A stretch of DNA of 64,000 bases from Minisyncoccota bacterium. Lineage in GTDB: Bacteria > Patescibacteriota > Minisyncoccia > Phycocordibacterales > UBA12079. The stretch spans positions 27,861 through 91,860 of the forward strand of contig JAGLLX010000001.1 of NCBI GenBank assembly GCA_023140255.1. Direction: 5' to 3'. The notes beneath the pieces are model-generated. The model was not told where the DNA came from, ran no database searches, and worked only from the letters and a program-made list of their open reading frames with translations. The position numbers were made by a program, and so were the translations under genes. The number at the start of each line of letters is the position of its first letter. Positions within the stretch are counted from its first letter, which is position 1. Positions 1-64,000 of the stretch are shown here, piece after piece.

Positions 1-558
1 CAACCTTATTCCAAATACTTGATTTTGTTTCTTGCTTATATAAACACAAAGAATTACATCTAAAAATAAGATTTTCTTTTACACTATTCAGTTCTTCTTT
101 AATTTTTTTAAATTCATTTTTAGGTATCCTTTCCGCAATTGTTAAATGAGGATTAAATTCTTTAATAGACATCCTATAATCACTATAAACATCCTCTACT
201 TTATCTTTTAAAGATTCTATTACTTTCAAAAAAACTTGTTTTATAAAAATATCAGAATTTTTATCAGGAGCAAAAAAGCAACGTTATTCCCTTCTTCAAA
301 ATATTTTATAGAATTAAAATTTAAAGAAAAATTATTTACATCTTTTAAAGAACTTTTTAATAAATTTAGGATTTCTTTTTCTGATATTTGTTTTAAATAA
401 AAAGGTGGATAAATAGTTATATGTGGAGATATTTTATAAGTAGTAAACTTAGCGTATTTATTTCTATACTTATTTACTATTTCATTAATATTTTTAGAAG
501 GATTAATTGTAATTAAATATGAATTCATCCCAAAAGTATACCAAAATAAATTAAACAC
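1..558 (-). pseudogene. 2H phosphoesterase (LigT/ThpR-like RNA 2',3'-cyclic phosphodiesterase), reading frame interrupted
   Basis: ORF 241..558 carries the first H-x-T motif (SPHITIYPP). The second motif (NPHLTIAER) is encoded at about 110..160 in a different frame, after a T/A homopolymer run near 238-250. The gene runs off the window start. Confidence 0.5.
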
Positions 559-600
559 CCCAACTTAAATTCTAAGTTAGGGTGTTTAATTTATATAATC

Positions 601-675
601 TGGGCGGTGTACGGGGATTGAACCCGTGACGACAGTACCACAAACTGTAATGTTACCACTACACCAACACCGCCA
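601..675 (-). tRNA. tRNA-His (anticodon GTG)
   Basis: Cloverleaf readable on the minus strand. Anticodon loop TTGTGGT, T-loop TTCAATC, encoded CCA. Exact 5' boundary (G-1) uncertain. Confidence 0.8.
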
Positions 676-1156
676 TAAATTTATCTCTACCTTCTTTATA
701 ATGATGAACGAGATGATGGCAATTATGACATAACCACACTAAATTTTCAACATTGTTGTTATACCTATTTTTATCTAAATGATGAACAGCCATAACTCTT
801 TCGTCCTTATTTCCACACAACTTACAAATCTTAGGTATTTTATTTCTAGTTAAAACACTTTTATAGGAAGACTTTCCCCCATTCCAGTTAGCATGTTTAG
901 GACCAATAAATTCTTGATTTCTCCATTTAGTCTGACAAGATTTACTACAAAAAAATTTACCACTTTTTGATCTACTTAAATTTACCTTACTTTTATAAGA
1001 TGGTTCTCCACATAAAAAACATTTAATTTCTTTACCTTTTCTTAAACTTATACCTCGACATTTTGCTGAACAAAATCTCCCTTGACCCTTAATAACATGT
1101 GAAGGTTTTGTTTGAAACTTTTTATTGCAGATTTCGCATTTTTTTATTAATGGCAT
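659..1156 (-). CDS. HNH endonuclease with multiple CxxC zinc-finger repeats
   Basis: C-terminal HHLDKNRYNNNVENLVWLCHNCHHLVHH HNH motif; several CxxC...CxxC pairs upstream; 3' end overlaps tRNA-His. Confidence 0.75.
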   Translation of the reverse strand: MPLIKKCEICNKKFQTKPSHVIKGQGRFCSAKCRGISLRKGKEIKCFLCGEPSYKSKVNLSRSKSGKFFCSKSCQTKWRNQEFIGPKHANWNGGKSSYKSVLTRNKIPKICKLCGNKDERVMAVHHLDKNRYNNNVENLVWLCHNCHHLVHHYKEGRDKFMAVLV

Positions 1157-1286
1157 TAACTTAATTATACTAAATAGACACGCTTTAGTAAATTAGCCTA
1201 GTTGTGGAGATAAACCACAAACATATATATACTTAATTTTAATATAAATAAAAAGTGTCGGCTTTTACCGACACTTTTTAGTTTAT

Positions 1287-1859
1287 TTATTTTTTCTCTT
1301 CTTCTTTTTCTGAACTTTCTGTTTCTACTGGTGTTTCAACAGGAGCGTCCATGTTTTCTTCTACAGGAGTCTCTTCTTTTACCTGATCTTCAGCCTTAGC
1401 TTTTTCCTCTTCCTCTTTTACCTTTCTTTCAGCTTCTTCTTTTTCACTCTTAGTTGAAAGAGTTACTATCTTCATCTTTCTCATTTGTCTTTTAATTTCT
1501 CTAGCTACTTTTTCTCTAATGAAATAAAGTTTTGATCTTCTTACTCTAGATCGTTTAATGATTTCAATCTTATCAATTATAGGAGAAAATAGAGGAAAAA
1601 TTCTCTCTACCCCAACTCCACTAGCTACTTTTCGAACTGTAAATGTAGCACCTGCTTCATTTCCGTGTTTTCTAGCTAATACTAAACCTTCAAAAGCCTG
1701 AGTACGAATTTTTCCTTTTTCTTCAATTTTCACCCAAACACGAACAGTGTCACCAGCTCTTATACCAAGAGCCTTTCTGTCTTCTATATTTACTGATGAA
1801 ATTTTAATAGTTTCTAAAATCATATTAATATTTTTATTTATACCGCCAAACTTTATCAT
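1287..1859 (-). CDS. rplS: 50S ribosomal protein bL19 with a long Lys/Glu-rich C-terminal extension
   Basis: Core GDTVRV...AFEGLV...FTVRK...GVERIFP matches bL19. Residues about 120-190 are a KE-rich tail. The true start may be the internal Met (MILETIK). Confidence 0.85.
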
Positions 1860-1887
1860 AATATGAATTAAGTATCAAGCGATAATA

Positions 1888-2940
1888 CTATTTTTTTATT
1901 ATTTTCAAAGCTTCCTCAAAATCTTCTGGTAAATCAGCTTCTACTTTTATTTTTTCTCCATTTAGTAAAAAAAATTCTATTAAATAAGCGTGTAGAGCTA
2001 CTCTAGTAAAATCTAAAGCAAAATCTCGTTTAGGAGCATATAATTTATCCCCTACCACTGGATTATTTATAGCTTTCATATGTACTCTAATTTGATGAGT
2101 CCTTCCTGTTTTTAAATTTATTTCTAAATAAGAAAACTCTTCATTAAAATTTAAAACTTTATATTCCGTAATGGCTTCTCTTAATTTTCCTTTAGCACCC
2201 CTTTGAGCTGACCATTGACGAAAATCTTTAGAACTTTTTCCTATTTGTCTATTAATAATTCCTTCGTCATCTTTTAATTTTCCCCAAACAAAAGTTTTAT
2301 AAATTTTCTTTATTTCTTTATTTTGAAATTGTTCTTTTAAATTTAAAAAGGCGTCTTGTGTTTTCGCTACAATTAAAGCTCCGCTAGTCTCCCTATCCAA
2401 ACGATGAACAATTCCTGGGCGCTTAATTTTTGTACCGTCTTGTAAGACCAGTGGTTCTCCAACATTTTCTACTTCTGGATAATTTTCTAAAACCCAATCA
2501 CATAAATTAGGTTCTTCCGTTCGTCCGTCAAAATGCACAACTAAACCTACTGGTTTATTCACCGCCACAACTTCACTATTTTCAAATAATTTTTCTATTT
2601 GCAAATTACTTTTTTTAAAATCATTTTTATTAATAATTCTTATTCCTTTAACCCCAATAATAAACAAACCTAAAATTAATATTTTTAATATATAATAGTC
2701 ATTTATATTAATAAAGTCTCTAGTCATAGGAGTGATTTCTCCAATAATCAAATGAATGAAAATGCTAATTGGTAGAGTTAAAAACAGCCAATTTTGCTTA
2801 GGTATATTAATTCTAATTTTCAAAAATATTTTTGATAATGAAGAAGAGAGTAGATAAATTCCTAAAAAAGCTATTATAAAATCAAAAATAGCATATTCAT
2901 AAAAACGAAATTGTCTAAGAAATTCTATTAAAATCATAGT
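1888..2940 (-). CDS. RluA-family pseudouridine synthase with an N-terminal multi-pass membrane domain
   Basis: HRLDRETSGALIVAKT catalytic motif; N-terminal about 130 aa hydrophobic. The track ORF start at 3030 overlaps tRNA-Val, so the start was moved to internal Met at 2940. Confidence 0.7.
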   Translation of the reverse strand, partial: TMILIEFLRQFRFYEYAIFDFIIAFLGIYLLSSSLSKIFLKIRINIPKQNWLFLTLPISIFIHLIIGEITPMTRDFININDYYILKILILGLFIIGVKGIRIINKNDFKKSNLQIEKLFENSEVVAVNKPVGLVVHFDGRTEEPNLCDWVLENYPEVENVGEPLVLQDGTKIKRPGIVHRLDRETSGALIVAKTQDAFLNLKEQFQNKEIKKIYKTFVWGKLKDDEGIINRQIGKSSKDFRQWSAQRGAKGKLREAITEYKVLNFNEEFSYLEINLKTGRTHQIRVHMKAINNPVVGDKLYAPKRDFALDFTRVALHAYLIEFFLLNGEKIKVEADLPEDFEEALKIIKK

Positions 2941-2972
2941 ATTGAATAGTAAATTACTACTACTTAGTTTTG

Positions 2973-3045
2973 TGGGCGATGAGGGATTTGAACCCCCGAC
3001 CTTCGCAGTGTAAATGCGCTGCTCTACCAACTGAGCTAATCGCCC
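2973..3045 (-). tRNA. tRNA-Val (anticodon TAC)
   Basis: GGGCGATTAGCTCAGTTGGTAGAGC... ; anticodon loop TTTACAC; T-loop TTCAAAT. Confidence 0.8.
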
Positions 3046-3111
3046 TTTGTTTAATTAACCATATATTATATTTTTTTATAAAAAAATACAAGTTTATTTA
3101 TTACCTTATTG

Positions 3112-3183
3112 TGCCCCCGGTAGGAATCGAACCTACATCGAGAGATTAGAAAACTCTTGTTCTATCCATTGAACTACGGGGAC
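3112..3183 (-). tRNA. tRNA-Arg (anticodon TCT)
   Basis: GTCCCCGTAGTTCAATGGATAGAAC... ; anticodon loop TTTCTAA; T-loop TTCGATT; 31:39 is a T:T mismatch. Confidence 0.75.
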
Positions 3184-3240
3184 AATTTTTACCTATTTTA
3201 AACACCCAAAATATACCACTAATTAACCTTTAAATCAACA

Positions 3241-3828
3241 TTAAACGAACACTACCCACACAAGTAAAGCTACAATTAAAAGAGTTATGTAATTAAAATA
3301 TTTAAAAGCATAATGAGCCATTTGTTTTCCAAATAATTTTACTAAATAACCCACAATAAAGAATCTTAAACCTCTTCCAATTAAAGAAGCTCCAAAAAAA
3401 GTTAAAATATTTATGTGAAAAAAACCTGCTGAAAGTGTAAAAACCTTAAATGGAATTGGAGTAAAAGCTGAAATGAAAATAGCCCAGAAAGCGTTCTCTT
3501 GAAATAAAGTAGAAACAACCACCATTTGAGTCTGAAGGTTATAGGTATTAATCAAAAACTCCCCTACTAAATCAAAAAAGAAAAACCCAAAAACATAACC
3601 TAAGAGACCACCTAGAACAGAAGCAATTGTAGTTAAGAAAGAATAATATATCCACTTAGATCCATTATTTATTAAAATAGCTAATAAGAAAATATCTGGT
3701 GGAATAATAAAAAAAGAGGCTTCTGTAAATGAAAAAATAGCTAACCATAATTTAGCATTTTCTCCGTGAGAGTGATTGTATGACCAATCTTTCAAAGACT
3801 GCTTAGCTTTATTTAAATATTTAATCAT
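3241..3828 (-). CDS. DedA/SNARE-associated family membrane protein
   Basis: Polytopic protein; FFIIPPDIFLLA-type DedA motif. Confidence 0.5.
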   Translation of the reverse strand: MIKYLNKAKQSLKDWSYNHSHGENAKLWLAIFSFTEASFFIIPPDIFLLAILINNGSKWIYYSFLTTIASVLGGLLGYVFGFFFFDLVGEFLINTYNLQTQMVVVSTLFQENAFWAIFISAFTPIPFKVFTLSAGFFHINILTFFGASLIGRGLRFFIVGYLVKLFGKQMAHYAFKYFNYITLLIVALLVWVVFV

Positions 3829-4255
3829 TATTTTGTTTCTCTAAAAATCTATTTAAAATCAAAGCAGCCGCAGAAGCATCATTTTTCTGTAATTTAACTT
3901 TAGCATGGATCCTATCTTTTTTTCTAATATTTCTTAAATTTTCTCCTTGAATTCTATCAGCTTCTGCACTAGTTAAAAACTCTGGTTCTAAATGTATTGG
4001 TATTTTAACACTTTTTTCTAAGGCTCGCTTAAATTCCAAAATCTTTTTTTGGATAAGGTTGTCTTCTCCGTTTAAATTTTTTGACTCCCCTATTACAATC
4101 ATCTCAATTCTATCTTCTTCACATATTTTCAAAATATTTTCTAAAAGTTTTTTATCATTATCTAAAACTATTTTAGCAAAAGCTAAATTTCCTTCATCAT
4201 CAGAGACGGCGATCCCAATATTTTTTCCCCCATAATCAATTCCTAAATATTTCAT
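3821..4255 (-). CDS. ruvX: Holliday junction resolvase-like protein RuvX/YqgF
   Basis: MKYLGIDYGGKNIGIAVSD N-terminus typical of YqgF. Confidence 0.8.
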   Translation of the reverse strand: MKYLGIDYGGKNIGIAVSDDEGNLAFAKIVLDNDKKLLENILKICEEDRIEMIVIGESKNLNGEDNLIQKKILEFKRALEKSVKIPIHLEPEFLTSAEADRIQGENLRNIRKKDRIHAKVKLQKNDASAAALILNRFLEKQNND

Positions 4256-4752
4256 ACTATTTTACTTAATATAAATTCTAATGAGCCCTCTATCTTTTTA
4301 TTATTATTTAAAATAATCTCATCTTCAATTTCTATTTCTATTATTTCCTTTTCTAATTTTTCAAAATCTACTTTAGTATTTTTTATTTTTCGTTCTCTAC
4401 TTTCTTCAATCTCTAAAAGTTTTTCTATATCTCTTTCAATAAAAAAGCTTTTTATATTAATATTATTTTCCTTACAAAACTCTTTTATTTTATCTACTAA
4501 ATTTTTATCGTTAAAAAGTTCTTCAGTTATGATTCTTTTGTTTCCATTTTCAAACAACTCTTTAATTTTTTCAAAAATTTTTATATAAGAATACTGATAC
4601 ATCTCTTTATTTTCAAAACTAGAATTACTTTTCATAAACTCTCTTTTAAAAAAATCTCCAAAAACTACAGGAGCATCTAATCGCCCACCTAATTTTTCAG
4701 CTATAGTTGATTTACCACAACCAGGTAAACCTCTCAAAATAATTAACTCCAT
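4252..4752 (-). CDS. P-loop NTPase/kinase (AAA_33-like)
   Basis: Walker A GLPGCGKST at the N-terminus; overlaps neighbouring genes by 4 nt (operon). Confidence 0.5.
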   Translation of the reverse strand: MELIILRGLPGCGKSTIAEKLGGRLDAPVVFGDFFKREFMKSNSSFENKEMYQYSYIKIFEKIKELFENGNKRIITEELFNDKNLVDKIKEFCKENNINIKSFFIERDIEKLLEIEESRERKIKNTKVDFEKLEKEIIEIEIEDEIILNNNKKIEGSLEFILSKIV

Positions 4753-4782
4753 ACTTTCTATTCTACCATAATTTAAAACCTT

Positions 4783-5361
4783 CTACTTTTGAATATAAAC
4801 CAAATACTCTTTATTTTTACCCTTTTGACCTAAAATTGGAGATTCTATTATTTCAGAAAAATTTAATCCCAATTCTACAAAATCTTTTTTAATTTTATCA
4901 ATAACCTCCATTAAAAATTCTTCAGGAACCTTTCCTTTTTTTAATAAAGCCTTGTCTATTTCGTAATGCGGTTTTATTAAAGAAATTATCTCCCCTTTAT
5001 CCTTTAATAAAGACAAGGCTTTAGGAATTATTAATCTTTGAGGAGTCCAACTTACATCAATAGAAATAAAATCAACTTTCTCTGGTAATTCTACATGAAG
5101 CGCGTTAACCCCTCCAAGAAATTCAACTCTTTCGTCCTCTTTTATTTTCCATTCTAGAATATTTTTACCAGTATCAACTGAATAAACTTTTTTAGCTCCA
5201 TTTTGTAATAGACAATCAGTAAAACCTCCAACACTGCAACCTAAATCAGCACAAATTTTTCCCTCAACATTTATATTAAATTTTTCCAAAGCAAATTTAA
5301 GTTTCTCTCCTCCTCTAGAAACAAATTCTGGTATCTTTATATTATCTAAAAATTTATTCAT
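4783..5361 (-). CDS. tlyA: TlyA-family rRNA 2'-O-methyltransferase (FtsJ-like, no S4 domain)
   Basis: SRGGEKL ... DLGCSVGGFTD SAM-MTase motifs. Confidence 0.7.
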   Translation of the reverse strand: MNKFLDNIKIPEFVSRGGEKLKFALEKFNINVEGKICADLGCSVGGFTDCLLQNGAKKVYSVDTGKNILEWKIKEDERVEFLGGVNALHVELPEKVDFISIDVSWTPQRLIIPKALSLLKDKGEIISLIKPHYEIDKALLKKGKVPEEFLMEVIDKIKKDFVELGLNFSEIIESPILGQKGKNKEYLVYIQK

Positions 5362-5480
5362 TCCGTTAGAGCTACTTTATTAAAAGTATCTCTAACGGGA
5401 CAAGTCCCTTACTTTTAATAAATATCTTTAAAATTAAATTAGTAATTTTTAACCCCGCCAAATCTCTAACGGGATTCATC
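5362..5480. repeat. Structured repeat/leader element (CCGTTAGAG / CTCTAACGG family), copy A
   Basis: Outer stem CCGTTAGAG...CTCTAACGG encloses inner hairpin TACTTTATTAAAAGTA, then GGGACAAGTCCC and a second CTCTAACGGGA. About 90% identical to 11780..11900. Confidence 0.55.
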
Positions 5481-6647
5481 TTAAAAAACCAAAAGATTTG
5501 GAGCTATTAAAAGCAAAACTCCAAGTATAATCATCAACACACCTCCTATTAAAGAAGATAAGTTTGAATACTTCTGCCCTACTGCATAAAATTTACTAAA
5601 ACCATACAAAGCTAACCCTAAGATTAAAAAATCATCAATCATATATGAAAAAGTGTACAAGAAAATATAAAATTGTTCAGTTAATAAACTGAGATTATTT
5701 AATTCTAAGATTTTAGTGAAAGCCTGAGGAATTCCGATAGAACAAGCAAACTCAATAATATTTACAGAAAAAGCTACTCCAATTATTCCTATAGCAGTTA
5801 AAATACTCATTGGTTTATTTACTAAATTTCGGATTTTTCCTTCTGTTTTAGATTGTTTTTCTAAATCAGTATCACATACTAATTTCCCACGATTCTTCCA
5901 ATACCTATACACAAAATAAATCCCTGAACTTATCGCCAACACCCCAATCGCAGGAGTTATAATTTGATCTAAACCAATAAAATCCCAAGTTCTAAACCAA
6001 AAATTTAAAATTACCCAGTACATTACAGCTTCAGCAAAAATAAACAATCCCGCTACTTGAAACATTTTTTTCTTGTCTTTAATCTGCCATAAAATCAATA
6101 AAAAAGTCATCAATACCCACATAGCACAAGGATTAAAACCATCAACTAGACCTAAAGTAAAAGATAAAGAAAAAAGAGAAAAGTCCTTTAAATTTACAAT
6201 TCCAATAAAAGGTAATTTAAACTCAAAACTTTGTTCTGGGTTAATGTTAATTTGAGGATCTTGATTAATTAAATTATTATTTTTATCAATTAAAGCAATT
6301 ATTTGCTTACCTGTTATCTCATCAGAAGCAAAACCTTGAAAAATATCTTGTCCTATTATAGTGGTTGGTGTAACTTTTGGTAAATTATATTTTTCAGTTA
6401 TAAAATCAAATTGCTGTTTATTCCCTTCCTGAAGCACATCAACTATTATTAAATTAAAATCATCTCGTTCTTGAATTAAATTTTCAAAAAAAACTAGTTC
6501 TTTAGTACAATGAGAACAACCCTCTCTTTCAAAAAGATAAATATCTACTTTATTAACCTCTTTAACTTGAATATCTTCTGCTTTAGAAACTTGAGGTAGA
6601 AAGAAAACCTGAATCAAAAACAATCCTAAAAATATCTTTTTTATCAT
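5481..6647 (-). CDS. Secreted thioredoxin-fold (CxxC) domain fused to a polytopic membrane domain with conserved Cys (DsbD/CcdA-like thiol-disulfide oxidoreductase)
   Basis: Signal peptide; EREGCSHCTKE CxxC; membrane domain with GFNPCAMW and EFACSIG cysteines. Confidence 0.45.
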   Translation of the reverse strand: MIKKIFLGLFLIQVFFLPQVSKAEDIQVKEVNKVDIYLFEREGCSHCTKELVFFENLIQERDDFNLIIVDVLQEGNKQQFDFITEKYNLPKVTPTTIIGQDIFQGFASDEITGKQIIALIDKNNNLINQDPQININPEQSFEFKLPFIGIVNLKDFSLFSLSFTLGLVDGFNPCAMWVLMTFLLILWQIKDKKKMFQVAGLFIFAEAVMYWVILNFWFRTWDFIGLDQIITPAIGVLAISSGIYFVYRYWKNRGKLVCDTDLEKQSKTEGKIRNLVNKPMSILTAIGIIGVAFSVNIIEFACSIGIPQAFTKILELNNLSLLTEQFYIFLYTFSYMIDDFLILGLALYGFSKFYAVGQKYSNLSSLIGGVLMIILGVLLLIAPNLLVF

Positions 6648-6742
6648 GAAGCCATCATATCATTATTGTTTTAAATAAGGAACTAAGATAAAATTAGATT
6701 AAATAGCTTTTAAAATTACTAATTTAATAAAAAAATAAAAAT

Positions 6743-6955
6743 ATGAATTTATTAACATCAAATTTAGAAACTGCACCTATTCCTGTGTGGGCTTTATTAT
6801 TAATAATGTTATGGGTTTTACCTTGGAAAGGTTATGCTATGTGGTTAGCAGTAAAAAATAACCAAAGAAATTGGTTTATTGCATTATTAATACTAAACAC
6901 ATTAGCTATCTTAGATATTATCTATATTTTCTTTGTGAATAAAAAGAAAAAATAA
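6743..6955 (+). CDS. Small two-helix membrane protein
   Basis: 70-aa ORF with two hydrophobic segments, located between a divergent gene and tRNA-Ser. Confidence 0.3.
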   Translation: MNLLTSNLETAPIPVWALLLIMLWVLPWKGYAMWLAVKNNQRNWFIALLILNTLAILDIIYIFFVNKKKK

Positions 6956-7018
6956 AGGTAGATTTTTTGTTGAAATTTTGATAGGATAATCTCTGTAATC
7001 GACATATAAACTCTACAT

Positions 7019-7105
7019 GGAGAGGTGGCAGAGAGGTCGAATGCACCAGTCTTGAAAACTGGAGTGCCTTAACGGGTACCGAGGGTTCGAATCCCTCCCT
7101 CTCCG
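7019..7105 (+). tRNA. tRNA-Ser (anticodon TGA)
   Basis: GGAGAGGTGGCAGAG... ; anticodon loop CTTGAAA; long variable arm; acceptor GGAGAGG/CCTCTCC. Confidence 0.85.
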
Positions 7106-7118
7106 CACAACACAAATT

Positions 7119-7150
7119 AAAAACACCAACTTGAGTTGGTGTTTTTAATT
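7119..7150 (+). terminator. Rho-independent terminator after tRNA-Ser
   Basis: AAAAACACCAAC-TTGA-GTTGGTGTTTTT hairpin followed by T-run. Confidence 0.6.
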
Positions 7151-7181
7151 TTTAAATCTAATTTTATGCTAAAATATCTAT

Positions 7182-7631
7182 ATGGAAAATGAAATTTCAT
7201 GGGAAGCTTTTGAGTATGAATTTAACCCTAAATCTAATAATTGGTTTTGGGTTATTTGGATTTTAGCTCTTGGTCTTTCTGTTATGTTTTATTTGCTTGG
7301 TAATATAGTATTTGGAATACTTATATTAGTAGCAGTTTTTTCTATTTCTGTTTTTGCTAGCCGCAAACCAGATTTAATGATAATTAGACTTAACTCTAAA
7401 AAAATAATTATTAAAAACAAAGAAATTGATCTTGATGATCTAGAGTCTTTTTGGATTGAAAATCAAAAAATTTTATTTAAATCTTTAAAAAAATTAAGTC
7501 CTTATATTATAATCCCTTTGAGCTCAAGAGCTGATGTAGAAGAAATACGAGATTATTTACTAGAATATTTAGAAGAGGAAGAACTCCATGAATCAATTCT
7601 ACAAATTTTTTTAGAAAAGATTTGGTCATAA
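7182..7631 (+). CDS. Hypothetical membrane protein
   Basis: 149-aa ORF, two TM helices near the N-terminus, acidic C-terminus. Confidence 0.4.
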   Translation: MENEISWEAFEYEFNPKSNNWFWVIWILALGLSVMFYLLGNIVFGILILVAVFSISVFASRKPDLMIIRLNSKKIIIKNKEIDLDDLESFWIENQKILFKSLKKLSPYIIIPLSSRADVEEIRDYLLEYLEEEELHESILQIFLEKIWS

Positions 7632-7639
7632 AAATTTTT

Positions 7640-7711
7640 GTCCTCGTAGTTCAATGGATAGAATATAACTTTGCGGAAGTTAGGACGTAGGTTCGATTCC
7701 TACCGAGGGCA
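7640..7711 (+). tRNA. tRNA-Arg (anticodon GCG)
   Basis: GTCCTCGTAGTTCAATGGATAGAAT... ; anticodon stem TAACT/AGTTA, loop TTGCGGA gives G34C35G36; backbone nearly identical to the TCT isoacceptor. Confidence 0.7.
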
Positions 7712-7775
7712 CAAATTTAAAAAACCCCTAGTTAAATTACTACTAGGAGTTCTTCTCTTAAGAACAAGTTTTTTG

Positions 7776-7964
7776 TTATTTTTTAGCAAGAGTAATAGCA
7801 ATAGCACCTAAAAAAGAAACCTTAGCCACTTCTATCAACATCGAGGATGTCGTTGCTAACTGCTCACTAACAGACTCTAAAAAGAACAACGGTATAAACA
7901 ATATAACAATAATCGCAAAGAGTGTTCCACCAACCCAAAGCATAAAATTTCCAAAATCCTTCAT
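7776..7964 (-). CDS. Small hydrophobic protein (62 aa)
   Basis: ORF with two hydrophobic segments. Confidence 0.3.
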   Translation of the reverse strand: MKDFGNFMLWVGGTLFAIIVILFIPLFFLESVSEQLATTSSMLIEVAKVSFLGAIAITLAKK

Positions 7965-8058
7965 AACAACCTCCTTCTCCTTTATTTTTTAATTATTATT
8001 ACTTATCTAATTCATAATTTACATGAATAATAATATAATGTCAATAAAAACAAACAGC

Positions 8059-8080
8059 TCATCTGCCAGCTGGCAGATGA
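8059..8080. terminator. Palindromic hairpin downstream of rpsT
   Basis: TCATCTGCCAGCTGGCAGATGA perfect palindrome flanked by T-rich sequence on both strands. Confidence 0.5.
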
Positions 8081-8100
8081 TCTGTTATTTTTATATTATC

Positions 8101-8373
8101 TTATTTAGAAATATTTTTGATTGACCGTGAAAGAGTAGATTTTTTTCGAGCAGCTGTATTTTTCTTTAAAATACCTCTTTTTACAGCTTTATCAATTGCT
8201 TTATAAGCTTTTGATAATTCCTCATTAGCTTCTTTAGTTTTTTTAATAGATACTAATTTAACTACAGTGTTAACTGCATCTTTCATTGTTCTTTTTTTCC
8301 GCAAATTAAAAATTCTTTTTCTTTCTGAACCTCTAAGTGCTTTTTTTGCTGATTTAATTACTGGCATATGCAA
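8101..8373 (-). CDS. rpsT: 30S ribosomal protein bS20
   Basis: Basic 90-aa protein, SAKKALRGSERKR... typical of S20. Confidence 0.85.
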   Translation of the reverse strand: MHMPVIKSAKKALRGSERKRIFNLRKKRTMKDAVNTVVKLVSIKKTKEANEELSKAYKAIDKAVKRGILKKNTAARKKSTLSRSIKNISK

Positions 8374-8473
8374 GTATACTACCCCAATCTATCTTAAAAA
8401 TCAACTGTTTTAAATTTATTAATTTCTACTAAAATACTGGATACAAAATACCGAATACAGTATACTGTAATTA

Positions 8474-9046
8474 ATGATCTCACAATTAACAGGAGAAATA
8501 TCTTTTCAGGACGAAAATTATATTATTTTAAATGTATCTGGAGTAGGTTATAAATTATTTATAAGCACAGAAACTTTTAAATCTTTAAAAAATACCGTAA
8601 AAGTATTAACTTTTTGGACTCATTTAGCTGTTAGAGAAAATTCTATGGATTTATATGGTTTTTTAGAAAAATCAGAAATGAACTTTTTTGCTTTACTTAT
8701 CACTATTTCAGGAATTGGTCCTAAAACAGCTTTGGGAATTTTAAATGTAGCAAATGTAGATACTTTAATTTCAGCTATTTCCTCTGAAGACACAAGTTAT
8801 TTAACTAAAGTATCAGGAATTGGACAAAAAAATGCCCAAAAAATTATTCTAGAATTAAAAAATAAAATATCAAAAATTGAAAGTACTACTTCAAGTGATA
8901 TTCAAGGAGATATAGATGTAATTGAAGCTCTTCAAGCACTTGGTTATAATCCTCAAGAAGCAAAAAAAGCTCTCCAGCAAACTGATAAAAAAATTACAGA
9001 TGTTGGTAAAAAAATCAAAGAAGCTATTAAATTTTTAGGAAAATAA
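8474..9046 (+). CDS. ruvA: Holliday junction DNA helicase RuvA
   Basis: N-terminal OB domain, ISGIGPKTALGIL helix-hairpin-helix, C-terminal domain III. Confidence 0.85.
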   Translation: MISQLTGEISFQDENYIILNVSGVGYKLFISTETFKSLKNTVKVLTFWTHLAVRENSMDLYGFLEKSEMNFFALLITISGIGPKTALGILNVANVDTLISAISSEDTSYLTKVSGIGQKNAQKIILELKNKISKIESTTSSDIQGDIDVIEALQALGYNPQEAKKALQQTDKKITDVGKKIKEAIKFLGK

Positions 9047-9050
9047 ATTT

Positions 9051-10307
9051 ATGGATAATATTTTATTTCAAATCAAAAAAATAATTCCCACTAAATTATT
9101 TAAATTAGGACAGCCTGCCTATCATTATATACTTGCTTTAACTGGAGCTGTTATTTATCGTTTCCCTTCTCGTAAAATATCTGTGATTGGAATAACTGGA
9201 ACAAAAGGAAAGACCTCTGTGGCTGAATTTGTAAATGTGATTTTAGAAGAAGCTGGTTATAAGACAGCTTTAGCTGGAACTTTACGTTTTAAAATAGGAA
9301 AAGAATCTATTCCAAATAAATTCAAAATGACAATGCCTGGAAGATTTTTTATCCAAAATTTTATTAGAAAAGCTGTAAATAAAAAATGTGATTATGTAAT
9401 CCTAGAAATGACATCTGAAGGAACAAAACAATTTAGACATAAATTTATATCACTTAATTCTTTAATTTTTACAAATTTAGCCCCTGAACATATAGAATCA
9501 CACGGTTCTTATGAAAATTATTTAAAAGCTAAGTTAAAAATTATCCAAGCTTTAGAAAGATCTCCTAAAAAAAATAAATCTATAATTGTAAATTCAGATG
9601 ATAAAGAGGGTTTTAAATTTTTAAATATAAATATTGAAAATAAAATATCTTATTCCCTTTCTGAAATTGAACCTTTTGAATTAAAAAAAGATGGTTTAAG
9701 TTTTACTTACCAAAACACAAAAATAGAATCCCCTCTTTCAGGAGAGTTTAATATTTATAATATTTTATCTGCAATTAAATTTGCAGAAACTCAAAAAGTA
9801 GATATTAATATAATTAAAAAAGCAATTAAGAATTTTGAAATTATTAGAGGTAGAGTTGAAAAAATAAACGAAGGGCAAGATTTTGAAATAATAGTTGATT
9901 ATGCTCATACTCCAGATTCATTAGAGAAACTTTATCAAGCTTTCCCAAATTCAAATAAAATTTGTATTCTAGGAAACACAGGAGGAGGAAGAGATATTTG
10001 GAAAAGAAAAGTAATGGGATCAATTGCTGATAAATATTGTTCTAAAATTATATTAACAAACGAGGACCCTTATGATGAAGATCCTTTGAAAATACTTAAG
10101 GATGTTGCTGAAGGGGTTTCTAATATAAAATATGAAACTATTCTGGATAGGAAAGAAGCAATTAAAAAAGCAATTTCTCTTGCTCAGACAGGAGATACAA
10201 TTTTAATTTCAGGAAAAGGAACTGACCCTTATATAATGGGCCCAAATAATAGTAAAATTGAATGGGATGATGCAAGTGTTGTAAGAGAAATTCTTATTAG
10301 TGAATAA
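9051..10307 (+). CDS. Mur ligase family protein (MurE/cyanophycin-synthetase-like, short form)
   Basis: GITGTKGKTS ATP-binding motif; DYAHTPDSL C-terminal Mur-ligase motif. Confidence 0.65.
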   Translation: MDNILFQIKKIIPTKLFKLGQPAYHYILALTGAVIYRFPSRKISVIGITGTKGKTSVAEFVNVILEEAGYKTALAGTLRFKIGKESIPNKFKMTMPGRFFIQNFIRKAVNKKCDYVILEMTSEGTKQFRHKFISLNSLIFTNLAPEHIESHGSYENYLKAKLKIIQALERSPKKNKSIIVNSDDKEGFKFLNINIENKISYSLSEIEPFELKKDGLSFTYQNTKIESPLSGEFNIYNILSAIKFAETQKVDINIIKKAIKNFEIIRGRVEKINEGQDFEIIVDYAHTPDSLEKLYQAFPNSNKICILGNTGGGRDIWKRKVMGSIADKYCSKIILTNEDPYDEDPLKILKDVAEGVSNIKYETILDRKEAIKKAISLAQTGDTILISGKGTDPYIMGPNNSKIEWDDASVVREILISE

Positions 10308-10349
10308 GGTTTCTTTTTTATTCCTTTTTGTTTTATAATAAATTTAATT

Positions 10350-11309
10350 ATGGATGACGCTGCAAAATCAATACTTTTTATATTACTAGGTTTAGGATTA
10401 TTTTGGTTTATTACCGGTGGTCTTAATCGTATGGAAGAAGGTATGTTTATAACTCCCCCAACTTTTGAAAAACCAAGTGAAGTTTATGGAGAAGTTCCTT
10501 CTTTTTGGGATTTCTTAAAAAGACCTGCTTCTGAACAAAATCTTTCCCCTGAAGAAAAACTTCAATTAGAAATAGAGCAAGCTAAAAAAGAAGCTGATCA
10601 AATAGAATATGATTTAGAAAAAATTAAAGAATTAGAAGATACATCTATTTATAAAAACAAAATAGAAATTAGTAGAAGTTACGGATCTCGTTCTAATGTA
10701 AACGAAGAATATATTAAATTAAAAGTAAATAATCTTGGTGGAGAAAAATTACAAATTTCTGACTGGACATTAAAAAGTAAAATGACTGGACAAGAAATTT
10801 CTTTAGGAAAAGTAGTTAAATTACCTTATACCTCACAAAATAATTACCTTCAAACTCTTTTTGTTTCTGGAGGTGAAGAAATAATTGTAATGAGTGGAAG
10901 ATCTCCAATCGGTTTTTCTTTTCAGATTAATAAATGTTCAGGATATTTAGAACAATTCCAAGATTTTGAACCAAGAATATCTAAAAATTGTCCTTTAATT
11001 GAAGATGAAAATTTACCGATTATAGGACCAAATGCTTTTAATGACGCTTGTTTAGATTTTATTGATGATATCTCTAGATGCGAAACACCTTTAAATTACC
11101 CTCTAGATATGCAAGGTGAATGTAGGAATTATTTAATAACAAATGCCAATCATAATACTTGTATAACTAATTATAAAAATGATTCTAATTTTTATAAAGC
11201 AGAATGGAGAATTTTCTTAAATAGAACACAAGAGTTGTGGAAAAAAGATAGAGAGATTATTGAATTACGAGATAACCAAGGTAAATTGGTTGATTCTTAT
11301 TCTTATTAA
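10350..11309 (+). CDS. Membrane-anchored protein with lamin-tail-domain (LTD)-like region
   Basis: N-terminal TM; coiled-coil; EEYIKLKVNNLGGEKLQISDWTLKS resembles the LTD signature. Confidence 0.45.
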   Translation: MDDAAKSILFILLGLGLFWFITGGLNRMEEGMFITPPTFEKPSEVYGEVPSFWDFLKRPASEQNLSPEEKLQLEIEQAKKEADQIEYDLEKIKELEDTSIYKNKIEISRSYGSRSNVNEEYIKLKVNNLGGEKLQISDWTLKSKMTGQEISLGKVVKLPYTSQNNYLQTLFVSGGEEIIVMSGRSPIGFSFQINKCSGYLEQFQDFEPRISKNCPLIEDENLPIIGPNAFNDACLDFIDDISRCETPLNYPLDMQGECRNYLITNANHNTCITNYKNDSNFYKAEWRIFLNRTQELWKKDREIIELRDNQGKLVDSYSY

Positions 11310-11779
11310 ATATTCAAAATTCTAAATAAAGCAATTCCTGTCGTTACAGAAACATTCAAAGATTCTTTATTTCCTTTCATTGGGATTTCTGCAATTTTAT
11401 CGCACTTCTGAAGAAGTTGTTTTGAAATTCCCTTTACCTCATTACCTACTATAAAAGCAGTGGATTTTTTTATTTTGATTTTTTTATAATCAATAGATTT
11501 TTTATCTTGTTCTATTCCAATTATTTCTACCCCTTCTTTTTTTAATTTATCAATTATTTTATTTGGCTGAGAAAAATATTCCCATTCAATATCTTTTTCT
11601 GCTCCAAGAGCTGTTTTTGAAATAGCTGAAACTTCCCTTCCAAATCTATCTATTGGTTTTGGTGTATAACCACTTAAAAATATTTTTGAAATACCACAAG
11701 CGTCTGCAGTTCTAAAAATAGAACCTACATTTTGAGCACTTCTAATGTTATGTAAAATAAGATAATATTTTTGTTTCAT
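11306..11779 (-). CDS. SpoU/TrmH-family RNA 2'-O-methyltransferase (TrmL-like)
   Basis: NVGSIFRTADACG ... VGNEVKGIS motifs. Confidence 0.75.
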   Translation of the reverse strand: MKQKYYLILHNIRSAQNVGSIFRTADACGISKIFLSGYTPKPIDRFGREVSAISKTALGAEKDIEWEYFSQPNKIIDKLKKEGVEIIGIEQDKKSIDYKKIKIKKSTAFIVGNEVKGISKQLLQKCDKIAEIPMKGNKESLNVSVTTGIALFRILNI

Positions 11780-11900
11780 CCTGTTAGAGATACTTTATTA
11801 AAAGTCTTTCTAACGGGACAAATCCCTTACTTTTAATAAATATCTTTAAATTAAATTATTAATCTTTTTCCCGCCAGATCTCTAACGGGATTCATTTTTT
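11780..11900. repeat. Structured repeat/leader element (CCGTTAGAG family), copy B
   Basis: About 90% identical to 5362..5480; same position immediately 5' of a minus-strand RNA methyltransferase start codon. Confidence 0.55.
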
Positions 11901-11956
11901 TAGTATAAAAAAATAGTGCGAGTTTTACAACCCGCACTATATACTAACACCTCTTT

Positions 11957-12421
11957 TTAATAAACAGAGGTATCAACAGGACTACTTTCAAGAATAAAAG
12001 AATTTGTTCCTTTATTCTCTTTTTTCCCCATCATCGTCCTCCTCATAGTTTCGGCCGCTGCAATTCCCTCTTTTTCCTTTTTTGTAAAAAGGTTTTCGGG
12101 AACTTTATACCCATTAATTACAATAGGTACTCCAGCAATCAATTTTAACTTTGCATTTTGGGGATCAAACTCAATCCCCATCTGTCTTGCAAGCTCACAT
12201 ACTCGTGCAGAAACACGAAAGTATTCAGCTTGCCTTTTAAGACTTTTGCAACGACGTCTTTCCCTCCGTGCTATAACACGAGATTTCTGAACTACTGATA
12301 CCTTTGACACCTTAGGAGGAACTGAATCGGGCACCAAAACATCTATGGCAGCTAAAGCACCTATAAAAATAACAATGAGCCCGACAAAAATAATCCCAAC
12401 AACCTTAATCATCTTTTTCAT
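11957..12421 (-). CDS. Hypothetical membrane-anchored protein (locally GC-rich)
   Basis: 154-aa ORF with N-terminal TM, noticeably higher GC than surroundings, hairpin terminator at 11913..11940. Confidence 0.35.
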   Translation of the reverse strand: MKKMIKVVGIIFVGLIVIFIGALAAIDVLVPDSVPPKVSKVSVVQKSRVIARRERRRCKSLKRQAEYFRVSARVCELARQMGIEFDPQNAKLKLIAGVPIVINGYKVPENLFTKKEKEGIAAAETMRRTMMGKKENKGTNSFILESSPVDTSVY

Positions 12422-12523
12422 TCTCCTTCTCCTTTTTTATTTAAATTAAATTATTTTAAACTTCTCTATATATAGAGTACCATTAATACATAGCAAGTGT
12501 CAAATTATATAATCAAAGCCTAA

Positions 12524-12578
12524 TTTCTTTTTGTTAAAATAGTAGACATCCGATGTCTACTATTTTAACAAAAAGAAA
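12524..12578. repeat. Near-perfect 55-bp palindrome (25-27-bp arms, 3-nt spacer)
   Basis: TTCTTTTTGTTAAAATAGTAGACAT-CCG-ATGTCTACTATTTTAACAAAAAGAA in a divergent intergenic region. Confidence 0.6.
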
Positions 12579-12629
12579 AGGTAATATTTTCCCTATACTC
12601 TATTCTACTTATTATGTTATAATAAAAAA

Positions 12630-12998
12630 ATGTTAAACACGTTTCCGGATTTACTAACCTTATCTTTTATAGCTCCTCTTATCTTAAGGATTTTTTTAGG
12701 TATTTATTTAATTAAAAACGGATGGAAAGAGATATCCACATACAAAAATAGAAATTTTAGTTATATTAGACTTTTTAAATTATTAAAAGTTTTAGGTGCT
12801 TTTTTACTTATTTTAGGATTCCTTACTCAAATAACTAGTCTTTTCTTAATGTTAATAATTCTTTTTGATATTAGTTTTAAAATTAAAAATAATAAATTAG
12901 AAAAAAAAGAATTGGATTTATATATTATTATCTTTGGAGTTTTATTGTCTTTAATTCTTTCTGGAGCTGGGTTTTTAGCTATTGATATACCTTTGTAG
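12630..12998 (+). CDS. DoxX-like small membrane protein
   Basis: 122 aa, 3-4 TM helices. Confidence 0.4.
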   Translation: MLNTFPDLLTLSFIAPLILRIFLGIYLIKNGWKEISTYKNRNFSYIRLFKLLKVLGAFLLILGFLTQITSLFLMLIILFDISFKIKNNKLEKKELDLYIIIFGVLLSLILSGAGFLAIDIPL

Positions 12999-13194
12999 GA
13001 AAATTCTATTGGACTTTTCCTGTTTTTTTGATATTATCTTTTTGTGTTTACATATTATATCCGCCCGTACTTGCCTACCGGCATAGGCAGGGCTCAGGGG
13101 TGGAGATGAAAGCGATGTTTAAGAGCTTCCATGGCTTTTAAGTTCATTTAAAAGGTTGTGGAAAATAGTTGAAAACAAAATACAAAATATATAT

Positions 13195-13267
13195 CCGCCC
13201 GTAGCTCAGATGGTAGAGCAGCAGCCTTTTAAGCTGACGGTCGCAGGTTCGATCCCTGCCGGGCGGA
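13195..13267 (+). tRNA. tRNA-Lys (anticodon TTT)
   Basis: CCGCCCGTAGCTCAGATGGTAGAGCA... ; anticodon loop CTTTTAA; C1:G72 acceptor; T-loop TTCGATC. Confidence 0.8.
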
Positions 13268-13271
13268 CATG

Positions 13272-13314
13272 AAATACTTAACCCTAAAGCGCCTAGCTTT
13301 AGGGTTAAGTATTT
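13272..13314. terminator. 19-bp-stem hairpin between tRNA-Lys and holA
   Basis: AAATACTTAACCCTAAAGC-GCCTA-GCTTTAGGGTTAAGTATTT, T-rich flanks. Confidence 0.55.
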
Positions 13315-13322
13315 TACTGCTT

Positions 13323-14108
13323 TTAAATCTCTAAAATAAATTTTTCTAAAGCTAAATCAAATTCACACAAACCTCTTCGTGCATCATGATAAATAGTGAC
13401 TAAATCTGAACTAATTTTTTTCAATTCTTCTTCTGAATATTTTTTTAAATAACTTTCAGCTTTATTAAACACAAAAGGTTTTAAATTTGCCTCAACAGCA
13501 TTTTTTGAATTTAAAGCCTGAAACATCACCCTTAATTGCCAAAAAAGAATACCACTTACTTCTTCAGTAGAAATATTTTTGTTTTTTGTTTTTTGATACA
13601 AAACCCATAAATCTTTTTTATTTCTGTTTCCAAAACAAGTAGCTAAATCAAAAATATTAAAATCATTAATTTGAAAATCTCCATTTCTAGTAGCAAAAGT
13701 TCTTCCTCCATTCTCTTTTAGTGAAAATTCCTGAACTTTTGTAGCATATTTCTCAATCTTCTTTAAAATAGGTTTATTGATTTTTTTCTCTTTAAATAAA
13801 AAGATATTTTCTGACTCTGATATTTCTTTCAATTTATTTAAAATAAAATCTTGAGTATCTTTATCTTCAAACAAAAAATCCATTTGAATAATATATTTTT
13901 GTTCAAATAAACCTTGCCCAAATAACAATTCTTCTAATTTACTTTCATTAAAATTATCTAAATCTAATTTAAAAAAACTAGCATTTGGTTTTTTAATAAA
14001 TAATAAATCCAATAAAGAATCTAGTTTTTTCTTAGCTTTTTGAGTATTATTTCCGTACAAAAAATATAACATATTCCTTAAGTATAAAATAAAAAAAAGT
14101 AATCGCAA
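13323..14108 (-). CDS. holA: DNA polymerase III delta subunit (HolA)-like
   Basis: MLYFLYGNN... N-terminus and overall length/pattern of HolA; low sequence conservation. Confidence 0.5.
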   Translation of the reverse strand: MRLLFFILYLRNMLYFLYGNNTQKAKKKLDSLLDLLFIKKPNASFFKLDLDNFNESKLEELLFGQGLFEQKYIIQMDFLFEDKDTQDFILNKLKEISESENIFLFKEKKINKPILKKIEKYATKVQEFSLKENGGRTFATRNGDFQINDFNIFDLATCFGNRNKKDLWVLYQKTKNKNISTEEVSGILFWQLRVMFQALNSKNAVEANLKPFVFNKAESYLKKYSEEELKKISSDLVTIYHDARRGLCEFDLALEKFILEI

Positions 14109-14139
14109 AGCGACTACTTAAATCTTTTATTTTTAATAA

Positions 14140-14616
14140 TTACCACCTCTCTGAATAATTAGTAAAACATTCTTCTTTATCATTTTGGATTCTGTTTTTA
14201 TCTTTTAATTTATGAGGAGAAATTTGATTTTCACACTCACCTACTTCAAATAATTTATCTCCATTTAAACTTAAATCTAAAGAAATACACTTACCTAAAA
14301 CTTTATCGTAATGAATTAATAACTCTTCCCATTCATTTTCAACTTTCATTAAACACTCATTTAACAAAACTCTATTTACAGAATTATTATTTAAAAAATT
14401 CGTGATAGTAGCTGTATTTTTATATTCTTCTTTTTTAAATAAATCTTCAATAAAATTAAAAACTTTATTTAAAGAGGCACTTTCTAACCCTATATCTTCT
14501 TTTTGTAAATATGAATTTTCTGCTCGTGTAACAGCAGCATAATAAATTACTGTAAATATAATTACTAAAATTAAAAAAACAATAAATATAAATTTTAAAA
14601 TCTTTTTATAATCCAT
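14140..14616 (-). CDS. Hypothetical membrane-anchored protein
   Basis: 158 aa, N-terminal TM helix. Confidence 0.35.
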   Translation of the reverse strand: MDYKKILKFIFIVFLILVIIFTVIYYAAVTRAENSYLQKEDIGLESASLNKVFNFIEDLFKKEEYKNTATITNFLNNNSVNRVLLNECLMKVENEWEELLIHYDKVLGKCISLDLSLNGDKLFEVGECENQISPHKLKDKNRIQNDKEECFTNYSERW

Positions 14617-14737
14617 AAAAACAAAAAACTTTTGTATATAAATACATACAAAAGATTTATTAAATTATTTTAAACAATTATTAATAAAGAACTGCTTAAG
14701 ACAATTATTTTAAACGAAAGGATTTGATTATGCAAAT

Positions 14738-17158
14738 TTAACCAAGGGATAAGTCAAAATTAACTAGATTCCCCCAGCTTTTACCTTGCTTAACACTCAC
14801 TTGAAAAGTGATTCCATAACTCTGGTCTAATGGTATTATTGTTTCCATTATCTCTTTTATTTTTAAAATATATTTTTTATCAACACCTTCTTTAATTTCA
14901 AAAATTAATTCATCATGAACCTGAAGAAGTAATTTAATATCTTTTTCTAATTTATTTTCAGTAATATATTTATTAATTCTTATCATTGCTATTTTTAAGA
15001 TATCAGCGCTTGTCCCTTGCACAGGAGCGTTAATAGCCATTCTTTCTGCCATTGCTTTAATAAAAGGTATTTTTGATTTTATTCCTTCAAAATAACGCAT
15101 TCTTCCAAAAAAAGTTTTAGTGTAGCCTGTTTTTGATGCATCATTCTTAACTTTTTCTAAATAACTAGCTACTGTTTTAAAAGTCTCAAAATATTTATTA
15201 TAAAAATCTTGTGCCTCTTTACGAGTTATTTTTTCTAACCCACCAGAAGCATCTTCCATATTTTGTCTTAAAGAATTAACACCCATCCCATAAATCATTC
15301 CAAAGTTCACAGTTTTTGCTTTTCTTCTCATCCCATCATTTACTTTTTCTAAAGGTACTCCAAAAATTTTAGAAGCTACAGCAGAATGAACATCATCTCC
15401 TTTTTTAAAAATCTCTATCATATTTTTATCCTCTGACAACATAGCCACAACCCTTAATTCTACTTGTGAATAATCAAAAGCAACTAAGTCAAAACCTTCT
15501 TGAGATTTAAAAGCCTCTCTTATTTTTCTTCCTTGTTCTGTTTTGATAGGAATATTTTGTAGGTTAGGGTGATTAGATGAAATTCTCCCAGTAGTCGTTC
15601 CTGTTTGTAAAAAAGTAGTGTGAATCAAACTTTTCTGATCAGTTAATTTAGGTAAACTATCAATATAAGTTGATAATAATTTCTTTAACTCTCTGTATTT
15701 TAAAATATTTCCAATAACAGGGTGAACTTCTATCATTTTTTGCAACTCAGATTCTTTAGTTGAACGCATTCCTGTTGAAGTTTTTTTTCTACTTTTAGTT
15801 TCTAGATTCATTTTTTCAAAAAGAACTTCTGATAATTGTTTAGGAGAGTTTATGTTAAATTCCTCCCCTGTTTGCTTCCAAATTTCTTTTTCTAAAATAT
15901 TTAATTTTTTTGTATAATCAACAGACAACTCTTTTAAATATTTTAAATCTAATTTAATTCCATTTTCCTTCATCTTCTTAAAAATCGGAATAAGTGGAAT
16001 TTCAATATTATTATAAACTTCTTCTAAATTATTTTTTTTAATTTCTTCTAAAATTTTTTCTTGAGCCTTTTTAAAAGTTTTTTCTCCTATATAATCTTTT
16101 ATTTCTTCAATAGAAGTTTTTGTTTTATCAGAGTTTAACAACCACAAAGCAATTGCTGTTTTTTCAAAATCTGAATCACTTACCACTTCTTCTGGTTCCT
16201 TAGATTTAGAAATATTTTCTGATTCTTGTCTCCCTTCTTCTTGATTAAAAAATAATGTTCTAGCTCTTTGTAAAAGGGTTCTAAAACCTAAATCTTGGAA
16301 TAAAGAAATTATTTTTTCCTCACTAACTCCTTCTTTCCAAATTTTTTTTGGTAAAATAAATTTAATAGGAACATTTAATTGAATAGTTGCTAGTTCTTTT
16401 GAAAAAAGAGCTTCTTCTTTATTATCTTTTAGTAAATTAATAATTCTTGGCTTAATTCCTTTATCTAAAAAAACATCTTCATCTTTTTCTAGTTTTTTAT
16501 AGATATCTTCAATAGTCCCAAAATTACAAACCAAAATAGTTGCTATTTTATCTCCTATCCCTTTAATTCCTTTAATATTATCTGAGGGGTCTCCTCTTAA
16601 TCCTTTATAATCTATCAATATTTTAGGACCAAAACCAAATCTGTCTACAACCGCCTTTTCATCATATAAAATAACATTATTAATTCCTGTTTTAAGAGTA
16701 TAAACCTGCACTTTTTTATTATCTACTAATTGTAAAGTGTCCATATCTCCAGAAGCAATAATGACATCAATATCTTTGTCTTTTAATTGCTCAGCGATTG
16801 TCCCTAAAATATCATCAGCTTCAAAACCCTCTTTCTCATAAATAGGAATATTAAAAACTTTAAAAATATCCCTAGATCTTTCTATTTGAGAAATTAATTC
16901 TTCATCAGGTTTTTTTCTTCCAGCTTTATAATCTTTATAAATTTCATGTCTATAAGTTTTTTTAGGTAAATCATAACAAGCCACAATATAATCTGGGCTA
17001 AAATCAGAAATTATTTTTAATAACATTGAAGAAACCCCATATAAAGCACCTGTTGGCTCTCCTTTACTTGAACTGAAATCAGGAAGAGCATGATAGGCTC
17101 TATGTAGAATTGCGTAAGCATCCAGAAGAACTATTTTTTTTGTATTTTCTTTAGTCAT
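14738..17158 (-). CDS. polA: DNA polymerase I (5'-3' exonuclease + polymerase domains)
   Basis: N-terminal FEN-like domain; C-terminal motifs DYSQVELRV, RRKAKTVNFGMIYG, LQVHDEL. Confidence 0.9.
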   Translation of the reverse strand: MTKENTKKIVLLDAYAILHRAYHALPDFSSSKGEPTGALYGVSSMLLKIISDFSPDYIVACYDLPKKTYRHEIYKDYKAGRKKPDEELISQIERSRDIFKVFNIPIYEKEGFEADDILGTIAEQLKDKDIDVIIASGDMDTLQLVDNKKVQVYTLKTGINNVILYDEKAVVDRFGFGPKILIDYKGLRGDPSDNIKGIKGIGDKIATILVCNFGTIEDIYKKLEKDEDVFLDKGIKPRIINLLKDNKEEALFSKELATIQLNVPIKFILPKKIWKEGVSEEKIISLFQDLGFRTLLQRARTLFFNQEEGRQESENISKSKEPEEVVSDSDFEKTAIALWLLNSDKTKTSIEEIKDYIGEKTFKKAQEKILEEIKKNNLEEVYNNIEIPLIPIFKKMKENGIKLDLKYLKELSVDYTKKLNILEKEIWKQTGEEFNINSPKQLSEVLFEKMNLETKSRKKTSTGMRSTKESELQKMIEVHPVIGNILKYRELKKLLSTYIDSLPKLTDQKSLIHTTFLQTGTTTGRISSNHPNLQNIPIKTEQGRKIREAFKSQEGFDLVAFDYSQVELRVVAMLSEDKNMIEIFKKGDDVHSAVASKIFGVPLEKVNDGMRRKAKTVNFGMIYGMGVNSLRQNMEDASGGLEKITRKEAQDFYNKYFETFKTVASYLEKVKNDASKTGYTKTFFGRMRYFEGIKSKIPFIKAMAERMAINAPVQGTSADILKIAMIRINKYITENKLEKDIKLLLQVHDELIFEIKEGVDKKYILKIKEIMETIIPLDQSYGITFQVSVKQGKSWGNLVNFDLSLG

Positions 17159-17594
17159 AAATTATTTCTCTTTTATTTTCATCTATAAATTTAAAACTTA
17201 TTTTCTTTACTTTTTTAGGTAGAACTTCTTTCACCCTTTCTGGCCATTCTATAAAAATAATATTTCTATTATCTTGAATATTTTCTCTCCAATTTAAATT
17301 TAATAATTCTTCTCCTGACTCTAACCTATAAGCATCAATATGAATTAAATTTTCAAAACCTAAATTATTATCTTCAATTTTATATTGTTTTTGAATTACA
17401 AAGGTTGGACTAGTAATATAATCTTTGATTTTAAAAAAATTTGCTACCGCTTGAGTAAAAGTAGTCTTTCCTGAACCTAAATCACCTGTCAATATTATTA
17501 TTTCAGCTCTATTTTGCTCCTTTTTTAAATTTTTAACATAAAAATCAGCAAAATCCCTCATTTCTTCTATATTTTTTATAATTTTCTTTTCCAT
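17151..17594 (-). CDS. tsaE: tRNA t6A biosynthesis protein TsaE (YjeE)
   Basis: LTGDLGSGKTTFTQ P-loop; overlaps polA start by 8 nt. Confidence 0.75.
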   Translation of the reverse strand: MEKKIIKNIEEMRDFADFYVKNLKKEQNRAEIIILTGDLGSGKTTFTQAVANFFKIKDYITSPTFVIQKQYKIEDNNLGFENLIHIDAYRLESGEELLNLNWRENIQDNRNIIFIEWPERVKEVLPKKVKKISFKFIDENKREIIYD

Positions 17595-17683
17595 TACCTA
17601 TTAATAATACCATATTCCCTCTTACTCTCCACATTTTAAGTACTACTTTCCAATCAATCTCTGATATAATATTAACTAAGATT

Positions 17684-19354
17684 ATGTTTGATTTAAAAAA
17701 TATAAAGGAACAAAAAGATGTCCAATTATTACGCGAACAAGAAGAGGAAGAATTAGCTAAAATTCTTTCTGTTAAATATGATGTTCGTTATATAAACTTA
17801 AAAACAGTTTCAATTAAAACAGATGCTCTTAAAATTGTTCCTGAAAAAAAATCACGAGAACTTAAAATAATTGTTTTTGAAAAAGTTGGTAAAAAAATTA
17901 AAGTTGCTGTTATTTCACCTAAAGAAACTGAAACCGTTGTATATTTAAAAAAATTAGAAGAAAAAGGCTATTCCTTAACTATTTATATGGTTTCTCATAA
18001 AAGTATTGAAAAAGCATGGTCTCGTTATGCTGAAATGTCTTACAATACAAAAACAACAGCTGGATTGGTTGATATTGTTCCAGAAAATGTAGAAAATATT
18101 TTTAGTAAAACAACTAATTTAGAAGACCTTAAAGAAATATTAAAAGATATTTTAAATAGTAAAGTTCAACATATTACTTCTCGTTTTTTTGAAGCGATAT
18201 TAGCAGGAGCTTTAGCTACAGGAGCTTCTGATATTCATATTGAACCTGAAGAAGATTTTATTACATTAAGATTTCGTTTAGATGGTGTATTGGTTGTAGT
18301 CGCTAAATTTAAAAAACATTTATATAAATTACTTCTTTCACGAATTAAATTAATTTCAGGATTGAAATTAAATGTAACTAAAAAACCACAAGACGGACGT
18401 TTAAGTATTAAATTACAAGAAAAAAGTGTTGAAATAAGAGTTTCTGTTCTCCCTGACGCTTATGGAGAATCTATTGTATTAAGATTATTAGATCCAGCTA
18501 ATATTTCAGTAACAATAAAAGATTTAGGAATAGAAAAGAATCTTTTTGAAATACTAAATAAAGAAATTCATAGGCCTAATGGAATGATTTTAAATACAGG
18601 TCCTACCGGATCAGGAAAAACTACTAGTCTTTATGCTTTTTTAAGGAAAATACATACCCCTGAAAATAAAATAATTACAATTGAAAATCCTATTGAGTAT
18701 CATTTACCAGGAATTGTCCAAACTCAAATAAATATAGATAAAGGTTATACTTTTCTTGAGGGATTAAAATCTTCATTAAGACAAGACCCTGATATAATAA
18801 TGGTGGGTGAGATCCGTGATACAGACACAGCAAAAGTTGCAGTTAACTCTGCTTTAACTGGCCATCTTGTTTTCTCTACCCTACACACAAATAATGCAGT
18901 TGGAACTTTTTATCGTTTAATAGATTTAGGAATACAAGCAAATATTATTAGTACTGCTATAAATATAATAATCGCGCAAAGACTTGTAAGGAAACCTTGT
19001 GAGCATTGTAAAAAAGAAGTTTTAATTGAAGAAAAAGACAAAGAAGAAATTTCTAAGATCTTAGGAGAGATAGATAATGTTGAAAAATATACAACTAATA
19101 CAGAAAAAATGTTTGTTCCTGTTGGATGTGATGAATGTAATAATACTGGGTATAAAGGAAGGATTGGAATTTTTGAAGCAATTTTAGTTAACGCTGAAAT
19201 CTCAAAATTACTAGAACAAAATCCTGGAAAAGAAGTTATAAAAACAATCTTCAAACAGCAAGGATTATTATCATTAGCTCAAGATGGAGTTATAAAAGTC
19301 TTGAACGGAGATACAACATTAGATGAATTACGAAGGGTTATTGATTTAGAATAA
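17684..19354 (+). CDS. pilB: Type IV pilus/type II secretion assembly ATPase (PilB/GspE family)
   Basis: GPTGSGKTT Walker A, Asp box, His box, C-terminal CxxC...CxxC zinc motif. Confidence 0.85.
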   Translation: MFDLKNIKEQKDVQLLREQEEEELAKILSVKYDVRYINLKTVSIKTDALKIVPEKKSRELKIIVFEKVGKKIKVAVISPKETETVVYLKKLEEKGYSLTIYMVSHKSIEKAWSRYAEMSYNTKTTAGLVDIVPENVENIFSKTTNLEDLKEILKDILNSKVQHITSRFFEAILAGALATGASDIHIEPEEDFITLRFRLDGVLVVVAKFKKHLYKLLLSRIKLISGLKLNVTKKPQDGRLSIKLQEKSVEIRVSVLPDAYGESIVLRLLDPANISVTIKDLGIEKNLFEILNKEIHRPNGMILNTGPTGSGKTTSLYAFLRKIHTPENKIITIENPIEYHLPGIVQTQINIDKGYTFLEGLKSSLRQDPDIIMVGEIRDTDTAKVAVNSALTGHLVFSTLHTNNAVGTFYRLIDLGIQANIISTAINIIIAQRLVRKPCEHCKKEVLIEEKDKEEISKILGEIDNVEKYTTNTEKMFVPVGCDECNNTGYKGRIGIFEAILVNAEISKLLEQNPGKEVIKTIFKQQGLLSLAQDGVIKVLNGDTTLDELRRVIDLE

Positions 19355-19388
19355 AATTTATGTTTAGATAGGAGATAAGTACAAAATT

Positions 19389-19518
19389 AAAAACACAATT
19401 CTCTAAGTAAAACAAATGCAAAATATTTTTCTAAGGACTTTTTTTAGAAATATTAGTTAAACTAATCACCGAAAAAAACCTCAATCAATACCTTATATTA
19501 CTTAGAGAATTGTGTTTT
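19389..19518. repeat. 21-bp perfect inverted repeats separated by about 87 bp
   Basis: AAAACACAATTCTCTAAGTAA ... TTACTTAGAGAATTGTGTTTT with a nested AT-rich hairpin. Confidence 0.5.
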
Positions 19519-19621
19519 CAATAACAAAATACTAACTTAATACATAAATTAACATATATATAAAAATATGTCAAGATTTTAGCTTTCAATTTTCTATTAT
19601 ATGAGTTTTTAACTAATTATT

Positions 19622-20638
19622 ATGTCTTCTCTTAAAGAAATAAAAGAAAATTCAGAAAACGATACTAAAGAGGTATTTTTAGACCAAACTCTACGTCCTG
19701 ACACATGGGATGAATATATTGGGCAAGAAAGTATTAAAAATAATGTTTTTATTTTACTTAAAGCAGCTAAAGAAAGGAAACAACAACCTGAACATATTCT
19801 ATTTTACGGACCTCCAGGATTAGGGAAAACTACTTTAGCTTATTTAATCTCAAAAGAGACAGACCATAATATAAAAATCACATCAGGACCAGCTATAGAA
19901 AAAGTTGGTGATTTAGCTTCAATTTTAACAAACCTAAGTCCAGGAGATATACTTTTTATTGATGAAATTCATCGTTTAAATAAAAATATTGAAGAAATTC
20001 TTTACCCAGCAATGGAGTCAGGTTCTTTAGATATTATTATTGGAAAAGGTCCTTCCGCAAGAACAATTCAATTAGAACTTCCTCCTTTTACTTTAATTGC
20101 AGCCACTACAAGAATTTCAATGTTATCTGCTCCCCTACGCTCTCGTTTTTCAGGGGGAACTTTTAGGCTAGAATTTTATTCTGATGATGAAATTGCAAAA
20201 ATAATAGAACGTTCAGCTTCAATATTAGAAGTAGATATTAATAAAGAAACATCTTTAGAGATAGCAAAACGAAGCCGTTTTACACCAAGAACTGCTAATT
20301 TTCTTTTAAAGAGATGTCGCGATTTGGCTCAAGTGAATAAAAATAACTTAGATGAAAAAATAGTTAACGAAACTTTAGAAATGTTAGGAATTGATACTTT
20401 AGGACTATCTCAATTAGACAGACAAATTTTAGAAACAATTATTGAAAAATTTAAAGGAGGCCCTGTTGGACTAGGAACTATTGCTGCTTCCCTTTCAGAA
20501 GAAGCTTCCACACTGGAAGAAGTAAATGAACCTTATTTAATTCAACTAGGTTTAATTGAAAGAACTCCTCGAGGTCGTTCAGTTACTGAAAAAGCTTACC
20601 AGCATTTTAATATTGATTATCCTGAAAATAAACGATAA
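19622..20638 (+). CDS. ruvB: Holliday junction DNA helicase RuvB
   Basis: GPPGLGKTTLA Walker A, DEIHRL, sensor motifs. Confidence 0.9.
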   Translation: MSSLKEIKENSENDTKEVFLDQTLRPDTWDEYIGQESIKNNVFILLKAAKERKQQPEHILFYGPPGLGKTTLAYLISKETDHNIKITSGPAIEKVGDLASILTNLSPGDILFIDEIHRLNKNIEEILYPAMESGSLDIIIGKGPSARTIQLELPPFTLIAATTRISMLSAPLRSRFSGGTFRLEFYSDDEIAKIIERSASILEVDINKETSLEIAKRSRFTPRTANFLLKRCRDLAQVNKNNLDEKIVNETLEMLGIDTLGLSQLDRQILETIIEKFKGGPVGLGTIAASLSEEASTLEEVNEPYLIQLGLIERTPRGRSVTEKAYQHFNIDYPENKR

Positions 20639-20710
20639 TTTAATTGAAAAAACACTAAAATTCAGTATACTTAATACATAATATTTAATACTTAATATAC
20701 ACATATAATC

Positions 20711-21250
20711 ATGTCTGGACATAATAAATGGTCAAAAATTAAACATAAAAAAGCAGCCACTGACGCTAAGAGATCAAAAATATTTTCAAAACATTCAAAA
20801 TTAATTACTGTTGAGTCTAAATTAGTTGATGGAGATATAAATTCCCCCGCTTTAAAATCGGCTATTGATCAAGCAAAAGCAGTAAATATGCCTGCTGATA
20901 ATATTACCCGTGCAGTAAAAAAAGGGACAAGTGCTGACGCTGTTAGTATGGAGGCTATTACTTATGAAGCTTATGGTCCTGGAGGTTGTGCTTTTATTAT
21001 TGAAGCCTTAACTGATTCTAAAAATAGAGCAGCGGCAGAAGTTCGTCATACACTTTCAAAAAACGGGGGTTATGAATTAGCAGGAATAGGTGCTGTTACA
21101 TGGGCTTTTACTAAAGAAGGTAATAAATGGACAGCCCAAAACACAGTTCCTCTTTCTGATGAGGATATGGAAAAAGCTGCCAAACTAATTGATTTATTAG
21201 AAGACAATGATGATGTGCAAGAGGTTTTTACAAACATTAGCGAAGACTAA
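20711..21250 (+). CDS. YebC/PmpR-family transcriptional regulator (short form)
   Basis: MSGHNKWSKIKHKKAATDAKRSKIF N-terminus. Confidence 0.7.
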   Translation: MSGHNKWSKIKHKKAATDAKRSKIFSKHSKLITVESKLVDGDINSPALKSAIDQAKAVNMPADNITRAVKKGTSADAVSMEAITYEAYGPGGCAFIIEALTDSKNRAAAEVRHTLSKNGGYELAGIGAVTWAFTKEGNKWTAQNTVPLSDEDMEKAAKLIDLLEDNDDVQEVFTNISED

Positions 21251-21433
21251 TGTTTGTAAAAACCTTAATTTTCAATTTCTAATTTCTAATGATTTAATTT
21301 CTAATGTTTGAAACATTTATTCATTGATACATTTTGTCATTGTTTGAAAATTGAAAATTGAGAATTGAAAATTTATTTATCTAAAAACTCTATTCCGTTT
21401 TAATTTATCTAAAAACATCTTATACTTATATCT

Positions 21434-21916
21434 ATGCGAATTATATCAATTGATCCTGGATACGAACGAGTTGGAATAGCTATTTTAGAAAAAGAAACTT
21501 CTTCTAGTAAGGAAATTTTACTTTATTCTGATTGTTTTCAGACTGACAAAAAAGATTCTTTTGAAACTCGTTTAAAATTTATCGGGGAAGAACTTGAAAA
21601 ATTAATTAAAGAATATAAACCAAAAGCTCTCGCTATTGAATCTTTATTTTTTAATTCCAACCAAAAAACAGCTTTAAAAGTTTCAGAAGCAAAAGGAGTT
21701 ATAAAATATATGGCTTTAGCCCAAGGATTAGGAATTACAGAATTCACTCCTCTTCAAATTAAAATAGCTATTACTGGATATGGGCGAAGTGATAAAAATC
21801 AAGTAACCACGATGCTCCCCCATTTAATAAATATTGAAAAAAAGGTAAAATATGATGATGAGTATGATGCGATTGCAATAGGACTTACTTATTTTGCGTG
21901 TAATCCAAATAAATAA
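21434..21916 (+). CDS. ruvC: Crossover junction endodeoxyribonuclease RuvC
   Basis: MRIISIDPGYERVGIAI ... catalytic D/E residues; follows ruvB-yebC. Confidence 0.85.
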   Translation: MRIISIDPGYERVGIAILEKETSSSKEILLYSDCFQTDKKDSFETRLKFIGEELEKLIKEYKPKALAIESLFFNSNQKTALKVSEAKGVIKYMALAQGLGITEFTPLQIKIAITGYGRSDKNQVTTMLPHLINIEKKVKYDDEYDAIAIGLTYFACNPNK

Positions 21917-22301
21917 TATGGAGAAAATAAATTTTTATTCAAATACACTTACTTTAATAATTATAGTTATTATAGGTTTTTATCTAGCTTATTTATACGG
22001 AAGAAAAACTAAAACATTTAAATGGAATGAATATATTGCGTTAGTTATTCCCCCAACATTAATAGTTGTTTTTTATTTATACCTAGAAGGTATTAATATA
22101 ATTAAATTATATTTTATAAGTGCTATTATTGGATCAATATTAGAATATTGTTTAGGTTTAGCTTATCATAAAACCCTTAATAAAAGACTTTGGACTTATA
22201 ATAAATTAACAAAAAATGGTTACACTAGTTTATTATCAATTCCTTTTTGGGGAGCTGCGGGAATTTTATTTTGGAGACTAAGTGTTATAGTAGGATTATA
22301 A
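21894..22301 (+). CDS. Hypothetical polytopic membrane protein
   Basis: 135 aa, 4 TM helices. Confidence 0.35.
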   Translation: MRVIQINNMEKINFYSNTLTLIIIVIIGFYLAYLYGRKTKTFKWNEYIALVIPPTLIVVFYLYLEGINIIKLYFISAIIGSILEYCLGLAYHKTLNKRLWTYNKLTKNGYTSLLSIPFWGAAGILFWRLSVIVGL

Positions 22302-22311
22302 AAAATTAATA

Positions 22312-24813
22312 ATGAAAAAAGATTTAACAAAAAAAATAATAGTCCTTTTATTTATTTTCTCAATGTTTTTTGGAGGAATAATTTTTTTATGGGTTTCCAC
22401 TTTTAAAATTCCTGACTTAGATACTATTTCAGAAAGAAGAATATCTGAATCAACAAAAATTTACGACCGCACAGGAGAAGTTCTTTTGTATGACTTACAT
22501 AAAGATACTAAGAGAACAATAATTCCTTACTCTGAAATTTCTTCTTTTATTAAAAACGCTACTGTCGCTATTGAAGATGCTGAATTTTATCAACATAATG
22601 GAGTAAAACCAATGGCTTTTTTACGGTCAGTTTTAGCTAACTTAAAAACAATGAGTTTTAGCCAAGGAGGTTCTACGATTACTCAACAAGTAGTTAAAAA
22701 TTCAATCTTAACCACAGAGAAAAAAATCACCCGTAAATTAAAAGAGTGGGTTTTAGCTTATAAACTAGAACAAATAATGACTAAAGACGAAATTCTCGCT
22801 TTATATTTAAACGAAGCTCCTTATGGTGGAAATATTTATGGAATTGAAGAAGCCTCATTAACTTTTTTTGGTAAAAACTCAAAAGATTTAACATTAATTG
22901 AGTCAGCTTATTTAGCAGCTATTCCTCAAGCCCCAACTTTTTATTCTCCTTATGGAAATAACAGAGACCGATTAGAAGTTAGAAAAAATTTAGTTCTTTC
23001 TCAGATGTTTAAAAATAATTTCATAAATGAAGAAGATTATTTAGAAGCTATAAAAACCGAATTAGAATTTAAGAAGCAAGAAGTAATGGGAATTCGCGCT
23101 CCTCATTTTGTAATGTATATTAAAGGATATTTAGAAAATAGATATGGAAAAAATGTAACAGAGGAAGGTTTAAAAGTTATCACAACTTTAGATTATGACC
23201 TCCAAGAAAAAGGTGAGGAAATTGCAAAAAGATATGCTTTAGAAAATACAGAAAAATTTAATGCTGAAAATGCTTCCTTAGTAGCGATTGATTCTAAAAC
23301 AGGACAAATTTTAACAATGGTTGGTTCTCGTGATTATTTTGATAAAAATATTGAAGGTAATTTTAATATTGCTTTAGCCCATCGCCAACCAGGGTCAGCC
23401 TTTAAACCTTTTGTTTATGCAACTGCTTTTAATAAAGGATACACGCCAGAAACAATAGTTTTTGACTTACAAACAGAATTTTCAACAACTTGTAACCCAG
23501 ACGGAACTCCTATAAATCCAGATGAAACTGAGGAAGATAATACTTGTTACTCCCCCACTAACTATGATGATATTTTTCGCGGACCTGTTTCTTTTAGAAA
23601 CGCCTTAGCCCAATCAATCAACATTCCTGCTATTAAAGCTCTTTATTTAGCAGGTCTATCAGATTCTTTGCAGGTAGCTAAAGATATGGGGATTGAAAAA
23701 TTAGGAGATATAAATCAATATGGTTTAACTTTAGTATTAGGAGGTGGTGAAGTTTCTTTATTAGATATCACAAATGCTTATGCAACTTTTTCTAACCAAG
23801 GAGTTAAAAACCCTACAGTAGGAATTTTAAAAATTGAAGATAAAAATGGATCTATAATTGAAGAATTTAAATCTTACCCAAGAAGAGTTTTACCTGAGCA
23901 AACAGCCTTAATGATTTCTGATGTTTTGTCTGATAATAAAGCAAGGACTCCTGCTTTTGGAGCTTATTCTCCACTTTATTTTGGAAATCAAAGCGTTGCT
24001 GCAAAAACAGGAACAACTAATGATTATCGTGATGCTTGGATAATTGGATATAGTGATAAAATAGCTTTTGGAGCTTGGGCAGGAAATAATGATAATACAT
24101 CAATGGAGAAAAAAGTAGCTGGTTTTGTGGTCGCTCCTATGTGGCACGATTTTGTAGTGGAAGTATTAAAAAAATACCCAGCAGAAAATTTTGAACAAGC
24201 TAAAAAATTACCTTTAGATGAAATTAAACCTGTTTTAAGAGGTATTTGGTTAGGAGGAGAAACTTATGTTATAGATAAAATATCAGGTAAATTAGTTAGT
24301 GAATATACTCCTGAAGAATTATATGAAGAAAAGGTTGTGCAAAATATTCATTCTATTTTATATTGGGTAGATAAAAATAACCCTCTAGGTCCAAAACCGA
24401 CAGCTCCTGAAAATGATATGCAATTTGAGAGATGGGAATATAGAGTAGCTGAATGGGCCTTAGATAATAATTTTAGCACTTCTACCGTTACTCAAATACC
24501 GACAAGTTATGACGATATTCACAAACCTGAATACCTGCCTAGATTTGATATTATTACTCCAAATACAATGATAACTTATGATAAAAATAACCAAATTAAT
24601 GTAATTATTTCTAAAACATACTCCAAATACCCTATTCTTAAAAAAGAATTTTATATTAATGGAATTTTTATTGGATCTACACAAGCAAATAAAAATTTCT
24701 CATTTATTCCAAATAATATTATTAATATAAAATCAGTAAATACATTAAAGATAGTTTTAATTGACTCTGTTTATAACAAATCAATTAAAACTATTGAATT
24801 TAAAGTACAATAA
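22312..24813 (+). CDS. Class A penicillin-binding protein (transglycosylase + transpeptidase) with C-terminal extension
   Basis: GT51 motifs EDAEFYQH, GGSTITQQ; TP motifs SAFKPF (SxxK), SxN, KTGT. Confidence 0.85.
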   Translation: MKKDLTKKIIVLLFIFSMFFGGIIFLWVSTFKIPDLDTISERRISESTKIYDRTGEVLLYDLHKDTKRTIIPYSEISSFIKNATVAIEDAEFYQHNGVKPMAFLRSVLANLKTMSFSQGGSTITQQVVKNSILTTEKKITRKLKEWVLAYKLEQIMTKDEILALYLNEAPYGGNIYGIEEASLTFFGKNSKDLTLIESAYLAAIPQAPTFYSPYGNNRDRLEVRKNLVLSQMFKNNFINEEDYLEAIKTELEFKKQEVMGIRAPHFVMYIKGYLENRYGKNVTEEGLKVITTLDYDLQEKGEEIAKRYALENTEKFNAENASLVAIDSKTGQILTMVGSRDYFDKNIEGNFNIALAHRQPGSAFKPFVYATAFNKGYTPETIVFDLQTEFSTTCNPDGTPINPDETEEDNTCYSPTNYDDIFRGPVSFRNALAQSINIPAIKALYLAGLSDSLQVAKDMGIEKLGDINQYGLTLVLGGGEVSLLDITNAYATFSNQGVKNPTVGILKIEDKNGSIIEEFKSYPRRVLPEQTALMISDVLSDNKARTPAFGAYSPLYFGNQSVAAKTGTTNDYRDAWIIGYSDKIAFGAWAGNNDNTSMEKKVAGFVVAPMWHDFVVEVLKKYPAENFEQAKKLPLDEIKPVLRGIWLGGETYVIDKISGKLVSEYTPEELYEEKVVQNIHSILYWVDKNNPLGPKPTAPENDMQFERWEYRVAEWALDNNFSTSTVTQIPTSYDDIHKPEYLPRFDIITPNTMITYDKNNQINVIISKTYSKYPILKKEFYINGIFIGSTQANKNFSFIPNNIINIKSVNTLKIVLIDSVYNKSIKTIEFKVQ

Positions 24814-24835
24814 TAATTTAAATTAATATTAAATA

Positions 24836-24866
24836 AAAGGTCGGAGCAAAGCTCCGACCTTTTATT
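24836..24866 (+). terminator. Rho-independent terminator after PBP gene
   Basis: AAAGGTCGGAGC-AAA-GCTCCGACCTTTT + T-run. Confidence 0.65.
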
Positions 24867-24912
24867 TATCCTTATTTTAAGCCCTGCTAAATGGCTCACT
24901 TTTTTGAGCCAT

Positions 24913-25194
24913 TTAATTTATCTTTTGATAATATACTGAACGTCCAATTTCTCCCTTTTGCTCAATTAATTTTTTATCTTCTAATTTTTGAAGATATCTA
25001 GTAGCTGTAGAATCTGAAACATCTAATAATTCCTCTACATCGTTATTAGCTACTCTACTTTTTTCGTTTATTAGGTCTAAAATCTTTTCTTCTTTTGTGC
25101 CTAGATTATTATCTTTAGAAAACTTACCTTTATTTAAATAAACAAAGACTCCATAACCGATTATTATCCCTAATATTATATAAATTAATATCAT
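24913..25194 (-). CDS. Membrane-anchored winged-helix DNA-binding protein
   Basis: N-terminal TM; LDLINEKSRVANNDVEELLDVSDSTATRYLQKLEDKKLIE HTH. Confidence 0.45.
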   Translation of the reverse strand: MILIYIILGIIIGYGVFVYLNKGKFSKDNNLGTKEEKILDLINEKSRVANNDVEELLDVSDSTATRYLQKLEDKKLIEQKGEIGRSVYYQKIN

Positions 25195-25196
25195 TA

Positions 25197-26294
25197 TTAT
25201 TTATTCATTGGCATCACTAGATATAAAAATTGATTATCTGATACTCCTCTAATGATCATAGGTTTACCTATATTATTAAACTGAAGAACTATAGAATCAG
25301 TATGAATAGATTGGAAACAATCTGTTATATATTTATAATTAAAATTAATGTTTAAATCATCTCCTGACAAAGAAGCTGATAAATTATTTACATTTTCCCC
25401 TACTTCGTCACTCTTTGATTTTATTTCAAACTTCTTATTATTAGGTTCAATATTAAAATTAACTTGATTAAACTTATCTGAAAAAATATTTATTATTTTA
25501 AAAACTCTTATAAAATCTTCCATTAAAACTACAACTTCAGTAGTAAATTCTTTAGGAATTAATTGTTTATAATCAGGAAAAGAACCTTCAATAACTCTAG
25601 AAGTTAAATAAATATTATCATAATTAAAAGAAATCTGATTTTTACTTATTTCAATATCAATATCTCCTTCAACATCTTCAAATATTTTAATTATTTCGGG
25701 AACATTTTTAAAAGGTATTAAAATATTATTAATTTTCTCTTTTGAGATTATAGGAATTTTAGTTTCAGCTAATCTAAATGAATCTGTGGCCACAAAATAA
25801 ACAAAATCTTCCTCAATATTTATACAAACACTTGATAACTCTGGTTTTATACTAGAAATAGAAGAACTATACCAAACTGATTTAAGACCTTTGATTAATT
25901 TTTTAGAATCTAAAGATATTTTGTTATCCCCTTTTATTTTAGGTATGGAAGGAAAATCTTCACTTGTCTGAGTTTTAATAGTAGAAGTATTACTATCAGT
26001 AATAATATATAGGTTATTATTTTTAATTTCTAAATTAATTTTTTCATCAGAAATATTAGATAATAAATTTTTAAATATAGCTCCAGGAACAGCTATAATA
26101 CCTTCTTCTGCAATTTCAGTATTAATTGATATTTCTATTCCTAAATCTAAATTAGTAGCTTTAAAAATTAATTTATTTTCTTTAGCTTCTAGTAAAAGAA
26201 AATTTAAAATTTCTAAATTTAAATTTTTACCAACAATTTTCTCTGTCTTAGAAACTGCGTTTATTATTTTTTTTGTAATACATTTTAATTTCAT
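25197..26294 (-). CDS. dnaN: DNA polymerase III beta subunit (sliding clamp)
   Basis: Three-domain clamp of about 365 aa, directly downstream of dnaA. Confidence 0.85.
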   Translation of the reverse strand: MKLKCITKKIINAVSKTEKIVGKNLNLEILNFLLLEAKENKLIFKATNLDLGIEISINTEIAEEGIIAVPGAIFKNLLSNISDEKINLEIKNNNLYIITDSNTSTIKTQTSEDFPSIPKIKGDNKISLDSKKLIKGLKSVWYSSSISSIKPELSSVCINIEEDFVYFVATDSFRLAETKIPIISKEKINNILIPFKNVPEIIKIFEDVEGDIDIEISKNQISFNYDNIYLTSRVIEGSFPDYKQLIPKEFTTEVVVLMEDFIRVFKIINIFSDKFNQVNFNIEPNNKKFEIKSKSDEVGENVNNLSASLSGDDLNINFNYKYITDCFQSIHTDSIVLQFNNIGKPMIIRGVSDNQFLYLVMPMNK

Positions 26295-26518
26295 AATATG
26301 TTTATATTATATATATATTATATTTATTATATATATAGACTGTGAATAACTGGATAAGTCTATTTTTCTTTTATTTTATATACTCATTTAATGATTTATT
26401 TAGTTGATAAGTATATGAACTACTTTTAATTAAAGGTGGATAATTTAAAAAATGATAACTTTTAAATACTTTTTACTTTAATTAAGAACACTTTATCAGT
26501 AAGTTATAAACAGGTTTA
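26295..26518. promoter_or_regulatory. Putative oriC segment (AT-rich unwinding region + DnaA boxes) between dnaA and dnaN
   Basis: (AT)n-rich stretch 26295..26340; DnaA-box-like 9-mers at 26350..26358 (CTTATCCAG) and 26435..26443 (TTATCCACC). Confidence 0.5.
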
Positions 26519-27868
26519 TTAACTAAACATTGAACGAATTTGTTCTAACTCTTGTGATAATAAATTATTATTTTTTAAATTATTTCTAATTTTATCACAG
26601 GAATGTATAACAGTTGTGTGATCACGTCCTCCTAATTTCTCCCCTATTGATGGATAAGATACATTAAAATCTTCTCTTAATATATACATTATTAATTGTC
26701 TTGGTCTAACTATTTCTTTTTTACGAGTTTTCTTACATATCATATCTTCCTCTACATTATAGAAATTTGCTACAGTTTTAATAATTTCTTTTATAGAAAC
26801 ATTTTTATTAGAATTTATGTTAATTTTAATTAAATTACGAACTTCTTGTAAAGATAATTCTTTCTTCTTTAGTTGTGATTGGCACATAATTGAGTTAAAA
26901 ATACCTTCTAACTCACGAATATTACCTTTAACTTCTAAAGCAACATGATTAATTACTATATCTTCTAAGTGGAAATTATTTAGTTTAGTTTTAGATTTTA
27001 TAATAGCTATTCTTGATTCCGTATCAGGAACTTGAATATCAACAGTCATTCCAGCACTAAATCTAGATTTTAATCTATCAGCTATATCAGCTATATGATT
27101 AGGATGTCTATCTGATGAAAATATAATTTGTTTATTGTTATCATATAGATAATTAAAAAGATGGAATAATTCTTCTTGAGTTCTTTCTTTATGAGTTAAA
27201 AATTGAATATCATCCATAATTAAAATATCATATTTACGATACTTTTCTTTAAATAAATTGATTTTATTTTGTTGAATAGACTGGATACAATCCATTGAAA
27301 ATTTTTCAGATGTTGTGTAAAAAACTTTTTTGTTTAATTTTTTGAATTCATTCCCTAATGCTTGTATTAAATGTGTTTTACCATAACCAGTTTTTCCATA
27401 TACAAAAAGAGGGTTGTACACAACTCCTTGTTTCTTTAAAACAGTTTGAGAAGCTACATAAGCTAACTCATTAAAAGTTCCCACTATAAAATTATTAAAA
27501 GTATAACGAGGGTTTAAGTTATCTTTTTTATTAATAGATATAGTTTCTAAAGGTAGTTTGTTATTAATACTTATATATTGTTTAGTTAAATCCTTATTGT
27601 CTTTTGTTTGAGCGTTATTTATAATATATTCAACTGCTCGTATGTTGTTTTCTATATTTCTTAGTATTTTTAAAATATATTTATTATATTTTTCATATAA
27701 CCAGTTTTTAACAAATTCATTAGGAACTCCTATAAAAATAATTCCACCTTCATACTTAATTATAGTAGTATCTTTAAACCATGTATTAAAGTTTGCTTTA
27801 GAAAGTTCTAACTCTAAACTATTTAATACTTCTTCCCATATTTTTTTATTTTCTGCAGAAGGTTCCAT
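26519..27868 (-). CDS. dnaA: Chromosomal replication initiator DnaA
   Basis: AAA+ Walker A GKTGYGKTHL, box VII, C-terminal DNA-binding domain. Confidence 0.9.
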   Translation of the reverse strand: MEPSAENKKIWEEVLNSLELELSKANFNTWFKDTTIIKYEGGIIFIGVPNEFVKNWLYEKYNKYILKILRNIENNIRAVEYIINNAQTKDNKDLTKQYISINNKLPLETISINKKDNLNPRYTFNNFIVGTFNELAYVASQTVLKKQGVVYNPLFVYGKTGYGKTHLIQALGNEFKKLNKKVFYTTSEKFSMDCIQSIQQNKINLFKEKYRKYDILIMDDIQFLTHKERTQEELFHLFNYLYDNNKQIIFSSDRHPNHIADIADRLKSRFSAGMTVDIQVPDTESRIAIIKSKTKLNNFHLEDIVINHVALEVKGNIRELEGIFNSIMCQSQLKKKELSLQEVRNLIKININSNKNVSIKEIIKTVANFYNVEEDMICKKTRKKEIVRPRQLIMYILREDFNVSYPSIGEKLGGRDHTTVIHSCDKIRNNLKNNNLLSQELEQIRSMFS

Positions 27869-27926
27869 ACTTTTATTTTAAAATAAATTATATTATTAAT
27901 TTCAGTATTATAGAACTAGTAAAAAG

Positions 27927-27956
27927 TGGATTAACATGTTCTTAAGTTGTGGATAA
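27927..27956. promoter_or_regulatory. DnaA boxes upstream of dnaA
   Basis: Perfect TTATCCACA (27948..27956, minus orientation) and TTAATCCAC (27927..27935). Confidence 0.5.
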
Positions 27957-28057
27957 CTTTTATAAGAACAAAAAACTATTAAGATTTATAAAGTTAAAAA
28001 TAAAAAAATAACAAGCTTTTACTTGTTATTTCTTATGTATTTGAATTAAATTAAAAA

Positions 28058-28192
28058 CTAAACAGAAATTTTAGATCTTCCCTTTCTTCTTCTATTTTTA
28101 AGTATTTTTCTACCAGCTTTAGAAGCGCTTCTTACTAAAAAGCCGTGAGTTTTATTTCTTTTTCTGTTTTTTGGTTGGTATGTTTGTGACAT
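28058..28192 (-). CDS. rpmH: 50S ribosomal protein bL34
   Basis: Hand-translated 44-aa [47 protein letters not shown]; too short for the ORF track. Confidence 0.8.
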
Positions 28193-28280
28193 AGTGGTGG
28201 AAAGTATAATGTAAAATAGTAAAAAAAACAAGGGTTTTATTTACTTTTAACTTTTAACTTTTTACTTTATACTTAATTTA

Positions 28281-28610
28281 ATGTTATCTAAAGAAAAAAG
28301 AATAAATACTATTTTATTTGATGAAATATTAAAATTAGGAAATAAAAGATATTTTAAATATTTCTATATTTTGGTTTTAGAAAATGATAAACAAAAAAAT
28401 AGTCATATAGCTTTTGTTGTGCCAAAAAAACAATTTAAAAAAGCAATAGATAGAAATAATATAAAAAGAAAATGTTCAGGGATAATAAAGGATATTTATT
28501 TAAATATTCCCTCTTCTTTAAATATTATCTTTTTTTTAAAAAAAGAAATAGAAGAATTAAATTTTCAAGAGTTACAAAGTGAAATAACAAATAGTTTAAA
28601 TGATTTTTAA
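28281..28610 (+). CDS. rnpA: Ribonuclease P protein component
   Basis: Basic 109-aa protein; position between rpmH and yidC; RNR-like basic patch. Confidence 0.7.
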   Translation: MLSKEKRINTILFDEILKLGNKRYFKYFYILVLENDKQKNSHIAFVVPKKQFKKAIDRNNIKRKCSGIIKDIYLNIPSSLNIIFFLKKEIEELNFQELQSEITNSLNDF

Positions 28611-28786
28611 TTTTTTTTACTCTCTCACTATTATTAATTTTGTTTAAATAACCTGAAAACAATATTTTTAATAAATTTATATAATATTACTTTATCATTT
28701 TCTATATTAATAATAGTGAGGGGCTGCAAGATTTTTGTATTAAAAATCTTTTGCTTTTTAGGTGTGAATGAGATATTATAATCTCT

Positions 28787-29521
28787 ATGATATCTAATTT
28801 ATTTAATACATTATTTTTTAATCCTATTTACAATGGATTAATTTTTTTAATGTCCAGTTTTTCTTGGTTAGACATGGGAATGGCTGTGATATTAGTAACT
28901 ATTTTAGTTAAATTATTAATATTTCCTTTAACTAAGAAGTCTATACAATTACAAATTGCTCAAAAAAAGATAGAACCAGAAATTAAAAAAATTAAAGAAG
29001 AATTTAAAAATAAAAAAGAAGAGCAAGCAATGAAAATAATGGAATTATATAAGGAAAACAACCTTAATCCTCTTTCAGGTATTTTAATTATGTTTATTCA
29101 AATTCCTATTATTTTTGCTTTATATTTTGTATTTCTGAAAGGAGGTTTACCTGAAATTAACACTGATATTCTTTATTCTTTTATAAAAATTCCAAGTGAT
29201 GTACACACAATTTTTCTTGGGATTATAGATATAACAGAAAAAAGTTTATTTTTAGCTATTTTAGCTGGTATCTCTCAATATATTCAAATTCAATTAATAT
29301 TACCTAATATTAGCTTAAAATCTAATAATAAAGAAAGAGATTTTAAAGAGGATTTAATGAAAAGTATGAGTTTACAGATGAAGTACGTAATGCCTGTAAT
29401 AATTGTATTAATTGCTTATAATTTACCCTCAGCTATTGCATTATACTGGATAACAAGTAATATATTTATGATAAGTCAGGAAATTTTTGTTAAAAGAAAG
29501 ATGGAAGCAGTAGAAAATTAA
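28787..29521 (+). CDS. yidC: Membrane protein insertase YidC (short YidC/Oxa1 type)
   Basis: 244 aa, 5 TM; conserved hydrophilic groove residues; synteny rnpA-yidC-jag. Confidence 0.75.
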   Translation: MISNLFNTLFFNPIYNGLIFLMSSFSWLDMGMAVILVTILVKLLIFPLTKKSIQLQIAQKKIEPEIKKIKEEFKNKKEEQAMKIMELYKENNLNPLSGILIMFIQIPIIFALYFVFLKGGLPEINTDILYSFIKIPSDVHTIFLGIIDITEKSLFLAILAGISQYIQIQLILPNISLKSNNKERDFKEDLMKSMSLQMKYVMPVIIVLIAYNLPSAIALYWITSNIFMISQEIFVKRKMEAVEN

Positions 29522-29639
29522 AAATTTTCAGATTTAGGATTTAGGAATTAAGAAATAAAAAATCGCAAAGCGATTTTTATCCTAAATATTAAATCCTAAA
29601 TCTTGAATCTATCTATCGATAGGTAGATAATTAAATAAT

Positions 29640-30110
29640 ATGGAAAAGCAGATAGATATAATAAAAGAGAATATTGAATTGGTTCTAAATAAATTATGTA
29701 TAGATTTTGATGAAATTCAGTTTGTTGAAAAAAATGATTTTAATAAAGGTTTTAAATTTATTATTAAAACAAATGATTCAGGTATCTTAATTGGAAATGA
29801 AGGAGCTAATATTTATGCTTTTAATCATGTTGTTAAAAAGATAATTTGGAAAAAAACTTCAGAATTTAATGAAAAGATTAATTTTTTTATAGATGTAAAT
29901 GATTATCAAAGTAATAATATTGATAAAATTAAGAAAGAAGCATTAAATGTTGCTACAAAAACAGATTTATTTAAAAGAGATATAGAAATGCCAGCAGCTA
30001 ATTCTTATGAAAGAATGATTATCCATGCGACTCTAGTTGATAATGATAAGGTTTATACAGAATCTATTGGTGAAGGAGAATTCAGAAGAGTGGTAGTTAA
30101 ACCGAGATAA
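29640..30110 (+). CDS. Jag/KhpB-like RNA-binding protein (KH + R3H)
   Basis: C-terminal R3H motif ERMIIHATL; follows yidC. Confidence 0.65.
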   Translation: MEKQIDIIKENIELVLNKLCIDFDEIQFVEKNDFNKGFKFIIKTNDSGILIGNEGANIYAFNHVVKKIIWKKTSEFNEKINFFIDVNDYQSNNIDKIKKEALNVATKTDLFKRDIEMPAANSYERMIIHATLVDNDKVYTESIGEGEFRRVVVKPR

Positions 30111-30179
30111 GACTTAAAATTCAAGATTTAGGATTTAAAAAATAGGCTTTGGCCTATTTTTAAAAATTAAGAATTTAAT

Positions 30180-31427
30180 TTATTCTCCCGCTAAAGTTCC
30201 AGAGAATACTTGTAACCCCCATAAAGAGAAATCTTTTTTATTAATAAAGATTAAATAATCATCTTTATCTGTAATTTGTAATTGAGTAGCGTCTATTCCC
30301 CACCCCTCAGAGTCTGTTAAAGAAACAATTTTAATTGGTTTATTTGTTTCAGTATTTATAGACCATATTTCATCAGAAAATAAGATATTTCCTTTATACC
30401 AATTTTCTAAACTATAATTATAGATTTTTTGAGAAGGAATACCACAATATAGATTCGGAGTATCTTTTCCCCAAACACATTTTTCAGGGAATGTTCTGAT
30501 AGGAAGATCTGTATTTGTTTCGCTTTCAAAATCATAAAGAGATAAAGTTAATCCAAGTTTTGTATTTTGAGAATACAAAATATCTAAATCTTCATTTAAG
30601 AGAGTAGAAAGATTTGTTCTTTTTCCTAAAATTTTACTAAATTTCTTAGTTATAGAATCATAGATGAATAAATATCCTAATATATTTTCTGTTGATTTTG
30701 TTGTGAAAGCTATTCTTCTATCATCTATATTATCTATTCCCCATTCTCTCAGTGGTGACGTGAATAATTGTTTTGGTTTTGTGTTTTCTATATCAGTAAG
30801 TATCACATCTGAATTAGAACCAGAATCTACTAAATAAAATAAATCATCATTAATATATGTAATGTTTTGTATATTATCTTGTAAATAAACTCCATCTAAG
30901 TCCATATTAGTGCTAGTAGCGTTAGATGTCAGAGTGGCTGAATAAGTTTTTATTACATCATTATCTAAATAATTAAAGAATAATGTATTTTCATCTAACC
31001 AAGTTGTTGTATTTATTTTAGGGATAGTTTTGTTTGAAATTCTTTCTAAAGTTAATGAATTTGTTTTAGTTTCATAAATATGTCCTGTCATTTTTTCCAT
31101 ATAACGGATAGTATAAAAATCATCTTTTTCTATAGTTTGTTTAAAAATAATTGCTCCTGCAACAGGGTTGTCTGATATTTTTCTTAAGATTGGTATTGGG
31201 TTATTTGGATCTTGGTTATTTAAATAATCAGGATTGTTTCCTAAATTACCCCAGTCGTTCCCTAAACTTATATTTTGAACTTCATCCACCGGAAAAGATC
31301 CTATATTATCTGAACTTTGGTCATTATTATTTTCTTTGTTAAAAAAAATAAAGTAACTAAAAATTCCTACTATAAGTAAAATTATAGTTACTGTAATTAT
31401 TATTTTTTTAATATTTTCATTTTGCAT
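30180..31427 (-). CDS. Hypothetical membrane-anchored protein (last gene of T4SS-like operon)
   Basis: 415 aa, N-terminal TM, Trp/Gly-rich repeats. Confidence 0.35.
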   Translation of the reverse strand: MQNENIKKIIITVTIILLIVGIFSYFIFFNKENNNDQSSDNIGSFPVDEVQNISLGNDWGNLGNNPDYLNNQDPNNPIPILRKISDNPVAGAIIFKQTIEKDDFYTIRYMEKMTGHIYETKTNSLTLERISNKTIPKINTTTWLDENTLFFNYLDNDVIKTYSATLTSNATSTNMDLDGVYLQDNIQNITYINDDLFYLVDSGSNSDVILTDIENTKPKQLFTSPLREWGIDNIDDRRIAFTTKSTENILGYLFIYDSITKKFSKILGKRTNLSTLLNEDLDILYSQNTKLGLTLSLYDFESETNTDLPIRTFPEKCVWGKDTPNLYCGIPSQKIYNYSLENWYKGNILFSDEIWSINTETNKPIKIVSLTDSEGWGIDATQLQITDKDDYLIFINKKDFSLWGLQVFSGTLAGE

Positions 31428-31437
31428 TAATTTAATA

Positions 31438-32268
31438 TTAATTAGAAGGATTAGTTAACATCATTTGGGCATATTTAATAGCATTAATATAACTAATTTC
31501 TTCACTAGAAAGTAAATTTAAAGGAACTGTAATTCTATTAATTTCTATTGGAACATTACCTGTAGCTTTAATACTTAAAGGGGTTTTAATATTTATACTA
31601 CCAGTGTGTACTTTCCAAACAGGAATACCTAATTGACTAGCTAATTCTTCAGCTCTTGTGGAAGTGTTATAGTCTGATGAATTAGGGTCTGTAGATGCAT
31701 TGGTATTATTATTTTTAAGATCAAAATCATCCGTGTTGTTTGGGTTTTTGTAAGGGTTTGTCGGATCAGTATTTGTTTGATTATCTACATTTGGATTGTT
31801 TGTTGGGTTATCTTGTGGGTCTGGGGGAGGAGTAGTTCCTACAGGTGTTCCTCCTGGTTTATCTAAGTTAAGATTAAAATCTGTTAAACTAGTATTAATT
31901 GTTTTTAAGATTAAAAAGGCGGCTAAGGCGACTAGTAAACCTAACAAAGCATCTTGTATCTGTTTCTTAGCGTCATTTTTTGTATACATTGTTTCTGAAA
32001 TAATATATTTAAAACCTCCCATTACTATCATTAATACAGCTAAAACAGAAGCTAAACCTATCGCTAAATTAAATATATTTTTTAAATAATCTCCCAAAGC
32101 AGCATCACTAGTTACTTTAGTAGGACCACCAGGTAACGGTGTTAGTAATTCATATTCAGCAGCAGAATCAACAAGTAAAGGATTAACTGAAAAAACACCA
32201 AATAATACTATTATTATAATAAGTATTTTAGAAAAATTTAATATTTTTATTTTATTTTTTAAAATCAT
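31438..32268 (-). CDS. Putative T4SS pilin-like protein (TrbC/VirB2-like hydrophobic hairpin) with Pro/Thr/Asn-rich tail
   Basis: Signal/TM, then LPGGPT, two hydrophobic helices separated by a short polar loop, long low-complexity C-terminus. Confidence 0.4.
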   Translation of the reverse strand: MILKNKIKILNFSKILIIIIVLFGVFSVNPLLVDSAAEYELLTPLPGGPTKVTSDAALGDYLKNIFNLAIGLASVLAVLMIVMGGFKYIISETMYTKNDAKKQIQDALLGLLVALAAFLILKTINTSLTDFNLNLDKPGGTPVGTTPPPDPQDNPTNNPNVDNQTNTDPTNPYKNPNNTDDFDLKNNNTNASTDPNSSDYNTSTRAEELASQLGIPVWKVHTGSINIKTPLSIKATGNVPIEINRITVPLNLLSSEEISYINAIKYAQMMLTNPSN

Positions 32269-32271
32269 ATT

Positions 32272-33270
32272 TTATTTAAAATTTAATTGAAAGTCATTTT
32301 CAGTAAATAATTGGAATTTTTTTATATCTGAAATTTTAAAAGATATAAAATAAGACTCTGTCCCCTCTCCCTCTCTACGTAGAGTAATATCTTCTTTGAA
32401 ATCATAAACTGGTTTATTGTTTACAAGCCATTCGTATTTAATATTATCTTTATTATATAATGAAAAATAGAAAGGATAAACTTTTATTTTTATTTCTTCA
32501 GAATATGTATTAGAGACAGGAAAGTATTTTAAATTTCTATTATTTAATATTCCTAATAAAGGGTGGTTTTCGTAGAAAATTACTTCTGGAATATTATTTC
32601 GTATTAAAATACTTTTTTTGTTTTTAATTATTCCGTCTAGAGTTGTTACTTCAACTGAAATCATATTATCTTTAAATAACCCAGGTCCTACAATAGAAAA
32701 AGAATCTTTTCCATAACCAGAATCACTATTGGATATTTTCCAATCTTTTTTCCATAAATAAATTAATTCTTTAGGGTCTATTTTAACACCATTATTATTT
32801 ATAAAATTAGGAATAGCCACTATTTTAACCGTAGATTCGTGGGTATTTAAAGCTTTTCCTTTATAGAAAGGAGGAGTAAATGTATCTGTTTCCCAAATTA
32901 AATCTAATTCAGTAGGAATAATCTTAAATGTTTTTATTAATTGACCTATATCTGAAGAAGTTACCTGAACACTTAGGTTTGTAGTTTCTCCAAAATTTTT
33001 AGTTCTAAAATTAAATTCTTTATTTCCTATTCCTTCTGATTTTAAAACTCCATCAATAAACCAAGAAATTTTTGCTTTATAAATATCAGTTATATATATT
33101 TCTGTTGTAACAGTAACGTTTTGGTAAGCTGAAGGAAATGCAGGGTTTAATTTAATGTTTATGTCTTGATTATTCATATCTAAATCAGCTTTAGATATTG
33201 AAAATAATCCTAATAATAAAATTATTATAAAAGATTTACATATTATTTTTTTAAGTTTTGAATTAAGCAT
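32272..33270 (-). CDS. Hypothetical secreted protein
   Basis: 332 aa with signal peptide. Confidence 0.35.
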   Translation of the reverse strand: MLNSKLKKIICKSFIIILLLGLFSISKADLDMNNQDINIKLNPAFPSAYQNVTVTTEIYITDIYKAKISWFIDGVLKSEGIGNKEFNFRTKNFGETTNLSVQVTSSDIGQLIKTFKIIPTELDLIWETDTFTPPFYKGKALNTHESTVKIVAIPNFINNNGVKIDPKELIYLWKKDWKISNSDSGYGKDSFSIVGPGLFKDNMISVEVTTLDGIIKNKKSILIRNNIPEVIFYENHPLLGILNNRNLKYFPVSNTYSEEIKIKVYPFYFSLYNKDNIKYEWLVNNKPVYDFKEDITLRREGEGTESYFISFKISDIKKFQLFTENDFQLNFK

Positions 33271-33664
33271 TATTTTTTAAAGTTTTTGTAAGTAGTCCTC
33301 CTATTTTATCTTGATTTTCTCTTGATAATATTTCCTTTCTATCTAGTTCATCATCTACTCTAACAATTACATAAGTTAATACTATCATAATAGTTAATCC
33401 AGGGAAAAAACTAAAAGTAACCTCTATCATTGGTGTTATTGTCCAAAGTGCTAACATCCTTAACCCTCTATCAAGAAGACCTACTCCTTTTATTTTAAGC
33501 CATATCCAAAAAATAAGAAATGCTGGGATAGCTAATAAAGAAGATAATATCCAACCTAAAAAAGGGATAAGATCTAATAGAGCTTGAATTCCGTCAATAG
33601 TCATAGCTGTTAAAAGCATAAGAATGAAACTTATTTTACTTATTCTGTAATTATATTCTTCCAT
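33263..33664 (-). CDS. Small polytopic membrane protein (T4SS-associated)
   Basis: 133 aa, 3 TM, directly downstream of VirB4. Confidence 0.35.
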   Translation of the reverse strand: MEEYNYRISKISFILMLLTAMTIDGIQALLDLIPFLGWILSSLLAIPAFLIFWIWLKIKGVGLLDRGLRMLALWTITPMIEVTFSFFPGLTIMIVLTYVIVRVDDELDRKEILSRENQDKIGGLLTKTLKNNA

Positions 33665-33700
33665 AATTTTAAATAAAGATTATATATTTGTTTTATATAA

Positions 33701-35518
33701 TTATTTTTGTGCTTCTTCTAATTCTTTCTTTGCTTTTTTAATATTTAATATTTGTGAAGGATCAGAAGTAATAATTTGATCTTCTGTATATGAAGCAAAA
33801 ATTTGAATAGCAATATGCTTCATTCCCACAAAGAAGATGCCCTCTCCTACTTTTGATTCCAATAATAAATATTTTTCTTCATCCGTTAAATTAAATGTTT
33901 TTTGAACTAAATCAATACTTGTTGGGGATTGTTTTAAGAGTAATTGAATAGATGAGTTTGTGATAATCGGCATTCCATAAGGAGAAGATAAAAAGTCATT
34001 TACATCTTGAGTGACAGTTGATATCCCTAAATAATACTTTCGTCCTCTTTTAGCTAACCCAAATAAGAAAGAAGCTGTGTCTTCTGTTTTCATCATCCAC
34101 CAAGCTTCTTCAATTACCAATAATCTCTTTTTCAAATTCTTTCGGATAGCACTCCAAATATATTGAGTAATAATATACATTGCTACAGGTTTTAATTCAT
34201 CCTCCATATCTCGTAGAGAAAAGACAATAAATTTTCTTTCAATATCTACATTTGTTGGTTGATTAATAAATCCAGACCATGTTCCTTTTGTATATTTAGC
34301 TAGTTTTTGAAGAAGATTGTCTGTATTTTCCATTCCAGCTAAAACTAATTCAAAATCAGATAATAAAGGTGCGTCTATATTTGAAAAATCAGAATCAGGA
34401 GTAATATCTTTAAGAGCATAAGTTTCTGTAATAGCCCTGTCAATAATAGAGTCTTCCTCTGGGCTAAGCCCTCCAAACATTACCCTAAATAAACCAACTA
34501 AGTTAATGATATTAGAACGAAGAACATTTGCTTGAGACTCATCTTCTCTGGCTTGAGGTAAATCAAAAGGATTAATATGGTGTTCGGAAGTTAGAGAAAT
34601 ATTAAAATATCGTCCATCCATTGCTTCAGATAAATATTCATATTCTTTTTCTGGGTCAATAACCATTACATCAATATCAAACATTAATGAACGTAAAATT
34701 TCTAATTTAACAGCATAAGATTTTCCTGATCCTGATTTCGCAAAGGTAACTGAATTATAGTTTGGAAGTGAATATCTATCAAAAAGAATCAAACTAGAAT
34801 TATGACGGTTAATTCCATATAAAATACCTTTATCTGATGTTAAATCTGAAGAGATAAAAGGAAATATACTGGAAAGAGGGGCAGAATTTAATTTAGAAGA
34901 AACTCCTAAAAGGTTTTGGTTCAAAGGTAATGTACTTTTAAACCCTTGTTCTTGTTGAAATAATGAAGGGCGAATATAAATCATTTTTGATTCTAAAATT
35001 GAACGGATTTCATTTTCAGTTCTATCTAACTCTTCTTCTGAGTCTCCATAAATAGAAACATAAACACTAACATCAAATAATTTTTCTTGGGCTTGTTGAA
35101 GTTTATCTCTTAAACTTTCTAAATTTTGATAAGCTGAATCCAAAGCTGGGTCTCTTACCAACCCTTTATTCTCTCTCATTATAATTTGGCTTTGAACCTC
35201 AGCTACTTTTTTTTGGAATTTTCTTAAAACCTTAGATGTTTCTATAGGATGAATAAAAATAGAAACATTGAATTCTTTATCTAAATTTATAACAGGAGAA
35301 AACCAATTATCAGTTAAAAATTTCGGATAAGAAATAACAAAAAAAGTTCTAATAATTTTTTCTCCTAAATGAGTTTCTTTTGGAGTTATTTTTAAAGCAG
35401 AAGGAGCAATAATATCCTTTAGTTCTAAAACTCCTGCATCATAGATTTCTTGAGGTAAAATCGGATCTATTTGTAGTTCTTTTTCTTTTTTATTTAATAT
35501 TTTATTTAAAAAATTCAT
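33701..35518 (-). CDS. virB4: VirB4/TrbE/CagE-family type IV secretion ATPase
   Basis: Walker A FAKSGSGKS, Walker B VIDPEKEY, RGRKYYLGISTVTQD C-terminal motif. Confidence 0.8.
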   Translation of the reverse strand: MNFLNKILNKKEKELQIDPILPQEIYDAGVLELKDIIAPSALKITPKETHLGEKIIRTFFVISYPKFLTDNWFSPVINLDKEFNVSIFIHPIETSKVLRKFQKKVAEVQSQIIMRENKGLVRDPALDSAYQNLESLRDKLQQAQEKLFDVSVYVSIYGDSEEELDRTENEIRSILESKMIYIRPSLFQQEQGFKSTLPLNQNLLGVSSKLNSAPLSSIFPFISSDLTSDKGILYGINRHNSSLILFDRYSLPNYNSVTFAKSGSGKSYAVKLEILRSLMFDIDVMVIDPEKEYEYLSEAMDGRYFNISLTSEHHINPFDLPQAREDESQANVLRSNIINLVGLFRVMFGGLSPEEDSIIDRAITETYALKDITPDSDFSNIDAPLLSDFELVLAGMENTDNLLQKLAKYTKGTWSGFINQPTNVDIERKFIVFSLRDMEDELKPVAMYIITQYIWSAIRKNLKKRLLVIEEAWWMMKTEDTASFLFGLAKRGRKYYLGISTVTQDVNDFLSSPYGMPIITNSSIQLLLKQSPTSIDLVQKTFNLTDEEKYLLLESKVGEGIFFVGMKHIAIQIFASYTEDQIITSDPSQILNIKKAKKELEEAQK

Positions 35519-35523
35519 ATTTT

Positions 35524-36171
35524 TTATGATAAATTAACAGGTTTCTCTGATTCACCAGGATTGAATAATTTATAAAGTAATTCAACCATCTCTTCTGTTC
35601 CTAGTTTTACTAAACGAACTCCTGTTCTTGTTAACCCACTTTTTATTATATTAGCTCTTTGTTCTAATTGTGTTCTATTTTCTTCAAATTCAATAGATTT
35701 ATCTTGTATAGAAATAGTTTTTTTTGAAATAAAAGGGTTTAAACTTTTTTTTGTATTCATTATTGGTGGGTTATAAGATATTATTACAAAAAAAGATTTT
35801 GTCATTATATTTGTTTTATTGGTAAAACTTTTTATAAAATTAATATATTCTTTAGTTTGAATTTTTATTAATTCATTTACTTGTTGTTTTTGTCTATCCT
35901 CCATCATTGTAACGTAAGGGCGAATATCTAATTTTTGAGATTGAATAAATATTTGAACTGGAAATTCAATAGAGTTAAGAAAATTCTGGAATTGTAATAT
36001 TATTGCTTGTTGCTCATCTGCTGACTTTAAAGCCAAGTTAATAGAAGATACCATTAATATAGTTGATAATGATCCGTCTTTTTGAATTATTACACCATCA
36101 CGAATTTCTTTTATTGTAACAAAGTCTTGTGTTTTTTTTGCATTTTTTGTATCCATAATAATATGATTCAA
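35524..36171 (-). CDS. Hypothetical protein (T4SS operon)
   Basis: 215 aa, no TM. Confidence 0.35.
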   Translation of the reverse strand: MNHIIMDTKNAKKTQDFVTIKEIRDGVIIQKDGSLSTILMVSSINLALKSADEQQAIILQFQNFLNSIEFPVQIFIQSQKLDIRPYVTMMEDRQKQQVNELIKIQTKEYINFIKSFTNKTNIMTKSFFVIISYNPPIMNTKKSLNPFISKKTISIQDKSIEFEENRTQLEQRANIIKSGLTRTGVRLVKLGTEEMVELLYKLFNPGESEKPVNLS

Positions 36172-36264
36172 GATTCAAGATTTATGATTTAGGAGGAAAA
36201 TCGTTTTATGATTTTTTCATTTCTTAAATCCTAAATCTTAAATCTGAAAATTTTTTAATTTTTA

Positions 36265-36660
36265 CTACTTATCTTTTATATCTAATTCCCAACTTATTTC
36301 TTTTAATTTACTATCTGATAAACGAGGAATATTTAATTGAGAAACTACATTTGTTTTTTCTACTTTCTCTTTTTTCTTTTTAGAATCTTTTTTCCATATA
36401 TATAATTTACTTGATGCCCAATATTTAAAAGCTGATTCTAAAAGATAAACAAAAGGTTTATTATTTTTTTTATAAAAAGCTAATGCTCCTGAAAAAATCA
36501 TTATTACTATTATTAAAATAATAGAGATGAATTTAGGTAATATTGTATAAAAAGTAAAAGAGATACCTGCTCCCCCGGCTAAATATATAAATTGTTTGAA
36601 AGTTAAAGGTCCAAATATTTTGTCTTCAACCTCAATAAATTGTGGTACTTGAAATTTCAT
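36265..36660 (-). CDS. PrgI/VirB3-like small membrane protein
   Basis: 131 aa, two TM helices, lies upstream of VirB4 as in Gram-positive-type T4SS. Confidence 0.35.
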   Translation of the reverse strand: MKFQVPQFIEVEDKIFGPLTFKQFIYLAGGAGISFTFYTILPKFISIILIIVIMIFSGALAFYKKNNKPFVYLLESAFKYWASSKLYIWKKDSKKKKEKVEKTNVVSQLNIPRLSDSKLKEISWELDIKDK

Positions 36661-36687
36661 TTTATAAAAATTGTTATAATAAATTTA

Positions 36688-37254
36688 TTATTCAATTGGT
36701 TCTCTATATGGGTCTATTGTATAACTTTTTTCATCTTTTTGCTTTTCTAAAACTGGGGATTGTTGATCCTTCTCTCTTGCTTCTGTCTTTTCTTGTTTTA
36801 ATGTTTTAATGTTTTCATGTTCTAGTGAATTTTTAGGTGTTTCAACTAAATCAGTAATTTCTTTTTGAGGATTTGATAATTCATTTAATAACTCTTCTCG
36901 CACTAAATCTTCATCTAAATCCTCAGCATCTTCATCAACTGTATTATGGATTTTCCTTAATGACTCTCTAATGTCTGCAAAAATAGTGTTATTAATTTCT
37001 TCTGCTAATTTTTTAGCTTTTTCAGAATTTAATTCAGTTACTGTTTGAACATTTTTAACAAAATTTGTTCTAGGTTTTAATCCAAGCATTATATAACCAA
37101 TTTCTTTAGTTAATTCTTCAGCTTCATCAAATTGGAGTTTATATTCATTAGCTAAAATTAAAAGTCTTTCATTAACTTTGTTAGATGAAATAGCTTCCCT
37201 AATATCTTCAGGAATACTTAAAAATTTTTCTTCTAGTTGTTTAAATGCGAACAT
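36688..37254 (-). CDS. Hypothetical acidic coiled-coil protein
   Basis: 188 aa. Confidence 0.35.
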   Translation of the reverse strand: MFAFKQLEEKFLSIPEDIREAISSNKVNERLLILANEYKLQFDEAEELTKEIGYIMLGLKPRTNFVKNVQTVTELNSEKAKKLAEEINNTIFADIRESLRKIHNTVDEDAEDLDEDLVREELLNELSNPQKEITDLVETPKNSLEHENIKTLKQEKTEAREKDQQSPVLEKQKDEKSYTIDPYREPIE

Positions 37255-37259
37255 AATAA

Positions 37260-39293
37260 TTATTTTTTATCCTTACTTGAATCTTTTGTTTTACTTTTAT
37301 CTTTAGTACTATCTTTAATTTTTGTAATTTTACCTTTAATTTTTTCTATTTCGTCTTCCATTTTTTCTATCTCATCTTTTTTGTCATTTATTCTATTTTT
37401 GTAATTCAGCACTTCCGATTCCTTTGATGACATCATTCCATTATCTATAGCCTTTTCGTAAGATACATAATCCTTATTGATATTTTCTAATTCTCTTTTC
37501 TCTCTTTTTAATTTATTTTTTGCGGTTTCCATTTCTCTTTCATGTTTAGGTAAATTAACTAATGCTTTAGCTGCGGCCACATCTCCTTCATGATTTCTGA
37601 ACATTGTAGTAAATATTGAAGCATTTCTACCTCTACTTTCTGTTTTATCTTTAAGACTTTGTCCATAAGCTTCAGTTCTAGAGATTTTATTTCCAGCTGA
37701 ATCAGTAATATCTCCCTTTAATGCTTGAGCAAATTTGATTTGAGATTTTCTTCTTTCGTCCACTTTTGTTTTATAACCACCTTTAATTCCCTCACCTACT
37801 CCTCCAGGAATTTTTCCTAAAGTAGCTTTGCCAACTTCAGTGTTTCTTGCATCAAAACTTGAATCGGCCACATTACGTAGTCCTTTCAGACCCATTTTAC
37901 CATACCATTTTGAAGCATGGTCAGAGTTTCCAAGATTCTCAGCTCCCTTACTAGCTAATGCCCCAACTGTATTTCTTCCTAATCTTCCTGCAGCTCCGAA
38001 AGTAGCAGCTCCAGCTCTTCCTTGTCCCCATTTTTGCACACCTTCTCCTATTTTTATTACACTACTAGCACCTTTTGCTCCAAGACTTTTAGCTGAAATT
38101 AAAGCCCCTACCATGAAAAAAGTAATTAATATAAAATTAAAAATTACTATCATAGAACCTCCTCCAGCAAATGCTTCTGCAAAATTATTATTTCCAGCAT
38201 CACCTAACGATTGACTGAATGCTGGGTCGTTTATCCCTTTAGCTACTATATAAACAAACATTAGGTAAATTGGAGCAAAAAAAGCCTGACTAAATAATTC
38301 ATTCCACCATTTTTTAGTTAGACCTCCTGTTTTAGGTAAAATCATTCCTATAAAAGCGAGGGGTGAGAGCATCATTAAAAACATCAAACTAACTATTCTA
38401 ACAACAAATAAAATAGCCGCAGCGAAAAATACAAAGGCAGTAATTAATAAAAAGATAGAACCAAATATAGCAATTGTGAAAATCTTTTTATTAGCATCTC
38501 CCTCTGCTAGTTTCCCATCATAAATGGTTTCTAAGTTTAGTGCTTGAGAAAAAGTAGCGGAAATTCCTTTATCCATCCTTGCAAAACCACTATCCATAAA
38601 TGAAAGATCTGAACTTGCTTTTTCTTGAGTTATAGCATTATAAAATCCAATACCGATGATATTAGAAGTATCAATTATTACACTAGTAAAAAATAAAGAA
38701 AAATTTATAAGTAAAGCAACTATAATAATATTTTTAAGAGAATTTTTAATATTATAACTAGAAAGACCTAAGATTGTTCCAATTGATATAAAAAGTAAAA
38801 GGAATATAAAAATCATATTAGAAAGGTCTCTAATAATACTCCACCCTATATTAACCATACCTAATTGATCTACTAAATTTTTAAAGTTAAGGGTGTATTC
38901 TAAAGAAATATTAAATAAAATCCCTGCTATAGCTAAAACTTGAGCACTTAATTTAAGTATAGTATTCCCTATAGAAGTAAGAGCTTTATCAATCCATGTG
39001 GATGGATTTAACATCGTTCCTAAATTAGATATTTGGGCAGCGAAAGTGTTTTGAGGGTCAACTTTTGTATAATCAGGCATTGGTGTAAATGAACCGTCTT
39101 CACCAACTTTATTACCATTATTAACATCTTGATTCCACCAATCAGCAAAACCAGATAAAAATGATCCATTATTTTCATCAGCCGCAAAAGTAGTACTATT
39201 AAAACCAACTGATCCTAAAAATATTAAGATAATTAAAAAAGAAAGAAAACCAGTTTTAAATATTAATTTATTTTTTTTAAAAATATTTAGCAT
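37260..39293 (-). CDS. VirB6/TrbL-like polytopic membrane protein with charged coiled-coil C-terminus
   Basis: Signal peptide, 6 or more TM helices in centre, Gly-rich loops, KE-rich tail. Confidence 0.45.
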   Translation of the reverse strand: MLNIFKKNKLIFKTGFLSFLIILIFLGSVGFNSTTFAADENNGSFLSGFADWWNQDVNNGNKVGEDGSFTPMPDYTKVDPQNTFAAQISNLGTMLNPSTWIDKALTSIGNTILKLSAQVLAIAGILFNISLEYTLNFKNLVDQLGMVNIGWSIIRDLSNMIFIFLLLFISIGTILGLSSYNIKNSLKNIIIVALLINFSLFFTSVIIDTSNIIGIGFYNAITQEKASSDLSFMDSGFARMDKGISATFSQALNLETIYDGKLAEGDANKKIFTIAIFGSIFLLITAFVFFAAAILFVVRIVSLMFLMMLSPLAFIGMILPKTGGLTKKWWNELFSQAFFAPIYLMFVYIVAKGINDPAFSQSLGDAGNNNFAEAFAGGGSMIVIFNFILITFFMVGALISAKSLGAKGASSVIKIGEGVQKWGQGRAGAATFGAAGRLGRNTVGALASKGAENLGNSDHASKWYGKMGLKGLRNVADSSFDARNTEVGKATLGKIPGGVGEGIKGGYKTKVDERRKSQIKFAQALKGDITDSAGNKISRTEAYGQSLKDKTESRGRNASIFTTMFRNHEGDVAAAKALVNLPKHEREMETAKNKLKREKRELENINKDYVSYEKAIDNGMMSSKESEVLNYKNRINDKKDEIEKMEDEIEKIKGKITKIKDSTKDKSKTKDSSKDKK

Positions 39294-39309
39294 TTATTTA
39301 TTAGAATAA

Positions 39310-40878
39310 TTATTCTCTTATAGTACAGGTATTAGAATCTTTACATAAAATACATTCGTCATATCTTTGTTGAATACCTTTATTAGTTTCAGGAATATAA
39401 TAATCATAATTAGATATGCGAGTATTTATTAATCTATTGATGTCATAACTAATTCCCATTGGTAATCCAGATGCTGAAGTACCATAACCATCCCTTTCTA
39501 TTTCTGCATCAGAAATTTCTATAAGACCGTGTACATAAGGTGCCAAAGTACCATATTTAACCATTATTTCATTTAATTGATTAGCAGTATTTGATAATAA
39601 AGTTTCGTCTTTAAATGTATTTAATACCAGAATAATTTCATCTGATTCTACGATATCATTATAGAGATTATTTTCTAATGTATATAGATCTATAGTAAAT
39701 GAGGGTTGAGTAAAGATAATTGGTTCTGTCAAAAGTTTATTAGCTAAATCAAGTTTATCTGTTTCGTGAGTTACAGTTAAGCAATCTATTAAATCAAGAA
39801 TTAAGTCTCTAGCTCCTAATATTAATCTGTAAGAATCATTTTTAATTTTGTTATATTCTACTTCAAAAGCCAAAGAATCATTTATTTTACTATTAATATT
39901 AGTTTTTATAGAACCTAGGCTTTGTGAATTGTCGTAAGAAGACATATCATTTTGTCCTAACAAACCAGTAGTACTCATTATACTCTTTACTAATTGCATG
40001 AATAATGCCCCTGCAACTTCATTAAATTCATCAGCAGTAACAAGAGAATCTTCAGTTAAACCTAAAGTATGATTTAATTTTGATTCAAGAACTGACCCAG
40101 GAGTTTTTATTTCACAATGTTCTACTTGGTTGCATTGACCGTCTTCACAATCTGCTCCATCCCACATCTCACAGTCTTCCCAAGATAAAAATCCTTCTCC
40201 CCAATTAGCTTGAGTTTTCATTTTTTCTGTTGCTGCAAAAATTTCATCTAATATTTCAGATTCAGCCTGTAAATAAGCTCCATAAGTATTGTTATTATCT
40301 TCAGTTGTCATTTCTATCCATGTTCCCCAACGAAAATCATTTTCTAAAGAAGTTAAAGCTCCTCCCGCATTATCTATAATATCAGATAAAGTACAACTAG
40401 GAGCATCACTTTCATAAAAGGTATTCCATAAAGCTAATTTAATATCAATACTAAAAGGATCGCATAAGAAAGCTAAGTCTGTTCCTTCAATATACTCTCC
40501 AATTACTTGGTCAGCAATATTAAATAACATATCCTCAAGATTTGTTACAAAAAGAGGTCCCTCAAAACCATTATTTATCCAATTTACTATTGAGGTTGTC
40601 ATCTGTCTAATAAGTAATTTAGCGGCGGTCCATGCTAAACCATCTAATACAAACTCTTTATTCTCAGTAGCCCAAGCTGCAGCTGAGGCAATCTTATCAA
40701 AACCTACTGAAATACCATTTTTTATCATATTTATAATACTTATTCCAGTATTTCCAGGGTCTGTAACTGTCGTAGCAGCATCAACTTTATTTGGTTGTGT
40801 AAATAATAAAGAAGGAACTAAAAATGAAGTAACTAAAAAAATTGAAATTATTTTTTTATATTTTTTATTGAAAAACAT
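39310..40878 (-). CDS. Secreted cysteine-rich hypothetical protein
   Basis: Signal peptide; 522 aa. Confidence 0.35.
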   Translation of the reverse strand: MFFNKKYKKIISIFLVTSFLVPSLLFTQPNKVDAATTVTDPGNTGISIINMIKNGISVGFDKIASAAAWATENKEFVLDGLAWTAAKLLIRQMTTSIVNWINNGFEGPLFVTNLEDMLFNIADQVIGEYIEGTDLAFLCDPFSIDIKLALWNTFYESDAPSCTLSDIIDNAGGALTSLENDFRWGTWIEMTTEDNNNTYGAYLQAESEILDEIFAATEKMKTQANWGEGFLSWEDCEMWDGADCEDGQCNQVEHCEIKTPGSVLESKLNHTLGLTEDSLVTADEFNEVAGALFMQLVKSIMSTTGLLGQNDMSSYDNSQSLGSIKTNINSKINDSLAFEVEYNKIKNDSYRLILGARDLILDLIDCLTVTHETDKLDLANKLLTEPIIFTQPSFTIDLYTLENNLYNDIVESDEIILVLNTFKDETLLSNTANQLNEIMVKYGTLAPYVHGLIEISDAEIERDGYGTSASGLPMGISYDINRLINTRISNYDYYIPETNKGIQQRYDECILCKDSNTCTIRE

Positions 40879-40894
40879 TATATTAATTATTTAA

Positions 40895-41818
40895 TTAAAA
40901 GTTAATATTATTTTGTTTAAAAAATTCTCCTATCTTAACTGAAATATTTAGTATTTCCTCCATAGTTTCGTAATATTGTTTAGCTCCAAGTAATGCAGAG
41001 AGAGGGTCTGTAAATATTTTAATTAATTGTTCGGTATTTACTGTTGTTTTAATAAGTAAATTAGTTAAAGTTAAATGTTTGTTTTGTAAAACTAGAGGTG
41101 TTCTCATTTTTGTTAAATTATCTACAAGTTCTTCATAAAAAATTGTATTTGATTTTATTTCTTCTAATATTTCAGGTGAATTATTATCTAATGCTTCTTT
41201 TAAAATTAAATTATCATCTCTTAATTCAGGAATTCCAGAAAGTACCTGATTTAATTCCAATGCGTATCTTTGTAAGGATTCAGTGGATGAGTCTTCTATA
41301 ATATTTAAATCATTTAAAGTGATAAGGTTAAACTCTGGTTCATAACTTAACTTATCATAAGCAATCATTTGAATAAGGTCTTCTTGTTCTTGTGTTCCTA
41401 AAGTACCACTTTGTTTCAAGGCTACATAACTTGTAAATATTTCTCTTGCTAATATATCAGTTTGGGTTAATTCAGTTTGAGGTGTTTGTGTAGGTTCTTT
41501 TTCTTTAAAAATTATTTTATTTAAATTACCTTCCCCTTTAATTAAAGGATCTCTATTTGCTAAAATTTCATCATTATCGTTCATTCCATCATTATCAGTA
41601 TCTATATTATTTGGATCAGTTTTCCATAATACTTCCTCCCAATCTTTTAACCCGTCACCATCAGAATCTTTTTGGATAATTTGGGTAGTAATTTCTTGAG
41701 TATCAGAATCATCTATTGAAATATTTTCTGAATTATTGTTATTAAAAATAATAAAGATAACAAAAAATACCAAAATAACACCAGAAGTCATTAATAGTTT
41801 TTTGTTCCAAAAATCCAT
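40895..41818 (-). CDS. Membrane-anchored protein with thrombospondin-type-3-like Ca-binding repeats (DxDxDG)
   Basis: DSDGDGLKDWEE ... DTDNDGMNDNDE; first gene of operon. Confidence 0.4.
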   Translation of the reverse strand: MDFWNKKLLMTSGVILVFFVIFIIFNNNNSENISIDDSDTQEITTQIIQKDSDGDGLKDWEEVLWKTDPNNIDTDNDGMNDNDEILANRDPLIKGEGNLNKIIFKEKEPTQTPQTELTQTDILAREIFTSYVALKQSGTLGTQEQEDLIQMIAYDKLSYEPEFNLITLNDLNIIEDSSTESLQRYALELNQVLSGIPELRDDNLILKEALDNNSPEILEEIKSNTIFYEELVDNLTKMRTPLVLQNKHLTLTNLLIKTTVNTEQLIKIFTDPLSALLGAKQYYETMEEILNISVKIGEFFKQNNINF

Positions 41819-42084
41819 ATTTATTTTAGTAGAATAAAATAAATTTAAAATATTTTATCCTTATTAATTAATATTATATTAATAATATATACGAACTAAC
41901 CCGAAATTTTAGACGGAATTCATATTACTAAAATTGTAGCATTTTTTAGCATTTTTTTTAGAAAATTTGTGGATAAAAAATAATTGAAAGTTCGTAAAGT
42001 TTATAAGGTCCGTAAAGTCAAAGATTTAGGTCTATTTATTAATAATATATTCAGAAATTCTAAGTTTTTTAGACTAATTACGAC

Positions 42085-42891
42085 TTAATTAAATAATTTA
42101 TTATATAAATTTTGCCAATCTTCTAAAGATAGGTCTTCTGCCCTAATTTTTGTTGAGATATTTAAATCTTCTAAGATTTTAATAAGCTCTTTTTTAGGAA
42201 TTAAAGATATATTATTTAAAAGCATCTTTCTTTTACTTGAAAAGGCTTGGTGAATTAAGTTAAAAAATTTTTCTTCATTAATTTTTTCAAAATACTTTGT
42301 TGAAATATTATCAATCAAAAGAATTGCTGAGTCTACTTTTGGTTGAGGTGAAAAATATTTAGCAGGAATAGTTTTTATATATTTAGGGTTAGCATAGACT
42401 TTTATACTTAAAGATAAAATACTTTCTTTTGGTTTCTTTTTTGATTTTTTTGTTTTATCGGTAGAAGTAATACGTTGGGCAACTTCTTTTTGAAGCATAA
42501 GAATCATTTGTGATGGTTGAAAATCTGAAGATAAGAATTTTCTAATTAATTTTCCAGTAATATAATATGGAATATTAGCTACAATTTTATAATTATTTAA
42601 ATTTAATGTTTCTATATCTATATCTAAAATATCGTTGTGAATTAAGGTTAATTTCCCACTTTTTAATTCTTCAGCAAATTTTTCTTGTAAAAACTCAATT
42701 AAACGATTATCTTTTTCAATAGCAATCACAGAACCTGATTTCTCTAAAAGTTTCTCAGTTAAAGATCCTTTTCCTGGACCAACTTCTAATACAATATCTT
42801 CTTTTTGAAGACTTGCTGTTTCAATTATTTTGTCTAAAATTTCTGAAGAATTTAGAAAATTTTGTCCTAATGATTTTTTTGCTTTGAACAT
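42085..42891 (-). CDS. rsmA: 16S rRNA (adenine1518/1519-N6)-dimethyltransferase RsmA/KsgA
   Basis: GQNFL..., VLEVGPGKGSLT, NIPY motifs. Confidence 0.85.
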   Translation of the reverse strand: MFKAKKSLGQNFLNSSEILDKIIETASLQKEDIVLEVGPGKGSLTEKLLEKSGSVIAIEKDNRLIEFLQEKFAEELKSGKLTLIHNDILDIDIETLNLNNYKIVANIPYYITGKLIRKFLSSDFQPSQMILMLQKEVAQRITSTDKTKKSKKKPKESILSLSIKVYANPKYIKTIPAKYFSPQPKVDSAILLIDNISTKYFEKINEEKFFNLIHQAFSSKRKMLLNNISLIPKKELIKILEDLNISTKIRAEDLSLEDWQNLYNKLFN

Positions 42892-43060
42892 ATGTAAGTA
42901 TTATGTATTATGTATAAAAAATTCTCTTTGAGAATTTTTTTTGATACTTAATATATATTATATAATATTAAAAAATAAAGCGAGGAAATATGATATTAAA
43001 GGTTTTTTCTTGATACTTGTCTGCCGGCAGGTAGGCTTACTACTTAATACATAATACTGA

Positions 43061-43120
43061 AAAACAAAATAAGAGCCAACTATTCCATTTAAATGGAATA
43101 GTTGGCTCTTATTTTGTTTT
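43061..43120. terminator. 60-bp perfect palindrome downstream of uvrD
   Basis: AAAACAAAATAAGAGCCAACTATTCCATTT|AAATGGAATAGTTGGCTCTTATTTTGTTTT, adjacent to CTGCCGGCAGG at 43021. Confidence 0.6.
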
Positions 43121-43122
43121 TC

Positions 43123-45105
43123 TTACCATTCAAGATATTCAATTTTTTCGTCTCCTGTATCTTGAGAAATAGTATCTCCTAATGAATCTGTATATTCAAT
43201 TAAATTTTCATCAATATCAGTTACAAATTCAGAAACAGTATTTGTTCGACGGGATCCAAAAATAGTTCTCATTGAAGCGTAAGCTAAAAATAATTTTTTT
43301 CTAGCTCTGGTTAATGCTACATAAAACAGCCTTCTCTCCTCTTCTGCTTTACTGGTACTATTTTCACCCATCATTTTACTAGGAAATAATCCATCTTCAA
43401 GCCCTGTAATAAAAACATAATCAAATTCTAGGCCTTTTGCTGAATGGATTGTCATTAGTCTTACTGCTCCAACATTATCATCTATTTCATCTTGGTCGCT
43501 AGATAAAACTACTTCTTCTAATAACTTTTCTAACCCTTCTCCTAACGGTAATTTATCATATTTTATAGCTAAAGAAACAAGTTCTTTTATATTTGAAAGT
43601 CTTTCTAGATCATCTTCAGTCCCTTTTAATTTATATTGTTCGGCAATTTTACTTTCAGAGATAATAAATTTTATTAGGTCTGAGGGTTTCAATTTTTGAG
43701 AATTTTCTGAAATTTTAGTTAAAATGTCTCTGTAATTTTGTACTTTTGTTTTTATAGTTGAGCTTAATTCCTCTTCTTTTCCTGTTGTTATTTTAATTAA
43801 AGTTACTTTCCCAATTCCTCGAGCAGGGGTATTGATAGTTCTTTTCAAACTAGTTAAATCTTTAGAATTCAAGGCTATTTTAAGGTAAGCGATAATATCT
43901 TTAATTTCTTTTCGGTCAAAAAATTTAGTTCCTAGAACTTGGTATGGAACATTTGCATTTAAAAAAGCTTCTTCTAATATTCTTGACTGGAAATTAGTTC
44001 TATATAAAACAGCAATTTCTTTTGGTGAAACTTTCTCATCTTCAATTAAATTTTTAGATTTTTGGGCTACGAAATTAGCTTCATCTCCTTCATTATAAGC
44101 TAAATAAGTGCCTATTTTCTCCCCTTCTATGTTTTTAGTAAAAAGATTTTTTTCTTGACGTTCTAGATTTTTTTGAATTATCTGATTAGCTGCACTCAAA
44201 ATATTTTGGGTAGAACGATAATTTTCTTCTAATAAAATAGTTTCTGCATTTTTAAAATCTTTTTCAAAATTTAAAATATTTTGAATATTAGCTCCTCGCC
44301 AAGAGTAAATATTTTGATCAGCATCTCCTACTACGCATAGATTCTGGTGTTTTTTTGAAAGTAATTGAACAATTTTATATTGAACTTTATTAGTGTCTTG
44401 ATATTCATCAATATGAATTTGTTGCCACTGGTCTTGGTATTTTTTTAATACATCTTTATTTGTTTGTAATAAAGAAGCTGTTTTTAAAAGAAGATCATCA
44501 AAGTCTAGAGATCCTTCTTCTTCAAGTCTTTCTTCATATCTTTTCCAAACTTGAGCTGTAACTTTTAGTAAATATTCATTTCCTTGTTGGCTAGAGTTGC
44601 TTATTTTATCTATAAAAGATGAAATTGTAATAAATTTTCCTTTTTGGCGAGAAATAATACCTAGAATTTTTTTAGGTTCAAATTGTTTAGGGTCTAAATC
44701 AAGAGAAGTAATTATTTCTTTGATAATTTTTTGAGAATCATTTTTATCTAAAATAGAAAAATTTTTAAGAATTTTTAATTCTTTAAAATTTTCACGCAGA
44801 ATATATACTCCTAAAGAGTGAAATGTTTTTATAAATGGTTGTTTATGAAAAGAAATAGGAAGATTCAACTCTTTATCTTTTCGGAGAAGTTCTAAAACTT
44901 TCTCTTTCATCTCCTTAGCTGTTTTATTAGTGAAGGTAACCGCTAAGATATTTTCAGGCGCTACCCCATTTTTAATGAGATGTAAAATACGATAAGTAAT
45001 TGTTCGTGTCTTCCCTGCTCCAGCACCTGCTAAAATTAAAAGAGGACCTTTTTTATGCAAAACTGCCCTTTTTTGTTCAGAATTTAACTCTTCAAGATAT
45101 TTCAT
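43123..45105 (-). CDS. ATP-dependent DNA helicase UvrD/PcrA family
   Basis: GAGAGKTRTIT Walker A, DEYQDTN, helicase motifs III-VI. Confidence 0.9.
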   Translation of the reverse strand: MKYLEELNSEQKRAVLHKKGPLLILAGAGAGKTRTITYRILHLIKNGVAPENILAVTFTNKTAKEMKEKVLELLRKDKELNLPISFHKQPFIKTFHSLGVYILRENFKELKILKNFSILDKNDSQKIIKEIITSLDLDPKQFEPKKILGIISRQKGKFITISSFIDKISNSSQQGNEYLLKVTAQVWKRYEERLEEEGSLDFDDLLLKTASLLQTNKDVLKKYQDQWQQIHIDEYQDTNKVQYKIVQLLSKKHQNLCVVGDADQNIYSWRGANIQNILNFEKDFKNAETILLEENYRSTQNILSAANQIIQKNLERQEKNLFTKNIEGEKIGTYLAYNEGDEANFVAQKSKNLIEDEKVSPKEIAVLYRTNFQSRILEEAFLNANVPYQVLGTKFFDRKEIKDIIAYLKIALNSKDLTSLKRTINTPARGIGKVTLIKITTGKEEELSSTIKTKVQNYRDILTKISENSQKLKPSDLIKFIISESKIAEQYKLKGTEDDLERLSNIKELVSLAIKYDKLPLGEGLEKLLEEVVLSSDQDEIDDNVGAVRLMTIHSAKGLEFDYVFITGLEDGLFPSKMMGENSTSKAEEERRLFYVALTRARKKLFLAYASMRTIFGSRRTNTVSEFVTDIDENLIEYTDSLGDTISQDTGDEKIEYLEW

Positions 45106-45400
45106 TACGAACAGTATAGCATAAATATATTATATATTTTTATCCCCAGAACTAGTAGACTAAGGGTCTTAAGTTGATATAATTTAGGTATCTTAAGTAA
45201 AAATATCTGAAAGGAAAAGTATTGACTTTCTAGTCTTTTTTTTATATGATATTGGGATATTTAAGTGATTTGGAGAGAATAGACGACGGCTGTGAGATCA
45301 GTAATTAACATTTAGGCTTATTATACACAACATAAAAGACCTTGTTTCTACGAAAATAAAGACGAAACAAGCGATTAAAACAGATATTAGTGTTTTTTTC

Positions 45401-46453
45401 TTGAAAAATGCTGGTTTTTTTATTGCTTTAAGCCTTATTTTAACACCTTCTATTGGGAATGCGGGTGTTTTTTCTTTATTTACAGGTTGGTTTGAGAATA
45501 ATGTAGAAAAAGTTGTTGTTTTAGTTGATAATGACTATAATTCACAAAATATGGCTCTATTACACACTTTTATAAATAGTAAGCCTAATTTAGCTCAAGG
45601 AGGCGGAGAAATTACGATTGTAGACGATTCTGCTCTCTCTTCAGAGGTTGGTCCTAGTGGAACTATGGCTAATATTAGAGAACTTTCTAATACTGACAGG
45701 ATTGCTACATATATTGTGCGAGAAGGAGATACTTTAGGTCAAATTGCGGAAATGTTTGGTGTTTCCGTAGGAACTATTATCTGGTCTAACGACATTAAAC
45801 AAGGAGATTTGATTAGAAATGGGCAAGTTTTAAGTATCTTACCTATTAGTGGGGTTAACCATAAAGTTGTAAAAGGTGAAACTTTAGCTTCTATTGTTAA
45901 AAAATACCAAGGAGACTTAAAAGAAACTCGTCAATATAATGATTTATTAAATGATGACACTCTTGCTGTTGGAGATGAAATAGTAATTCCGGGTGGAGTA
46001 GATGCCTTACCAACTACAATTACTAAAGCTACATCTTCTTTAGCTCAAAGTATTTTACGTAATCAACAAAATGTTAGAGGTACAGGAGGTCCTGATTATG
46101 GAAGTTATTATATAAGACCAATTTCAGGAGGAATAATCTCTCAAGATTTACATGGATATAATGCAATTGATTTCGCTGCACCTAAAGGAACACCAATTGT
46201 GGCAGCTGCTTCAGGAGAGGTAATTATTTCTAAAGATAATGGTTATTGGAACGGGGGTTACGGGAATTATATTGTAATTAAACATGATAATGGAACTCAG
46301 ACTTTGTATGCTCATAATAGTTCTAATATAGTTTGGGTAGGATATCGTGTTGTTCAAGGGCAGGTAATCGGATATCTTGGTTCAACAGGAAGATCTACTG
46401 GACCACACGTCCACTTTGAAGTACGTGGAGCTAAAAATCCTTTTGCTAGATAG
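45401..46453 (+). CDS. Secreted LysM-LysM-M23 peptidoglycan DD-metallopeptidase
   Basis: Signal peptide; two LysM; HxxxD and HxH (PHVHFEV) M23 motifs. Confidence 0.85.
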   Translation: MKNAGFFIALSLILTPSIGNAGVFSLFTGWFENNVEKVVVLVDNDYNSQNMALLHTFINSKPNLAQGGGEITIVDDSALSSEVGPSGTMANIRELSNTDRIATYIVREGDTLGQIAEMFGVSVGTIIWSNDIKQGDLIRNGQVLSILPISGVNHKVVKGETLASIVKKYQGDLKETRQYNDLLNDDTLAVGDEIVIPGGVDALPTTITKATSSLAQSILRNQQNVRGTGGPDYGSYYIRPISGGIISQDLHGYNAIDFAAPKGTPIVAAASGEVIISKDNGYWNGGYGNYIVIKHDNGTQTLYAHNSSNIVWVGYRVVQGQVIGYLGSTGRSTGPHVHFEVRGAKNPFAR

Positions 46454-46648
46454 GAAAGTAATTTCAAAGTGTTCCAAAATCCAAAGTATTCCAAATAAAA
46501 TCCAAATGACAAAATCTAAATTTTTAGATTTAAGATTTAAGACCTGCCTGCCGGCAGGTTTTTAATATTTTAATGAATTAATTTCTAAACTTTACTATTC
46601 CATTTAACTGGAATAGTAAGTCTTAAATAATGGCTTGAAATATAGCTA

Positions 46649-46690
46649 AAAACAAACGGCTGTGATTTCAAATCATGGCCGTTTGTTTTA
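46649..46690. terminator. Hairpin terminator
   Basis: AAAACAAACGGC ... GCCGTTTGTTTT with inner palindrome TGATTTCAAATCA. Confidence 0.5.
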
Positions 46691-46711
46691 TTGAAAACTC
46701 ATTTTTATTAA

Positions 46712-47029
46712 TTAAATTATATTGCTTTCTTTTAAAGCTTTTTCATAATCAGTTTTAATTTTTTGCAATTCACGACTTTGAGAAGTCTGCTCACTCTTTA
46801 TTTTAGTAATTTCTGTAATCACTCCTCCAGACCTTGCTTCAATTTCTCTTATTTCATTTTTTAAAGTTTGGATTTCAGATTCTTTTTGTTTTAAGCTTTG
46901 TTCTTTTTGCGTTTTTTTTGTTCGGAGAGTTTGCTTTTTTGTTTCTAATGTAGTTAATTCCGTTAGGGCTTTTTGTATTTCCTGCTGAAGTTGATCTAGT
47001 ACTATTTTAAGATTTATTGAATTTGACAT
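46712..47029 (-). CDS. Coiled-coil protein (ZapB/FtsB-like?)
   Basis: 105 aa, continuous heptad pattern. Confidence 0.35.
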   Translation of the reverse strand: MSNSINLKIVLDQLQQEIQKALTELTTLETKKQTLRTKKTQKEQSLKQKESEIQTLKNEIREIEARSGGVITEITKIKSEQTSQSRELQKIKTDYEKALKESNII

Positions 47030-47173
47030 AATATTATTTATATAAGTTATTAATTCAGTAATATTTTAACATTTAAGTTAATCTTTAGCAAAACTCTTTC
47101 TTTTCTTTAATATATAAGTATACTAAAGGAAGGTTGTTTAATTTTAAAAACTTTACATTTAAAGGAGTTTCTG

Positions 47174-47413
47174 ATGAGTATTGATGAAGTGAGGACTTTT
47201 TCAAAAGTTATTAAAAGTAGTGATATAAAAGCTTTTGATGATTTTGTGCAAGAAGTTTACTTGTACAACGGTGGAATAGGATATTTTGTTTCAAAGAGGC
47301 GTATTTGGACTGAAAGTTGTTTTATTCTTCAGCCACTTGGAAATGCTACTAGTAATGGTATGATGACTCACATTATGGCGATAGTGGAATGTGGAAAATT
47401 TCCGATTGACTAA
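47174..47413 (+). CDS. Hypothetical small protein
   Basis: 79-aa ORF preceded by GGAG SD and followed by a terminator. Confidence 0.3.
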   Translation: MSIDEVRTFSKVIKSSDIKAFDDFVQEVYLYNGGIGYFVSKRRIWTESCFILQPLGNATSNGMMTHIMAIVECGKFPID

Positions 47414-47428
47414 TTTTGCTATATTAAA

Positions 47429-47463
47429 CCCGTTCTTTCTGAGGAGAGAACGGGGATTTTTTT
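47429..47463. terminator. Bidirectional Rho-independent terminator
   Basis: CCCGTTCT...AGAACGGG + TTTTTTT. Confidence 0.55.
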
Positions 47464-49006
47464 AATAAGTTTTTTTAGGTCTATATTGGAGGGCTTCAAG
47501 AATATGTTCCGGTAGTATTTCTTTAATTTGGTTTAGGTCGGCTATAGTTTGAGCTAGTTTTATTATTTTATGATAAGCTCGGGCTGATAAATCTAATCGA
47601 CTAGCTGATGAAATTAAAACTTCTTTTGTTTTAGGGCTTAAAGGGATTAATGTTTCAATATCTTTAGCTGACATCCCGCTATTTGTATTTGTTTTAGTGT
47701 TTTCAAATCTTTTTATTTGAATTTCTCTAGCTTGAGCTACTCTCTTTTGAATATCTTGGCTTTTTTCTAAATTTTCATCTTTAGTTGATAGTTTTGAGTG
47801 TTCTATGTTTGAAACTTCTACCCACATATCAATCCTGTCTATAATCGGACCTGATAATTTTTTCTGGTAATTTATTATTTGAGTGGGTGTGCAAATACAT
47901 TCTTTTTTAGTTCCATAATTTCCACAAGGACAAGGATTCATTGTGGCAATTAAAATAAAATCAGCTGGGAAAGTGGCTGTACCTTTAGCACGAGAAATAT
48001 TTACTGTCCCATCTTCAAGAGGTTGGCGAAGGGCTTCAATTGATCTCTTTTCAAATTCAGGAAATTCATCCAAGAATAAAATTCCTTTATGAGCCAAAGT
48101 AACTTCTCCAGGTTTCGGACTGACGCCACCTCCTACTACAGATACATAAGAGGCTGTGTGGTGAGGTGAACGAAAAGGTGGGGAGATAACTAAATCTCCT
48201 TGAGATATTCCAGCCACTGAATGAATAGAAGTGGTTTCTAAAATATCTTCAAAAGAAAGATGAGGTAGTATTCCGCGAAAAGCTTTGGCTAACATAGATT
48301 TTCCTGTTCCTGGAGGTCCATACATCGCTATATTATGTCCACCCGAAGCTGCTATTTCTAAACCTCTTTTAGCTGATTCTTGTCCTTTTACATCAGCAAA
48401 ATCAATTTCAGGTATTAAATTTTTATATTCAATTTGGGTTTGGGGACTTTTTTTTAATTCGCAGATTATTTCTTGTTCATCATCTGTTAAATTTAAATGT
48501 CTAATTAATTGGGCTAAATTTTTTACTCCAAAAATTTTAATATCTTTAATTAAAGCTCCTTCCTCTGTATTTTCTAACGGAAGATAAACTTCTTCAAAAC
48601 CTTGTTTTTTAGCTTCGCGTACTAAAGAAAGTGTACCATCAATTTTTCTTAATTTCCCATCTAAAGTTAATTCCCCTAGAAAGATTTTTTTAGCAGGGTC
48701 AAAAATAATATCTTCAGAAGCCAAAAGATAAGCTAGTGCTATTCCTAAATCAAAATTTGGACCTTCTTTTTTAATATTAGCAGGAGCTAAAGAAGTGATT
48801 ACTTTTTGATTTCTGCTTTTTGGTGATTTAAAACCGCTATTTTTAATAGCTGCAGATACCCTATCTCGAGATTCTTCAATTGCTTTGTCTGGTAATCCTA
48901 CAATAGAAAAAGCATTTAATGTTTTTTTAGTAATATCAGTTTCAATATCAACAATATATGCTTTTAGCATATTTGTTTGAGCCGAATGTACTTTTGAGAA
49001 AAACAT
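47462..49006 (-). CDS. comM: Mg-chelatase-like AAA+ ATPase YifB/ComM
   Basis: N-terminal Lon-like domain, Walker A GPPGTGKSM, C-terminal Mg-chelatase C domain. Confidence 0.85.
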   Translation of the reverse strand: MFFSKVHSAQTNMLKAYIVDIETDITKKTLNAFSIVGLPDKAIEESRDRVSAAIKNSGFKSPKSRNQKVITSLAPANIKKEGPNFDLGIALAYLLASEDIIFDPAKKIFLGELTLDGKLRKIDGTLSLVREAKKQGFEEVYLPLENTEEGALIKDIKIFGVKNLAQLIRHLNLTDDEQEIICELKKSPQTQIEYKNLIPEIDFADVKGQESAKRGLEIAASGGHNIAMYGPPGTGKSMLAKAFRGILPHLSFEDILETTSIHSVAGISQGDLVISPPFRSPHHTASYVSVVGGGVSPKPGEVTLAHKGILFLDEFPEFEKRSIEALRQPLEDGTVNISRAKGTATFPADFILIATMNPCPCGNYGTKKECICTPTQIINYQKKLSGPIIDRIDMWVEVSNIEHSKLSTKDENLEKSQDIQKRVAQAREIQIKRFENTKTNTNSGMSAKDIETLIPLSPKTKEVLISSASRLDLSARAYHKIIKLAQTIADLNQIKEILPEHILEALQYRPKKTY

Positions 49007-49041
49007 AGATAAATATTATATATTAGAAATTGAAAATTTTA

Positions 49042-49407
49042 TTAGCTGTTCATATGTTTTATGCATGTTGGAGCTGCGGGATTTGCATTTAATCTCTCTT
49101 CTTCTATAAGTTCTTCACATACTTCACATTTTCCATATATACCGCCTTCAATTTTTTGTAAAGCTTTTTTAACATTATTGAAACGAATTTCTAAATCAGA
49201 AGTAATTGCATTTCTTTCTCCAAATTCTTCTTGGTCATCAGCATTATCATTAGGGTCTGAATGATCACTATCAGCGTTTGTTTCCTCATTTCCTTTAGTT
49301 ATCCAGTCATTAGGATTATTAGGATTTATTTGTCCAAGGCTTTTTAGTTCCTCGGTTAATAATTTTAATTCTTCTTTTAAATCTCTTTCGTATTTATTAA
49401 TATCCAT
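49042..49407 (-). CDS. DksA/TraR-family C4 zinc-finger protein
   Basis: CEVCEELIE...CIKH four-Cys finger, coiled-coil N-terminus. Confidence 0.65.
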   Translation of the reverse strand: MDINKYERDLKEELKLLTEELKSLGQINPNNPNDWITKGNEETNADSDHSDPNDNADDQEEFGERNAITSDLEIRFNNVKKALQKIEGGIYGKCEVCEELIEEERLNANPAAPTCIKHMNS

Positions 49408-49452
49408 GGTTTTTATTAATTAAAGTAATAATCTATATTGTAACATTTAATA

Positions 49453-50847
49453 TTACCTTTTTTGTGTTTTAAGTATTAGGCGGTTAGAAATTTCTTGCAA
49501 AACATTTTTATCTGTTGTTATTACTATCGTATTTTTATCTACAAAAGAGTAAATAAAGATTATTTCTCCAGAGTTATTTAGAATAGCTCGAGTATCTTTA
49601 TTTTTTATAACTAAATCTTTAAATTCAAATTCTCGTGTTCTAAGTTCACTAGACGGGATTGCTGGATTCTCTTCTATAAAAATAGGCCTTAAATCTTCAA
49701 TTAAATTCTTCTCCCACTTTAATATTTCAGGGAAAATATTATCAAAAGATCTTGTTTTTAAAATTAAGAAAGGATAAACATCTAAAGAAGAATAATAACC
49801 ATACATAAATTCAAGGTCTATAAATCTCAAAAAAGTTTCTGAAACTCTAGCTTCTAATAGAAAAAATAAATCATCAGTTGTCAATAATTTTTTACCCACA
49901 ATATTATTTTCTTTTAAATGTTTGTCTGTTAAATATAAATGTAATAAAGACCCTATTGGTAGATTTGTTTTACCTAATTCTGTCTTAATTAAACTAGTCA
50001 ATTTAAGTACATTTGATTTTTCTAAAAAGACTTCTTTTTGGTATTCAGAATCAATAAATGATTTTAGTTCTATTTCATCTATTTTTATAACAGGGATAGG
50101 TTTGTAATAATAAACAAAAAATACAACAGATATTCCTGAAATTACTAAAATTATACTTAATATACTCAAATATATATTTTTTTTAGTGCTTTTTTTGATT
50201 TTTGAAAACTTTTTTAATAGATTAGTATCTTTGTGTTCTTTCTCCATCATAACCGCTTGCGTCATTGATATCTTTTTTGTTTTTATAACATTAACTAAAT
50301 CATTTTGATAAGTTCTTACCATAGAAGAGTTCTTTTTATGTGTTTTTTCTTGAGAATTTGTTTCTTTTACTTTAGTATTTTTTTGAATTTTTGTTGAGAT
50401 AGGTGTTTCAATTGGAGCTTCAGGTGTTAAAGATATATTAGAAATTTGTTCTTGTAAATTTGTTTGTGGAATTTCCTCTGCTTTAAGTACTTTTGGATTT
50501 TCAAGTGTTTCTTTTTTAAGAGCACTTTGAGACATATCTTCTTCCTTAATTATTTCAACTACATCTTTTTCTTTTTGTAGAATATTTGTATCTTCTGTAG
50601 AAGATATTTTAGATAATTCAGCATTTAAGTCAGAGACAGACTCCTCTCTTGCTGTAGTGAGATTATTTTCTAGCTCCTCTTTGTTTTTGTCAGTATTTTC
50701 ACTATTTTTTGCTTCAAAAGGTTGCTGGGATATTATTTTTTCTCCTTGGTCAGTGATTGTTTTAATATCTAAGTTATTTTCTTGAGATTGTTCGTTAGGC
50801 AATGGGTTTAAATCTCCAGAAATTTGTCCCTGAGTTTTTTCTTCCAT
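49453..50847 (-). CDS. Hypothetical protein, acidic low-complexity N-terminus, central TM
   Basis: 464 aa. Confidence 0.35.
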   Translation of the reverse strand: MEEKTQGQISGDLNPLPNEQSQENNLDIKTITDQGEKIISQQPFEAKNSENTDKNKEELENNLTTAREESVSDLNAELSKISSTEDTNILQKEKDVVEIIKEEDMSQSALKKETLENPKVLKAEEIPQTNLQEQISNISLTPEAPIETPISTKIQKNTKVKETNSQEKTHKKNSSMVRTYQNDLVNVIKTKKISMTQAVMMEKEHKDTNLLKKFSKIKKSTKKNIYLSILSIILVISGISVVFFVYYYKPIPVIKIDEIELKSFIDSEYQKEVFLEKSNVLKLTSLIKTELGKTNLPIGSLLHLYLTDKHLKENNIVGKKLLTTDDLFFLLEARVSETFLRFIDLEFMYGYYSSLDVYPFLILKTRSFDNIFPEILKWEKNLIEDLRPIFIEENPAIPSSELRTREFEFKDLVIKNKDTRAILNNSGEIIFIYSFVDKNTIVITTDKNVLQEISNRLILKTQKR

Positions 50848-50902
50848 GTTAAAATTATAACATAGCTAGAGAATGGAAGGTAGAAAGTAGAATGTGGAAA
50901 TA

Positions 50903-50936
50903 AAAAAGGTGGGGAGGCTTTGCCTCCCCACCTTTA
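50903..50936. terminator. Hairpin terminator
   Basis: AAAGGTGGGGAGGC-TTT-GCCTCCCCACCTTT. Confidence 0.55.
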
Positions 50937-50948
50937 TGTAATAATAGT

Positions 50949-52202
50949 TTAGTTAATAAATTCAATAGAATCCCGTATTTTTTCCATTGTTTTTATAACA
51001 AAAACTTCTCGCAAAAGGTCAGACTTAGCTGTAGTTTTTAGATAATTTTCCCACTCGTTAAGAATATCTATTTTTTTATCAAAAAAGTTATTTCGGGGAC
51101 TATTATTTATTTTCCCAAAATCCTCTTTAAATTTTATTGTTAAAGGGTCTTTTGTTACACTAAATAGCATAATTGTTTGCCATAATTCCTCATTAGTTTT
51201 TCTTGCGGCGCGAAGAGAATGAACTTCTTTTTTTATAGAAGGGATGTTTTTATCAACCAGTTCAGTCGTTTGAATAGTTGTAGGTCCCCACTTGACCGTA
51301 TCTTTAGTTGTGTATTGATGGTGGCTATTTAATTGTGTTAAATAGTATTGGTCAGTATTAGTATATTTTGGAAATTTTGATGGTTTAGATATAGTTAACC
51401 TTATTGGTTCAGTCTTAGGATTTAGAGTAATAAGAATACCTTTCCCTGTCATATCATCACTGAAATGTATATTATCAATATAATAAAACTTTTTAGGATA
51501 GTTAAAAACAAGATTTTTATAATTAGTATTTGTTGGTTCATTTACTACATTGTTTACTACATAAGTATTCCAGTCATTGGTGTGAGTGTAATTATTAACG
51601 GAAGAGTTTTCAGTAGTAATTATTTTTATTGAGTTGAGGATTAATTCCATTTCTTCTAAGATAGAATAGAAATTTTTAGATTCGTTAGTTTCTAAATAAT
51701 TTTTCCAAGTTTCGGGGGTTTTTGAGAACGGCATCTGCCTACTTAGATGTAAGTATTCTGTGCTGCTGATTTTTTTAAATAAGGTTATTGTGTTTTCTAA
51801 AATATAATCTAATCTTTCTTCTTTACGAATATAGAAAGTATTGTTTGAATTTAGATTTTTTGAAAAATATTGGATATTATTATTATTTTTGGAATTTGTT
51901 AGGTAGCTGTTATCACCACCTGAATAATTTTTTGTATAGCTTAAATGCATAGGTTCATTTTTAGAAACAATTTTAATTTCATGTAAATTGTTTTGTTGAG
52001 ATGTGTTAAAGGTAGATTCCTTTACGTACATTGAATCAGGATATTTAAATTGAATATTTTGTGTCGCATATGTCTCCCAATTATCTGTATTTAAAATATT
52101 AACGGAGAGTTCTTTTTCTAGTATCGTAGATTTTTGAAAATAAAAATATCCTCCACTAAAGACAATTAATATTAAACTAATAATTATTTTTTTATTTTTC
52201 AT
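50949..52202 (-). CDS. Hypothetical secreted/membrane-anchored protein
   Basis: 417 aa, N-terminal TM. Confidence 0.35.
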   Translation of the reverse strand: MKNKKIIISLILIVFSGGYFYFQKSTILEKELSVNILNTDNWETYATQNIQFKYPDSMYVKESTFNTSQQNNLHEIKIVSKNEPMHLSYTKNYSGGDNSYLTNSKNNNNIQYFSKNLNSNNTFYIRKEERLDYILENTITLFKKISSTEYLHLSRQMPFSKTPETWKNYLETNESKNFYSILEEMELILNSIKIITTENSSVNNYTHTNDWNTYVVNNVVNEPTNTNYKNLVFNYPKKFYYIDNIHFSDDMTGKGILITLNPKTEPIRLTISKPSKFPKYTNTDQYYLTQLNSHHQYTTKDTVKWGPTTIQTTELVDKNIPSIKKEVHSLRAARKTNEELWQTIMLFSVTKDPLTIKFKEDFGKINNSPRNNFFDKKIDILNEWENYLKTTAKSDLLREVFVIKTMEKIRDSIEFIN

Positions 52203-52217
52203 AAGTTTTTAATTTTT

Positions 52218-54320
52218 TTAAACAGTTTTTTTAATAAAATTAGAATCAGCGTCTTTAATAGATAGTTTTAATTTGCCTCTATTATCTTTTTCTTTAATTA
52301 CTACAGGAACTTCCATTCCTTCTTTAAGAACTTTATTAATATCTTCAATTCTAAAAGGAGCTACTTCTGAAATATGAACCATCCCTTCTGTTTTTGCTCC
52401 AATTTCTACAATCGCTCCAAAATCAAACATTTTAATAATTTTCCCTGTAAACTTCTCCCCTACTTTATAATCTCTTGTTAATTCAGCAATAATTTTTTTC
52501 GCTTTTGTTGCTCCCTCTAATGACCCTGTTATGAAAACTTTTCCATCATCTTCAATATCAATTTCTACTCCAGTATCATCTTTAATTCCATTAATTACTT
52601 TTCCTCCAGAACCAATTACTCCTCCAATTTGTTCAGGTAAGATTTGCATTTGTAAAATTTGTGGAGCATTTGGAGATAATTCTTTTCTAGGTTCAGAAAT
52701 TTCTGCTTCAATTACATCTAAGATTTCAAATCTTGCTTTTTCAGCTTGAACTAATGCTTCAGAAAGAATTTTAATAGGTACTCCTTCTACTTTTACATCC
52801 ATTTGAATGGCTGTAACTCCATTTCGCGTACCTGTGACTTTCAAATCCATATCTCCGTAATGGTCTTCAGGTCCTTGAATATCTGTTAAAATTTTATAAT
52901 TATCTTTATCTTTCATCATTAACCCCATTGCAATTCCAGCTACTGGAGCTTTAATAGGAACTCCTGCGTCCATTAGTGCAATAGTGCTTCCGCAAGTAGA
53001 AGCCATTGAAGTTGATCCGTTAGAAGCCATTGCTTCTGAAACAATTCGTATTGTATAAGGAAATTCTTCTTCAGAAGGAAGCACTGCTAGTAAAGCTTTT
53101 TCAGCTAACATTCCGTGTCCGATCATTCTTCGGTTGAAGCCTCCTACTCTACCTGTTTCCCCTGTTGAAAATGGTGGGAAGTTATAATGATGAAAATATC
53201 TTTTTTCTTCTCCTTCATTTTCTATATTGTTTAACATTAATGTTTCTCTAGGACCTCCTAAAGTTAAGGCTGAGAATACATGAGTTTCTCCTCTATAAAA
53301 TACTCCTGTTCCATGAGCTGTGGGTGAAATTACTCCTGCTTTTGCTACTAAAGTTCGGATTTGATCCATGGATCTTCCGTCTACTCTCATATTTTCGTTT
53401 AAAGCTCTTTCATGAATAATTTCATCAGTACTATTTTCGTAAAGAGCTAAAGCTAAAGAAATATTTTCTCCCTCAAAATTTTCTTTGAATATTTTTAACC
53501 ATTCATTTTTAATTACTTCTATAGTTTTATTACTATTTTCTCCAAAAATTTCTTCTTTAGTTCTAGTCTGGAAGTTTTCTTGAAAATGTTTCAAAGCTTC
53601 AGCAGATAATTCTTCTTTTTCCATTACTATTTTTTCTTTTCCAATTTCTGAAATAATTTCTTTTTGCCAATTTTGGATTTTTTCAATTTCCTCAGAAGCT
53701 TTCAGAAAGGCCTGAGAATTTATTTCGTTTGAAACTTGATTAGCTCTAATTTCCATCATATTTAGATTCCCATCTTTCCCACAAGCTACTAAATCTAATT
53801 TTCTTTCTGTTTCATTTTCTATTTCAAAATTAGCAGTTAATTCATTTTGGTTATTTGCTGTAATACGAACAGCACTTACAGGACCTGACCAAGGAATGTT
53901 TGAAGTTCCTAATGTTAACGAAGCTCCGTTTATAGCTAAAATATCAGGACTACATTTTCCTAAAGATAGAACTGTAGCGATTACTTGAATTTCATTTCTA
54001 ATTGATGAATCAAAAAGTGGACGAATTGTTCTGTCAATCATTCTCCCTGTTAACACAGCATTAGTTGAAGGAGCCCCTTCTTTTCTCATAAAACGACCTC
54101 CTAAAATTTTCCCTACAGCATAAAATTTTTCTTCAAAATCTACTGAAAGTGGGAACCAATCTTGCCCCTCTCTTTTGTTTTGAGACATTACTGCTGTTAC
54201 CATTACTACTGTATTGTCACAACTTAAGATAACTGAGCCGTTAGCTTGGTTGGCTAGATCAGTAAATTGAGCTGTTAAGGTTTTACCACCTATATCTAAT
54301 GAATATTCTTTTGTTTCCAT
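52218..54320 (-). CDS. pnp: Polyribonucleotide nucleotidyltransferase (PNPase)
   Basis: Two RNase PH domains, KH, C-terminal S1. Confidence 0.9.
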   Translation of the reverse strand: METKEYSLDIGGKTLTAQFTDLANQANGSVILSCDNTVVMVTAVMSQNKREGQDWFPLSVDFEEKFYAVGKILGGRFMRKEGAPSTNAVLTGRMIDRTIRPLFDSSIRNEIQVIATVLSLGKCSPDILAINGASLTLGTSNIPWSGPVSAVRITANNQNELTANFEIENETERKLDLVACGKDGNLNMMEIRANQVSNEINSQAFLKASEEIEKIQNWQKEIISEIGKEKIVMEKEELSAEALKHFQENFQTRTKEEIFGENSNKTIEVIKNEWLKIFKENFEGENISLALALYENSTDEIIHERALNENMRVDGRSMDQIRTLVAKAGVISPTAHGTGVFYRGETHVFSALTLGGPRETLMLNNIENEGEEKRYFHHYNFPPFSTGETGRVGGFNRRMIGHGMLAEKALLAVLPSEEEFPYTIRIVSEAMASNGSTSMASTCGSTIALMDAGVPIKAPVAGIAMGLMMKDKDNYKILTDIQGPEDHYGDMDLKVTGTRNGVTAIQMDVKVEGVPIKILSEALVQAEKARFEILDVIEAEISEPRKELSPNAPQILQMQILPEQIGGVIGSGGKVINGIKDDTGVEIDIEDDGKVFITGSLEGATKAKKIIAELTRDYKVGEKFTGKIIKMFDFGAIVEIGAKTEGMVHISEVAPFRIEDINKVLKEGMEVPVVIKEKDNRGKLKLSIKDADSNFIKKTV

Positions 54321-54446
54321 ATTTATAGTTCTTTGGTATACCTTTCAGATTTTAGACTTGAAACACTTGCTTCAAACCTACCTATCTAAAAGGTAAGTTA
54401 TAATAATATTTTCAGTATACCAATTTTTACAGAAAATTCTAGTAAA

Positions 54447-54484
54447 AAATAAACGGCTCACCCAGGTGAGCCGTTTATTTTTTG
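54447..54484. terminator. Hairpin terminator
   Basis: AAATAAACGGCTCACC-CAG-GTGAGCCGTTTATTT + T-run. Confidence 0.55.
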
Positions 54485-54492
54485 AATTTTAA

Positions 54493-55062
54493 TTATTTTT
54501 TAGGAGACCTTTTTGTTTTTATAGGAGTTTTCCTACTTCTATTTTTATTTCCTCTGTATCCAATTAAATATTTTTTATGATCTTCGCCTAAGTCTAGGAA
54601 ATCGTCAGCTACTTCTCTTAATTTTGATGAAGATGATTTTCCAAAAGCTACTACTTCAACCTGACAACCTTCGTTTGTTTGTAAATATTCTACTAACGGA
54701 ATAAAGTCGCCATCTCCTGACACTAAAATAATAGTGTCTAATTTAGGTGCCATTTTAACAGCATCAATTGCCAAGCCTACATCCCAATCAGCTTTTTTAG
54801 CTCCTCCAAAAAAGATTTGTAAGTCTTTTGTTTTGGTTTCAATCCCGAGTTTTTCTAAGGCATCAAAAAAGACAGATTCTTCTCCTGATTCTGTGGTAAT
54901 TACATAAGCGATAGCTCTAATTAAAGCTCTCTCGCCTACCGAGCTCTCCATTATTTGCTTAAAATTTACTTTAGCAGAATAGAGATTTCTAGCGCTATGA
55001 TAAAGATTTTGGGCGTCTATAAAGACTCCAACTCTTTGTTCTTTGTGTTTTATTACAGTCAT
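54493..55062 (-). CDS. NYN-domain (LabA-like) ribonuclease-fold protein
   Basis: VGVFIDAQNLYHS ... ILVSGDGDFIPL motifs. Confidence 0.65.
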   Translation of the reverse strand: MTVIKHKEQRVGVFIDAQNLYHSARNLYSAKVNFKQIMESSVGERALIRAIAYVITTESGEESVFFDALEKLGIETKTKDLQIFFGGAKKADWDVGLAIDAVKMAPKLDTIILVSGDGDFIPLVEYLQTNEGCQVEVVAFGKSSSSKLREVADDFLDLGEDHKKYLIGYRGNKNRSRKTPIKTKRSPKK

Positions 55063-55098
55063 AAATATATTATGTGTTAAGTAGTAAGTGGATAATAG

Positions 55099-55127
55099 AA
55101 AGGGTGAGGCTTCGCCTCACCCTTTTA
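55099..55127. terminator. Hairpin terminator downstream of rpsO
   Basis: AAAGGGTGAGGC-TTCG-GCCTCACCCTTTT. Confidence 0.55.
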
Positions 55128-55133
55128 TAATTA

Positions 55134-55400
55134 TTATTTTTTTAGTCCTAGAGTTTTAATTACTTTATTGTAACGAGCAGTACTCTTTTTTTGTAAATAT
55201 TTTAAATGTTTTCTTCTATCAGCTACCATTTGTAATAAACCTTTTCTTGAATGTCTGTCTTTTCTATGAGTTTTTAAATGCATTGCTAATTCATCAATCT
55301 TTTTAGATAAAATAGAAACCTGTACTTCTGGAGAACCAGTATCAGCTTTGTGTTTCTGAACCTTCTTTATAGCGTTATCTTTTTTTACTTTTGTTAACAT
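55134..55400 (-). CDS. rpsO: 30S ribosomal protein uS15
   Basis: 88 aa, ...GSPEVQVSILSKKI...HLKTHRKDRHSRKGL... Confidence 0.9.
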   Translation of the reverse strand: MLTKVKKDNAIKKVQKHKADTGSPEVQVSILSKKIDELAMHLKTHRKDRHSRKGLLQMVADRRKHLKYLQKKSTARYNKVIKTLGLKK

Positions 55401-55446
55401 GATGCGAAAATAATAGCATTAATTATTAAAATTTGCAAGAAAATAA

Positions 55447-55631
55447 GGGTAAAATAGTGTATTTATGAGATATTTGATGGAATCTGATTTAACCTCCGAG
55501 GAAGGAGTTCTGCCGTTAGAAGTAAAAAACCAAAGGTTTTTGTCAGTTTTAACGGTAGATTTTATTGTTAAATAAATAACAACAAAAGATTAAATCTAAC
55601 TCCTTATCTCATAAATACACTATTTTACCGA
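55447..55631. mobile_element. MITE-like element with perfect 25-bp terminal inverted repeats
   Basis: GGTAAAATAGTGTATTTATGAGATA ... TATCTCATAAATACACTATTTTACC; the interior carries a CCGTTAGAAG...TTTTAACGG hairpin of the CCGTTAGAG family. Confidence 0.55.
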
Positions 55632-55723
55632 TATAATTCTATGAATTCACTAATTTTTTTAAATTAACGAATTCAATAGAATGGGTAAAGTGTTTGTTCT
55701 AAACACCTTACCCAGATGAGAAG

Positions 55724-56101
55724 TTACTCTTTAGGATTAAGAGCATCCTTCACTGCTCGGGCAAGGCCGGTATTGTATTGGCCTTTGTTTACTCGAGCAG
55801 CACCTTCAAAGGTTTTCCCGTTAATGGTTACGATTGTAACATCAACTTGGCGACCTCTGAAAGCTGAATCATTTTTCCCGAATCTGTCACGGAAGTTAAC
55901 TGCGACATTTTCGAAACCTTTTTCTTTAAGAAGCCCAAAAATCTGGAGCTTCTCAATTTTCGGAGGATCAAATGATCTGTAGTCCCATGAGAATTCAACA
56001 TTCTCTAGGCAGATACAGCTTTCTTCTGCATTTGCAGGTATAGTTGAAATAACAACTAACATTACCAAAACTACCAAAAAACTACCGATTAATTTCTTCA
56101 T
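55724..56101 (-). CDS. Small secreted protein (island gene A)
   Basis: Signal peptide MKKLIGSFLVVLVMLVVISTIPANA; GGAG SD; GC-elevated. Confidence 0.45.
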   Translation of the reverse strand: MKKLIGSFLVVLVMLVVISTIPANAEESCICLENVEFSWDYRSFDPPKIEKLQIFGLLKEKGFENVAVNFRDRFGKNDSAFRGRQVDVTIVTINGKTFEGAARVNKGQYNTGLARAVKDALNPKE

Positions 56102-56217
56102 CTTCTTTCTCCTTTCTCGGAATTTCCGAGATCTAGTTTTGTTATTATAACGTTAAGTTGATAGATTACTACCGCAAAACAAATAACGATAACGATAGTT
56201 AAGTATGCGATTTGCAT
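56098..56217 (-). CDS. Unannotated 39-aa single-TM peptide (island), translationally coupled to gene A
   Basis: Hand translation MQIAYLTIVIVICFAVVIYQLNVIITKLDLGNSEKGERR; SD AAAGGAGG; stop overlaps ATG of gene A (ATGA). Confidence 0.35.
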   Translation of the reverse strand: MQIAYLTIVIVICFAVVIYQLNVIITKLDLGNSEKGERR

Positions 56218-56252
56218 GATACCTTCCTCCTTTCTCGGAATCTCCGAGATAT

Positions 56253-56423
56253 GTAAACTTTATTTAAAGAACATCTACTATGAAACTTCAAACACTTTGT
56301 TTAAAATTTCAATAATAGGCTGGAGTGAGTATTTTTCAATAAACACTCCAGCGAACTTTGAACACTAAGTTTTTTGTCTAGGACTGGGGAACTTGGAAAC
56401 CTTTTTATTATTTAAGAACAACT
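56253..56423. repeat. Promoter/leader repeat module, copy 1
   Basis: Contains hairpin CTGGAGTG...CACTCCAG; on the minus strand TTGAAA-N16-TATTAT; palindrome GAAACTTCAAACACTTTGTTTAAAATTTC. About 99% identical to copy 3. Confidence 0.6.
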
Positions 56424-56810
56424 TCAGTCATAATCATGTCTGGTAGTGAAGAGCCTTGTTGCCTCAGTTTTGTTTTTTACAGAAATTGGTATATTACCAT
56501 CAATATACCACTGAGAGTGGTTAAATCTCTCAATAAATTCTTTCGTGCCTTTTTGCGGAGCTTCACAAGAATTTGTACACTTCTTGGAACAACCTTCGCA
56601 CATTTTTGTTGCTTCAAGCTGGCTTTTGATGTAGTCGAGGACTTTCTCGGCTTTTTCGGTGAGGTTGTCTTGAATAGTAGATGGATAATATATACATATC
56701 TCTATCCCATTCCCCCAGTTTAAATCTATTTGATATACACCATCTACCGACTGAATCAATGTATTGCTACATTGATTTGGAATTGGTATTTCAAATCCTC
56801 TTGTACTCAT
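56424..56810 (-). CDS. Small cysteine-rich protein (island gene B)
   Basis: 128 aa, CEGCSKKCTNSC cluster; SD GGAGAGGAG preceded by hairpin TCCGACAATGTCGGA. Confidence 0.45.
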   Translation of the reverse strand: MSTRGFEIPIPNQCSNTLIQSVDGVYQIDLNWGNGIEICIYYPSTIQDNLTEKAEKVLDYIKSQLEATKMCEGCSKKCTNSCEAPQKGTKEFIERFNHSQWYIDGNIPISVKNKTEATRLFTTRHDYD

Positions 56811-56845
56811 CTCTTTCTCCTCTCCGACATTGTCGGAATTTAAGT

Positions 56846-57022
56846 TATTTTCCCAAAAAACTTATATATTCAAATTTATTTAAAGAACTACTATGAAACT
56901 TCAAACACTTTGTTTAAAGTTTCAATAATAGGGGTGAGATACTTGCAAACTAAACAAGTCTCACCCTTTTGAACATTAAAGCTTTTTGATACCCAGAAGC
57001 TTTGGAGAACTTGGAAACCTTT
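56846..57022. repeat. Promoter/leader repeat module, copy 2 (diverged)
   Basis: Same block order as copy 1; hairpin stem replaced by GGGTGAGA...TCTCACCC (compensatory). Confidence 0.6.
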
Positions 57023-57274
57023 TTAAAGGTTAAGACTTTCTGTAAAATTGGAGTAATCACTCCAATCACAAGAACAACAGGACCGTTTTATTTGATACCT
57101 TCGGACCTGCACCCTTTTGTAAGGATAATTTGCCACGTAATTTCTTACGTGAACAATTTCCTTTGTTAATAGTATTTGTTCCTTTCTGACCCACCCCTCA
57201 CATTCAGGGCAGATATTTTTTGAAAGAGCCTCTTCTCTTAGGGCTTTTTCCAGTCTTTCCTTTGTATCATTCAT
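57023..57274 (-). CDS. Small zinc-ribbon-like protein (island gene C)
   Basis: 83 aa; CPEC ... CCSC; start overlaps end of gene D. Confidence 0.45.
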   Translation of the reverse strand: MNDTKERLEKALREEALSKNICPECEGWVRKEQILLTKEIVHVRNYVANYPYKRVQVRRYQIKRSCCSCDWSDYSNFTESLNL

Positions 57275-57452
57275 CTTCTCCTCCTTGTTTTATATATAAC
57301 TTCATTGTCAAAATATATGTTTGCCAGATTGGACAGCAGTTTTTATCGCAATAGACTTGAGTTGAAGCAGCTGCTCCCCTGTTTCCAGTTACAGTGAGAC
57401 CACATCCATCTCCTTTTTGAAATTGACACCTTAACTCGTTATTATTACTCAT
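57267..57452 (-). CDS. Small cysteine-rich peptide (island gene D, 61 aa from MSNNN)
   Basis: Start re-set to the Met preceded by SD GAAAGGAGACGGGG; 5 Cys; the C-terminus encodes the SD for gene C. Confidence 0.4.
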   Translation of the reverse strand: MSNNNELRCQFQKGDGCGLTVTGNRGAAASTQVYCDKNCCPIWQTYILTMKLYIKQGGEDE

Positions 57453-57492
57453 TCCCCGTCTCCTTTCTCGACATCGTCGAGATCTAGTATAT

Positions 57493-57647
57493 AAAACTTT
57501 ATTTAAAGAACATCTACTATGAAACTTCAAACACTTTGTTTAAAATTTCAATAATAGGCTGGAGTGAGTATTTTTCAATAAACACTCCAGCGAACTTTGA
57601 ACACCAAGTTTTTATACTAAGGCAGAAAACTTGGAAACCTTTCTATC
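57493..57647. repeat. Promoter/leader repeat module, copy 3
   Basis: About 125 bp essentially identical to copy 1. Confidence 0.6.
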
Positions 57648-58118
57648 TTATTTCAGACAGCGGATAGACAGGCCTAATTGTTTTCCACTTTTGCCTTGGG
57701 TACCCTTACAATTCAAATCAGTAATATCTCTCCTGTTAGCCCAAGCAAGATCTTCATTTATAGAAGAAGATGACCAGAAAAAAGCAGTATAATAAAAATT
57801 GAGAAGGTTGACGTAACCGTAAGAGAAACGTACTCCTGCAAAAAATAAGTTGGGGATACTTTCCCTACCCTTTTCTCCAAGGATAGACCATTCTTCAACA
57901 GTCGGTATCTGCTTTCCAGCTTTTTTGGTTTCTCGTATTGCAGCAGAAAAGGTAAATAATTGTTGGCCTGCAGTATTATATACCCCAGTACCACCAACAT
58001 ACTCCCAAATATCCTTTTCAGGATTTTGGAGATAAACAACTCCGTTATTGTCGGTAAATTGTTCCCAACCACTAGAGTCAACCTTGAAATTTTCGTTTTC
58101 CAGCTGAAGATTACTCAT
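57648..58118 (-). CDS. FISUMP-domain protein (Fibrobacter succinogenes major paralogous domain)
   Basis: ...IPTVEEWSIL..., AGVRFSYGYVNLLNFYYTAFFWSSSS, GLSIRCLK C-terminus; SD GGGGAAGGAG preceded by hairpin CCCGATGATTTCGGG. Confidence 0.55.
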   Translation of the reverse strand: MSNLQLENENFKVDSSGWEQFTDNNGVVYLQNPEKDIWEYVGGTGVYNTAGQQLFTFSAAIRETKKAGKQIPTVEEWSILGEKGRESIPNLFFAGVRFSYGYVNLLNFYYTAFFWSSSSINEDLAWANRRDITDLNCKGTQGKSGKQLGLSIRCLK

Positions 58119-58279
58119 TTCCCTTCTCCTTCCCCGAAATCATCGGGTTAGTTTAAAATTGACAACAAAAAGAAAATTATTCCCAAAAAACTTGATATTT
58201 AATTGTAAAGAACATCTTTTTCTCTTTATTAAGAGAGTGGAAAATACGAAACTTCATATTTTTTTCTCTCTAAACAAAA

Positions 58280-58323
58280 AATTGGTCGTTTAATTCTTTC
58301 GGAAAAGAATTAAACGACCAATT
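58280..58323. terminator. 20-bp-stem hairpin bounding the island
   Basis: AATTGGTCGTTTAATTCTTT-CGGA-AAAGAATTAAACGACCAATT with T-run on the minus-strand side. Confidence 0.5.
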
Positions 58324-58354
58324 TCTGATCTTTTAAACTCCTTCCTCAAAAAGC

Positions 58355-58472
58355 TTGTCCTGTTAGAGGTAAGAAACTGAAAATTTCTGTAAGCTCTAAT
58401 AGGATTTTTTATTTATCCCGTTAGAAGTAAAAAATCGTAGATTTTCGTCAGTTCTAATGGGATTTAGTTTTT
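58355..58472. repeat. Two tandem hairpin units of the CCGTTAGAG family
   Basis: CCTGTTAGAGG...CTCTAATAGGA and CCCGTTAGAAG...TTCTAATGGGA; the second is about 80% identical to the MITE interior at 55525..55575. Confidence 0.45.
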
Positions 58473-58700
58473 AAAATGTTTCCGTCTCTTTCTTAACTGT
58501 ATTTATAGTATCATAACTAATATAATTTGTCAAGGGATTTAGTTTGCTTAAGTTATTTTTAATTTTTTAATCCCCTTTCCTTAATTACGAATACTATATC
58601 ATATTGTAAATAACTTGTCAAGCTTTGTTTAAAATAATTTAGAAATCCAACTTTCGTTATGTCGCACAATATTTTTTATGATTATGATATAATTTAAGGA

Positions 58701-59594
58701 ATGAAAGGTTTAAAACAATTAAAAAATGAGTTTCTGGAATATCTAGAGATTGAAAAAGGGCGAAGTCTTAAAACTGTTGAGAATTATGATCGCTACTTAA
58801 GTCGTTTTTTGGGTTATCTAGAATCAGACTTCCCTTCTGCTATTACTGATGAAAAAATGAGAAAGTATCGTTTATGGTTAAATCGTCAACCAACTGGAAA
58901 TAATTCAGAAACATTAAAAAAGAGAACTCAGAATTATTATTTAATCGCTTTACGAGGTTTTTTAAAATATTTAGTCAAAAGAGAAATAAAATCTTTTGCT
59001 CCAGAAAAAATAGAACTAGCTAAAGTCGGAGAAAGGTCTTTAGATTTAATTTCGGCAGAAGAATTAAAAAGATTATTAAATATATCAAAAGGAAAAGATT
59101 TAAAAGATTTAAGAGACAAAGCTATTTTAGAATTACTCTATTCTACAGGATTAAGAGTTTCAGAATTATGTGCTTTAAATTCTGATATTGATTTAAGAAA
59201 AGATGAAATGTCAGTTCGCGGAAAAGGAGATAAGGTACGAGTGGTTTTCTTTTCTCATTCAGCCAAAAAAGCAATTAAAGAATATCTTGATGCAAGAAAA
59301 GATATGGACGAAGCTTTGTTTACTTCATTGAGTAAAGATAAAGCTAGTCGTTTAACTACAAGGTCTGTGGAGAGATTAGTTAAACAATTAGCCATTAAAG
59401 CTGGGATTACAAAGAAGGTTACTCCCCATATTATTAGGCATTCCTTCGCTACTGACTTGTTAGAGAATGGGGCTGATTTAAGATCAGTGCAAATGATGTT
59501 GGGTCATTCTGATATCTCTACTACTCAAATTTATACCCATATGACAGATAAACATTTAAAAGATATACATAAAAAATTTCATAATAAGAAATAA
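58701..59594 (+). CDS. xerC: Tyrosine recombinase XerC/XerD family
   Basis: N-terminal SAM-like domain; catalytic R..HxxR..Y (HIIRHSFAT ... TQIYTH). Confidence 0.85.
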   Translation: MKGLKQLKNEFLEYLEIEKGRSLKTVENYDRYLSRFLGYLESDFPSAITDEKMRKYRLWLNRQPTGNNSETLKKRTQNYYLIALRGFLKYLVKREIKSFAPEKIELAKVGERSLDLISAEELKRLLNISKGKDLKDLRDKAILELLYSTGLRVSELCALNSDIDLRKDEMSVRGKGDKVRVVFFSHSAKKAIKEYLDARKDMDEALFTSLSKDKASRLTTRSVERLVKQLAIKAGITKKVTPHIIRHSFATDLLENGADLRSVQMMLGHSDISTTQIYTHMTDKHLKDIHKKFHNKK

Positions 59595-59655
59595 TTGGTT
59601 AGGGTCATTGCGAGATTTTTATTTAATTCAAACAAAAATCATGGCAATCTAAAAT

Positions 59656-59955
59656 ATGATATATTCTAAAATTCCATGTGTCTATATACTTACAAATAAG
59701 AAAGATGGGGTCTTGTATACTGGAGTAACTAGTAATTTAGAAAAAAGAATTTTTGAACATAAAAATAAATTAGTTTCTGGTTTTAGTAAAAAATATAATT
59801 TACATATTTTAGTTTATTACGAACAAGGGGAAGATATGACAAGTGTTATTTATAGAGAAAAACAAATTAAATCTGGTTCAAGAGAAAAAAAGATCAAGTT
59901 AATTATAAAGATAAACCCAGAATGGAAAGATTTATCAAAAAACTTATTTATTTAG
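59656..59955 (+). CDS. GIY-YIG nuclease superfamily protein (UPF0213-like)
   Basis: CVYILTNKKDGVLYTGVTSNLEKRIFEHK. Confidence 0.8.
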   Translation: MIYSKIPCVYILTNKKDGVLYTGVTSNLEKRIFEHKNKLVSGFSKKYNLHILVYYEQGEDMTSVIYREKQIKSGSREKKIKLIIKINPEWKDLSKNLFI

Positions 59956-60273
59956 ATTGCTTCGTCATTTCGCTATCGCTCTATTCCTCGCAATGACGGT
60001 GACGGTTTGTTAGATTTAATATTAGCAGAGGTAGGTTAAAAATTTTAATAATGTTATAAAAGACATTTTTAAGTTATCCACATTGTGTCCTTTACAATGT
60101 CCTTTATATAAATTATCATAAAGGACAGTTAGTTCTTTGAAAATTTTAGATTTGTTTTTTGTTCTTTATAGATGTGTTTAAAAGGAAACCTCTGTTTTCT
60201 TTTGTAAAAGTGTTTGGCTCTCGTTCATTAATTTGTTCGGGGGCCTTTTTAATTCTAAAGAGATAGGTAATTT

Positions 60274-60304
60274 AAAAACAGACCATTAGGTCTGTTTTTT
60301 ATTT
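60274..60304. terminator. Hairpin terminator after cca
   Basis: AAAAACAGACC-ATTA-GGTCTGTTTTTT. Confidence 0.55.
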
Positions 60305-61780
60305 TTATTTAACATGATGTTTGTCTCTAATTTCCTTCAACTCTTTTTCTTCTTGAGCGGTTTTCTTTTCTATGCCTTTTTGACTTAATTGTATTAATTC
60401 TTTTTCTGATAATTTTATAAGTTCAAGAGTCTTTGTTTCTAGATATTCTTCGGTGTTTAGTTTAGGGTTATCTAAGACTTCTTCCATTAAAGCATTTAAA
60501 ACTAAGCCTATTTTAGGTCCTGGTTTTTCATTTATTATCTCCATAATACGATTCCCGTTTATTTTAAGCATTTTTACAGAAACAGGGTCTTTCATAGCTT
60601 CTTCTATCATAGCCATGTATTTTCTTAGTCTATAAGGCTTTTCTTTAGGTACACCCATTCCTATTCTATCGCAAGTTCTTAATTTCATTAAATCCCATAC
60701 GTTTTCAGGTCCTACATTAGCTATAATTCGTCTTACAGCTGATAAAGTAATCTGATCAATATCTGAAAAGAATAAGTGATTTCTTACTAATTTAGGAACA
60801 ACGTCTATTATTTTTCCAGAAAACTTTAATCTTTTTAATATTTCACGAGAAACTCTTTCGCCCACTACATCATGTCCGTAAAAAGTCCACTCCTTTTTTT
60901 CTTTATGCCATCTTTTTGTGTGTGGCTTGGCTATATCATGTAATAAAGCGGATAAACGAAGGTGTAAGGGCATTTCTTTGTCTGCTGAGTGCTGCAAGGT
61001 TCTTAAGTTGTGCTCCCAAATAGTATAAATATGGGCTCCTTTTTGTTTTTCATCCATTCCCATCTCTAATTCAGGCATAATATATTTCAAAAGTCCTAGT
61101 TTTTGGCTTAAAATAACACCGTCCATAGGGTTTTTAGACATTATAATCTTTGTAAATTCATCTCTAATTCTTTCTTGAGAGATATTTTCTAGGTTATTAG
61201 AAAATTTGATAATAGATTTTTGGGTTTCAATTTCTATTGAAAAATCTAATTCAGTAGCAAAACGCACAGCTCGTAGTATTCTTAAGGTATCTTCATTAAA
61301 TCTATCTTCAGAATTCCCTACTGTTTTTATGATTTTGTCTTTTAAGTCTTTTTGTCCGTTATATAAATCAACCAATGTTTCAGATGAAACATTATAAGCT
61401 ATCGCATTTATAGTAAAATCACGTCTTTTCAAGTCATCTTCTAGTTTATCGCTAAAAATAACAGTATCTGGGTGTCTTTCGTCAGAATAAGCACTTTCTA
61501 AACGATATGGGGTTACTTCTATTGTTTTGAGTGTTTCGTCTAATGTTTCATCTGAAACAATTCCTACTGTTCCAAAGGGGTTTTCATAAAAAGTATGCTC
61601 AAAAAGCTCTTGAATTTCTTCTGGTTTTGCATTTGTAGTAACATCCCAATCTTTCGGGGTTCTTTCTAAAAGAAGATCCCTCACACAACCACCAACTAAA
61701 TAAGCCTCGAAACCAGCTTTTTCGAGAGTTAATGTTACATGTGTAACTTCTTTTGGGATTTTTGTTTGTATATTTTCCAT
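60305..61780 (-). CDS. cca: CCA-adding tRNA nucleotidyltransferase / poly(A) polymerase family with HD domain
   Basis: GGCVRDLLL...DWD head motif; HD domain (LHDIAKP). Confidence 0.8.
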   Translation of the reverse strand: MENIQTKIPKEVTHVTLTLEKAGFEAYLVGGCVRDLLLERTPKDWDVTTNAKPEEIQELFEHTFYENPFGTVGIVSDETLDETLKTIEVTPYRLESAYSDERHPDTVIFSDKLEDDLKRRDFTINAIAYNVSSETLVDLYNGQKDLKDKIIKTVGNSEDRFNEDTLRILRAVRFATELDFSIEIETQKSIIKFSNNLENISQERIRDEFTKIIMSKNPMDGVILSQKLGLLKYIMPELEMGMDEKQKGAHIYTIWEHNLRTLQHSADKEMPLHLRLSALLHDIAKPHTKRWHKEKKEWTFYGHDVVGERVSREILKRLKFSGKIIDVVPKLVRNHLFFSDIDQITLSAVRRIIANVGPENVWDLMKLRTCDRIGMGVPKEKPYRLRKYMAMIEEAMKDPVSVKMLKINGNRIMEIINEKPGPKIGLVLNALMEEVLDNPKLNTEEYLETKTLELIKLSEKELIQLSQKGIEKKTAQEEKELKEIRDKHHVK

Positions 61781-61812
61781 AATATTAATGTTTCAGATGA
61801 AACTTTTTTGTG

Positions 61813-61833
61813 TAAATTTGTGTCCCCGGCAGT
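61813..61833. repeat. Displaced copy of tRNA-Arg(TCG) 3' end plus flank (att-like direct repeat)
   Basis: TAAATTTGTGTCCCCGGCAG identical to 62021..62040. Confidence 0.5.
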
Positions 61834-62027
61834 TCGGTCACAGGTTTCTAAATGAAATATTTCGCTATGGCTCATATTTCATTAAGAACCTTCGACCCCG
61901 TCTCATTATCGTTCCGTTTCTTTCGCTATCGCTCAGGAATACTCACGATATGCTCTGATTTTCGAATCCTGACGAAAGCAAAGAGATTTGCTTTCTCCGG
62001 AAACACAAATTTACTCCATAAATTTGT

Positions 62028-62099
62028 GTCCCCGGCAGGATTCGAACCCGCAATAACGGTTCCGAAGACCGTTGTGATATCCATTTCACCACAGGGACA
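62028..62099 (-). tRNA. tRNA-Arg (anticodon TCG)
   Basis: GTCCCTGTGGTGAAATGGATATCAC... ; anticodon loop CTTCGGA; T-loop TTCGAAT. Confidence 0.75.
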
Positions 62100-62197
62100 T
62101 ATAAGTATATATTATACACTATTACCTTTTAAAACAAAGTTTTGTGTTTTTATTTAAATATGATAAAATAGTCATTGTTATATAAAATAAAAGTTCC

Positions 62198-62268
62198 GCG
62201 GGTATAGTTTAGTGGTAGAACAACTGCCTTCCAAGCAGTAAACGAGAGTTCGATTCTCTCTACCCGCA
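62198..62268 (+). tRNA. tRNA-Gly (anticodon TCC)
   Basis: GCGGGTATAGTTTAGTGGTAGAAC... ; anticodon loop CTTCCAA. Confidence 0.85.
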
Positions 62269-62321
62269 CAAAATACTTAAAAATACCCAGAAAGATACAT
62301 AGTATTTTCGCAAGGTATTTT

Positions 62322-62389
62322 TAGTGGTAGAACAACTGCCTTCCAAGCAGTAAACGAGAGTTCGATTCTCTCTACCCGCACAAAATACA
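62322..62389 (+). repeat. 5'-truncated duplicate of tRNA-Gly(TCC) (positions about 13-73 + 3' flank)
   Basis: 68-bp identity to 62210..62277, including downstream CAAAATAC. Confidence 0.6.
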
Positions 62390-62402
62390 AAAAACAAAAA
62401 AC

Positions 62403-62434
62403 AAAAAACAAGGCATTTGCCTTGTTTTTTGTTT
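62403..62434 (+). terminator. Hairpin terminator preceded by (AAAAACA)3
   Basis: AAAAAACAAGGC-ATTT-GCCTTGTTTTTT. Confidence 0.55.
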
Positions 62435-62914
62435 AAATAATGTTTCATCTGAAACATTTAAGAACTTTAGCTGTGTATAATTGTGGATAAAACAGTGGAT
62501 AAAATGATAACTTGACCTTTAAAATTTTAGTGTTTTTTATAAGATATTTGTCTTTTTTAGATTAAATATGGTTTGATTAAAGGGTTTATATAAAAGTCTT
62601 GTAAAAAGGACAGATAATTTAAAATGTAAAAAATTGTAAAATAATGCTTTATAAACAAAAAATAATCTATCTTTAGTTATTAAAGAAAAGTTACTAAAAA
62701 TCTTAAAATTGTTTATATTTATGATTTATTTGCATTAAATAAAGATATGTTACTAAGTAACATAGTGCTACTATATAATAAATTTAAGAAATAAATATAA
62801 AAGCAGTGCTTGGAGTGCTGATTTGTAGATTAGTGCTCTTCTCAAAGTCATTAGATCATTTATTATTTAAATTATATTTTATTAGATATTTTAATATTGG
62901 TGTATAATTAAAAT

Positions 62915-63376
62915 ATGACCAAAACTTACAAAAGAAAAATAGGAGATTATGGTGAAGAATTAGCTTCTAAATTTTTAAAAAGAAAAGGTTTAAAAATTCA
63001 AGATAGAAATTATTTAAAAAAATGGGGTGAAATAGATATCATAGCTGTTAAGAAAAAAGGGTTTTTATGGCGAGAAATAGAGAAATTACATTTTATAGAA
63101 GTAAAAACAGTTTCATGTGAAACTAGACAGGGAACTAATAAAGAAATAATAGATGATTATTTACTAAGTGATAATATCCATGGTTGGAAATTACAACGAT
63201 TAAAAAGAGTTTTTCAGACATATTTAAGAGATGAAGATGTTTCAGATGAAACAAATTGGCAATTTGATATAATAATCGTCTTTATAAATCTAAAGGACAT
63301 TTCTATAAAGGACACAAATAAGCAGTATTCAGGTAAAAATTATTATATTGAGTATATAGAAGATGTTATTGTTTAA
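62915..63376 (+). CDS. YraN-family (UPF0102) endonuclease-fold protein
   Basis: GDYGEELASKFLKRKGLKI ... EIDIIAV ... FIEVKT motifs. Confidence 0.7.
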   Translation: MTKTYKRKIGDYGEELASKFLKRKGLKIQDRNYLKKWGEIDIIAVKKKGFLWREIEKLHFIEVKTVSCETRQGTNKEIIDDYLLSDNIHGWKLQRLKRVFQTYLRDEDVSDETNWQFDIIIVFINLKDISIKDTNKQYSGKNYYIEYIEDVIV

Positions 63377-63467
63377 ATAACAACAGGTACTTGATTGTTT
63401 TTATAATTTAATGTATAGTATTCCACAGGTTATACGTTCTTTTAATATTTTAAAAGAGGTGAAGGAA

Positions 63468-64000
63468 GATGAAAATGAGAAAGATTTTTACATTGGTTAT
63501 GGTGATGTTTATTCTTGGAATTTTTACAACCACAGTATTTGCCGGATCCCTGAAAACAGAGATGAATAACGTAAACTGGGTAAGGGCTGAACAAGGTATT
63601 CAGCTGAACGAAAGAGATTCAGAAATACCTAATGTAATGGATGACGTAACAGAAATAATTGTTTCTCCTATTGATGCTTGGTTTGGGTGGTGCCAAAGTA
63701 AGAGTGGGGAGTGTGAAATAAGTTTTTTCATTAATGAGGTTCCTGCTAGAGGTAATGTTTGTCTTATTGTTAATGGAGAACGAGTTTCGCAGATAACACC
63801 TACAAGGACTAAATCATTAAGAAGTAGTTTCAAGATTGTTCTTCATCAGGAAGTTCAAGGGGGTGTTATTGTTAGCGCTCCGGGGGAGTATAGTTTAGAA
63901 CTACAGGTTTGTGAAAGGGGGAAAAGAGAATGTTCATCGTATAAACAGACGATATTTATACCAAGTATTCAAGTTTATTTATCTTCTGTTTGTCAAAACA
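63468..64000 (+). CDS. Secreted hypothetical protein, 3'-truncated by window end (GC-elevated)
   Basis: SD AAAGAGGTGAAGGAAG; signal peptide MKMRKIFTLVMVMFILGIFTTTVFA; ORF open to 64000; not in the track because no stop. Confidence 0.4.

Follow-up and report, generated by a model that had tools for sequence, protein, structure and literature searches.

A widespread Patescibacteria repeat family with the features of MITEs and a probable capacity to rebuild start codons on insertion

Two related elements upstream of RNA methyltransferase genes

The window analysed here is a stretch of 64,000 nucleotides from the ENA metagenome ZHAN22-2, with a G+C content of 28% and with proteins that are named 'Candidatus Pacebacteria bacterium' by NCBI. 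Two RNA methyltransferase genes on its minus strand are each directly preceded by a copy of the same short element. The gene downstream of copy A (4783-5361) encodes a TlyA-like protein with an FtsJ domain (Pfam E=6e-30), and the gene downstream of copy B (11306-11779) encodes a member of the SpoU/TrmH family (SpoU_methylase, E=5.7e-36). These Pfam matches agree with a first-pass annotation made from the sequence, in which both copies had been placed immediately before the ATG of a minus-strand gene for an RNA methyltransferase. The name tlyA used there is apt for the methyltransferase domain, but not for the protein as a whole. An S4 RNA-binding domain at the N terminus is typical of TlyA, and this domain is absent from the 192-aa product, which consists of the FtsJ domain alone; the same is true of the orthologue in the locus L011.

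Copy A spans 5361-5474 (114 bp) and copy B spans 11779-11890 (112 bp), both on the minus strand, and the terminal A of each element (5361 and 11779, respectively) is also the A of the ATG of the adjoining gene. The duplication of an element of about 120 bp, as initially proposed, is real: the two copies are 88% identical in a MAFFT alignment of about 120 nt of the minus strand containing three small indels, and 90% identical over an ungapped 81 nt; a count over 115 aligned bases gives 104 in common. The architecture is also shared. In the direction of the gene, ATGAA is followed by T-CCCGTTAGAG (motif 1), a small GGCGGG hairpin, an AT-rich spacer and GGGAYTTGTCCC, and the gene-proximal part then consists of CCCGTTAGAR (motif 2), an inner stem-loop, CTCTAACGG-A and TGAA. 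This arrangement, in which an outer left repeat and an AT-rich spacer are joined to a complete inner hairpin that supplies the right end, is termed the 'complex' form. In copy A, motif 1 (T-CCCGTTAGAG) occupies 5474-5464 and is followed by a local hairpin with GGCGGGG, the AT-rich spacer and GGGACTTGTCCC, and the inner hairpin, CCCGTTAGAG-TACTTT-TAAT-AAAGTA-CTCTAACGGA, occupies 5399-5362. With at most one mismatch allowed, CCCGTTAGAG occurs eight times in the window, against an expectation of 1.0.

The palindromes that had been listed earlier (CCGTTAGAG/CTCTAACGG, TACTTT..AAAGTA and GGGACAAGTCCC) are all present, and two details of that description require correction. The difference between GGGACAAGTCCC and GGGACAAATCCC, taken for a compensatory change, is one substitution and not a double change, and it falls either in a tetraloop or at one C:G pair that becomes a U.G wobble on the sense strand. 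The 'second CTCTAACGGGA', which had been placed near the start codon, is actually gene-distal (5464-5474), where a duplicated ATGAA and the stop of the preceding ORF adjoin it.

Both copies are flanked by TGAA, which reads ATGAA with the preceding A. At copy A, the gene-proximal TGAA (5357-5360, minus strand) contributes the TG that completes the start codon with the terminal A of the element, and the gene-distal TGAA (5475-5478, minus strand) forms, with the A at 5479, what would be the original ATGAA. This distal ATGAA lies 1 nt past the TAA stop (5483-5481) of an upstream 388-aa ORF. At copy B, the corresponding minus-strand duplications are found at 11775-11778 and 11891-11894, with the distal ATG at 11895-11893. 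Upstream of copy B on the minus strand (11902-11940), a terminator-like hairpin (11940-11913) overlaps a promoter-like TTGTAA-17-TATACT (11930-11902). Only 6 nt separate the end of the -10 hexamer TATACT from the distal ATG, so that the putative pre-insertion start is of the leaderless type, and TATACT-aaaaaa-ATGAA is kept upstream of spoU in the loci L144 and L146.

A repeat family across Patescibacteria

The terminal inverted repeats T-CCCGTTAGAR/YTCTAACGGG-A are found in copies A and B and in more than 150 other units. Members of the family are hairpin-forming units that begin and end as T-CCCGTTAGAR...YTCTAACGGG-A, with terminal inverted repeats of 11-14 bp. A scan of one genome per species with the pattern TCCCGTTAGAG-N50-80-GTCCCGTTAGA returned 18 loci, at least 15 of them in MAGs labelled as Patescibacteria or one of its groups. 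The labels include Campbellbacteria (with a complete genome), Jorgensenbacteria, Paceibacterota, 'Saccharibacteria' and Parcubacteria, and there is one Omnitrophica MAG. A metagenome scan for the inner hairpin (GTCCCGTTAGA-N15-45-TCTAACGGGA) detected at least 120 stretches, and a viral scan detected one. The locus L007, from a Draconibacterium MAG (5672-5910), was excluded as a chance pattern match; it is CRISPR-like and unrelated to the repeat family, consisting of an array with a 74-bp period, repeats of about 47 nt and spacers of about 27 nt. The MAG that contains L008 and L011 (CAZAKQ010000019.1) is labelled 'Candidatus Saccharibacteria' and yet shares synteny with the window, the nucleotide identity being about 80%. 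Given the Pacebacteria label of the window, one of these two taxonomic labels is probably wrong.

Family members range in size from 31 to 306 bp and contain no conserved ORF. Their interiors are entirely different between lineages, whereas ends and flanks are alike, and no conserved core beyond the 10-nt repeat ends was identified among the sequences compared across lineages. A small three-motif subfamily of 49-94 bp, with an extra inner motif, is found in L035, L039, L049 and L085. Of 20 elements from the genome scan, 19 lie directly on the ATG of a real ORF. A simple unit in L120 (4191-4235) lies inside a 23S rRNA gene, for which the Rfam LSU match (3748-6231) covers 2484 nt over model positions 1-1854, implying about 630 nt of insertions in the rRNA. 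In L050, units at 242-302, 1105-1165 and 2157-2216 lie within the N-terminal coding region of repeated genes for LamG-like or pilin-like secreted proteins, and because these ORFs read through the units (...NNLGLAPLEARAMSAADASRRLASNG...), some copies may be translated.

The first-pass annotation had offered two readings of the window copies, a SAM/SAH-related leader shared by the two genes and a REP/MITE-like repeat that had landed in both 5' regions. The second has stood, in the form of a MITE, and the first has not. A SAM/SAH-responsive cis-regulatory RNA specific to methyltransferases, duplicated with the two genes or recruited by them, would be in keeping with the position of both copies before genes for SAM-dependent enzymes of the RNA 2'-O-methyltransferase type, and with the folding of both strands of both copies, which is significantly better than that of shuffled sequences (z = -3.8 to -4.5). 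However, the Rfam scan that had been suggested as a check gave nothing relevant, at the gathering score for the whole window or at E<=1 for the two copies, for any family including all SAM and SAH classes, chance hairpin matches aside. The host genes in other genomes, at least 15 of them, are functionally unrelated. Among their products are a GalU-like nucleotidyltransferase, an FtsX-type permease, an SDR, an M16 peptidase, SSB, RecG, the ribosomal proteins L23 (rplW) and L4 (rplD), PheT, a CCA-adding enzyme, MurC and PilM, so that the element preceding the methyltransferase genes is the same as that preceding murC, ssb, recG, pheT, rplD and rplW. One spoU orthologue has no element, and the divergent interiors share no core apart from the repeat ends. 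A methyltransferase-specific leader is therefore scarcely credible, and that both host genes in the window encode RNA methyltransferases is chance.

Two further identities were considered and rejected. In an integron attC site the order is RYYYAAC...GTTRRRY, the reverse of the GTTAGAR...YTCTAAC that is read here on both strands. As a DNA uptake sequence, the motif would be far too sparse, with 11 copies in 64 kb that are clustered at three places.

Target-site duplication and the rebuilt start codon

The 4-mers directly outside the T...A ends are identical in 46 of 96 non-redundant simple units, compared with 2 of 96 for the next 4-mers out, which served as a control, and in another 15 of the 96 they match at three of four positions. 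The base pair outside CCCG...CGGG is T..A in 84 of the 96 simple units and C..G in 10, making it an 11th, covarying pair of the inverted repeat. Perfect duplications, from simple and complex elements together, are of the form Y..R in 78 of 78 cases; the middle favours K and then M, position -1 is enriched in A and position +1 in T, and a|YKMR|t is the resulting consensus of the target. Because a single flanking base on one side was fixed by the search pattern, the composition of the duplications in this sample is biased, but not their existence. Duplications that escape the fixed-base constraint are still all T...A, and the Y..R preference is therefore real. In complex elements the flanks covary as well, with ATGGA on both sides in L017 and [G/A]TTTA (duplication TTTA) in L013, and in L020 ATGAG occurs three times around two tandem elements.

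These duplications bear directly on the type of mobility. Repeats mobilised as single strands by HUH/Y1 enzymes, either REP/REPIN sequences with a RAYT or IS200/IS605 derivatives, might stand beside a fixed ATGAA in the absence of any true duplication, and the hairpin-forming units, the asymmetric complex forms, the fixed orientation relative to the gene and the ATGAA that flanks most complex copies would all be consistent with such an origin. REP/REPIN sequences are also short extragenic palindromes that are often paired or clustered and highly conserved within a lineage. However, the 4-mer varies among copies (CTCG, CTCA, CTAA, CCCA, TTTA and others) and is the same on both sides of each, which indicates a duplication and not a fixed target. 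REP/REPIN sequences have no target-site duplication, and IS200/IS605 derivatives insert 3' of a fixed tetra- or pentanucleotide and have dissimilar ends, whereas the present ends are symmetric inverted repeats and not two hairpins of the same sense. The head of the element is TCCCG, unlike the GTAG head of REP sequences, and no Y1 transposase gene recurs near the units in the about 0.8 Mb of loci compared. Single-strand mobilisation is accordingly a very improbable origin for the family.

Insertion with a 4-bp duplication offers a simple account of the placement at start codons. The targets A|TGAA|T and A|TGAG|T contain ATG, and whenever an element with its final A enters TGNN, ATGNN is formed anew at the right junction. 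Copies A and B would both have inserted into the TGAA of an ATGAA start, an event that would leave the original ATGAA about 118 bp upstream of the gene and rebuild an intact ATGAA directly before it. The repeat would thus abut the ATG of two genes because its terminal A and the duplicated TG rebuild ATGAA.

Mobility and classification

Comparison of orthologous sites supports past movement. In L148/L149, the start of the spoU orthologue (79% protein identity) is an empty site, with one ATGAA and no element, although a HicA gene lies upstream there and the neighbourhood is not strictly collinear. In L144/L145 (92%) and L146 (84%), spoU has a shorter, single-hairpin simple element at the identical position, where the window has the complex form. 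At tlyA, the window and the syntenic L011, in which the flanks are 80% identical at the nucleotide level, both have an element, and the genome that includes L008 and L011 has two evidently recent copies, at tlyA and at an SDR gene, that are identical to each other. Tandem elements, two or three at one start codon and each separated by a duplicated ATGAR, were observed in L006, L020, L104, L107 and L132; such tandem insertions are expected if each insertion recreates its own target.

The family thus combines terminal inverted repeats, a target-site duplication, small non-coding units in many copies and a presence/absence polymorphism at the spoU start, all of which are features of MITEs. Both window copies are, very probably, non-autonomous DNA transposons of this type, belonging to a family that has spread widely among the Patescibacteria (the candidate phyla radiation) and that rebuilds the ATG at insertion. 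A REP/MITE-like repeat in both 5' regions was one of the initial suggestions, and it gains support from the inverted repeats, the 4-bp duplication and the copy number; dozens of copies scattered irrespective of gene function had been named as favouring it, and the genome and metagenome scans point to hundreds, indifferent to gene function. The class of element is an ordinary one, with an unusual property, the exact regeneration of start codons across many Patescibacteria lineages, that is well supported. Elements at start codons would persist because the gene is not destroyed and possibly also because they have been co-opted as 5' leaders. No description of this repeat family was found in the searchable literature, either by motif or among accounts of MITEs in candidate-phyla-radiation, Patescibacteria or Saccharibacteria genomes.

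The enzyme responsible was sought in the element-bearing loci. No transposase was enclosed by pairs of ends 0.3-6 kb apart with matching 4-mers, and no autonomous IS partner with the same ends was seen among them, only separate neighbouring units. There was also no recurring neighbour protein family: when all ORFs of 180 aa or more in these loci (about 0.8 Mb) were clustered, housekeeping families alone emerged. In the window, a gene for an Xer-like tyrosine recombinase (58701-59594) is near three simple units, two of them at a distance of 240 bp, and homologues of it are present in only two of about 140 loci. Mobilisation would most plausibly occur in trans, by a cut-and-paste transposase of the DDE type; such an enzyme is suggested by the inverted repeats, the short duplication and the palindromic target preference, though none was found in these loci.

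This classification removes a false lead, as the repeat is not a methyltransferase riboswitch, and scans for structured RNA in Patescibacteria intergenic regions will keep meeting it. Assemblies as well as start-codon calls are affected, since contigs break within the element, as those of the source organism do in L002 and L004. The family also provides a tractable handle on translation start in uncultivated bacteria and on a DNA-moving enzyme in transposase-poor genomes.

Placement, conservation and a possible leader role

Start-codon placement is more frequent in complex elements with intact duplications (22 of 26) than in simple ones (10 of 42), and TGAA duplications were found 20 times at start codons and three times elsewhere. 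Orientation is fixed for each subfamily: the 8 window-type and the 10 '90/x/15'-type elements without exception have the inner hairpin on the side of the gene, and in the other subfamilies it is gene-distal. The elements are also far better preserved than synonymous sites. The tlyA copies in the window and L011 are 91% identical (104 of 114 bases) whereas four-fold sites are 62% identical, and the spoU copies in L144 and L146 are likewise 91% identical, compared with 63% at four-fold sites. The host genes at the tlyA and spoU sites are 90-96% identical at codon positions 1 and 2, a sign of purifying selection, and must therefore still be expressed. Placement, orientation and 91% identity together imply that simple transposition is overlaid by selection, by homogenisation or by strand-specific targeting. 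The family, whose 10-nt ends are the same in many lineages, has been kept at orthologous starts through speciation, in minimal and apparently leaderless genomes.

Judged from the regions upstream of its ORFs, the genome represented by the window seems to be predominantly leaderless. Of its 45 ORFs with 150 aa or more, 23 have a -10-like hexamer whose end lies 3-11 nt upstream of the first ATG, whereas a Shine-Dalgarno-like motif is present in only 5. A similar hexamer lies just upstream of the distal ATG in 25 of 54 start-codon elements, versus 5 of 54 in a control window, and because this -10 lies upstream of the distal ATG, the element separates promoter from gene. In several of the small three-motif elements, GGAGG or GGGAGG (read by eye) is located about 12 nt before the rebuilt ATG, and insertion would there turn a leaderless start into a Shine-Dalgarno-led one.

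In the window-type subfamily, an alternative helix may form on the minus strand (5378-5420), in which TATTAAAAGTA (5420-5410) pairs with TACTTTTAATA (5388-5378). The GGGACTTGTCCC mini-hairpin (5408-5397) lies within this helix, which cannot form at the same time as the inner hairpin. Its pairing is kept through two double changes and two A-U to G.U changes, the latter compatible with pairing on the sense strand only, in a comparison of five sequences in which 26 of 500 shuffles do equally well.

It is possible, if somewhat doubtful, that the element is now a domesticated leader, one that arrived by transposition and has since become a functional 5' leader; this would add to the MITE reading and would not replace it. 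The transcript would begin at the old distal AUG, and the hairpins would either allow Shine-Dalgarno-independent initiation at the rebuilt AUG or be cut off, for example by an RNase III-type enzyme acting at the base of the inverted-repeat stem, giving a leaderless mRNA; the mutually exclusive helices would modulate the outcome. The excess identity of orthologous copies over four-fold sites at tlyA and spoU, the continued expression of the host genes, the leaderless character of the genome, the -10 hexamers before distal ATGs, the gene-proximal orientation in 18 of 18 elements from two subfamilies, the retained helix with its sense-strand-only G.U changes and the Shine-Dalgarno-like motifs in three-motif elements are all consistent with such a role. 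However, high identity could also result from gene conversion or from re-insertion of a master copy, as the identical copies in L008 and L011 illustrate, and the covariation comes from few sequences and is matched by some shuffles. The interior sequence is wholly different between lineages, and the loss of an element from a start codon may simply be difficult to achieve with the gene left alive. The overall pattern of conservation and placement fits co-option as a leader, and also fits within-genome homogenisation combined with a start-codon insert that is hard to delete.

A more specific proposal is that these MITEs, beyond being tolerated, are targeted to the +1/ATG of leaderless genes or selectively retained there, in a phylum in which Shine-Dalgarno sequences are largely missing. 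In a transcript beginning at the old AUG, the folded stem would act as an RNA signal that is cleaved at its base, restoring a leaderless mRNA, or that gives ribosomes access to the rebuilt AUG. This is unlikely, but if true, such a mobile and self-compensating 5' leader would represent gene control of a new kind in the candidate phyla radiation.

Several other modes of action were considered and rejected. A leader peptide from the distal ATG would have 34 codons in copy A, and indels break it to 14 in copy B and 12 in L011; the frame from this ATG to the motif also differs in L006 and L014. Termination-reinitiation coupling would require the stop of the small ORF to lie near the real ATG, which is the case only in copy A, and an in-frame read-through fusion is precluded by the length of element plus duplication (118 bp) and by the stops that it contains. 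Nothing indicates that a promoter carried by the element yields leaderless mRNA from the proximal ATG, as there is no -10-like hexamer in ...YTCTAACGGG-ATG. A weak promoter-like sequence, TTGTCC-18-TAAAGT, can be discerned in copy A and is not conserved in L018-type copies.

Comparison with known mobile elements

The nearest functional analogues of the family are the Correia-type MITEs. The Neisseria Correia elements (CREE/NEMIS), like the present family, are non-coding, multi-copy sequences of about 50-200 bp with inverted repeats and a short, sequence-preferring duplication, and they too are often found just upstream of genes and co-transcribed as stem-loops. Correia elements can supply promoters and are RNase III substrates, properties which suggest how the present elements might act. 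However, Correia elements have a TA duplication and inverted repeats of about 26 bp and are confined to Neisseria, whereas the present family has ends of 11-14 bp, a 4-bp YKMR duplication and a distribution across many Patescibacteria lineages. The present family also differs in that its terminal A rebuilds the start codon, in that the element lies exactly at the ATG and in that no IS partner is known.

Insertion sequences of the IS5 type and their MITE derivatives produce 4-bp duplications at YTAR-like targets. The present family resembles them in the length of the duplication, the palindromic pyrimidine...purine target and the symmetric inverted repeats, but the middle of its target is K-M and not T-A, and no transposase with these ends, of the IS5 type or any other, was found in the element-bearing loci. 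The Rickettsia palindromic elements and the 'byp' elements of Magnusiomyces mitochondria are likewise mobile hairpins at or in coding sequence that do not inactivate the gene, and the matched take-off and landing codons that flank a byp are comparable to the duplicated ATGAA around the present insert. The present elements, in contrast, lie at the start codon and not inside the frame; copy A with its duplication is 118 bp, which is not a multiple of three, and contains stops, and no evidence of bypassing was seen.

Shorter relatives and neighbouring features in the window

Three simple units, each a 47-bp hairpin with ends of the same type, were identified in the window in addition to the two complex copies. 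The unit at 58416-58462 (47 bp), T-CCCGTTAGAAG...GTTCTAATGGG-A, is flanked by a perfect 4-bp duplication, TTTA (58412-58415 and 58463-58466). The unit at 58358-58404, T-CCTGTTAGAGG...GCTCTAATAGG-A, has degenerate ends and no intact duplication (CTTG versus TTTT). The third, a degenerate unit at 55511-55557, T-GCCGTTAGAAG...TTTTAACGGT-A, is 81% identical to the 58416 unit and also has no intact duplication.

Between these units lies a G+C-richer island (55560-58350; 33-35% versus 28% for the window) that adjoins the recombinase gene at 58701-59594. On the minus strand it contains five small ORFs (83-156 aa) that exceed the gathering cutoff of no Pfam family, each followed by a near-identical module of about 120 nt that resembles a terminator hairpin plus promoter. 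The modules at 56255-56374 and 57494-57613 are 99% identical, and a partial one is present at 56883-56932. A hairpin and an AAGGAG ribosome-binding site are located upstream of each ORF (56108-56137, 56226-56255 and 57459-57488). Simple units of the repeat family mark the borders of the island, its neighbour encodes a divergently oriented tyrosine recombinase of the Xer/integrase type, and it may be an integrated mobile element. An integron cassette array was considered for the recombinase and the small ORFs at 55.6-58.3 kb and was rejected, since the 120-nt repeats look like terminator, promoter and ribosome-binding-site modules; the island does not look like an integron. Further along the window, two tandem tRNA genes (62198-62268 and 62310-62380) have 75-nt segments that are 97% identical, and one of the two has a much lower score against the tRNA model than the other (42.8 versus 77.9 bits).

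Follow-up and report, generated by a model that had tools for sequence, protein, structure and literature searches.

A chromosomal type IV secretion operon of the Patescibacteria type beside the replication genes of a Candidatus Pacebacteria genome

About 80% of the Patescibacteria genomes contain a type IV secretion system (T4SS), which is a leading candidate for the physical interface by which ultra-small symbionts exploit their hosts. The gene cluster is of the pilus type and is found on the chromosome beside the replication origin in almost all of these bacteria. Systems of this kind have been described in the literature since 2023-2025. The MPF_FATA-derived Patescibacteria-clade T4SS of Quinonero-Coronel et al. 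(2025; PMC12102498) comprises TrsD and VirB4, PrgI/VirB3, VirB6 and a VirB2-like pilin of the family PF18895, is located on the chromosome beside dnaA, dnaN, rnpA, rpmH and ksgA, and has no relaxase or coupling protein (T4CP) nearby. Of 3,035 Patescibacteria genomes, no more than 103 contain a relaxase; VirD4 homologues are located far from virB4 in most Patescibacteria genomes (PMC12102498). In Southlakia epibionticum, a member of the Saccharibacteria, the T4SS genes, pilins included, are essential for epibiotic growth, and it is only there that essentiality has been shown (PMC10633639, PMC12857230). Furthermore, a cultivated Microgenomatia strain is reported to form tubular structures, which are maybe T4SS pili, and to take up host RNA (bioRxiv 10.64898/2026.06.21.733656). 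The operon described here lies in a stretch of 64 kb, referred to as the window, on a 261-kb contig of a Candidatus Pacebacteria MAG. It most likely is a T4SS of the clade defined by Quinonero-Coronel et al. (2025), agrees with that system in the points named above, for VirB6 by a sub-threshold match and by orthologs, shows no essential difference from it, and adds no new kind of system. It serves as a clear example of a Paceibacteria system whose parts list is defined, and supplements PMC12102498 with a description of genes left grey there (ORF1, 2, 4, 8, 9, and 11) and a promoter with a DnaA box.

Eleven intact ORFs on the minus strand fill positions 30180-41818 (Table 1), all of them at the places where the initial annotation had proposed an eleven-gene T4SS-like operon. 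Of its overlaps of 4-8 nt between the genes, a single one was found, between ORF8 and ORF9 (8 nt), and the remaining junctions are gaps of 3-93 nt. Profile searches of the ORFs returned VirB4, PrgI/VirB3, the PF18895 pilin and the TSP3 repeats above their thresholds. The “several membrane-anchored unknowns” of the initial annotation do not include ORF4 and ORF6, which like ORF7 have no membrane segment and of which ORF6 is a TrsD homolog. ORF1, ORF2, ORF9, and ORF11 have one N-terminal hydrophobic segment each.

Table 1. Features of the T4SS operon and of the region upstream of it, with positions in the window.
Feature	Position	Strand	Basis
ORF1, 307 aa, extracytoplasmic accessory protein, membrane-anchored at the N-terminus, with bacterial TSP3 (calcium-binding) repeats and a helical C-terminal region	40895..41818	-	PF18884
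ORF2, 522 aa, secreted, 10 Cys	39310..40878	-	signal peptide prediction, alignment, AF2 model
ORF3, 677 aa, extended VirB6/TrbL-like polytopic membrane protein, charged coiled-coil C-terminal tail	37260..39293	-	PF04610 sub-threshold and orthologs
ORF4, 188 aa, acidic soluble protein, pI 4.7	36688..37254	-	without TM segment
ORF5, 131 aa, PrgI family (VirB3-like) membrane protein	36265..36660	-	PF12666
ORF6, 215 aa, TrsD-like, separately encoded VirB4 N-terminal-domain homolog	35524..36171	-	NCBIfam collinear matches
ORF7, 605 aa, VirB4 ATPase, CD1110 / MPF_FATA type	33701..35518	-	NF045971
ORF8, 133 aa, small and fast-evolving polytopic membrane protein	33263..33664	-	three hydrophobic segments
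ORF9, 332 aa, N-terminal signal/anchor helix and three tandem Ig/FN3-like beta-sandwich domains	32272..33270	-	AF2 and Foldseek
ORF10, 276 aa, VirB2-like T4SS pilin	31438..32268	-	PF18895
ORF11, 415 aa, membrane-anchored extracytoplasmic protein	30180..31427	-	one N-terminal TM segment
Extended -10 promoter element TGCTACAAT	41933..41941	-	read from sequence; inferred promoter
Perfect DnaA box TTATCCACA, operon coding strand, 29 nt upstream of -10 hexamer	41968..41976	-	sequence
Two CGTAAAGT copies upstream of promoter, 41993-42000 and 42011-42018	41993..42018	+	sequence count

ORF7 exceeds the curated cutoff of the CD1110-family VirB4 model NF045971 (E=6e-112, 375 bits, cutoff 325), matches PF19044 (E=3e-28) and has an intact Walker A (GSGKS) and Walker B motif (VIEEAW), which confirms the earlier assignment as VirB4. 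A genome scan for VirB4 confirmed at least 559 relatives, of which the best 80 were kept for comparison. ORF7 is 74-97% identical to these best 80 of at least 559, which are all encoded by Patescibacteria-type MAGs (Paceibacteria or Parcubacteria where named), and about 33% identical to the best plasmid VirB4s, which are CD1110-family proteins of Bacillota plasmids. Likewise, the PrgI/VirB3-like protein of the initial annotation is found in ORF5, which reaches about twice the curated cutoff of PF12666 (E=1e-14, 55.1 bits, cutoff 27), aligns with positions 32-116 of the mycoplasma ICE VirB3-VirB4 fusion model and has a counterpart with 56% identity in 71 of the best 80 loci. ORF6, which the initial annotation had missed, can be assigned to TrsD by its orthologs and by collinear sub-threshold matches, as it aligns with positions 11-200 of 201 of the TrsD/TraD model NF041427 (E=1e-6, under the NCBIfam cutoff), 98-263 of 894 of NF045975 (E=5e-12) and 2-171 of 752 of NF045971. 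The assignment of ORF3 as VirB6-like is supported in part: the protein itself stays below the Pfam cutoff of TrbL/VirB6 (PF04610; E=4.5e-4, 20.5 bits, cutoff 25.9), but the match is almost of full length (positions 12-211 of 215) and recurs in 11 of 35 orthologs (best 1.9e-7). ORF3 has seven hydrophobic segments and also matches NF045889, the Mbov_0396 ICE TM protein (E=6e-4).

Three genes downstream of virB4, ORF10 passes the cutoff of the T4SS_pilin family PF18895 (32.2 bits, cutoff 26.6), so that the claimed VirB2-like pilin withstood the profile search. It consists of a signal peptide, a two-helix core (residues about 58-124), a 150-aa tail, which had been noted as rich in Pro/Thr/Asn and is rich in P/T/N/D, and a small C-terminal domain. 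NF045849 (Mbov_0395 pilin-like) is matched by 31 of 44 ORF10 orthologs with a best value of 3.4e-8. Conservation is restricted to the core; the tails are hypervariable with lengths from 0 to about 300 aa among the relatives, some of which carry peptidase-like motifs in the tail.

Two of the accessory proteins had been described before as a calcium-binding TSP3-repeat protein and a secreted Cys-rich protein, and both descriptions are appropriate. ORF1 matches TSP3_bac (PF18884) above threshold (E=3e-9), has its hydrophobic segment at residues 8-26 and a counterpart in 38 of the best 80 of at least 559 loci (median identity 27%). ORF2 has a signal peptide and ten Cys, compared to 0-2 in each other member of the operon. 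Its N-terminal domain is conserved (W100, G104, P108, and conserved Cys), residues 320-519 are modeled by AF2 as a helical C-terminal domain with a pLDDT of about 90, and the N-terminal half has a pLDDT below 50. The ORF2 family is confined to Paceibacteria-type genomes, and neither a PDB fold search nor a sequence search gave a significant match. Profile searches gave no credible family match for ORF4, which has a counterpart in 37 of the best 80 of at least 559 loci (28% identity), and none for ORF8. In about 55 of 72 loci, the gap between virB4 and ORF9 is taken by a small ORF, which is about 105-240 aa long and mostly has predicted TM segments. ORF9 is more widespread, with a counterpart in 73 of the best 80 of at least 559 loci, and its AF2 model (mean pLDDT 89.9; domains 36-117, 121-223, and 229-331) is similar to SGBP-B, phage Hoc, SiiE, and other multi-Ig proteins in the PDB (Foldseek, E of about 1e-7), suggesting that ORF9 may act as a surface stalk or be adhesin-like. 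ORF9 was also the best positional candidate for VirB8, which is ruled out by the three Ig-like beta-sandwiches. No VirB8-like NTF2-fold protein of the PrgL/TraM/TcpC type was identified in the operon, ORF1 and ORF2 being helical or unresolved, and profile searches detected neither the outer-membrane core domains VirB7/9/10 nor, in ORF1-11, the hydrolase domain of a VirB1-like cell-wall hydrolase. ORF11 has a counterpart in 61 of the best 80 of at least 559 loci. Its 76 homologs are all hypothetical Patescibacteria proteins, and faint fold hints (PD40, prolyl-endopeptidase-propeller) suggest that ORF11 is possibly a PD40-type beta-propeller.

The operon is located beside the replication genes, a position that the initial annotation had missed. 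It is flanked by housekeeping genes, with dnaN, dnaA, rnpA, yidC, and jag on one side and ksgA and pcrA on the other, and both the order pcrA-ksgA-T4SS-(jag)-yidC-(rnpA)-dnaA-dnaN and the gene order within the operon are conserved in all 40 related loci with full flanks. In the related loci, whose ranking by VirB4 similarity introduces a mild bias, the median identity is 75.5% for VirB4, 55.6% for DnaA and 45-48% for DnaN, YidC, and KsgA; the exported components reach only 27-38%. Domain scans verified the pilB-type ATPase at 17684, comM at 47462 and the dksA/traR zinc-finger gene at 49042, which had been noted in the vicinity. Between comM (47462-49006) and the operon lie ksgA, pcrA, and the gene of an M23/LysM peptidase, the latter 3.6 kb from the operon on the opposite strand. 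The T2SSE ATPase at 17684 is not VirB11-like, because it has 556 aa and contains a MshEN domain. Pfam scans of the ORFs in the 64-kb window found no relaxase, no VirD4/TcpA coupling protein and no VirB11, as the initial annotation had stated. Neither a mobile-element boundary nor an adjacent integrase is present at the locus, where the conserved housekeeping flanks take the place of a surrounding conjugative element, and the sole tyrosine recombinase in the window is XerC/D-like and about 17 kb away (58701-59594). The lack of relaxase, coupling protein and adjacent integrase in the 64 kb and the conserved gene order therefore indicate a vertically inherited core locus and not an ICE.

Transcription of the operon would start from a promoter downstream of ksgA, which in this lineage contains a DnaA box; the operon is close to the replication genes. 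The extended -10 element aligns with TGATATAAT or TGCTATAAT of the relatives, there 9-11 nt before the ATG of ORF1, and at the position of their ORF1 start a vestigial ATG (41923-41921) is left that is followed by TAA after four codons. The DnaA-box-like sequence that had been placed at 41973 is indeed a perfect box, although not exactly at this position (Table 1). Seven related loci (L001, L002, L017, L026, L035, L037, and L077) have a box of the same orientation 46-64 nt before their first T4SS gene. About a quarter of the relatives share this layout, and about three quarters lack the box. DnaA boxes are enriched upstream of ORF1 (9 of 38) compared to 15 control genes with 0-2 each; the values for dnaN and dnaA are 37 of 46 and 22 of 47, respectively. 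The direct repeats reported before the operon are present as well: the window contains three copies of CGTAAAGT (0.9 expected), two of which are those in Table 1; an alignment with the closest relatives shows no conservation of these copies. In E. coli, the ribonucleotide reductase genes are under the control of DnaA. It is a rather improbable idea that DnaA directly controls the T4SS operon and that the machine imports host RNA or nucleotides, so that precursor acquisition is tied to replication initiation; if true, an organism that is unable to make nucleotides would couple its precursor supply to the initiation of replication.

As neither a relaxase nor a coupling protein is encoded with the operon in the window and the locus is vertically inherited, it is likely that this chromosomal Patescibacteria-clade T4SS in Paceibacteria arrangement acts as a contact-dependent conduit between symbiont and host and not as a conjugation machine. 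The initial annotation had also favored host interaction over conjugation for small-genome episymbionts, in line with proposals in the literature (PMC12102498, PMC10633639, PMC12857230). Judged from the roles of homologs in studied T4SSs, the VirB6-like ORF3 and the PrgI/VirB3-like ORF5 would form a translocon in the cytoplasmic membrane, which would be energized by a two-piece ATPase of TrsD and VirB4. VirB4 would pull the pilin out of the membrane to build a short tube or pilus through the wall of the symbiont, and the fast-evolving exported or membrane-embedded ORF1, 2, 8, 9, and 11 are probably the wall-spanning and host-binding part. By analogy to the literature on other classes (Saccharimonadia, Microgenomatia), the conduit may take up host material and/or export effectors. 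The promoter with its DnaA box, the Ig-domain stalk protein in the place of VirB8 and the hypervariable-tailed pilins are testable leads.

The fast-evolving adhesin-like accessory proteins with Ig-like and TSP3 domains, the long variable pilin tail, which is predicted to be surface-exposed, and the missing coupling protein would also fit a pilus that solely mediates attachment without passage of a substrate. This is unlikely, as a full VirB6/VirB3/VirB4 translocon is kept under very strong constraint, with VirB4 more conserved than DnaA, and as attachment of Saccharibacteria is ascribed to type IV pili (PMC10633639); moreover, adhesion and transport are not mutually exclusive. A conjugative T4SS donating DNA, with relaxase, oriT, and coupling protein elsewhere in the genome, would be in line with the origin of VirB4, PrgI, TrsD, and VirB6 from monoderm conjugation machinery, with the often distant T4CP genes (PMC12102498) and with a search that covered 64 kb only. 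Nevertheless, it is very unlikely given the window free of relaxase and T4CP, the syntenic core chromosomal region without adjacent integrase or element boundary in 40 of 40 full-flank relatives, the few relaxases in Patescibacteria and the T4CP of S. epibionticum, which is dispensable while the T4SS genes are essential (PMC12102498, PMC10633639). Equally unlikely is a dedicated nucleic-acid importer that serves natural transformation in the manner of H. pylori ComB or archaeal Ced and would feed competence proteins of the ComEC/ComM type. It would agree with comM and a PilB-type ATPase in the window, with the lack of relaxase and T4CP as in ComB, and with the general lack of nucleotide synthesis in Patescibacteria reported in the literature. 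However, comM is apart from the operon and in the flank of only one of 80 related loci, and S. epibionticum loses competence but stays viable upon deletion of comEC, whereas its T4SS is essential (PMC10633639, PMC12857230), and therefore the essential role of the T4SS is not transformation linked to ComEC. Finally, the decayed rest of an integrated conjugative element whose VirB4 is broken by a nonsense mutation (in-frame TAA at 35524-35526), as could be read from ORF6 and ORF7 being in the same frame and only TAA plus one codon apart, is practically excluded, since TrsD is a gene of its own in all 78 related loci, with relative frames that vary (21 of 78 in-frame, near the one third that chance would give) and with a whole gene between the two in some of these loci, since all eleven ORFs are intact, and since a separate TrsD is normal in Patescibacteria and pGO1-type plasmids (PMC12102498).

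A close counterpart of the operon is the T4SS of S. epibionticum ML1 (SEML1_0005-0019; Wang et al., 2023, PMC10633639), which has the same core order of VirB6-like protein, PrgI, TrsD-like protein and VirB4, PF18895 pilins and an Ig-like exported protein (SEML1_0005, PEGA/Ig), lies within the first 20 genes after dnaA and contains no recognized relaxase or coupling protein in the cluster. It differs in that six pilins are encoded in tandem, that the VirB6-like proteins are two in number and very large, and that both a lysozyme-like and an NTF2-like (VirB8-like) protein are present. The operon here has a single pilin with a long tail and a single VirB6, lacks the lysozyme as well as the NTF2-like protein, and contains ORF1, ORF2, and ORF11, which may be additional components. 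The conjugative MPF_FATA systems (TrsC-TrsD-TrsE of pGO1/pSK41, PrgH-PrgI-PrgJ of pCF10, and CD1110 of CTn2) share the CD1110-family VirB4, the PrgI-type VirB3, a VirB6-like membrane protein and the lack of the outer-membrane core proteins VirB7, 9, and 10, and pGO1 also has a separate TrsD. In contrast to them, the operon here is not on a mobile element, has a VirB2-like pilin and is devoid of relaxase, T4CP, VirB1-like hydrolase, and VirB8-like protein. Similarity to the T4SS of mycoplasma ICEs is given by Mbov_0395 and Mbov_0396, which are matched by the pilin orthologs and ORF3 as described above, and by PrgI, TrsD, and VirB4, which are collinear with positions 32-116, 98-263, and 268-893 of the single Mbov_0397 polypeptide; apart from the C-terminal part of VirB4, these matches are far under the equivalog cutoffs. 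The mycoplasma system, however, has one fused ATPase and resides on a mobile ICE, which provides transfer functions of its own. ComB and Ced are functional analogs only, which also combine a VirB4-family ATPase with membrane components without relaxase or T4CP. Both carry nucleic acid inward; ComB has a diderm VirB7-10 core, and the Ced components are unrelated except for the ATPase. A module on the Pontibacillus sp. ALD_SL1 megaplasmid NZ_CP062975 (351.8-361.4 kb) encodes, in collinear order, two pilin-like proteins, a VirB6-like protein, PrgI, TrsD, and a 621-aa VirB4, and is matched by the pilin, VirB6-like protein, PrgI, TrsD, and VirB4 of the window with E=1e-7, 9e-8, 1e-5, 2e-25, and 7e-124, respectively, ORF3 being 24% identical to the 779-aa protein at the equivalent position. 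Over 9 kb to each side of this module the annotation shows neither a relaxase nor a T4CP. The module has no homologs of ORF1, 2, 4, 8, 9, and 11, and the next gene after it encodes a 1050-aa M23 peptidase. It belongs to a free-living Bacillota and adjoins flagellar genes, and as a pilin-bearing counterpart on a Bacillota megaplasmid it bears on the origin of the pilin.

The eleven ORFs that the initial annotation had seen in a row on the minus strand of this AT-rich (about 28% G+C), standard-code window are all present, here numbered ORF1 to ORF11 in transcription order. The genes are tightly packed as described, but not with overlaps of 4-8 nt: all junctions are gaps of 3-93 nt except one overlap of 8 nt, between ORF8 and ORF9. 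No intrinsic-terminator-like sites were predicted between the operon genes, the single in-operon match being weak and located inside ORF11. The proposed PrgI-like and VirB4 proteins could be confirmed with ORF5, which belongs to the PrgI family (Pfam, 55 bits vs. a cutoff of 27), and with ORF7, which contains a TraG/VirB4 P-loop domain (Pfam, E=3e-28) and exceeds the curated cutoff of the CD1110-family VirB4 (NCBIfam, 375 vs. 325 bits). ORF3, assumed to be VirB6/TrbL-like, covers the TrbL/VirB6 profile almost end to end, but with 20.5 bits stays under the Pfam threshold of 25.9, and a profile-vs.-PDB sequence search with it gave no credible match; since 11 of its 35 orthologues match TrbL (best 1.9e-7), its VirB6 identity is nevertheless strengthened. 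ORF6, previously counted among the unassigned members, aligns with TrsD/TraD over positions 11-200 of 201 and also with several VirB4 models, there over their N-terminal 170-260 residues (NCBIfam). The fused VirB4 of mycoplasma ICEs is collinear with PrgI (32-116), ORF6 (98-263), and ORF7 (268-893). Single N-terminal hydrophobic segments are found in ORF1, ORF2, ORF9, and ORF11, seven segments in ORF3, three in ORF8, a signal peptide plus two in the pilin ORF10, and none in ORF4, ORF6, and ORF7.

ORF6 and ORF7 share one frame and are separated by TAA and a single codon, as would be seen if gene decay had split a longer VirB4. However, trsD and virB4 are separate genes in 78 of 78 related loci, with a relative frame that varies (in-frame in 21 of the 78) and a spacing from a 4-nt overlap up to about 590 nt, in some cases with a whole extra gene in between. 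A pseudogene, a nonsense mutation or programmed readthrough was therefore rejected, and the split is, judging from these comparisons, ancestral; gene decay is thus the less likely explanation. Separate TrsD and VirB4 proteins are also the typical arrangement in Patescibacteria (PMC12102498). In four Paceibacteria genomes a PF05635 gene (23S-rRNA-IVP/Avd-like four-helix bundle) sits exactly in the trsD-virB4 gap, which normally measures 1-10 nt. Short repeated sequences apparently lie on both sides of these genes, which suggests a small mobile cassette targeting this junction.

The initial annotation's VirB2-like pilin is ORF10, which scores above the cutoff of the T4SS pilin family PF18895 (Pfam, 32.2 vs. 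26.6 bits). Of its 44 orthologues, two match pLS20_p028 and 31 a mycoplasma ICE family, the “Mbov_0395 pilin-like conjugal transfer protein” (NCBIfam). Conservation is confined to the VirB2-like core, to which tails of 0 to about 300 aa are attached, mostly C-terminally and at times N-terminally. In some orthologues, though not in ORF10 itself, motifs resembling those of LAS/M15 zinc peptidases (SxHxxGxAxD and, at the very end, HWH) are found in a C-terminal domain; these proteins may be pilin-fused cell-wall peptidases. One such tail, from the related locus L055, matches Pfam Peptidase_M15_4 weakly (E=0.0026), yet spans the whole profile; with these motifs, this one weak match and a negative profile-vs.-PDB search of the tails, the M15 peptidase reading was not upheld.

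Two of the exported proteins turned out as proposed: ORF1 contains bacterial TSP3 repeats (Pfam, E=3e-9) and is the putative calcium-binding protein, and ORF2 is the secreted Cys-rich protein, with a signal peptide and 10 cysteines. The conserved, Cys-containing N-terminal domain of ORF2 was modelled poorly (pLDDT <50) and its helical C-terminal domain confidently, although Foldseek returned only non-significant matches for the latter. The model of ORF9 (mean pLDDT 89.9) begins with a helix at the N-terminus, followed by three beta-sandwich domains; its structural neighbours in the PDB are multi-Ig surface proteins and adhesins. As these three confidently modelled Ig-like domains do not have the NTF2/VirB8 fold, ORF9 was rejected as the missing VirB8. 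A purely adhesive apparatus is less likely than the contact conduit described below. All 76 homologues of ORF11 are hypothetical Patescibacteria proteins, and faint PD40 hints are all that points to a beta-propeller. Profile-vs.-PDB sequence searches with ORF2, ORF9, and ORF11 gave no credible match; among the matches found, their homologues are confined to Paceibacteria-type genomes, and identical hypothetical NCBI entries exist for all three (KAJ58_00405, KAJ58_00370, and KAJ58_00360, respectively) on a 261-kb contig of a Candidatus Pacebacteria MAG. No assignment could be made for the acidic, soluble ORF4, and the ORF8 position is filled in about 55 of 72 loci by a small ORF (about 105-240 aa), usually with predicted transmembrane segments and barely conserved in sequence between loci.

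Coordinates of features in the window and in related loci (locus handles L004 to L079, relatives of the operon; L081, Pontibacillus locus)
Feature	Location	Strand	Remark
T4SS-like operon, ORF1-ORF11	30180-41818	minus	
Perfect DnaA box, TTATCCACA	41968-41976	operon coding strand	
Boxes flanking dnaA	27948; 26341 and 26435		oriC/titration candidates
rpmH (L34)	28058-28231	minus	ATG apparently near 28191
M23 peptidase, two LysM domains	45401-46453	plus	3.6 kb off the operon
Membrane-anchored protein	49453-50847	minus	464 aa, no Pfam match
Membrane-anchored protein, adjacent	50949-52202	minus	417 aa, no Pfam match
Polynucleotide phosphorylase	52218-54320	minus	10 kb from the operon
Three tandem DnaA boxes, TGTGTATAA, TGTGGATAA, AGTGGATAA	62472-62502		within 31 nt
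AT-rich intergenic stretch	up to 62914		about 400 nt, after the triple boxes
PF05635 genes	L004:2592-3017, L012:1560-1931, L025:2154-2522, L038:9619-9987		E about 1e-38 to 1e-40
Pilins with M15-like motifs	L055:12922-13767, L071:13214-14101, L072:13172-14005, L026:13008-13976, L079:12891-13730		
Pontibacillus module (L081)	NZ_CP062975, 351.8-361.4 kb		

The DnaA-box-like sequence noticed upstream of the operon is a perfect box. A TACAAT (41933) preceded by TGC, and therefore a predicted extended -10 element, lies 29 nt downstream of it; the ATG nine nt past TACAAT opens a four-codon ORF only, and ORF1 starts 100 nt further downstream. In relatives from several lineages the box is followed after 21-40 nt by TGnTATAAT and after another 9-11 nt by the ATG of ORF1, which implies that their ORF1 mRNA is probably leaderless or has a very short leader. 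In a control count that allowed one mismatch at most and considered only boxes oriented like the gene in the 120 nt before its start codon, the box was found upstream of dnaN in 37/46 loci, of dnaA in 22/47 and of ORF1 in 9/38, and at 15 other genes in 0-2 loci each, the loci being phylogenetically related. As only 4 of 48 spacers contain a perfect box, a class-wide feature was rejected; because of the positional and control analyses the box is kept as a lineage feature, best read as a putative recurring promoter element in some lineages and not as a defining trait. The pair of CGTAAAGT direct repeats reported upstream of the operon does exist, but the closest relatives do not share it. The three tandem boxes and the AT-rich stretch after them are found about 35 kb from dnaA, close to the cumulative GC skew minimum of the window, and are, next to the boxes flanking dnaA, a further oriC or DnaA-titration candidate.

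A VirB4 scan of the genome collection confirmed at least 559 relatives, of which the best 80 (74-97% identity) all come from Patescibacteria-type MAGs, Paceibacteria/Parcubacteria wherever the record names the lineage. The operon is flanked by dnaN, dnaA, rnpA, yidC, and jag/khpB on one side and by ksgA, pcrA/uvrD, the M23/LysM peptidase gene and comM, which had been noticed before, on the other. Each of the 40 loci whose 10-kb flanks are complete has the order pcrA-ksgA-[ORF1..ORF11]-(jag)-yidC-(rnpA)-dnaA-dnaN. The ICE hypothesis was rejected on this conserved synteny, and the locus is, as far as gene order tells, a vertically inherited core region adjoining replication genes and not an integrated conjugative element. 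In agreement with the initial annotation, no relaxase, coupling protein (T4CP, VirD4) or VirB11 was found among the scanned window ORFs (all of at least 300 aa and some shorter); a complete flanking conjugative element is contradicted by the housekeeping flanks and the missing relaxase, and a conjugation machine is less likely. Two adjacent membrane-anchored proteins without assignment, one with a long acidic low-complexity N-terminal region, were rejected as a hidden T4CP, as no P-loop was seen on reading their sequences. Ten of the 80 related loci have the M23/LysM gene in the same position (M23, pcrA, ksgA, T4SS); its product may be the VirB1-like wall hydrolase that the operon lacks, or just an enzyme of cell division. 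The rpmH gene is co-oriented with dnaA-dnaN and split from the divergent rnpA-yidC-jag, unlike the usual rpmH-rnpA pairing.

Median identity to the window proteins, taken from the same loci, which were ranked by VirB4 similarity so that the VirB4 value is somewhat inflated, is 75.5% for VirB4, 56% for TrsD and PrgI, 55.6% for DnaA, 45-48% for DnaN, YidC, and KsgA, and 27-38% for the exported or membrane proteins ORF1, ORF2, VirB6, ORF9, the pilin and ORF11. The VirB4 motor thus appears constrained at least as much as the replication initiator, and the surface parts fast-evolving, as would be predicted for an essential machine some of whose components face the host.

Outside Patescibacteria the nearest plasmid-borne VirB4 proteins belong to Bacillota and Actinomycetota, with about 33% identity. 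The best is that of the free-living Bacillota Pontibacillus sp. ALD_SL1, located on an 898-kb replicon in a collinear module with two pilin-like proteins, VirB6-like, PrgI, TrsD, VirB4, and an M23 peptidase directly after virB4; each of the five core proteins of the window has a significant match in this module. The replicon is typed as non-mobilizable, the module adjoins flagellar genes, and no relaxase or T4CP is annotated within 9 kb; possibly the module is a monoderm T4SS from outside Patescibacteria that does not serve conjugation. Patescibacteria are therefore not alone in having VirB2-like pilins in a monoderm T4SS, and it seems more likely that the pilin was inherited with the MPF_FATA-type ancestor than that it was captured later from diderm systems.

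The component identities of the operon agree with the system described by Quinonero-Coronel et al. (2025, PMC12102498), in which VirB4 is present in 2,417 of 3,035 Patescibacteria genomes, in a clade nested in MPF_FATA, with TrsD, PrgI/VirB3, VirB6, and PF18895/VirB2-like pilins as partners; VirB8 and VirB1 are rarely found, only 103 genomes have a relaxase, and in Paceibacteria and Microgenomatia the genes lie near dnaA, dnaN, rnpA, rpmH, and ksgA. By analogy with homologous systems, a VirB3/VirB6 membrane platform energised by TrsD and VirB4 would build a tube through the wall with the VirB2-like pilin as its subunit; the fast-evolving exported proteins may decorate or support this tube. The best-supported reading, extrapolated from other Patescibacteria classes, is that the whole machine would act as a contact conduit to the host. 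In Southlakia epibionticum, SEML1_0005-0019 are essential for epibiotic growth by Tn-seq (Wang et al., 2023, PMC10633639), and a 2025 review discusses that signals may pass, or host molecules be taken up, through the T4SS (PMC12857230). A role in ComEC-linked transformation is less likely than such a conduit, even with comM nearby; a comEC deletion stays viable (PMC12857230). For a cultivated Microgenomatia strain, host-RNA uptake and tubes that are possibly T4SS pili were described (2026 preprint, bioRxiv 10.64898/2026.06.21.733656). A 2026 preprint also connects the use of host RNA as food in this phylum with PNPase and VirB4; the proximity of the polynucleotide phosphorylase gene to the operon in the window may be coincidental.

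Of the defining features of the Patescibacteria-clade T4SS that were compared (VirB4 type, separate TrsD, PrgI/VirB3, VirB6, PF18895 pilin, no relaxase or T4CP nearby, chromosomal context), the operon shows all except a VirB6 score above threshold. The operon is therefore a known kind of system and was correctly recognised as such; the only additions made here are a putative promoter with a DnaA box, an exported protein with Ig-like domains, the variability of the pilin tails and a counterpart in Bacillota. Like the essential S. epibionticum cluster, it combines a VirB6-PrgI-TrsD-VirB4 core with pilins and an Ig-like exported protein (PMC10633639).

Follow-up and report, generated by a model that had tools for sequence, protein, structure and literature searches.

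What is a reading frame of only 39 codons doing directly in front of, and overlapping, the gene of a putative secreted protein? The frame lies in a window of 64 kb (the whole stretch of DNA analyzed here, 28% GC) from a Candidatus Pacebacteria (Patescibacteria) MAG, within a run of small same-strand genes, hereafter the island, that occupies the minus strand from 58200 to 55700 and encodes proteins of 156, 61 plus 83, 128, and 39 plus 125 aa. A preliminary description took the frame for an unannotated gene of a hydrophobic peptide resembling type I toxins or small bacteriocin or immunity peptides. Unannotated it is, since it is missing from the public gene calls made on the identical contig; what it encodes, where its parts come from, and what it tells about the island are the subject of the following sections.

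A 39-codon ORF that overlaps the gene of a putative secreted protein

The ORF encodes the peptide MQIAYLTIVIVICFAVVIYQLNVIITKLDLGNSEKGERR (Table 1), and its expression signals are those first described. The strong SD, AAAGGAGG (SD1), ends 8 nt before the ATG and is largely unpaired, and the stop codon overlaps the start codon of a 125-aa gene in an ATGA junction. No terminator and no promoter block lies between the ORF and the 125-aa gene, and an intrinsic terminator-like hairpin after the latter would end the presumed bicistronic unit. Codons 1 to 27 form a hydrophobic core with a single predicted TM segment, in agreement with the preliminary description; the 86-nt core sequence begins with ATGCAAATCGCATACTTAACTATCG, and 12 of the best 15 residues, LTIVIVICFAVVIYQ, are I/V/L/F/C/M/A. 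The remainder of the peptide, residues 28 to 39, is the charged tail, with the polar/charged C-terminal cluster KLDLGNSEKGERR. The peptide has no GG motif; its N terminus has no basic region and no positive charges, and the K/R residues come after the helix, pointing to a probable N-out/C-in topology.

The 125-aa partner begins with MKKLIGSFLVVLVMLVVISTIPANA/EE, which by eye resembles a Sec signal peptide. Its family is small: two relatives were returned by a word search and four more when a profile was run exhaustively against 1.84 billion representatives, and the six cluster representatives share an invariant C-x-C motif after the signal peptide. The structure model is a generic alpha/beta sandwich (pLDDT 76), whose best PDB matches, to HPF- and LptE-like folds, reach a TM-score of only ~0.4. 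Between two organisms with 92% identical PNPase the partner is 46% identical, indicative of very fast evolution or of paralogous cassette replacement.

Four contigs of one population, assembled independently (L011 to L014), carry the ORF without any difference, meaning that the arrangement is not an assembly artifact. Two of these contigs (L013 and L014) start in the repeated promoter block, at about 56276 to 56284 of the window; such breaks in independent assemblies show that metagenome assemblies are fragmented here by the repeat.

Table 1. Coordinates of the features discussed, in the window unless a relative is named
Feature	Position	Strand	Description
39-codon ORF	56217..56098	minus	ATG 56217-56215, TGA 56100-56098; product of 39 aa
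Hydrophobic core, codons 1-27	56137..56217	minus	Single predicted TM segment; KD19 2.63
ATGA junction	56101..56098	minus	TGA of the 39-codon ORF overlaps ATG of the 125-aa ORF (56101-56099)
125-aa partner gene	55724..56101	minus	Signal peptide, conserved CxC motif, small alpha/beta domain
Module copy 1, hairpin and SD	56226..56249	minus	Hairpin TCTCGGA-GAT-TCCGAGA 56249-56233; SD AAGGAGG 56232-56226; 8 nt to ORF ATG
Module copy 2	56102..56131	minus	Hairpin TCTCGGA-AAT-TCCGAGA 56131-56115; SD AAGGAG 56114-56109; then spacer
Module hairpins, five sites	56115-56131, 56233-56249, 56823-56837, 57466-57482, 58133-58147	minus	
Lineage-specific 118-nt segment	56132..56249	minus	Module copy 1, ATG, and hydrophobic core; absent in L061
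Perfect TATAAT inside the ORF	~56152-56147	minus	12 nt before hairpin 2
Promoter/junction block	56250..56320	minus	CCTATTATTGAAATTTTAAACAAAGTGTTTGAAGTTTCATAGTAG...TTCTTTAAATAAAG; imperfect ~43-nt palindrome
Junction block copies	Window 56275-56319, 56888-56932, 57514-57558; L061 2961-3005, 3618-3662, 3911-3955; L001 2114-2157		CCTATTATTGAAATTTTAAACA.A.TGTTTGAAGTTTCATAGTAG
Terminator-like hairpin	56319..56352	minus	Closes the upstream 128-aa gene
Intrinsic terminator-like hairpin	55682..55714	minus	3' of the 125-aa gene; presumed end of the bicistronic unit
Strong TTGACA promoter beside xer	58612-58635		
Hypervariable rpsO-xer interval	55700-58700	minus	Also seen in L001, L054, L055, L057, L061, L065
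First-position leaders	Window 58118-58147; L061 2604-2637		Identical up to the start codon
156-aa gene	57648-58118	minus	
Second coupled pair	57023-57452	minus	61-aa and 83-aa ORFs
Candidate small RNA gene	58278-58625	minus	Between xer and the first island gene; no ORF
48-nt structured repeat	Window 55508-55555, 58355-58402, 58413-58460; L061 4568-4624; L055 7155-7208		
30-nt inverted repeat	55443-55472 / 55605-55634		93% complementary

A real and probably translated reading frame

Is the frame a coding sequence, or an accident of a long leader? The intrinsic evidence is mixed: the length of the frame is unremarkable, its hydrophobicity is non-random, and its codon usage is atypical. By chance, an ATGA overlap would be a one-in-three frame outcome. 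The ORF has a Kyte-Doolittle maximum over 19 residues (KD19) of 2.63, a value reached by just 1 of 102 demonstrably spurious small ORFs in the 28% GC window and in 0.1% of open shuffles of the segment itself. The hydrophobicity of the core is far beyond what composition explains, and a chance origin is very unlikely, meaning that the TM segment is selected for now or was recently. As judged from its sequence, the core is a real TM-coding sequence, at present or until recently. The codon-usage log-likelihood ratio (LLR) of the ORF is +1.2; 98% of real-gene windows score higher, and among real hydrophobic windows the value stands at the 8.9th percentile, which is low yet in range.

Alternatively, duplication could have left the segment as nothing but an extended 5' leader, or transcription of the 125-aa gene could start from the TATAAT inside the ORF, and the frame would then be incidental and not meaningfully translated. 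Several observations agree with this: open frames of 26 codons occur in 10 to 13% of random sequences of the same composition, 42% of hydrophobic spurious ORFs equal or exceed the codon LLR of the ORF, gene callers passed over it, and the TATAAT is perfect and close to hairpin 2. However, no -35 element accompanies this TATAAT, and the promoter scan called no promoter there; the ATG is placed behind AAAGGAGG exactly as in the four neighboring genes, SD1 is largely unpaired, and the hydrophobicity is very unlikely to be incidental. We consider an untranslated frame unlikely. The reading frame is real, and the ORF is probably translated.

The charged tail is encoded by the leader of the next gene

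Every transcription unit of the island follows one scheme: a terminator-like hairpin comes first, then a nearly invariant block (CCTATTATTGAAATTTTAAACAAAGTGTTTGAAGTTTCATAGTAG...TTCTTTAAATAA), and after it a GC-rich hairpin of 5 to 7 bp that leads into GGAG and the ATG. A strict scan for this hairpin and SD module (a perfect hairpin of 5 to 9 bp ending 0 to 4 nt before GGAG, then a start codon) returned exactly five sites in 64 kb, all of them in the island and each directly before an ORF. A GC-rich hairpin 5' of the SD precedes every first-in-operon gene of the island and none of the 55 non-island genes of at least 100 aa. The 83-aa gene, a true second gene in its operon, has no module hairpin. 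The 125-aa gene retains one, which would fit a gene that until recently stood first in its operon, but a promoter block of its own is missing.

The stems differ from gene to gene. In the window they are TCTCGGA/TCCGAGA, TCTCGAC/GTCGAGA, TCCGAC/GTCGGA, and CCCGA/TCGGG, and relatives have TCCTGAC, CCTGA, and GTCTGCC; the stem pairs, counted directly, remain paired, which indicates that the hairpin is conserved as a structure and not as a sequence. The predicted free energies range from -7 to -11.6 kcal/mol, and the SD stays single stranded. Stem-loops close to the 5' end are known to stabilize mRNAs, as in the ompA leader of Escherichia coli and the ermC and aprE leaders of Bacillus subtilis. 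The island hairpins resemble these leaders in being short, GC rich, near the presumed 5' end of the transcript, and directly 5' of an exposed SD, but they differ in that the hairpin is reused as a portable module, one copy of which lies inside a coding frame. The simplest reading is that the module hairpin is likely a 5'-proximal mRNA stem-loop.

Two module copies, 118 nt apart and identical at 26 of 28 positions, bracket the ORF. Copy 1 (-9.4 kcal/mol) leaves SD1 mostly unpaired and serves the ORF. Copy 2 falls within codons 29 to 39 of the ORF (its hairpin and SD part spans 56131-56109); its hairpin ends 2 nt before the SD of the 125-aa gene (SD2), whose unpaired probability is 0.68 to 0.97. 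As the native leader from which the 125-aa gene is served, copy 2 encodes the charged tail LDLGNSEKGERR. Translated in the same frame, other copies of the module give LGDSEKGGR and LDLDDVEKGD. The tail noted in the preliminary description is therefore present but is not a feature of the peptide in its own right, and a tail that the hairpin and SD of the following gene encode adds no independent evidence for a toxin. Even the ATGA overlap arises because the frame of copy 2 meets the next start codon there.

Could the overlap of a TM-coding frame with a hairpin before the next gene be regulatory? MifM carries an N-terminal TM segment, its 3' end overlaps a stem-loop that adjoins the downstream SD, and the gene that follows encodes an exported protein. 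A leader peptide of the MifM, SecM, or VemP kind would control the downstream gene through its membrane-inserting nascent chain, by remodeling the hairpin at its 3' end. The layout here is similar, with a TM segment, an ORF 3' end that overlaps the stem-loop by SD2, and the gene of an exported protein downstream, and an alternative long-range structure is predicted in which the two near-identical palindromes pair with each other (minimum free energy of -42.3 kcal/mol, versus -38.9 kcal/mol for two local hairpins). There is no sign that this long-range pairing is used. Moreover, hairpin 2 leaves SD2 free, the same hairpin precedes genes that have no upstream ORF, the downstream gene is not a component of the secretion machinery, and the peptide has neither conservation nor a recognizable arrest motif, so that control of this kind is highly improbable.

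The ORF lies in a lineage-specific segment

A close relative, L061 (PNPase 92% identical in amino acids and 88% in DNA, S15 93%, Xer 96%), allows the locus to be compared. There, too, the partner homolog is the last gene before rpsO, and its leader consists of the terminator, the promoter block, TCTCGGAAATTCCGAGA, AAGGGGAG, and ATG. The hairpin TCTCGGAAATTCCGAGA is identical to that of module copy 2 in the window, the promoter block abuts it, and the small ORF is absent. Since nothing separates the promoter block of L061 from the hairpin, SD, and partner gene, the ORF of the window lies within a lineage-specific segment of 118 nt, the ends of which are ambiguous within a direct repeat of 23 to 28 nt.

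No upstream small hydrophobic ORF is found in any of the five other contexts of the partner family (L001, L061, L065, L066, and L067). The preliminary description had looked to related genomes and homologous islands for support of a toxin- or bacteriocin-like gene. In tblastn searches against the 60 fetched loci, the peptide has no relative outside the identical strain, and the ORF is missing from all homologous islands examined, that of L061 included, which essentially refutes the proposal on its own terms. No relative was detected among 5.8 billion proteins (with the query padded to 40 aa), and the peptide had no match in plasmid records, phage records, or the PDB. Pfam, NCBIfam, and PADLOC yielded no family, and Pfam hits at an E value of up to 10 were only generic TM noise. 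Look-ups of strains with the exact 125-aa and S15 proteins retrieved only 100% identical contigs from one study. All ORF-bearing copies are thus identical and from one population, so that within-lineage variation for a test of constraint is nil. Searches with short words of the shared leader parts likewise gave chance matches alone: 35 single matches of a promoter-block 18-mer in viral contigs, with no relatives among them; two of a promoter-block 20-mer in GTDB genomes (Campylobacteraceae and Bacteroidales); and three of a hairpin and SD 21-mer in JGI metagenomes, within high-GC coding sequence. Across these collections, the ORF is private to one uncultured Pacebacteria population.

A private gene may still be a functional one. 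The peptide might be a lineage-specific small membrane protein, for example, an accessory, an anchor, or an immunity partner of the secreted 125-aa protein, made in stoichiometric amounts through the ATGA junction, with the leader-encoded residues as its cytoplasmic anchor. In favor of this are the canonical module, SD, and ATG that the ORF has in common with four called genes, the strongly non-random, TM-grade hydrophobicity, and the occurrence of small membrane proteins and ATGA-coupled pairs elsewhere in the islands (99 plus 75 aa in L061 and 61 plus 83 aa in the window). On the other side, the ORF is missing from all other partner contexts, even from a relative with the same gene order, meaning that the partner does not need the 39-aa peptide; no homolog exists in any collection searched, the codon usage is atypical, and a regulatory element dictates one third of the peptide. 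We regard such a function as a possibility of secondary rank.

Comparison with toxins, bacteriocins, and coupled small ORFs

Type I toxins are flagged by a length below 60 aa, a stretch in which at least 10 of 15 residues are I/V/L/F/C/M/A, and a polar or charged tail (Fozo et al. 2010, PMC2887945). By these criteria the peptide, with 39 aa, one TM segment (12 of 15 residues hydrophobic), and a polar/charged C terminus, looks like a toxin, and with Fst and Ldr toxins (PMC2887945; Weaver 2020, PMC7472228) it shares the single hydrophobic helix and the fate of being missed by annotation. The resemblance in size and shape drawn in the preliminary description holds, but the identification does not. 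The peptide has no homology to Fst, Ldr, Hok, TisB, or another toxin family, and its ORF is present in single copy, neither conserved nor repeated. The SD is strong and exposed instead of sequestered, the ORF is apparently embedded in an operon and coupled to another gene instead of standing alone, and the tail is a by-product of the leader of its neighbor. An antisense RNA on the plus strand, which the preliminary description had suggested as a check, was not detected: a consensus scan, which could miss atypical promoters, finds no sigma-70-like promoter on the plus strand from 55569 to 56279, and an Rfam search gives no match. A toxin of the Fst or Ldr kind, or another membrane-depolarizing peptide that some as yet undiscovered antisense RNA would restrain, is very unlikely.

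The bacteriocin or immunity reading is not supported. Class II bacteriocin precursors carry a double-glycine or Sec leader, and a dedicated ABC transporter/C39 peptidase or a recognized immunity family is encoded close by. The 39-aa peptide has no GG motif and no N-terminal basic region; the six island proteins have no match to bacteriocin, immunity, or transporter families; the fold modeled for the partner is generic; and, unlike in a bacteriocin/immunity pair, no co-occurrence was found, the partner family being without the peptide in five of five other contexts. Overall, these comparisons give no indication of a conserved toxin, bacteriocin, or immunity function of the 39-aa peptide.

The closest likeness is to translationally coupled upstream small ORFs. 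Like these, the ORF has its own SD and ATG and a stop codon that overlaps the downstream start; the 125-aa gene apparently lacks a promoter block, and a ribosome must unwind structure before reaching its start codon. The likeness is incomplete, however. The 125-aa gene has a complete, accessible SD2 and a 5'-type hairpin of its own, implying that coupling is not required for its translation, and the ORF is a recent lineage-specific addition and not a conserved feature of the operon.

Origin and proposed mechanism

How did such a frame come to precede the 125-aa gene, and what would it do there? We lean toward reading the 39-codon ORF as a translated, lineage-specific upstream ORF that is coupled to the secreted-protein gene. 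About 118 nt, comprising a second hairpin and SD module and the 27 hydrophobic codons, would have separated the promoter block from the leader native to the 125-aa gene. Unequal exchange between shared leaders or junction blocks may have produced the tandem module; homologous recombination between these shared sequences is enough to account for both the ORF swaps described below and the tandem module. Transcription of the present arrangement would start at the shared promoter block, a few bases 5' of hairpin 1. Ribosomes would be recruited by the exposed SD1 and produce a membrane peptide of 39 aa that spans the bilayer once, melting hairpin 2 as they read LDLGNSEKGERR and terminating at the UGA of AUGA, and the 125-aa gene would then be translated both by re-initiation and by direct loading at the unpaired SD2.

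The core itself either arose recently as an orphan or is what remains of the 5' end of a lost gene for a membrane or secreted protein. Three other sources were compared with shuffles and rejected: duplication of the part of the 125-aa gene that encodes the signal peptide (40 of 300 shuffles score equally well), a degenerate promoter block (190 of 300 shuffles), and a fragment of another island or fetched-locus sequence (similarity not above chance).

The rpsO-xer interval is hypervariable

The gene order pnp-NYN-rpsO-[variable]-xer-cca is conserved, and in every relative the interval between rpsO and xer holds different small ORFan genes. HicAB occupies it in L055, and one to six small secreted or membrane proteins are found elsewhere. 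In L001 and L065 the member of the partner family is the gene next to xer, and in the window and L061 it is the one next to rpsO. Leaders in first position are identical between the window and L061 up to the start codon (GGGAAGGAGAAGGGAAATG), and the ORFs behind them are unrelated (156 aa in the window versus 91 aa in L061; BLASTP E value of 7.4); the leader of the 128-aa gene of the window likewise matches the 91-aa leader of L061. Identical leaders before unrelated ORFs suggest that ORFs are exchanged precisely at the ATG, apparently behind portable leaders.

The promoter block is nearly invariant before seven genes in three species. Its junction part, CCTATTATTGAAATTTTAAACA.A.TGTTTGAAGTTTCATAGTAG, precedes genes that are mutually unrelated, forms an imperfect palindrome with G-U pairs on the sense strand, and is similar to the UP/-35 portion of the strong TTGACA promoter next to xer. 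Its role could be that of a promoter, of an operator, or of a site for recombination.

Further elements lie around the island. A 48-nt structured repeat with nested stems (CCGTTAGAAGT...ACTTCTAACGG; -12 to -14 kcal/mol) flanks both island ends, is 93 to 95% conserved in other species by blastn-short, and has no Rfam match. A 30-nt inverted repeat just upstream of the rpsO promoter encloses one copy of this element, and L061 has the inverted repeat too. A candidate small RNA gene, located between xer and the island gene closest to it, has two near-consensus promoters (TTGACA-17-TATAGT and TTGACA-17-TACTAT, both with TG), followed by structured repeats, a conserved GAGGAAGGAGTTTAAAAGATC motif, and a terminator with a 20-bp stem; its 3' part is conserved in four species, among them L001, L061, and L065. 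The second coupled pair of the window consists of a Cys-rich 61-aa ORF and an 83-aa ORF (CxxC...CxC) that overlap in ATGAATGA, and neither of them has a family match. The 156-aa protein has a subthreshold match to PF09603, the Fibrobacter succinogenes major paralogous domain (E value of 2e-4; 22 bits versus a cutoff of 33.9).

Such an interval invites comparison with integron arrays and IMEX. In all of these, short and unrelated ORFs on one strand, with imperfect palindromic repeats between them, lie divergent to the gene of a tyrosine recombinase, and one gene family takes different array positions in different species. Unlike in integrons, the genes of the island have their own promoters and terminators, and the repeats lack the R/L box order of attC. 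An integron integrase was rejected on the scores of the recombinase, which remain below the cutoffs of TIGR02249 (133.8 versus 265 bits) and NF011946 (83.7 versus 435 bits). The recombinase is a housekeeping enzyme of the XerA type (NF040815, 256.6 bits against a cutoff of 220), and Xer is at least 70% identical across Patescibacteria. We find it doubtful that the rpsO-xer interval is a dedicated cassette-exchange locus beside the only Xer of the cell, in which unrelated small ORFs would be traded at the start codon between a portable promoter, hairpin, and SD leader on one side and a common terminator/palindrome junction on the other, with the ORF as a minimal cassette or a newborn membrane-protein gene captured shortly after such a trade. 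In our preferred view, the 39-codon ORF is a translated upstream ORF that the hotspot produced as a by-product.

Biological implications

To annotate the 39-codon ORF as a toxin or bacteriocin would be an error. The locus also carries a caution for searches of small ORFs, since the pattern of a TM helix plus a charged tail can arise where a hydrophobic stub meets a purine-rich hairpin and SD leader. On its own the ORF matters little, although it may be a datable snapshot of the birth or death of a small membrane protein gene, within ~12% divergence of housekeeping DNA.

More noteworthy is the rpsO-xer hotspot. If the junction palindrome were a recombination site, the Candidate Phyla Radiation would have in this interval a system akin to integrons or IMEX. 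It brings together fast-evolving secreted and membrane mini-proteins and interchangeable expression modules in a symbiotic lineage with reduced genomes, and these mini-proteins plausibly mediate the interaction with the host.

Follow-up and report, generated by a model that had tools for sequence, protein, structure and literature searches.

GC-rich hairpins abutting the Shine-Dalgarno sequences of a Patescibacteria gene-cassette array: candidate 5'-UTR elements of single cistrons

Between rpsO and xerC, the window (the whole 64-kb stretch of DNA analysed here) carries an inserted gene-cassette array, hereafter the island, at a place where the gap in Patescibacteria usually measures about 100 bp (70-170 bp). 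The genes of the island are as follows:

55724..58118, minus strand: the whole set of cassette genes, GC about 35-38% versus about 27% in the flanks
58118-57648, minus strand: FISUMP-like gene, the first in the array
57452-57267, minus strand: gene D, 61 aa, Cys-rich
57274-57023, minus strand: gene C, 83 aa, CxxC...CCxC, with paired Cys residues as in zinc ribbons
56810-56424, minus strand: gene B, homologue-less
56217-56098, minus strand: hydrophobic 39-aa ORF
56101-55724, minus strand: gene A, with a signal-peptide-like N-terminus

The cassettes share one orientation, and their transcription leads away from a tyrosine recombinase gene that points the other way. By its scores this recombinase belongs to the Xer type, and its identity across 80 Patescibacteria loci is 53-86%; against the IntI model TIGR02249 it reached 133.8 bits, below the cutoff of 265. 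A search of 5.8 billion proteins gave no homologue of gene B. None of the six island proteins matches a DNA-binding family of Pfam, NCBIfam or PHROGs, no HTH-type regulator is encoded in the island, and no Cas6-like gene lies in or next to it. Related arrays carry other genes; the closest (L004) shares its flanks and junction repeat with the window but has different genes. Same-orientation cassettes, a repeated junction and content that varies among relatives, a trait of integrons, are present. The conserved cassette junction consists of a GC hairpin, a 19-bp AU hairpin and a GUUCUUUAAA motif, and the array is bounded by a leader and a trailer:

57558..57591, minus strand: junction hairpin 1, CUGGAGUG...CACUCCAG, directly 3' of the preceding gene
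56319-56352, minus strand: copy of hairpin 1, sequence as at 57558..57591
56932-56966, minus strand: copy of hairpin 1, GGGUGAGA...UCUCACCC, different in sequence and the same in position
55682-55714, minus strand: hairpin-1-like element 3' of gene A
57514..57558, minus strand: junction ZX hairpin, CUAUUAU(U)GAAAUUUUAAAC-AAAGU-GUUUGAAGUUUCAUAGUAG, with further copies at 56888-56932 and 56275-56319
57503..57511, minus strand: motif Y, GUUCUUUAA, with copies at 56880-56888 and 56264-56272, and at 58205-58213 as GUUCUUUAC
58275..58631, minus strand: array leader with promoters, hairpins, a polypurine run and an AU hairpin
55443..55634, no strand assigned: array trailer beside rpsO, with a 30-nt inverted repeat (55443-55472 / 55605-55634)

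The ZX hairpin has 19 bp, one bulged U and three G.U pairs that exist on the sense strand. RNAalifold on the junction returned this 19-bp hairpin with its G.U pairs, GC-to-AU swaps and covariation at 4 pairs, and with 19 predicted pairs and one bulge it has the approximately 20 bp of double-stranded RNA expected of an RNase III hairpin. Motif Y, which is complementary to the AAAGGA of the SD, follows 0-3 nt 3' of the ZX hairpin in the window and up to 10 nt in related arrays. In the leader, promoter matches close to consensus occur twice (58621-58593 and 58533-58505), ahead of a pair of long hairpins with imperfect stems (58460-58413 and 58402-58355). Next come a polypurine run that resembles an SD but lacks a start codon (UUGAGGAAGGAGUU, 58349-58336) and an AU hairpin with a perfect stem of 21 bp (58324-58279), after which a U run follows. 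The inverted repeat of the trailer encloses another long hairpin (55508-55555), and the minus-strand RNA of the trailer includes AACUCCUUCCUCGG (55496-55509), which is complementary to the polypurine run of the leader. A promoter-like match, TTGAAA-16-TATTAT, occurs in two junction copies only, and some cassettes may therefore have their own transcription; the best promoter match of the island cassettes, in two junctions, is 10/12.

Other readings of the junction were tried and set aside. Promoters with TTGAAG/TTTAAA as -35 and TTTAAA/CATAGT as -10 were rejected because their spacing varies from 14 to 24 nt across copies and arrays. A dif-like 11-6/7-11 Xer site was rejected because its bases form the 19-bp RNA hairpin, with G.U pairs on the sense strand only, and because a 28-bp Xer site would need a longer stem than the junction has. 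The junctions, read directly, contain no RYYYAAC/GTTRRRY cores and the recombinase is Xer-type, which speaks against attC. Rfam has no family for the hairpins or the junction, and no Rfam ribozyme family, the hammerhead included, was found in 55300-58750 at E <= 5.

The sequence-only reading, which overlooked the cassette array, its structured junction repeat and the hammerhead ribozymes of its relatives, had described a hairpin, then an SD, then an ATG at five island gene starts. We located all five, which we call hairpin 2, on the minus strand:

58133..58147, minus strand: FISUMP-like gene, CCCGATGATTTCGGG, CCCGA-UGAUU-UCGGG, 0 nt to the SD GAAGGAG (58132-58126), ATG 58118
57466..57482, minus strand: gene D, TCTCGACGATGTCGAGA, UCUCGAC-GAU-GUCGAGA, 0 nt to the SD AAGGAG (57465-57460), ATG 57452
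56823..56837, minus strand: gene B, TCCGACAATGTCGGA, UCCGAC-AAU-GUCGGA, SD GAGGAG (56822-56817), ATG 56810
56233..56249, minus strand: 39-aa ORF, TCTCGGAGATTCCGAGA, UCUCGGA-GAU-UCCGAGA, SD AAGGAGG (56232-56226), ATG 56217
56115..56131, minus strand: gene A, TCTCGGAAATTCCGAGA, UCUCGGA-AAU-UCCGAGA, SD AAGGAG (56114-56109), ATG 56101

All five are perfect GC-rich stems of 5-7 bp with loops of 3-5 nt, lying 0-2 nt from an SD (AAGGAG, GAGGAG or GAAGGAG); in gene B an optional U.G extension reaches into the SD. From the stem base to the ATG the distance is 12-15 nt in 5/5 hairpins despite different flanks, whereas the distance from motif Y to the hairpin varies from about 14 to 60 nt. The gene A hairpin is embedded in the 3'-terminal part of the 39-aa ORF and is not preceded by a junction repeat, and the gene A ATG (56101) overlaps the stop of that ORF (ATGA). 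That every island SD has such a hairpin, as had been claimed, is overstated, because the SD of gene C (AAGGAGGAG) has none; gene C, the sole hairpin-less island gene, overlaps gene D by 8 nt and is translationally coupled.

In RNA folding, the five hairpins form with a pairing probability >=0.97 in every context and the SD lies outside the stem, so that they combine a stable stem-loop with an unpaired ribosome-binding site, as 5' stem-loop stabilisers do. Predicted SD accessibility rises from 0.32-0.57 to 0.42-0.99 once the leader is trimmed to the hairpin; when the hairpin was deleted, shuffled or complemented in silico as an insulation test, the changes in SD accessibility were inconsistent. 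The hairpins do not resemble intrinsic terminators, a GC hairpin followed by a U run, as the gene strand has AAGGAG after them; three are flagged as terminators on the opposite strand only, toward which no gene converges.

The arrangement is confined to the island gene starts in the 64-kb window. A scan of both strands of this 28%-GC stretch for a perfect stem of >=5 bp (>=3 G/C), an SD and a start codon returned the five island hairpins and one other match, a palindrome with a 1-nt loop at 34471 that is not at a called gene start. Among ORFs of >=50 aa, hairpin-SD starts were found at 4/6 island ORFs and 0/73 other ORFs (Fisher p = 1e-5), counts that derive from crude gene calls in which the sixth island ORF looks spurious, leaving 4/5 genes; the 39-aa ORF, below the length limit, adds the fifth hairpin start.

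The proposal that the stems differ and yet keep their pairing held up. Across the five aligned stems 94.3% of cells are paired, 4/7 stem pairs are changed on both sides (7 cells), 2/7 are invariant, and the covariation score was reached by 0/500 shuffles; in a control with the partner slid by 1-3 columns, at most 1 pair (2 cells) was changed on both sides. Four different stems occur, each paired over its full length, and in one case the deletion of a base is compensated by that of its partner. These statistics are weak on their own because they come from only five paralogous sequences, and two other metagenome copies of the island of the same species, 100% and 99.9% identical, add nothing. All five loops have a central RAU (AAU, GAU, GAU, AAU, UGAUU), and the CG step of the stems, as a CG-N7-CG core, is invariant across the five sites. 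The gene A, 39-aa ORF and gene D sites have (A)TCTCG-N7-CGAGAAAGGAG in common, with mosaic flanks: ACTAGA is common to A and D, and the inner stem to A and the 39-aa ORF.

In two related arrays (L107 and L125), hairpins unrelated in sequence abut the SD at 7/11 checked gene starts; they end 0-3 nt before it, with the stem base 10-15 nt from the ATG, and several contain G.U pairs that are possible in the mRNA sense only. L004, the nearest of the related arrays, has three or four gene starts, none of which shows a GC hairpin abutting the SD. Elsewhere in Patescibacteria, FISUMP homologues that stand outside arrays have strong SDs and lack the hairpin; three of these genes (L161, L162 and the second L160 copy) are preceded by a readable TTGACA-type promoter. 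Absence from orthologous loci had been named as what would count against selected structure; such absence is formally the case for FISUMP, the only gene with homologues, and this shows that the hairpin tracks the cassette array rather than the gene family.

Hammerheads come in at the junctions of the relatives. In L047, type III hammerheads (RF00008, 5 matches, E 2e-8 to 0.015) stand directly before a GUUCUUU-type motif, in the place held by the AU hairpin in the window. In L125, a hammerhead at one junction (RF00008, E = 9e-5) precedes GAACAUACAAAG, and a Y-like GUUCUAAAGGAGG lies about 210 nt past it, at the SD of the next gene. Since the window junction holds the place of the hammerhead in related arrays, the two are directly comparable. 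Stem I of an L047 hammerhead, UCCGAC-CCA-GUCGGA, has a 6-bp stem identical to that of the gene B hairpin; a motif scan found no CUGANGA or GAAA core around the window hairpins, and this identity is therefore a resemblance or possible descent only. One L125 hairpin, CCGCCCAAGGCGG, serves as a hammerhead stem I, recurs in a degenerate hammerhead-like site and also abuts an SD. It has been proposed that hammerheads clustered around single genes near integrase genes divide long RNAs into mRNAs of one gene each (PMC3088659). Exact searches with a junction 25-mer and 21-mer found nothing in species-representative genomes or viral contigs; amid about 70 chance matches, the 17-mer TTGAAGTTTCATAGTAG picked out genuine relatives in L107, L117, L123, L125 and L139 alone.

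Based on these observations, we propose that the palindromes act as 5'-UTR hairpins in RNA, by which every cistron that is translated independently has its mature 5' end marked and protected; to this reading we give an even chance. The position of the gene A hairpin inside the 39-aa ORF, without a junction, is more readily explained by an RNA element of each cistron than by an operator, and the lack of a hairpin at the translationally coupled gene C follows the same per-cistron logic. We infer that the array is transcribed into long RNA, that the junctions are cleaved and that the hairpins are protective; their mode of action would be the following. The junctions would be cut in the long transcripts, by the hammerhead in relatives and here with the AU hairpin in its place, and the AU-rich 5' leader would subsequently be trimmed or left exposed. 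The GC-rich hairpin, 12-15 nt before the AUG, would then block 5'-end-dependent decay, and together with the initiating ribosome it would leave no single-stranded gap. Each independently translated cistron would in this way obtain a 5' end that is both defined and shielded, and an SD with which no upstream sequence pairs. The hairpin-less starts of L004, the mixed outcome of the insulation test and the promoter-like match in two junctions count against this reading.

Since stems vary while their pairing and their position relative to SD and ATG are kept, of the two options that the sequence-only reading had left side by side, RNA structure or an operator for a dimeric regulator, the former is favoured and the latter is weak. 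A DNA operator, with palindromes binding a dimeric transcription regulator of the island genes, is unlikely, and we see only a very slight chance of it. The perfect dyad symmetry of 15-17 bp, the invariant CG-N7-CG core and the location between junction and gene start are what such a site would show, but the half-sites are not conserved (TCTCGGA, TCTCGAC, TCCGAC, CCCGA), one site lies within an ORF, 118 nt after another and without a junction repeat or conserved promoter, and the island encodes no HTH-type regulator. The position is moreover fixed to SD and ATG and not to promoter elements, as the distance to motif Y shows, and the equivalent hairpins elsewhere need G.U pairs. A somewhat better, though still small, chance goes to a translational operator, at which an RNA-binding protein of the island (e.g., the zinc-ribbon gene C) or of the host would co-regulate the cassette cistrons. 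Phage coat proteins and RegA-type repressors bind such operators. A protein bound right next to the SD would be ideally placed to block access of the 30S subunit, the loops share their RAU centre and the stems their CG step, and gene C has the Cys pairs of a zinc ribbon; the common loop and CG may, however, be shared ancestry of paralogous copies, and the equivalently placed hairpins of L107 and L125 are unrelated in both stem and loop. Nothing singles out gene C, which had been suggested as a candidate binder: it matches no family and lacks homologues in L107/L125, the related arrays sharing the hairpin-SD arrangement.

Perfect palindromes can also be maintained by template-switch repair, and the hairpins could have no present function, being a duplicated 5'-UTR module, possibly a hammerhead stem I relic, spread by recombination; this we consider doubtful. 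The sequence common to the A, 39-aa ORF and D sites with its mosaic flanks, the gene B stem identical to an L047 hammerhead stem I, the L125 hairpin found in hammerhead, degenerate site and SD-abutting positions, and the lack of such hairpins in L004 speak for it. Against it stand the four distinct fully paired stems with their compensated co-deletion, the 12-15 nt to the ATG kept despite different flanks, the independent recurrence of the arrangement in L107 and L125, and the missing hammerhead core. It seems very improbable that the hairpin is a cleavage signal, at which an endoribonuclease that recognises hairpins (of the Cas6/Csy4 kind, or another RNase specific for structure) cuts the stem base to give an mRNA starting at the SD. 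The stem of 5-7 GC-rich bp, the loop of 3-5 nt and the 0-2 nt to the SD do resemble Csy4-type RBS-insulating sites, and the array context suggests processing; but no Cas6-like gene lies in or beside the island, the stems differ whereas such enzymes are sequence-selective, and a leaderless-SD mRNA would be unprotected.

Read as RNA elements at the 5' ends of cistrons, the hairpins would belong with known kinds of systems, the 5' stem-loop stabilisers and the ribozyme-punctuated gene arrays. The B. subtilis aprE and ermC leaders and the E. coli ompA 5' hairpin are stabilisers located at the very 5' end of a single-gene primary transcript. The window hairpins share with them a stable stem-loop upstream of a strong, unoccluded ribosome-binding site and, by analogy, the expected protection from 5'-end-dependent decay with bound ribosome; they differ in that they abut the SD at 0-2 nt and stand at every independent cistron of a cassette array, one of them inside an upstream ORF. 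In RiboJ-type synthetic insulators, a ribozyme and then a hairpin are placed before the RBS. Removal of upstream RNA combined with a hairpin before the RBS gives context-independent translation, which would suit moving cassettes, although the system of the window is natural, lacks the ribozyme part and gave mixed insulation results in silico. Cleavage at the intercistronic RNase III sites of phages T7 and SP82 leaves protective hairpins on the products; the likeness, long double-stranded hairpins between the cistrons of a long transcript (predicted here), fits the 19-bp junction hairpin only and not the 5-7 bp hairpins. Integron attC arrays and a DUF1874 motif in consecutive intergenic regions (PMC5737381) likewise have same-orientation cassettes with a repeated structured junction, and cassette content that varies between related genomes at the same locus; here, in contrast, the recombinase is the conserved Patescibacteria Xer and not an integron integrase, the junction lacks RYYYAAC/GTTRRRY, and the cassettes are only putatively mobile. 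Clustered hammerheads flanking single genes near integrase or prophage genes (Perreault et al. 2011, PMC3088659) also occur with small same-orientation accessory genes, structured RNA between them and an adjacent tyrosine recombinase, but the window has no hammerhead, its junction is a conserved 19-bp AU hairpin, and the GC hairpins stand by themselves before the SDs.

A more tentative possibility, which we rate well below even, is that the island is one case of an undescribed Patescibacteria cassette platform at an rpsO-xerC hotspot. Promoter-poor cassettes would be expressed from a common leader and matured singly through interchangeable RNA modules, either a hammerhead or the hairpin-1/19-bp hairpin/GUUCUUUAAA junction; the junction would represent a novel signal for processing, or perhaps a novel self-cleaving motif, and the GC hairpin a built-in 5' cap making a cassette expressible wherever it landed. 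If the hairpin-protection model is right, a processing site plus a hairpin cap by the ribosome-binding site would be a natural modular way of expressing horizontally acquired genes regardless of context, a design that synthetic biologists invented independently, and would give the long-puzzling clusters of bacterial hammerhead ribozymes a testable function. The rpsO-xerC gap would matter as a recurrent insertion site of accessory genes in reduced Patescibacteria genomes, in which gene exchange is poorly known.

Searches of viral contigs were less specific. A gapped hammerhead plus motif Y pattern was too loose (120+ matches, none a genuine hammerhead), and the one match passing filters is GC-rich sequence that looks spurious. 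The hairpin-SD module pattern gave mostly chance matches in coding sequence, with the exception of one phage-like sequence, present in both L288 and L293 (viral contigs), that reads TCTCGCAAATAGCGAGA-AAGGAG-ACAC-ATG. No match to phages came from BLAST.

The window comes from an uncultured 'Candidatus Pacebacteria' (Patescibacteria/CPR; GC 28%), and six small minus-strand genes fill its rpsO-xerC interval:

55400-55134, rpsO, flank of the island
56101-55724, minus strand, gene A, its start overlapping the stop of the upstream ORF
56217-56098, minus strand, hydrophobic 39-aa ORF
56810-56424, minus strand, gene B
57274-57023, minus strand, gene C, with an 8-nt overlap with gene D
57452-57267, minus strand, gene D
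58118-57648, minus strand, FISUMP-like gene
58701-59594, divergent xerC-like gene, the other flank of the island

GC content is about 35-38% in the island versus about 27% in its flanks, and a homologue search for gene B found none. Direct reading of the sites confirmed the order of hairpin, Shine-Dalgarno sequence (SD) and ATG at five of the six gene starts: each has a perfect upstream hairpin with a 5-7 bp stem, 4 of its pairs G/C; the stem stops 0-2 nt short of the SD (AAGGAG, GAGGAG or GAAGGAG) and 12-15 nt short of the ATG. The sequence-only reading, which placed a hairpin before every SD, was thus right for these five and slightly overstated, because the translationally coupled gene C has a strong SD without a hairpin. 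On both strands of the whole window, the arrangement is confined to the island, bar one palindrome with a 1-nt loop at 34471. Among ORFs of at least 50 aa, the hairpin precedes 4 of 6 in the island versus 0 of 73 elsewhere in the window (p = 1e-5), where crude gene calls make the six out of five genes, four with the hairpin, and one spurious-looking ORF. All island genes have a strong AAGGAG-type SD, and a crude test gave an SD-like motif in just 27 of the 73 non-island ORFs.

The hairpins pair with a probability of at least 0.97 in every context folded. Centre-aligned, their stems are 94% paired, with exchanges that include GGA/UCC versus GAC/GUC and a compensated one-base co-deletion. On the compensatory changes proposed earlier, 4 of 7 pairs changed on both sides, and 0 of 500 shuffles reached the covariation score, with the caveat that the set consists of five paralogous copies (the species' two other metagenome copies are essentially identical).

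Between the island genes lies a junction repeat of roughly 120 nt, with 99% identity between two of the copies. In mRNA sense it reads AAAGGUUUCCAAGUU, followed by the GC-rich hairpin 1, which varies in sequence among copies and keeps its place; a long hairpin rich in AU, CUAUUAU(U)GAAAUUUUAAAC-AAAGU-GUUUGAAGUUUCAUAGUAG; motif Y, GUUCUUUAAA, at a spacing of 0-3 nt (0-10 nt when related arrays are included); and a variable stretch that leads to the GC hairpin, the SD and the ATG. From eight junction copies of five sources, RNAalifold predicts a 19-bp AU-rich hairpin with one bulge and with GC<->AU, AU<->GC and UG<->CG/UA exchanges; three of its pairs are G.U in mRNA sense and hence A.C in antisense. 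Motif Y, (A)GUUCUUUAA, lies at 58205-58213, 57503-57511, 56880-56888 and 56264-56272. It recurs in Patescibacteria 5' UTRs, often immediately 5' of the SD, is complementary to AAAGGA, and follows hammerheads in L047, a terminator-containing leader in L042 and a promoter in L161. The L042 leader, about 200 nt and conserved in two minus-strand copies (8800-9020 and 6830-7080), runs from a promoter through a canonical terminator (GCCCCUCGAGGGGUUUUUU) to motif Y and a gene, and resembles an attenuator or a riboswitch-like element.

At the same locus in L004 (xerC 85% identical), leader, trailer and junction repeat are as in the window, and the gene content is wholly different: a predicted toxin-antitoxin-like pair, which we tentatively take to be HicAB, and hypothetical proteins. 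There are 'empty' repeat units as well. L004 also shows that such arrays can do without the SD-abutting hairpin. The junction family extends to metagenome contigs L107, L123, L125 and L139, among whose cassette products are a Csx3-like protein and a DEAH helicase, and where no homologue of the island proteins was found. Of 11 gene starts checked in L107 and L125, 7 have a hairpin unrelated in sequence; these hairpins stop 0-3 nt short of the SD, at 10-15 nt from the ATG, and several contain sense-only G.U pairs. The hairpin is missing from FISUMP homologues of 42-51% identity elsewhere in Patescibacteria and therefore goes with the array, not the gene family; a TTGACA-type promoter was read upstream of three of these homologues (L161, L162 and the second L160 copy). 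One phage-like sequence, in viral contigs L288 (986-1008) and L293 (12453-12475), has the same design, TCTCGCAAATAGCGAGA-AAGGAG-ACAC-ATG. Within a cassette 5' UTR of L107 (3424-3485) lies a tRNA-like element with an 8-bp acceptor-type stem, a GGTTCGACTCC T-arm and a 3' ATCA; ARAGORN did not call it a tRNA, and it may act as a processing signal for RNase P/Z.

Of the RNA structure or palindromic operator offered earlier, our analysis favours RNA. The hairpins are fixed relative to SD and ATG, not to any promoter-like element, and their distance from motif Y ranges from about 14 to 60 nt; the gene A hairpin sits within an ORF with no junction ahead; coupled gene C has none; and L107 and L125 place unrelated hairpins, several with sense-only G.U pairs, at the same position. 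A DNA operator would suit the palindromic stems, yet half-sites differ between sites and a search of the island proteins found no DNA-binding family, so we consider it highly improbable. A site for a hairpin-specific endonuclease is if anything slightly more remote.

Near-consensus promoter matches occur at the xerC end (58621-58593 and 58533-58505), and within the array a 10/12 match is found at two junctions only, which favours long transcripts matured at junctions. We propose that such transcripts would start at the xerC end, with hairpin 1 shielding the 3' end of the upstream mRNA and the GC hairpin shielding the next mRNA at its 5' end. At its distance of 12-15 nt from the AUG, the GC hairpin would touch the initiating ribosome, with no single-stranded stretch left between the two. 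The same reasoning underlies known 5' stem-loop stabilisers and the synthetic design RiboJ. We put about half of our belief in the hairpin as such a 5'-end protector. Folded in silico, the full leader has its SD partly masked by pyrimidine-rich segments further 5', motif Y with its complementarity to AAAGGA among them; SD accessibility rises from 0.32-0.57 to 0.42-0.99 when the RNA is trimmed to the hairpin. Deleting or shuffling the hairpin in silico, as an insulation test, affected the SD inconsistently. A translational operator bound by an RNA-binding protein we regard as unlikely; just as unlikely is a duplicated module without function or a hammerhead relic.

In L047 (Taylorbacteria), type III hammerhead ribozymes lie immediately 5' of motif Y (five matches to Rfam RF00008, E 2e-8 to 0.015, just under the gathering score). 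These five form a tandem series at 7339-9338 (minus strand), about 3 kb away from xerC on the side opposite rpsO; motif Y and then a small gene come after each, and one of the five cores is the variant AUGAUGA. The single hammerhead of L125 (E = 9e-5) is followed by GAACAUACAAAG instead of motif Y, with a Y-like GUUCUAAAGGAGG about 210 nt downstream at the SD of the next gene. By inspection, the cores in both L047 and L125 are complete, with three stems each. A search for hammerheads in the window found none, and its predicted 19-bp hairpin occupies the position that they have in L047. Stem I of an L047 hammerhead, UCCGAC-CCA-GUCGGA, has a stem identical to that of the gene B hairpin, and the L125 hairpin CCGCCCAAGGCGG occurs as hammerhead stem I, in a degenerate site that resembles a hammerhead, and immediately 5' of an SD; these two coincidences would tie the SD hairpins to stem I. 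Hammerheads clustered around single genes near integrase genes are known, and cutting of long transcripts into single-gene mRNAs has been proposed with in-vitro support (PMC3088659); PMC6765202 still describes the biological role of such hammerheads as open.

The island-adjacent recombinase (53-86% identity across 80 loci) scores as Xer-type and below the integron-integrase cutoff; by sequence, it is the phylum's conserved Xer. The NYN-rpsO/xerC arrangement is kept in about 55 of the 80 loci, and the rpsO-xerC gap is usually 70-170 bp (about 55 Patescibacteria loci). Because it is enlarged in the window (3.3 kb), L004 (4.5 kb), L042 (4.1 kb) and about ten others (1-2.6 kb), we take it as a recurrent insertion site; the enlarged gaps carry unrelated accessory genes. 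Hairpin stabilisers and ribozyme-punctuated gene arrays are already known kinds. Three features appear to be new, and our literature searches turned up no description of them: an SD-abutting hairpin for every independent cistron in a cassette array, a junction that is conserved but not a hammerhead at the position where related arrays carry one, and the gap as a Patescibacteria insertion hotspot.

The promoter matches are followed by a conserved leader that contains long hairpins, then by a polypurine run resembling an SD and by a 21-bp AU hairpin. The last, perfect and followed by a U run (58279-58324), and a 48-nt imperfect hairpin in three copies (58355-58402, 58413-58460 and 55508-55555) flank the array and may represent a small RNA or processed leader; the leader is conserved in L003 and L004. 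The polypurine run, UUGAGGAAGGAGUU (58349-58336, minus strand), lacks a start codon, and its 12-nt exact complement, AACUCCUUCCUC, lies at 55496-55509 in minus-strand RNA at the array's far end; L004 has the same pair, which could join the 5' and 3' ends, or the run could be a ribosome-binding stabiliser. Beside the rpsO promoter, a 30-nt inverted repeat (55443-55472 / 55605-55634, 93% complementary), also found in L004, encloses 132 nt. Immediately upstream of xerC lies the 15-mer ATGTCGCACAATATT (58658-58672), which is conserved in one orientation or the other at most related loci and may be a dif-like Xer arm or an operator of xerC.
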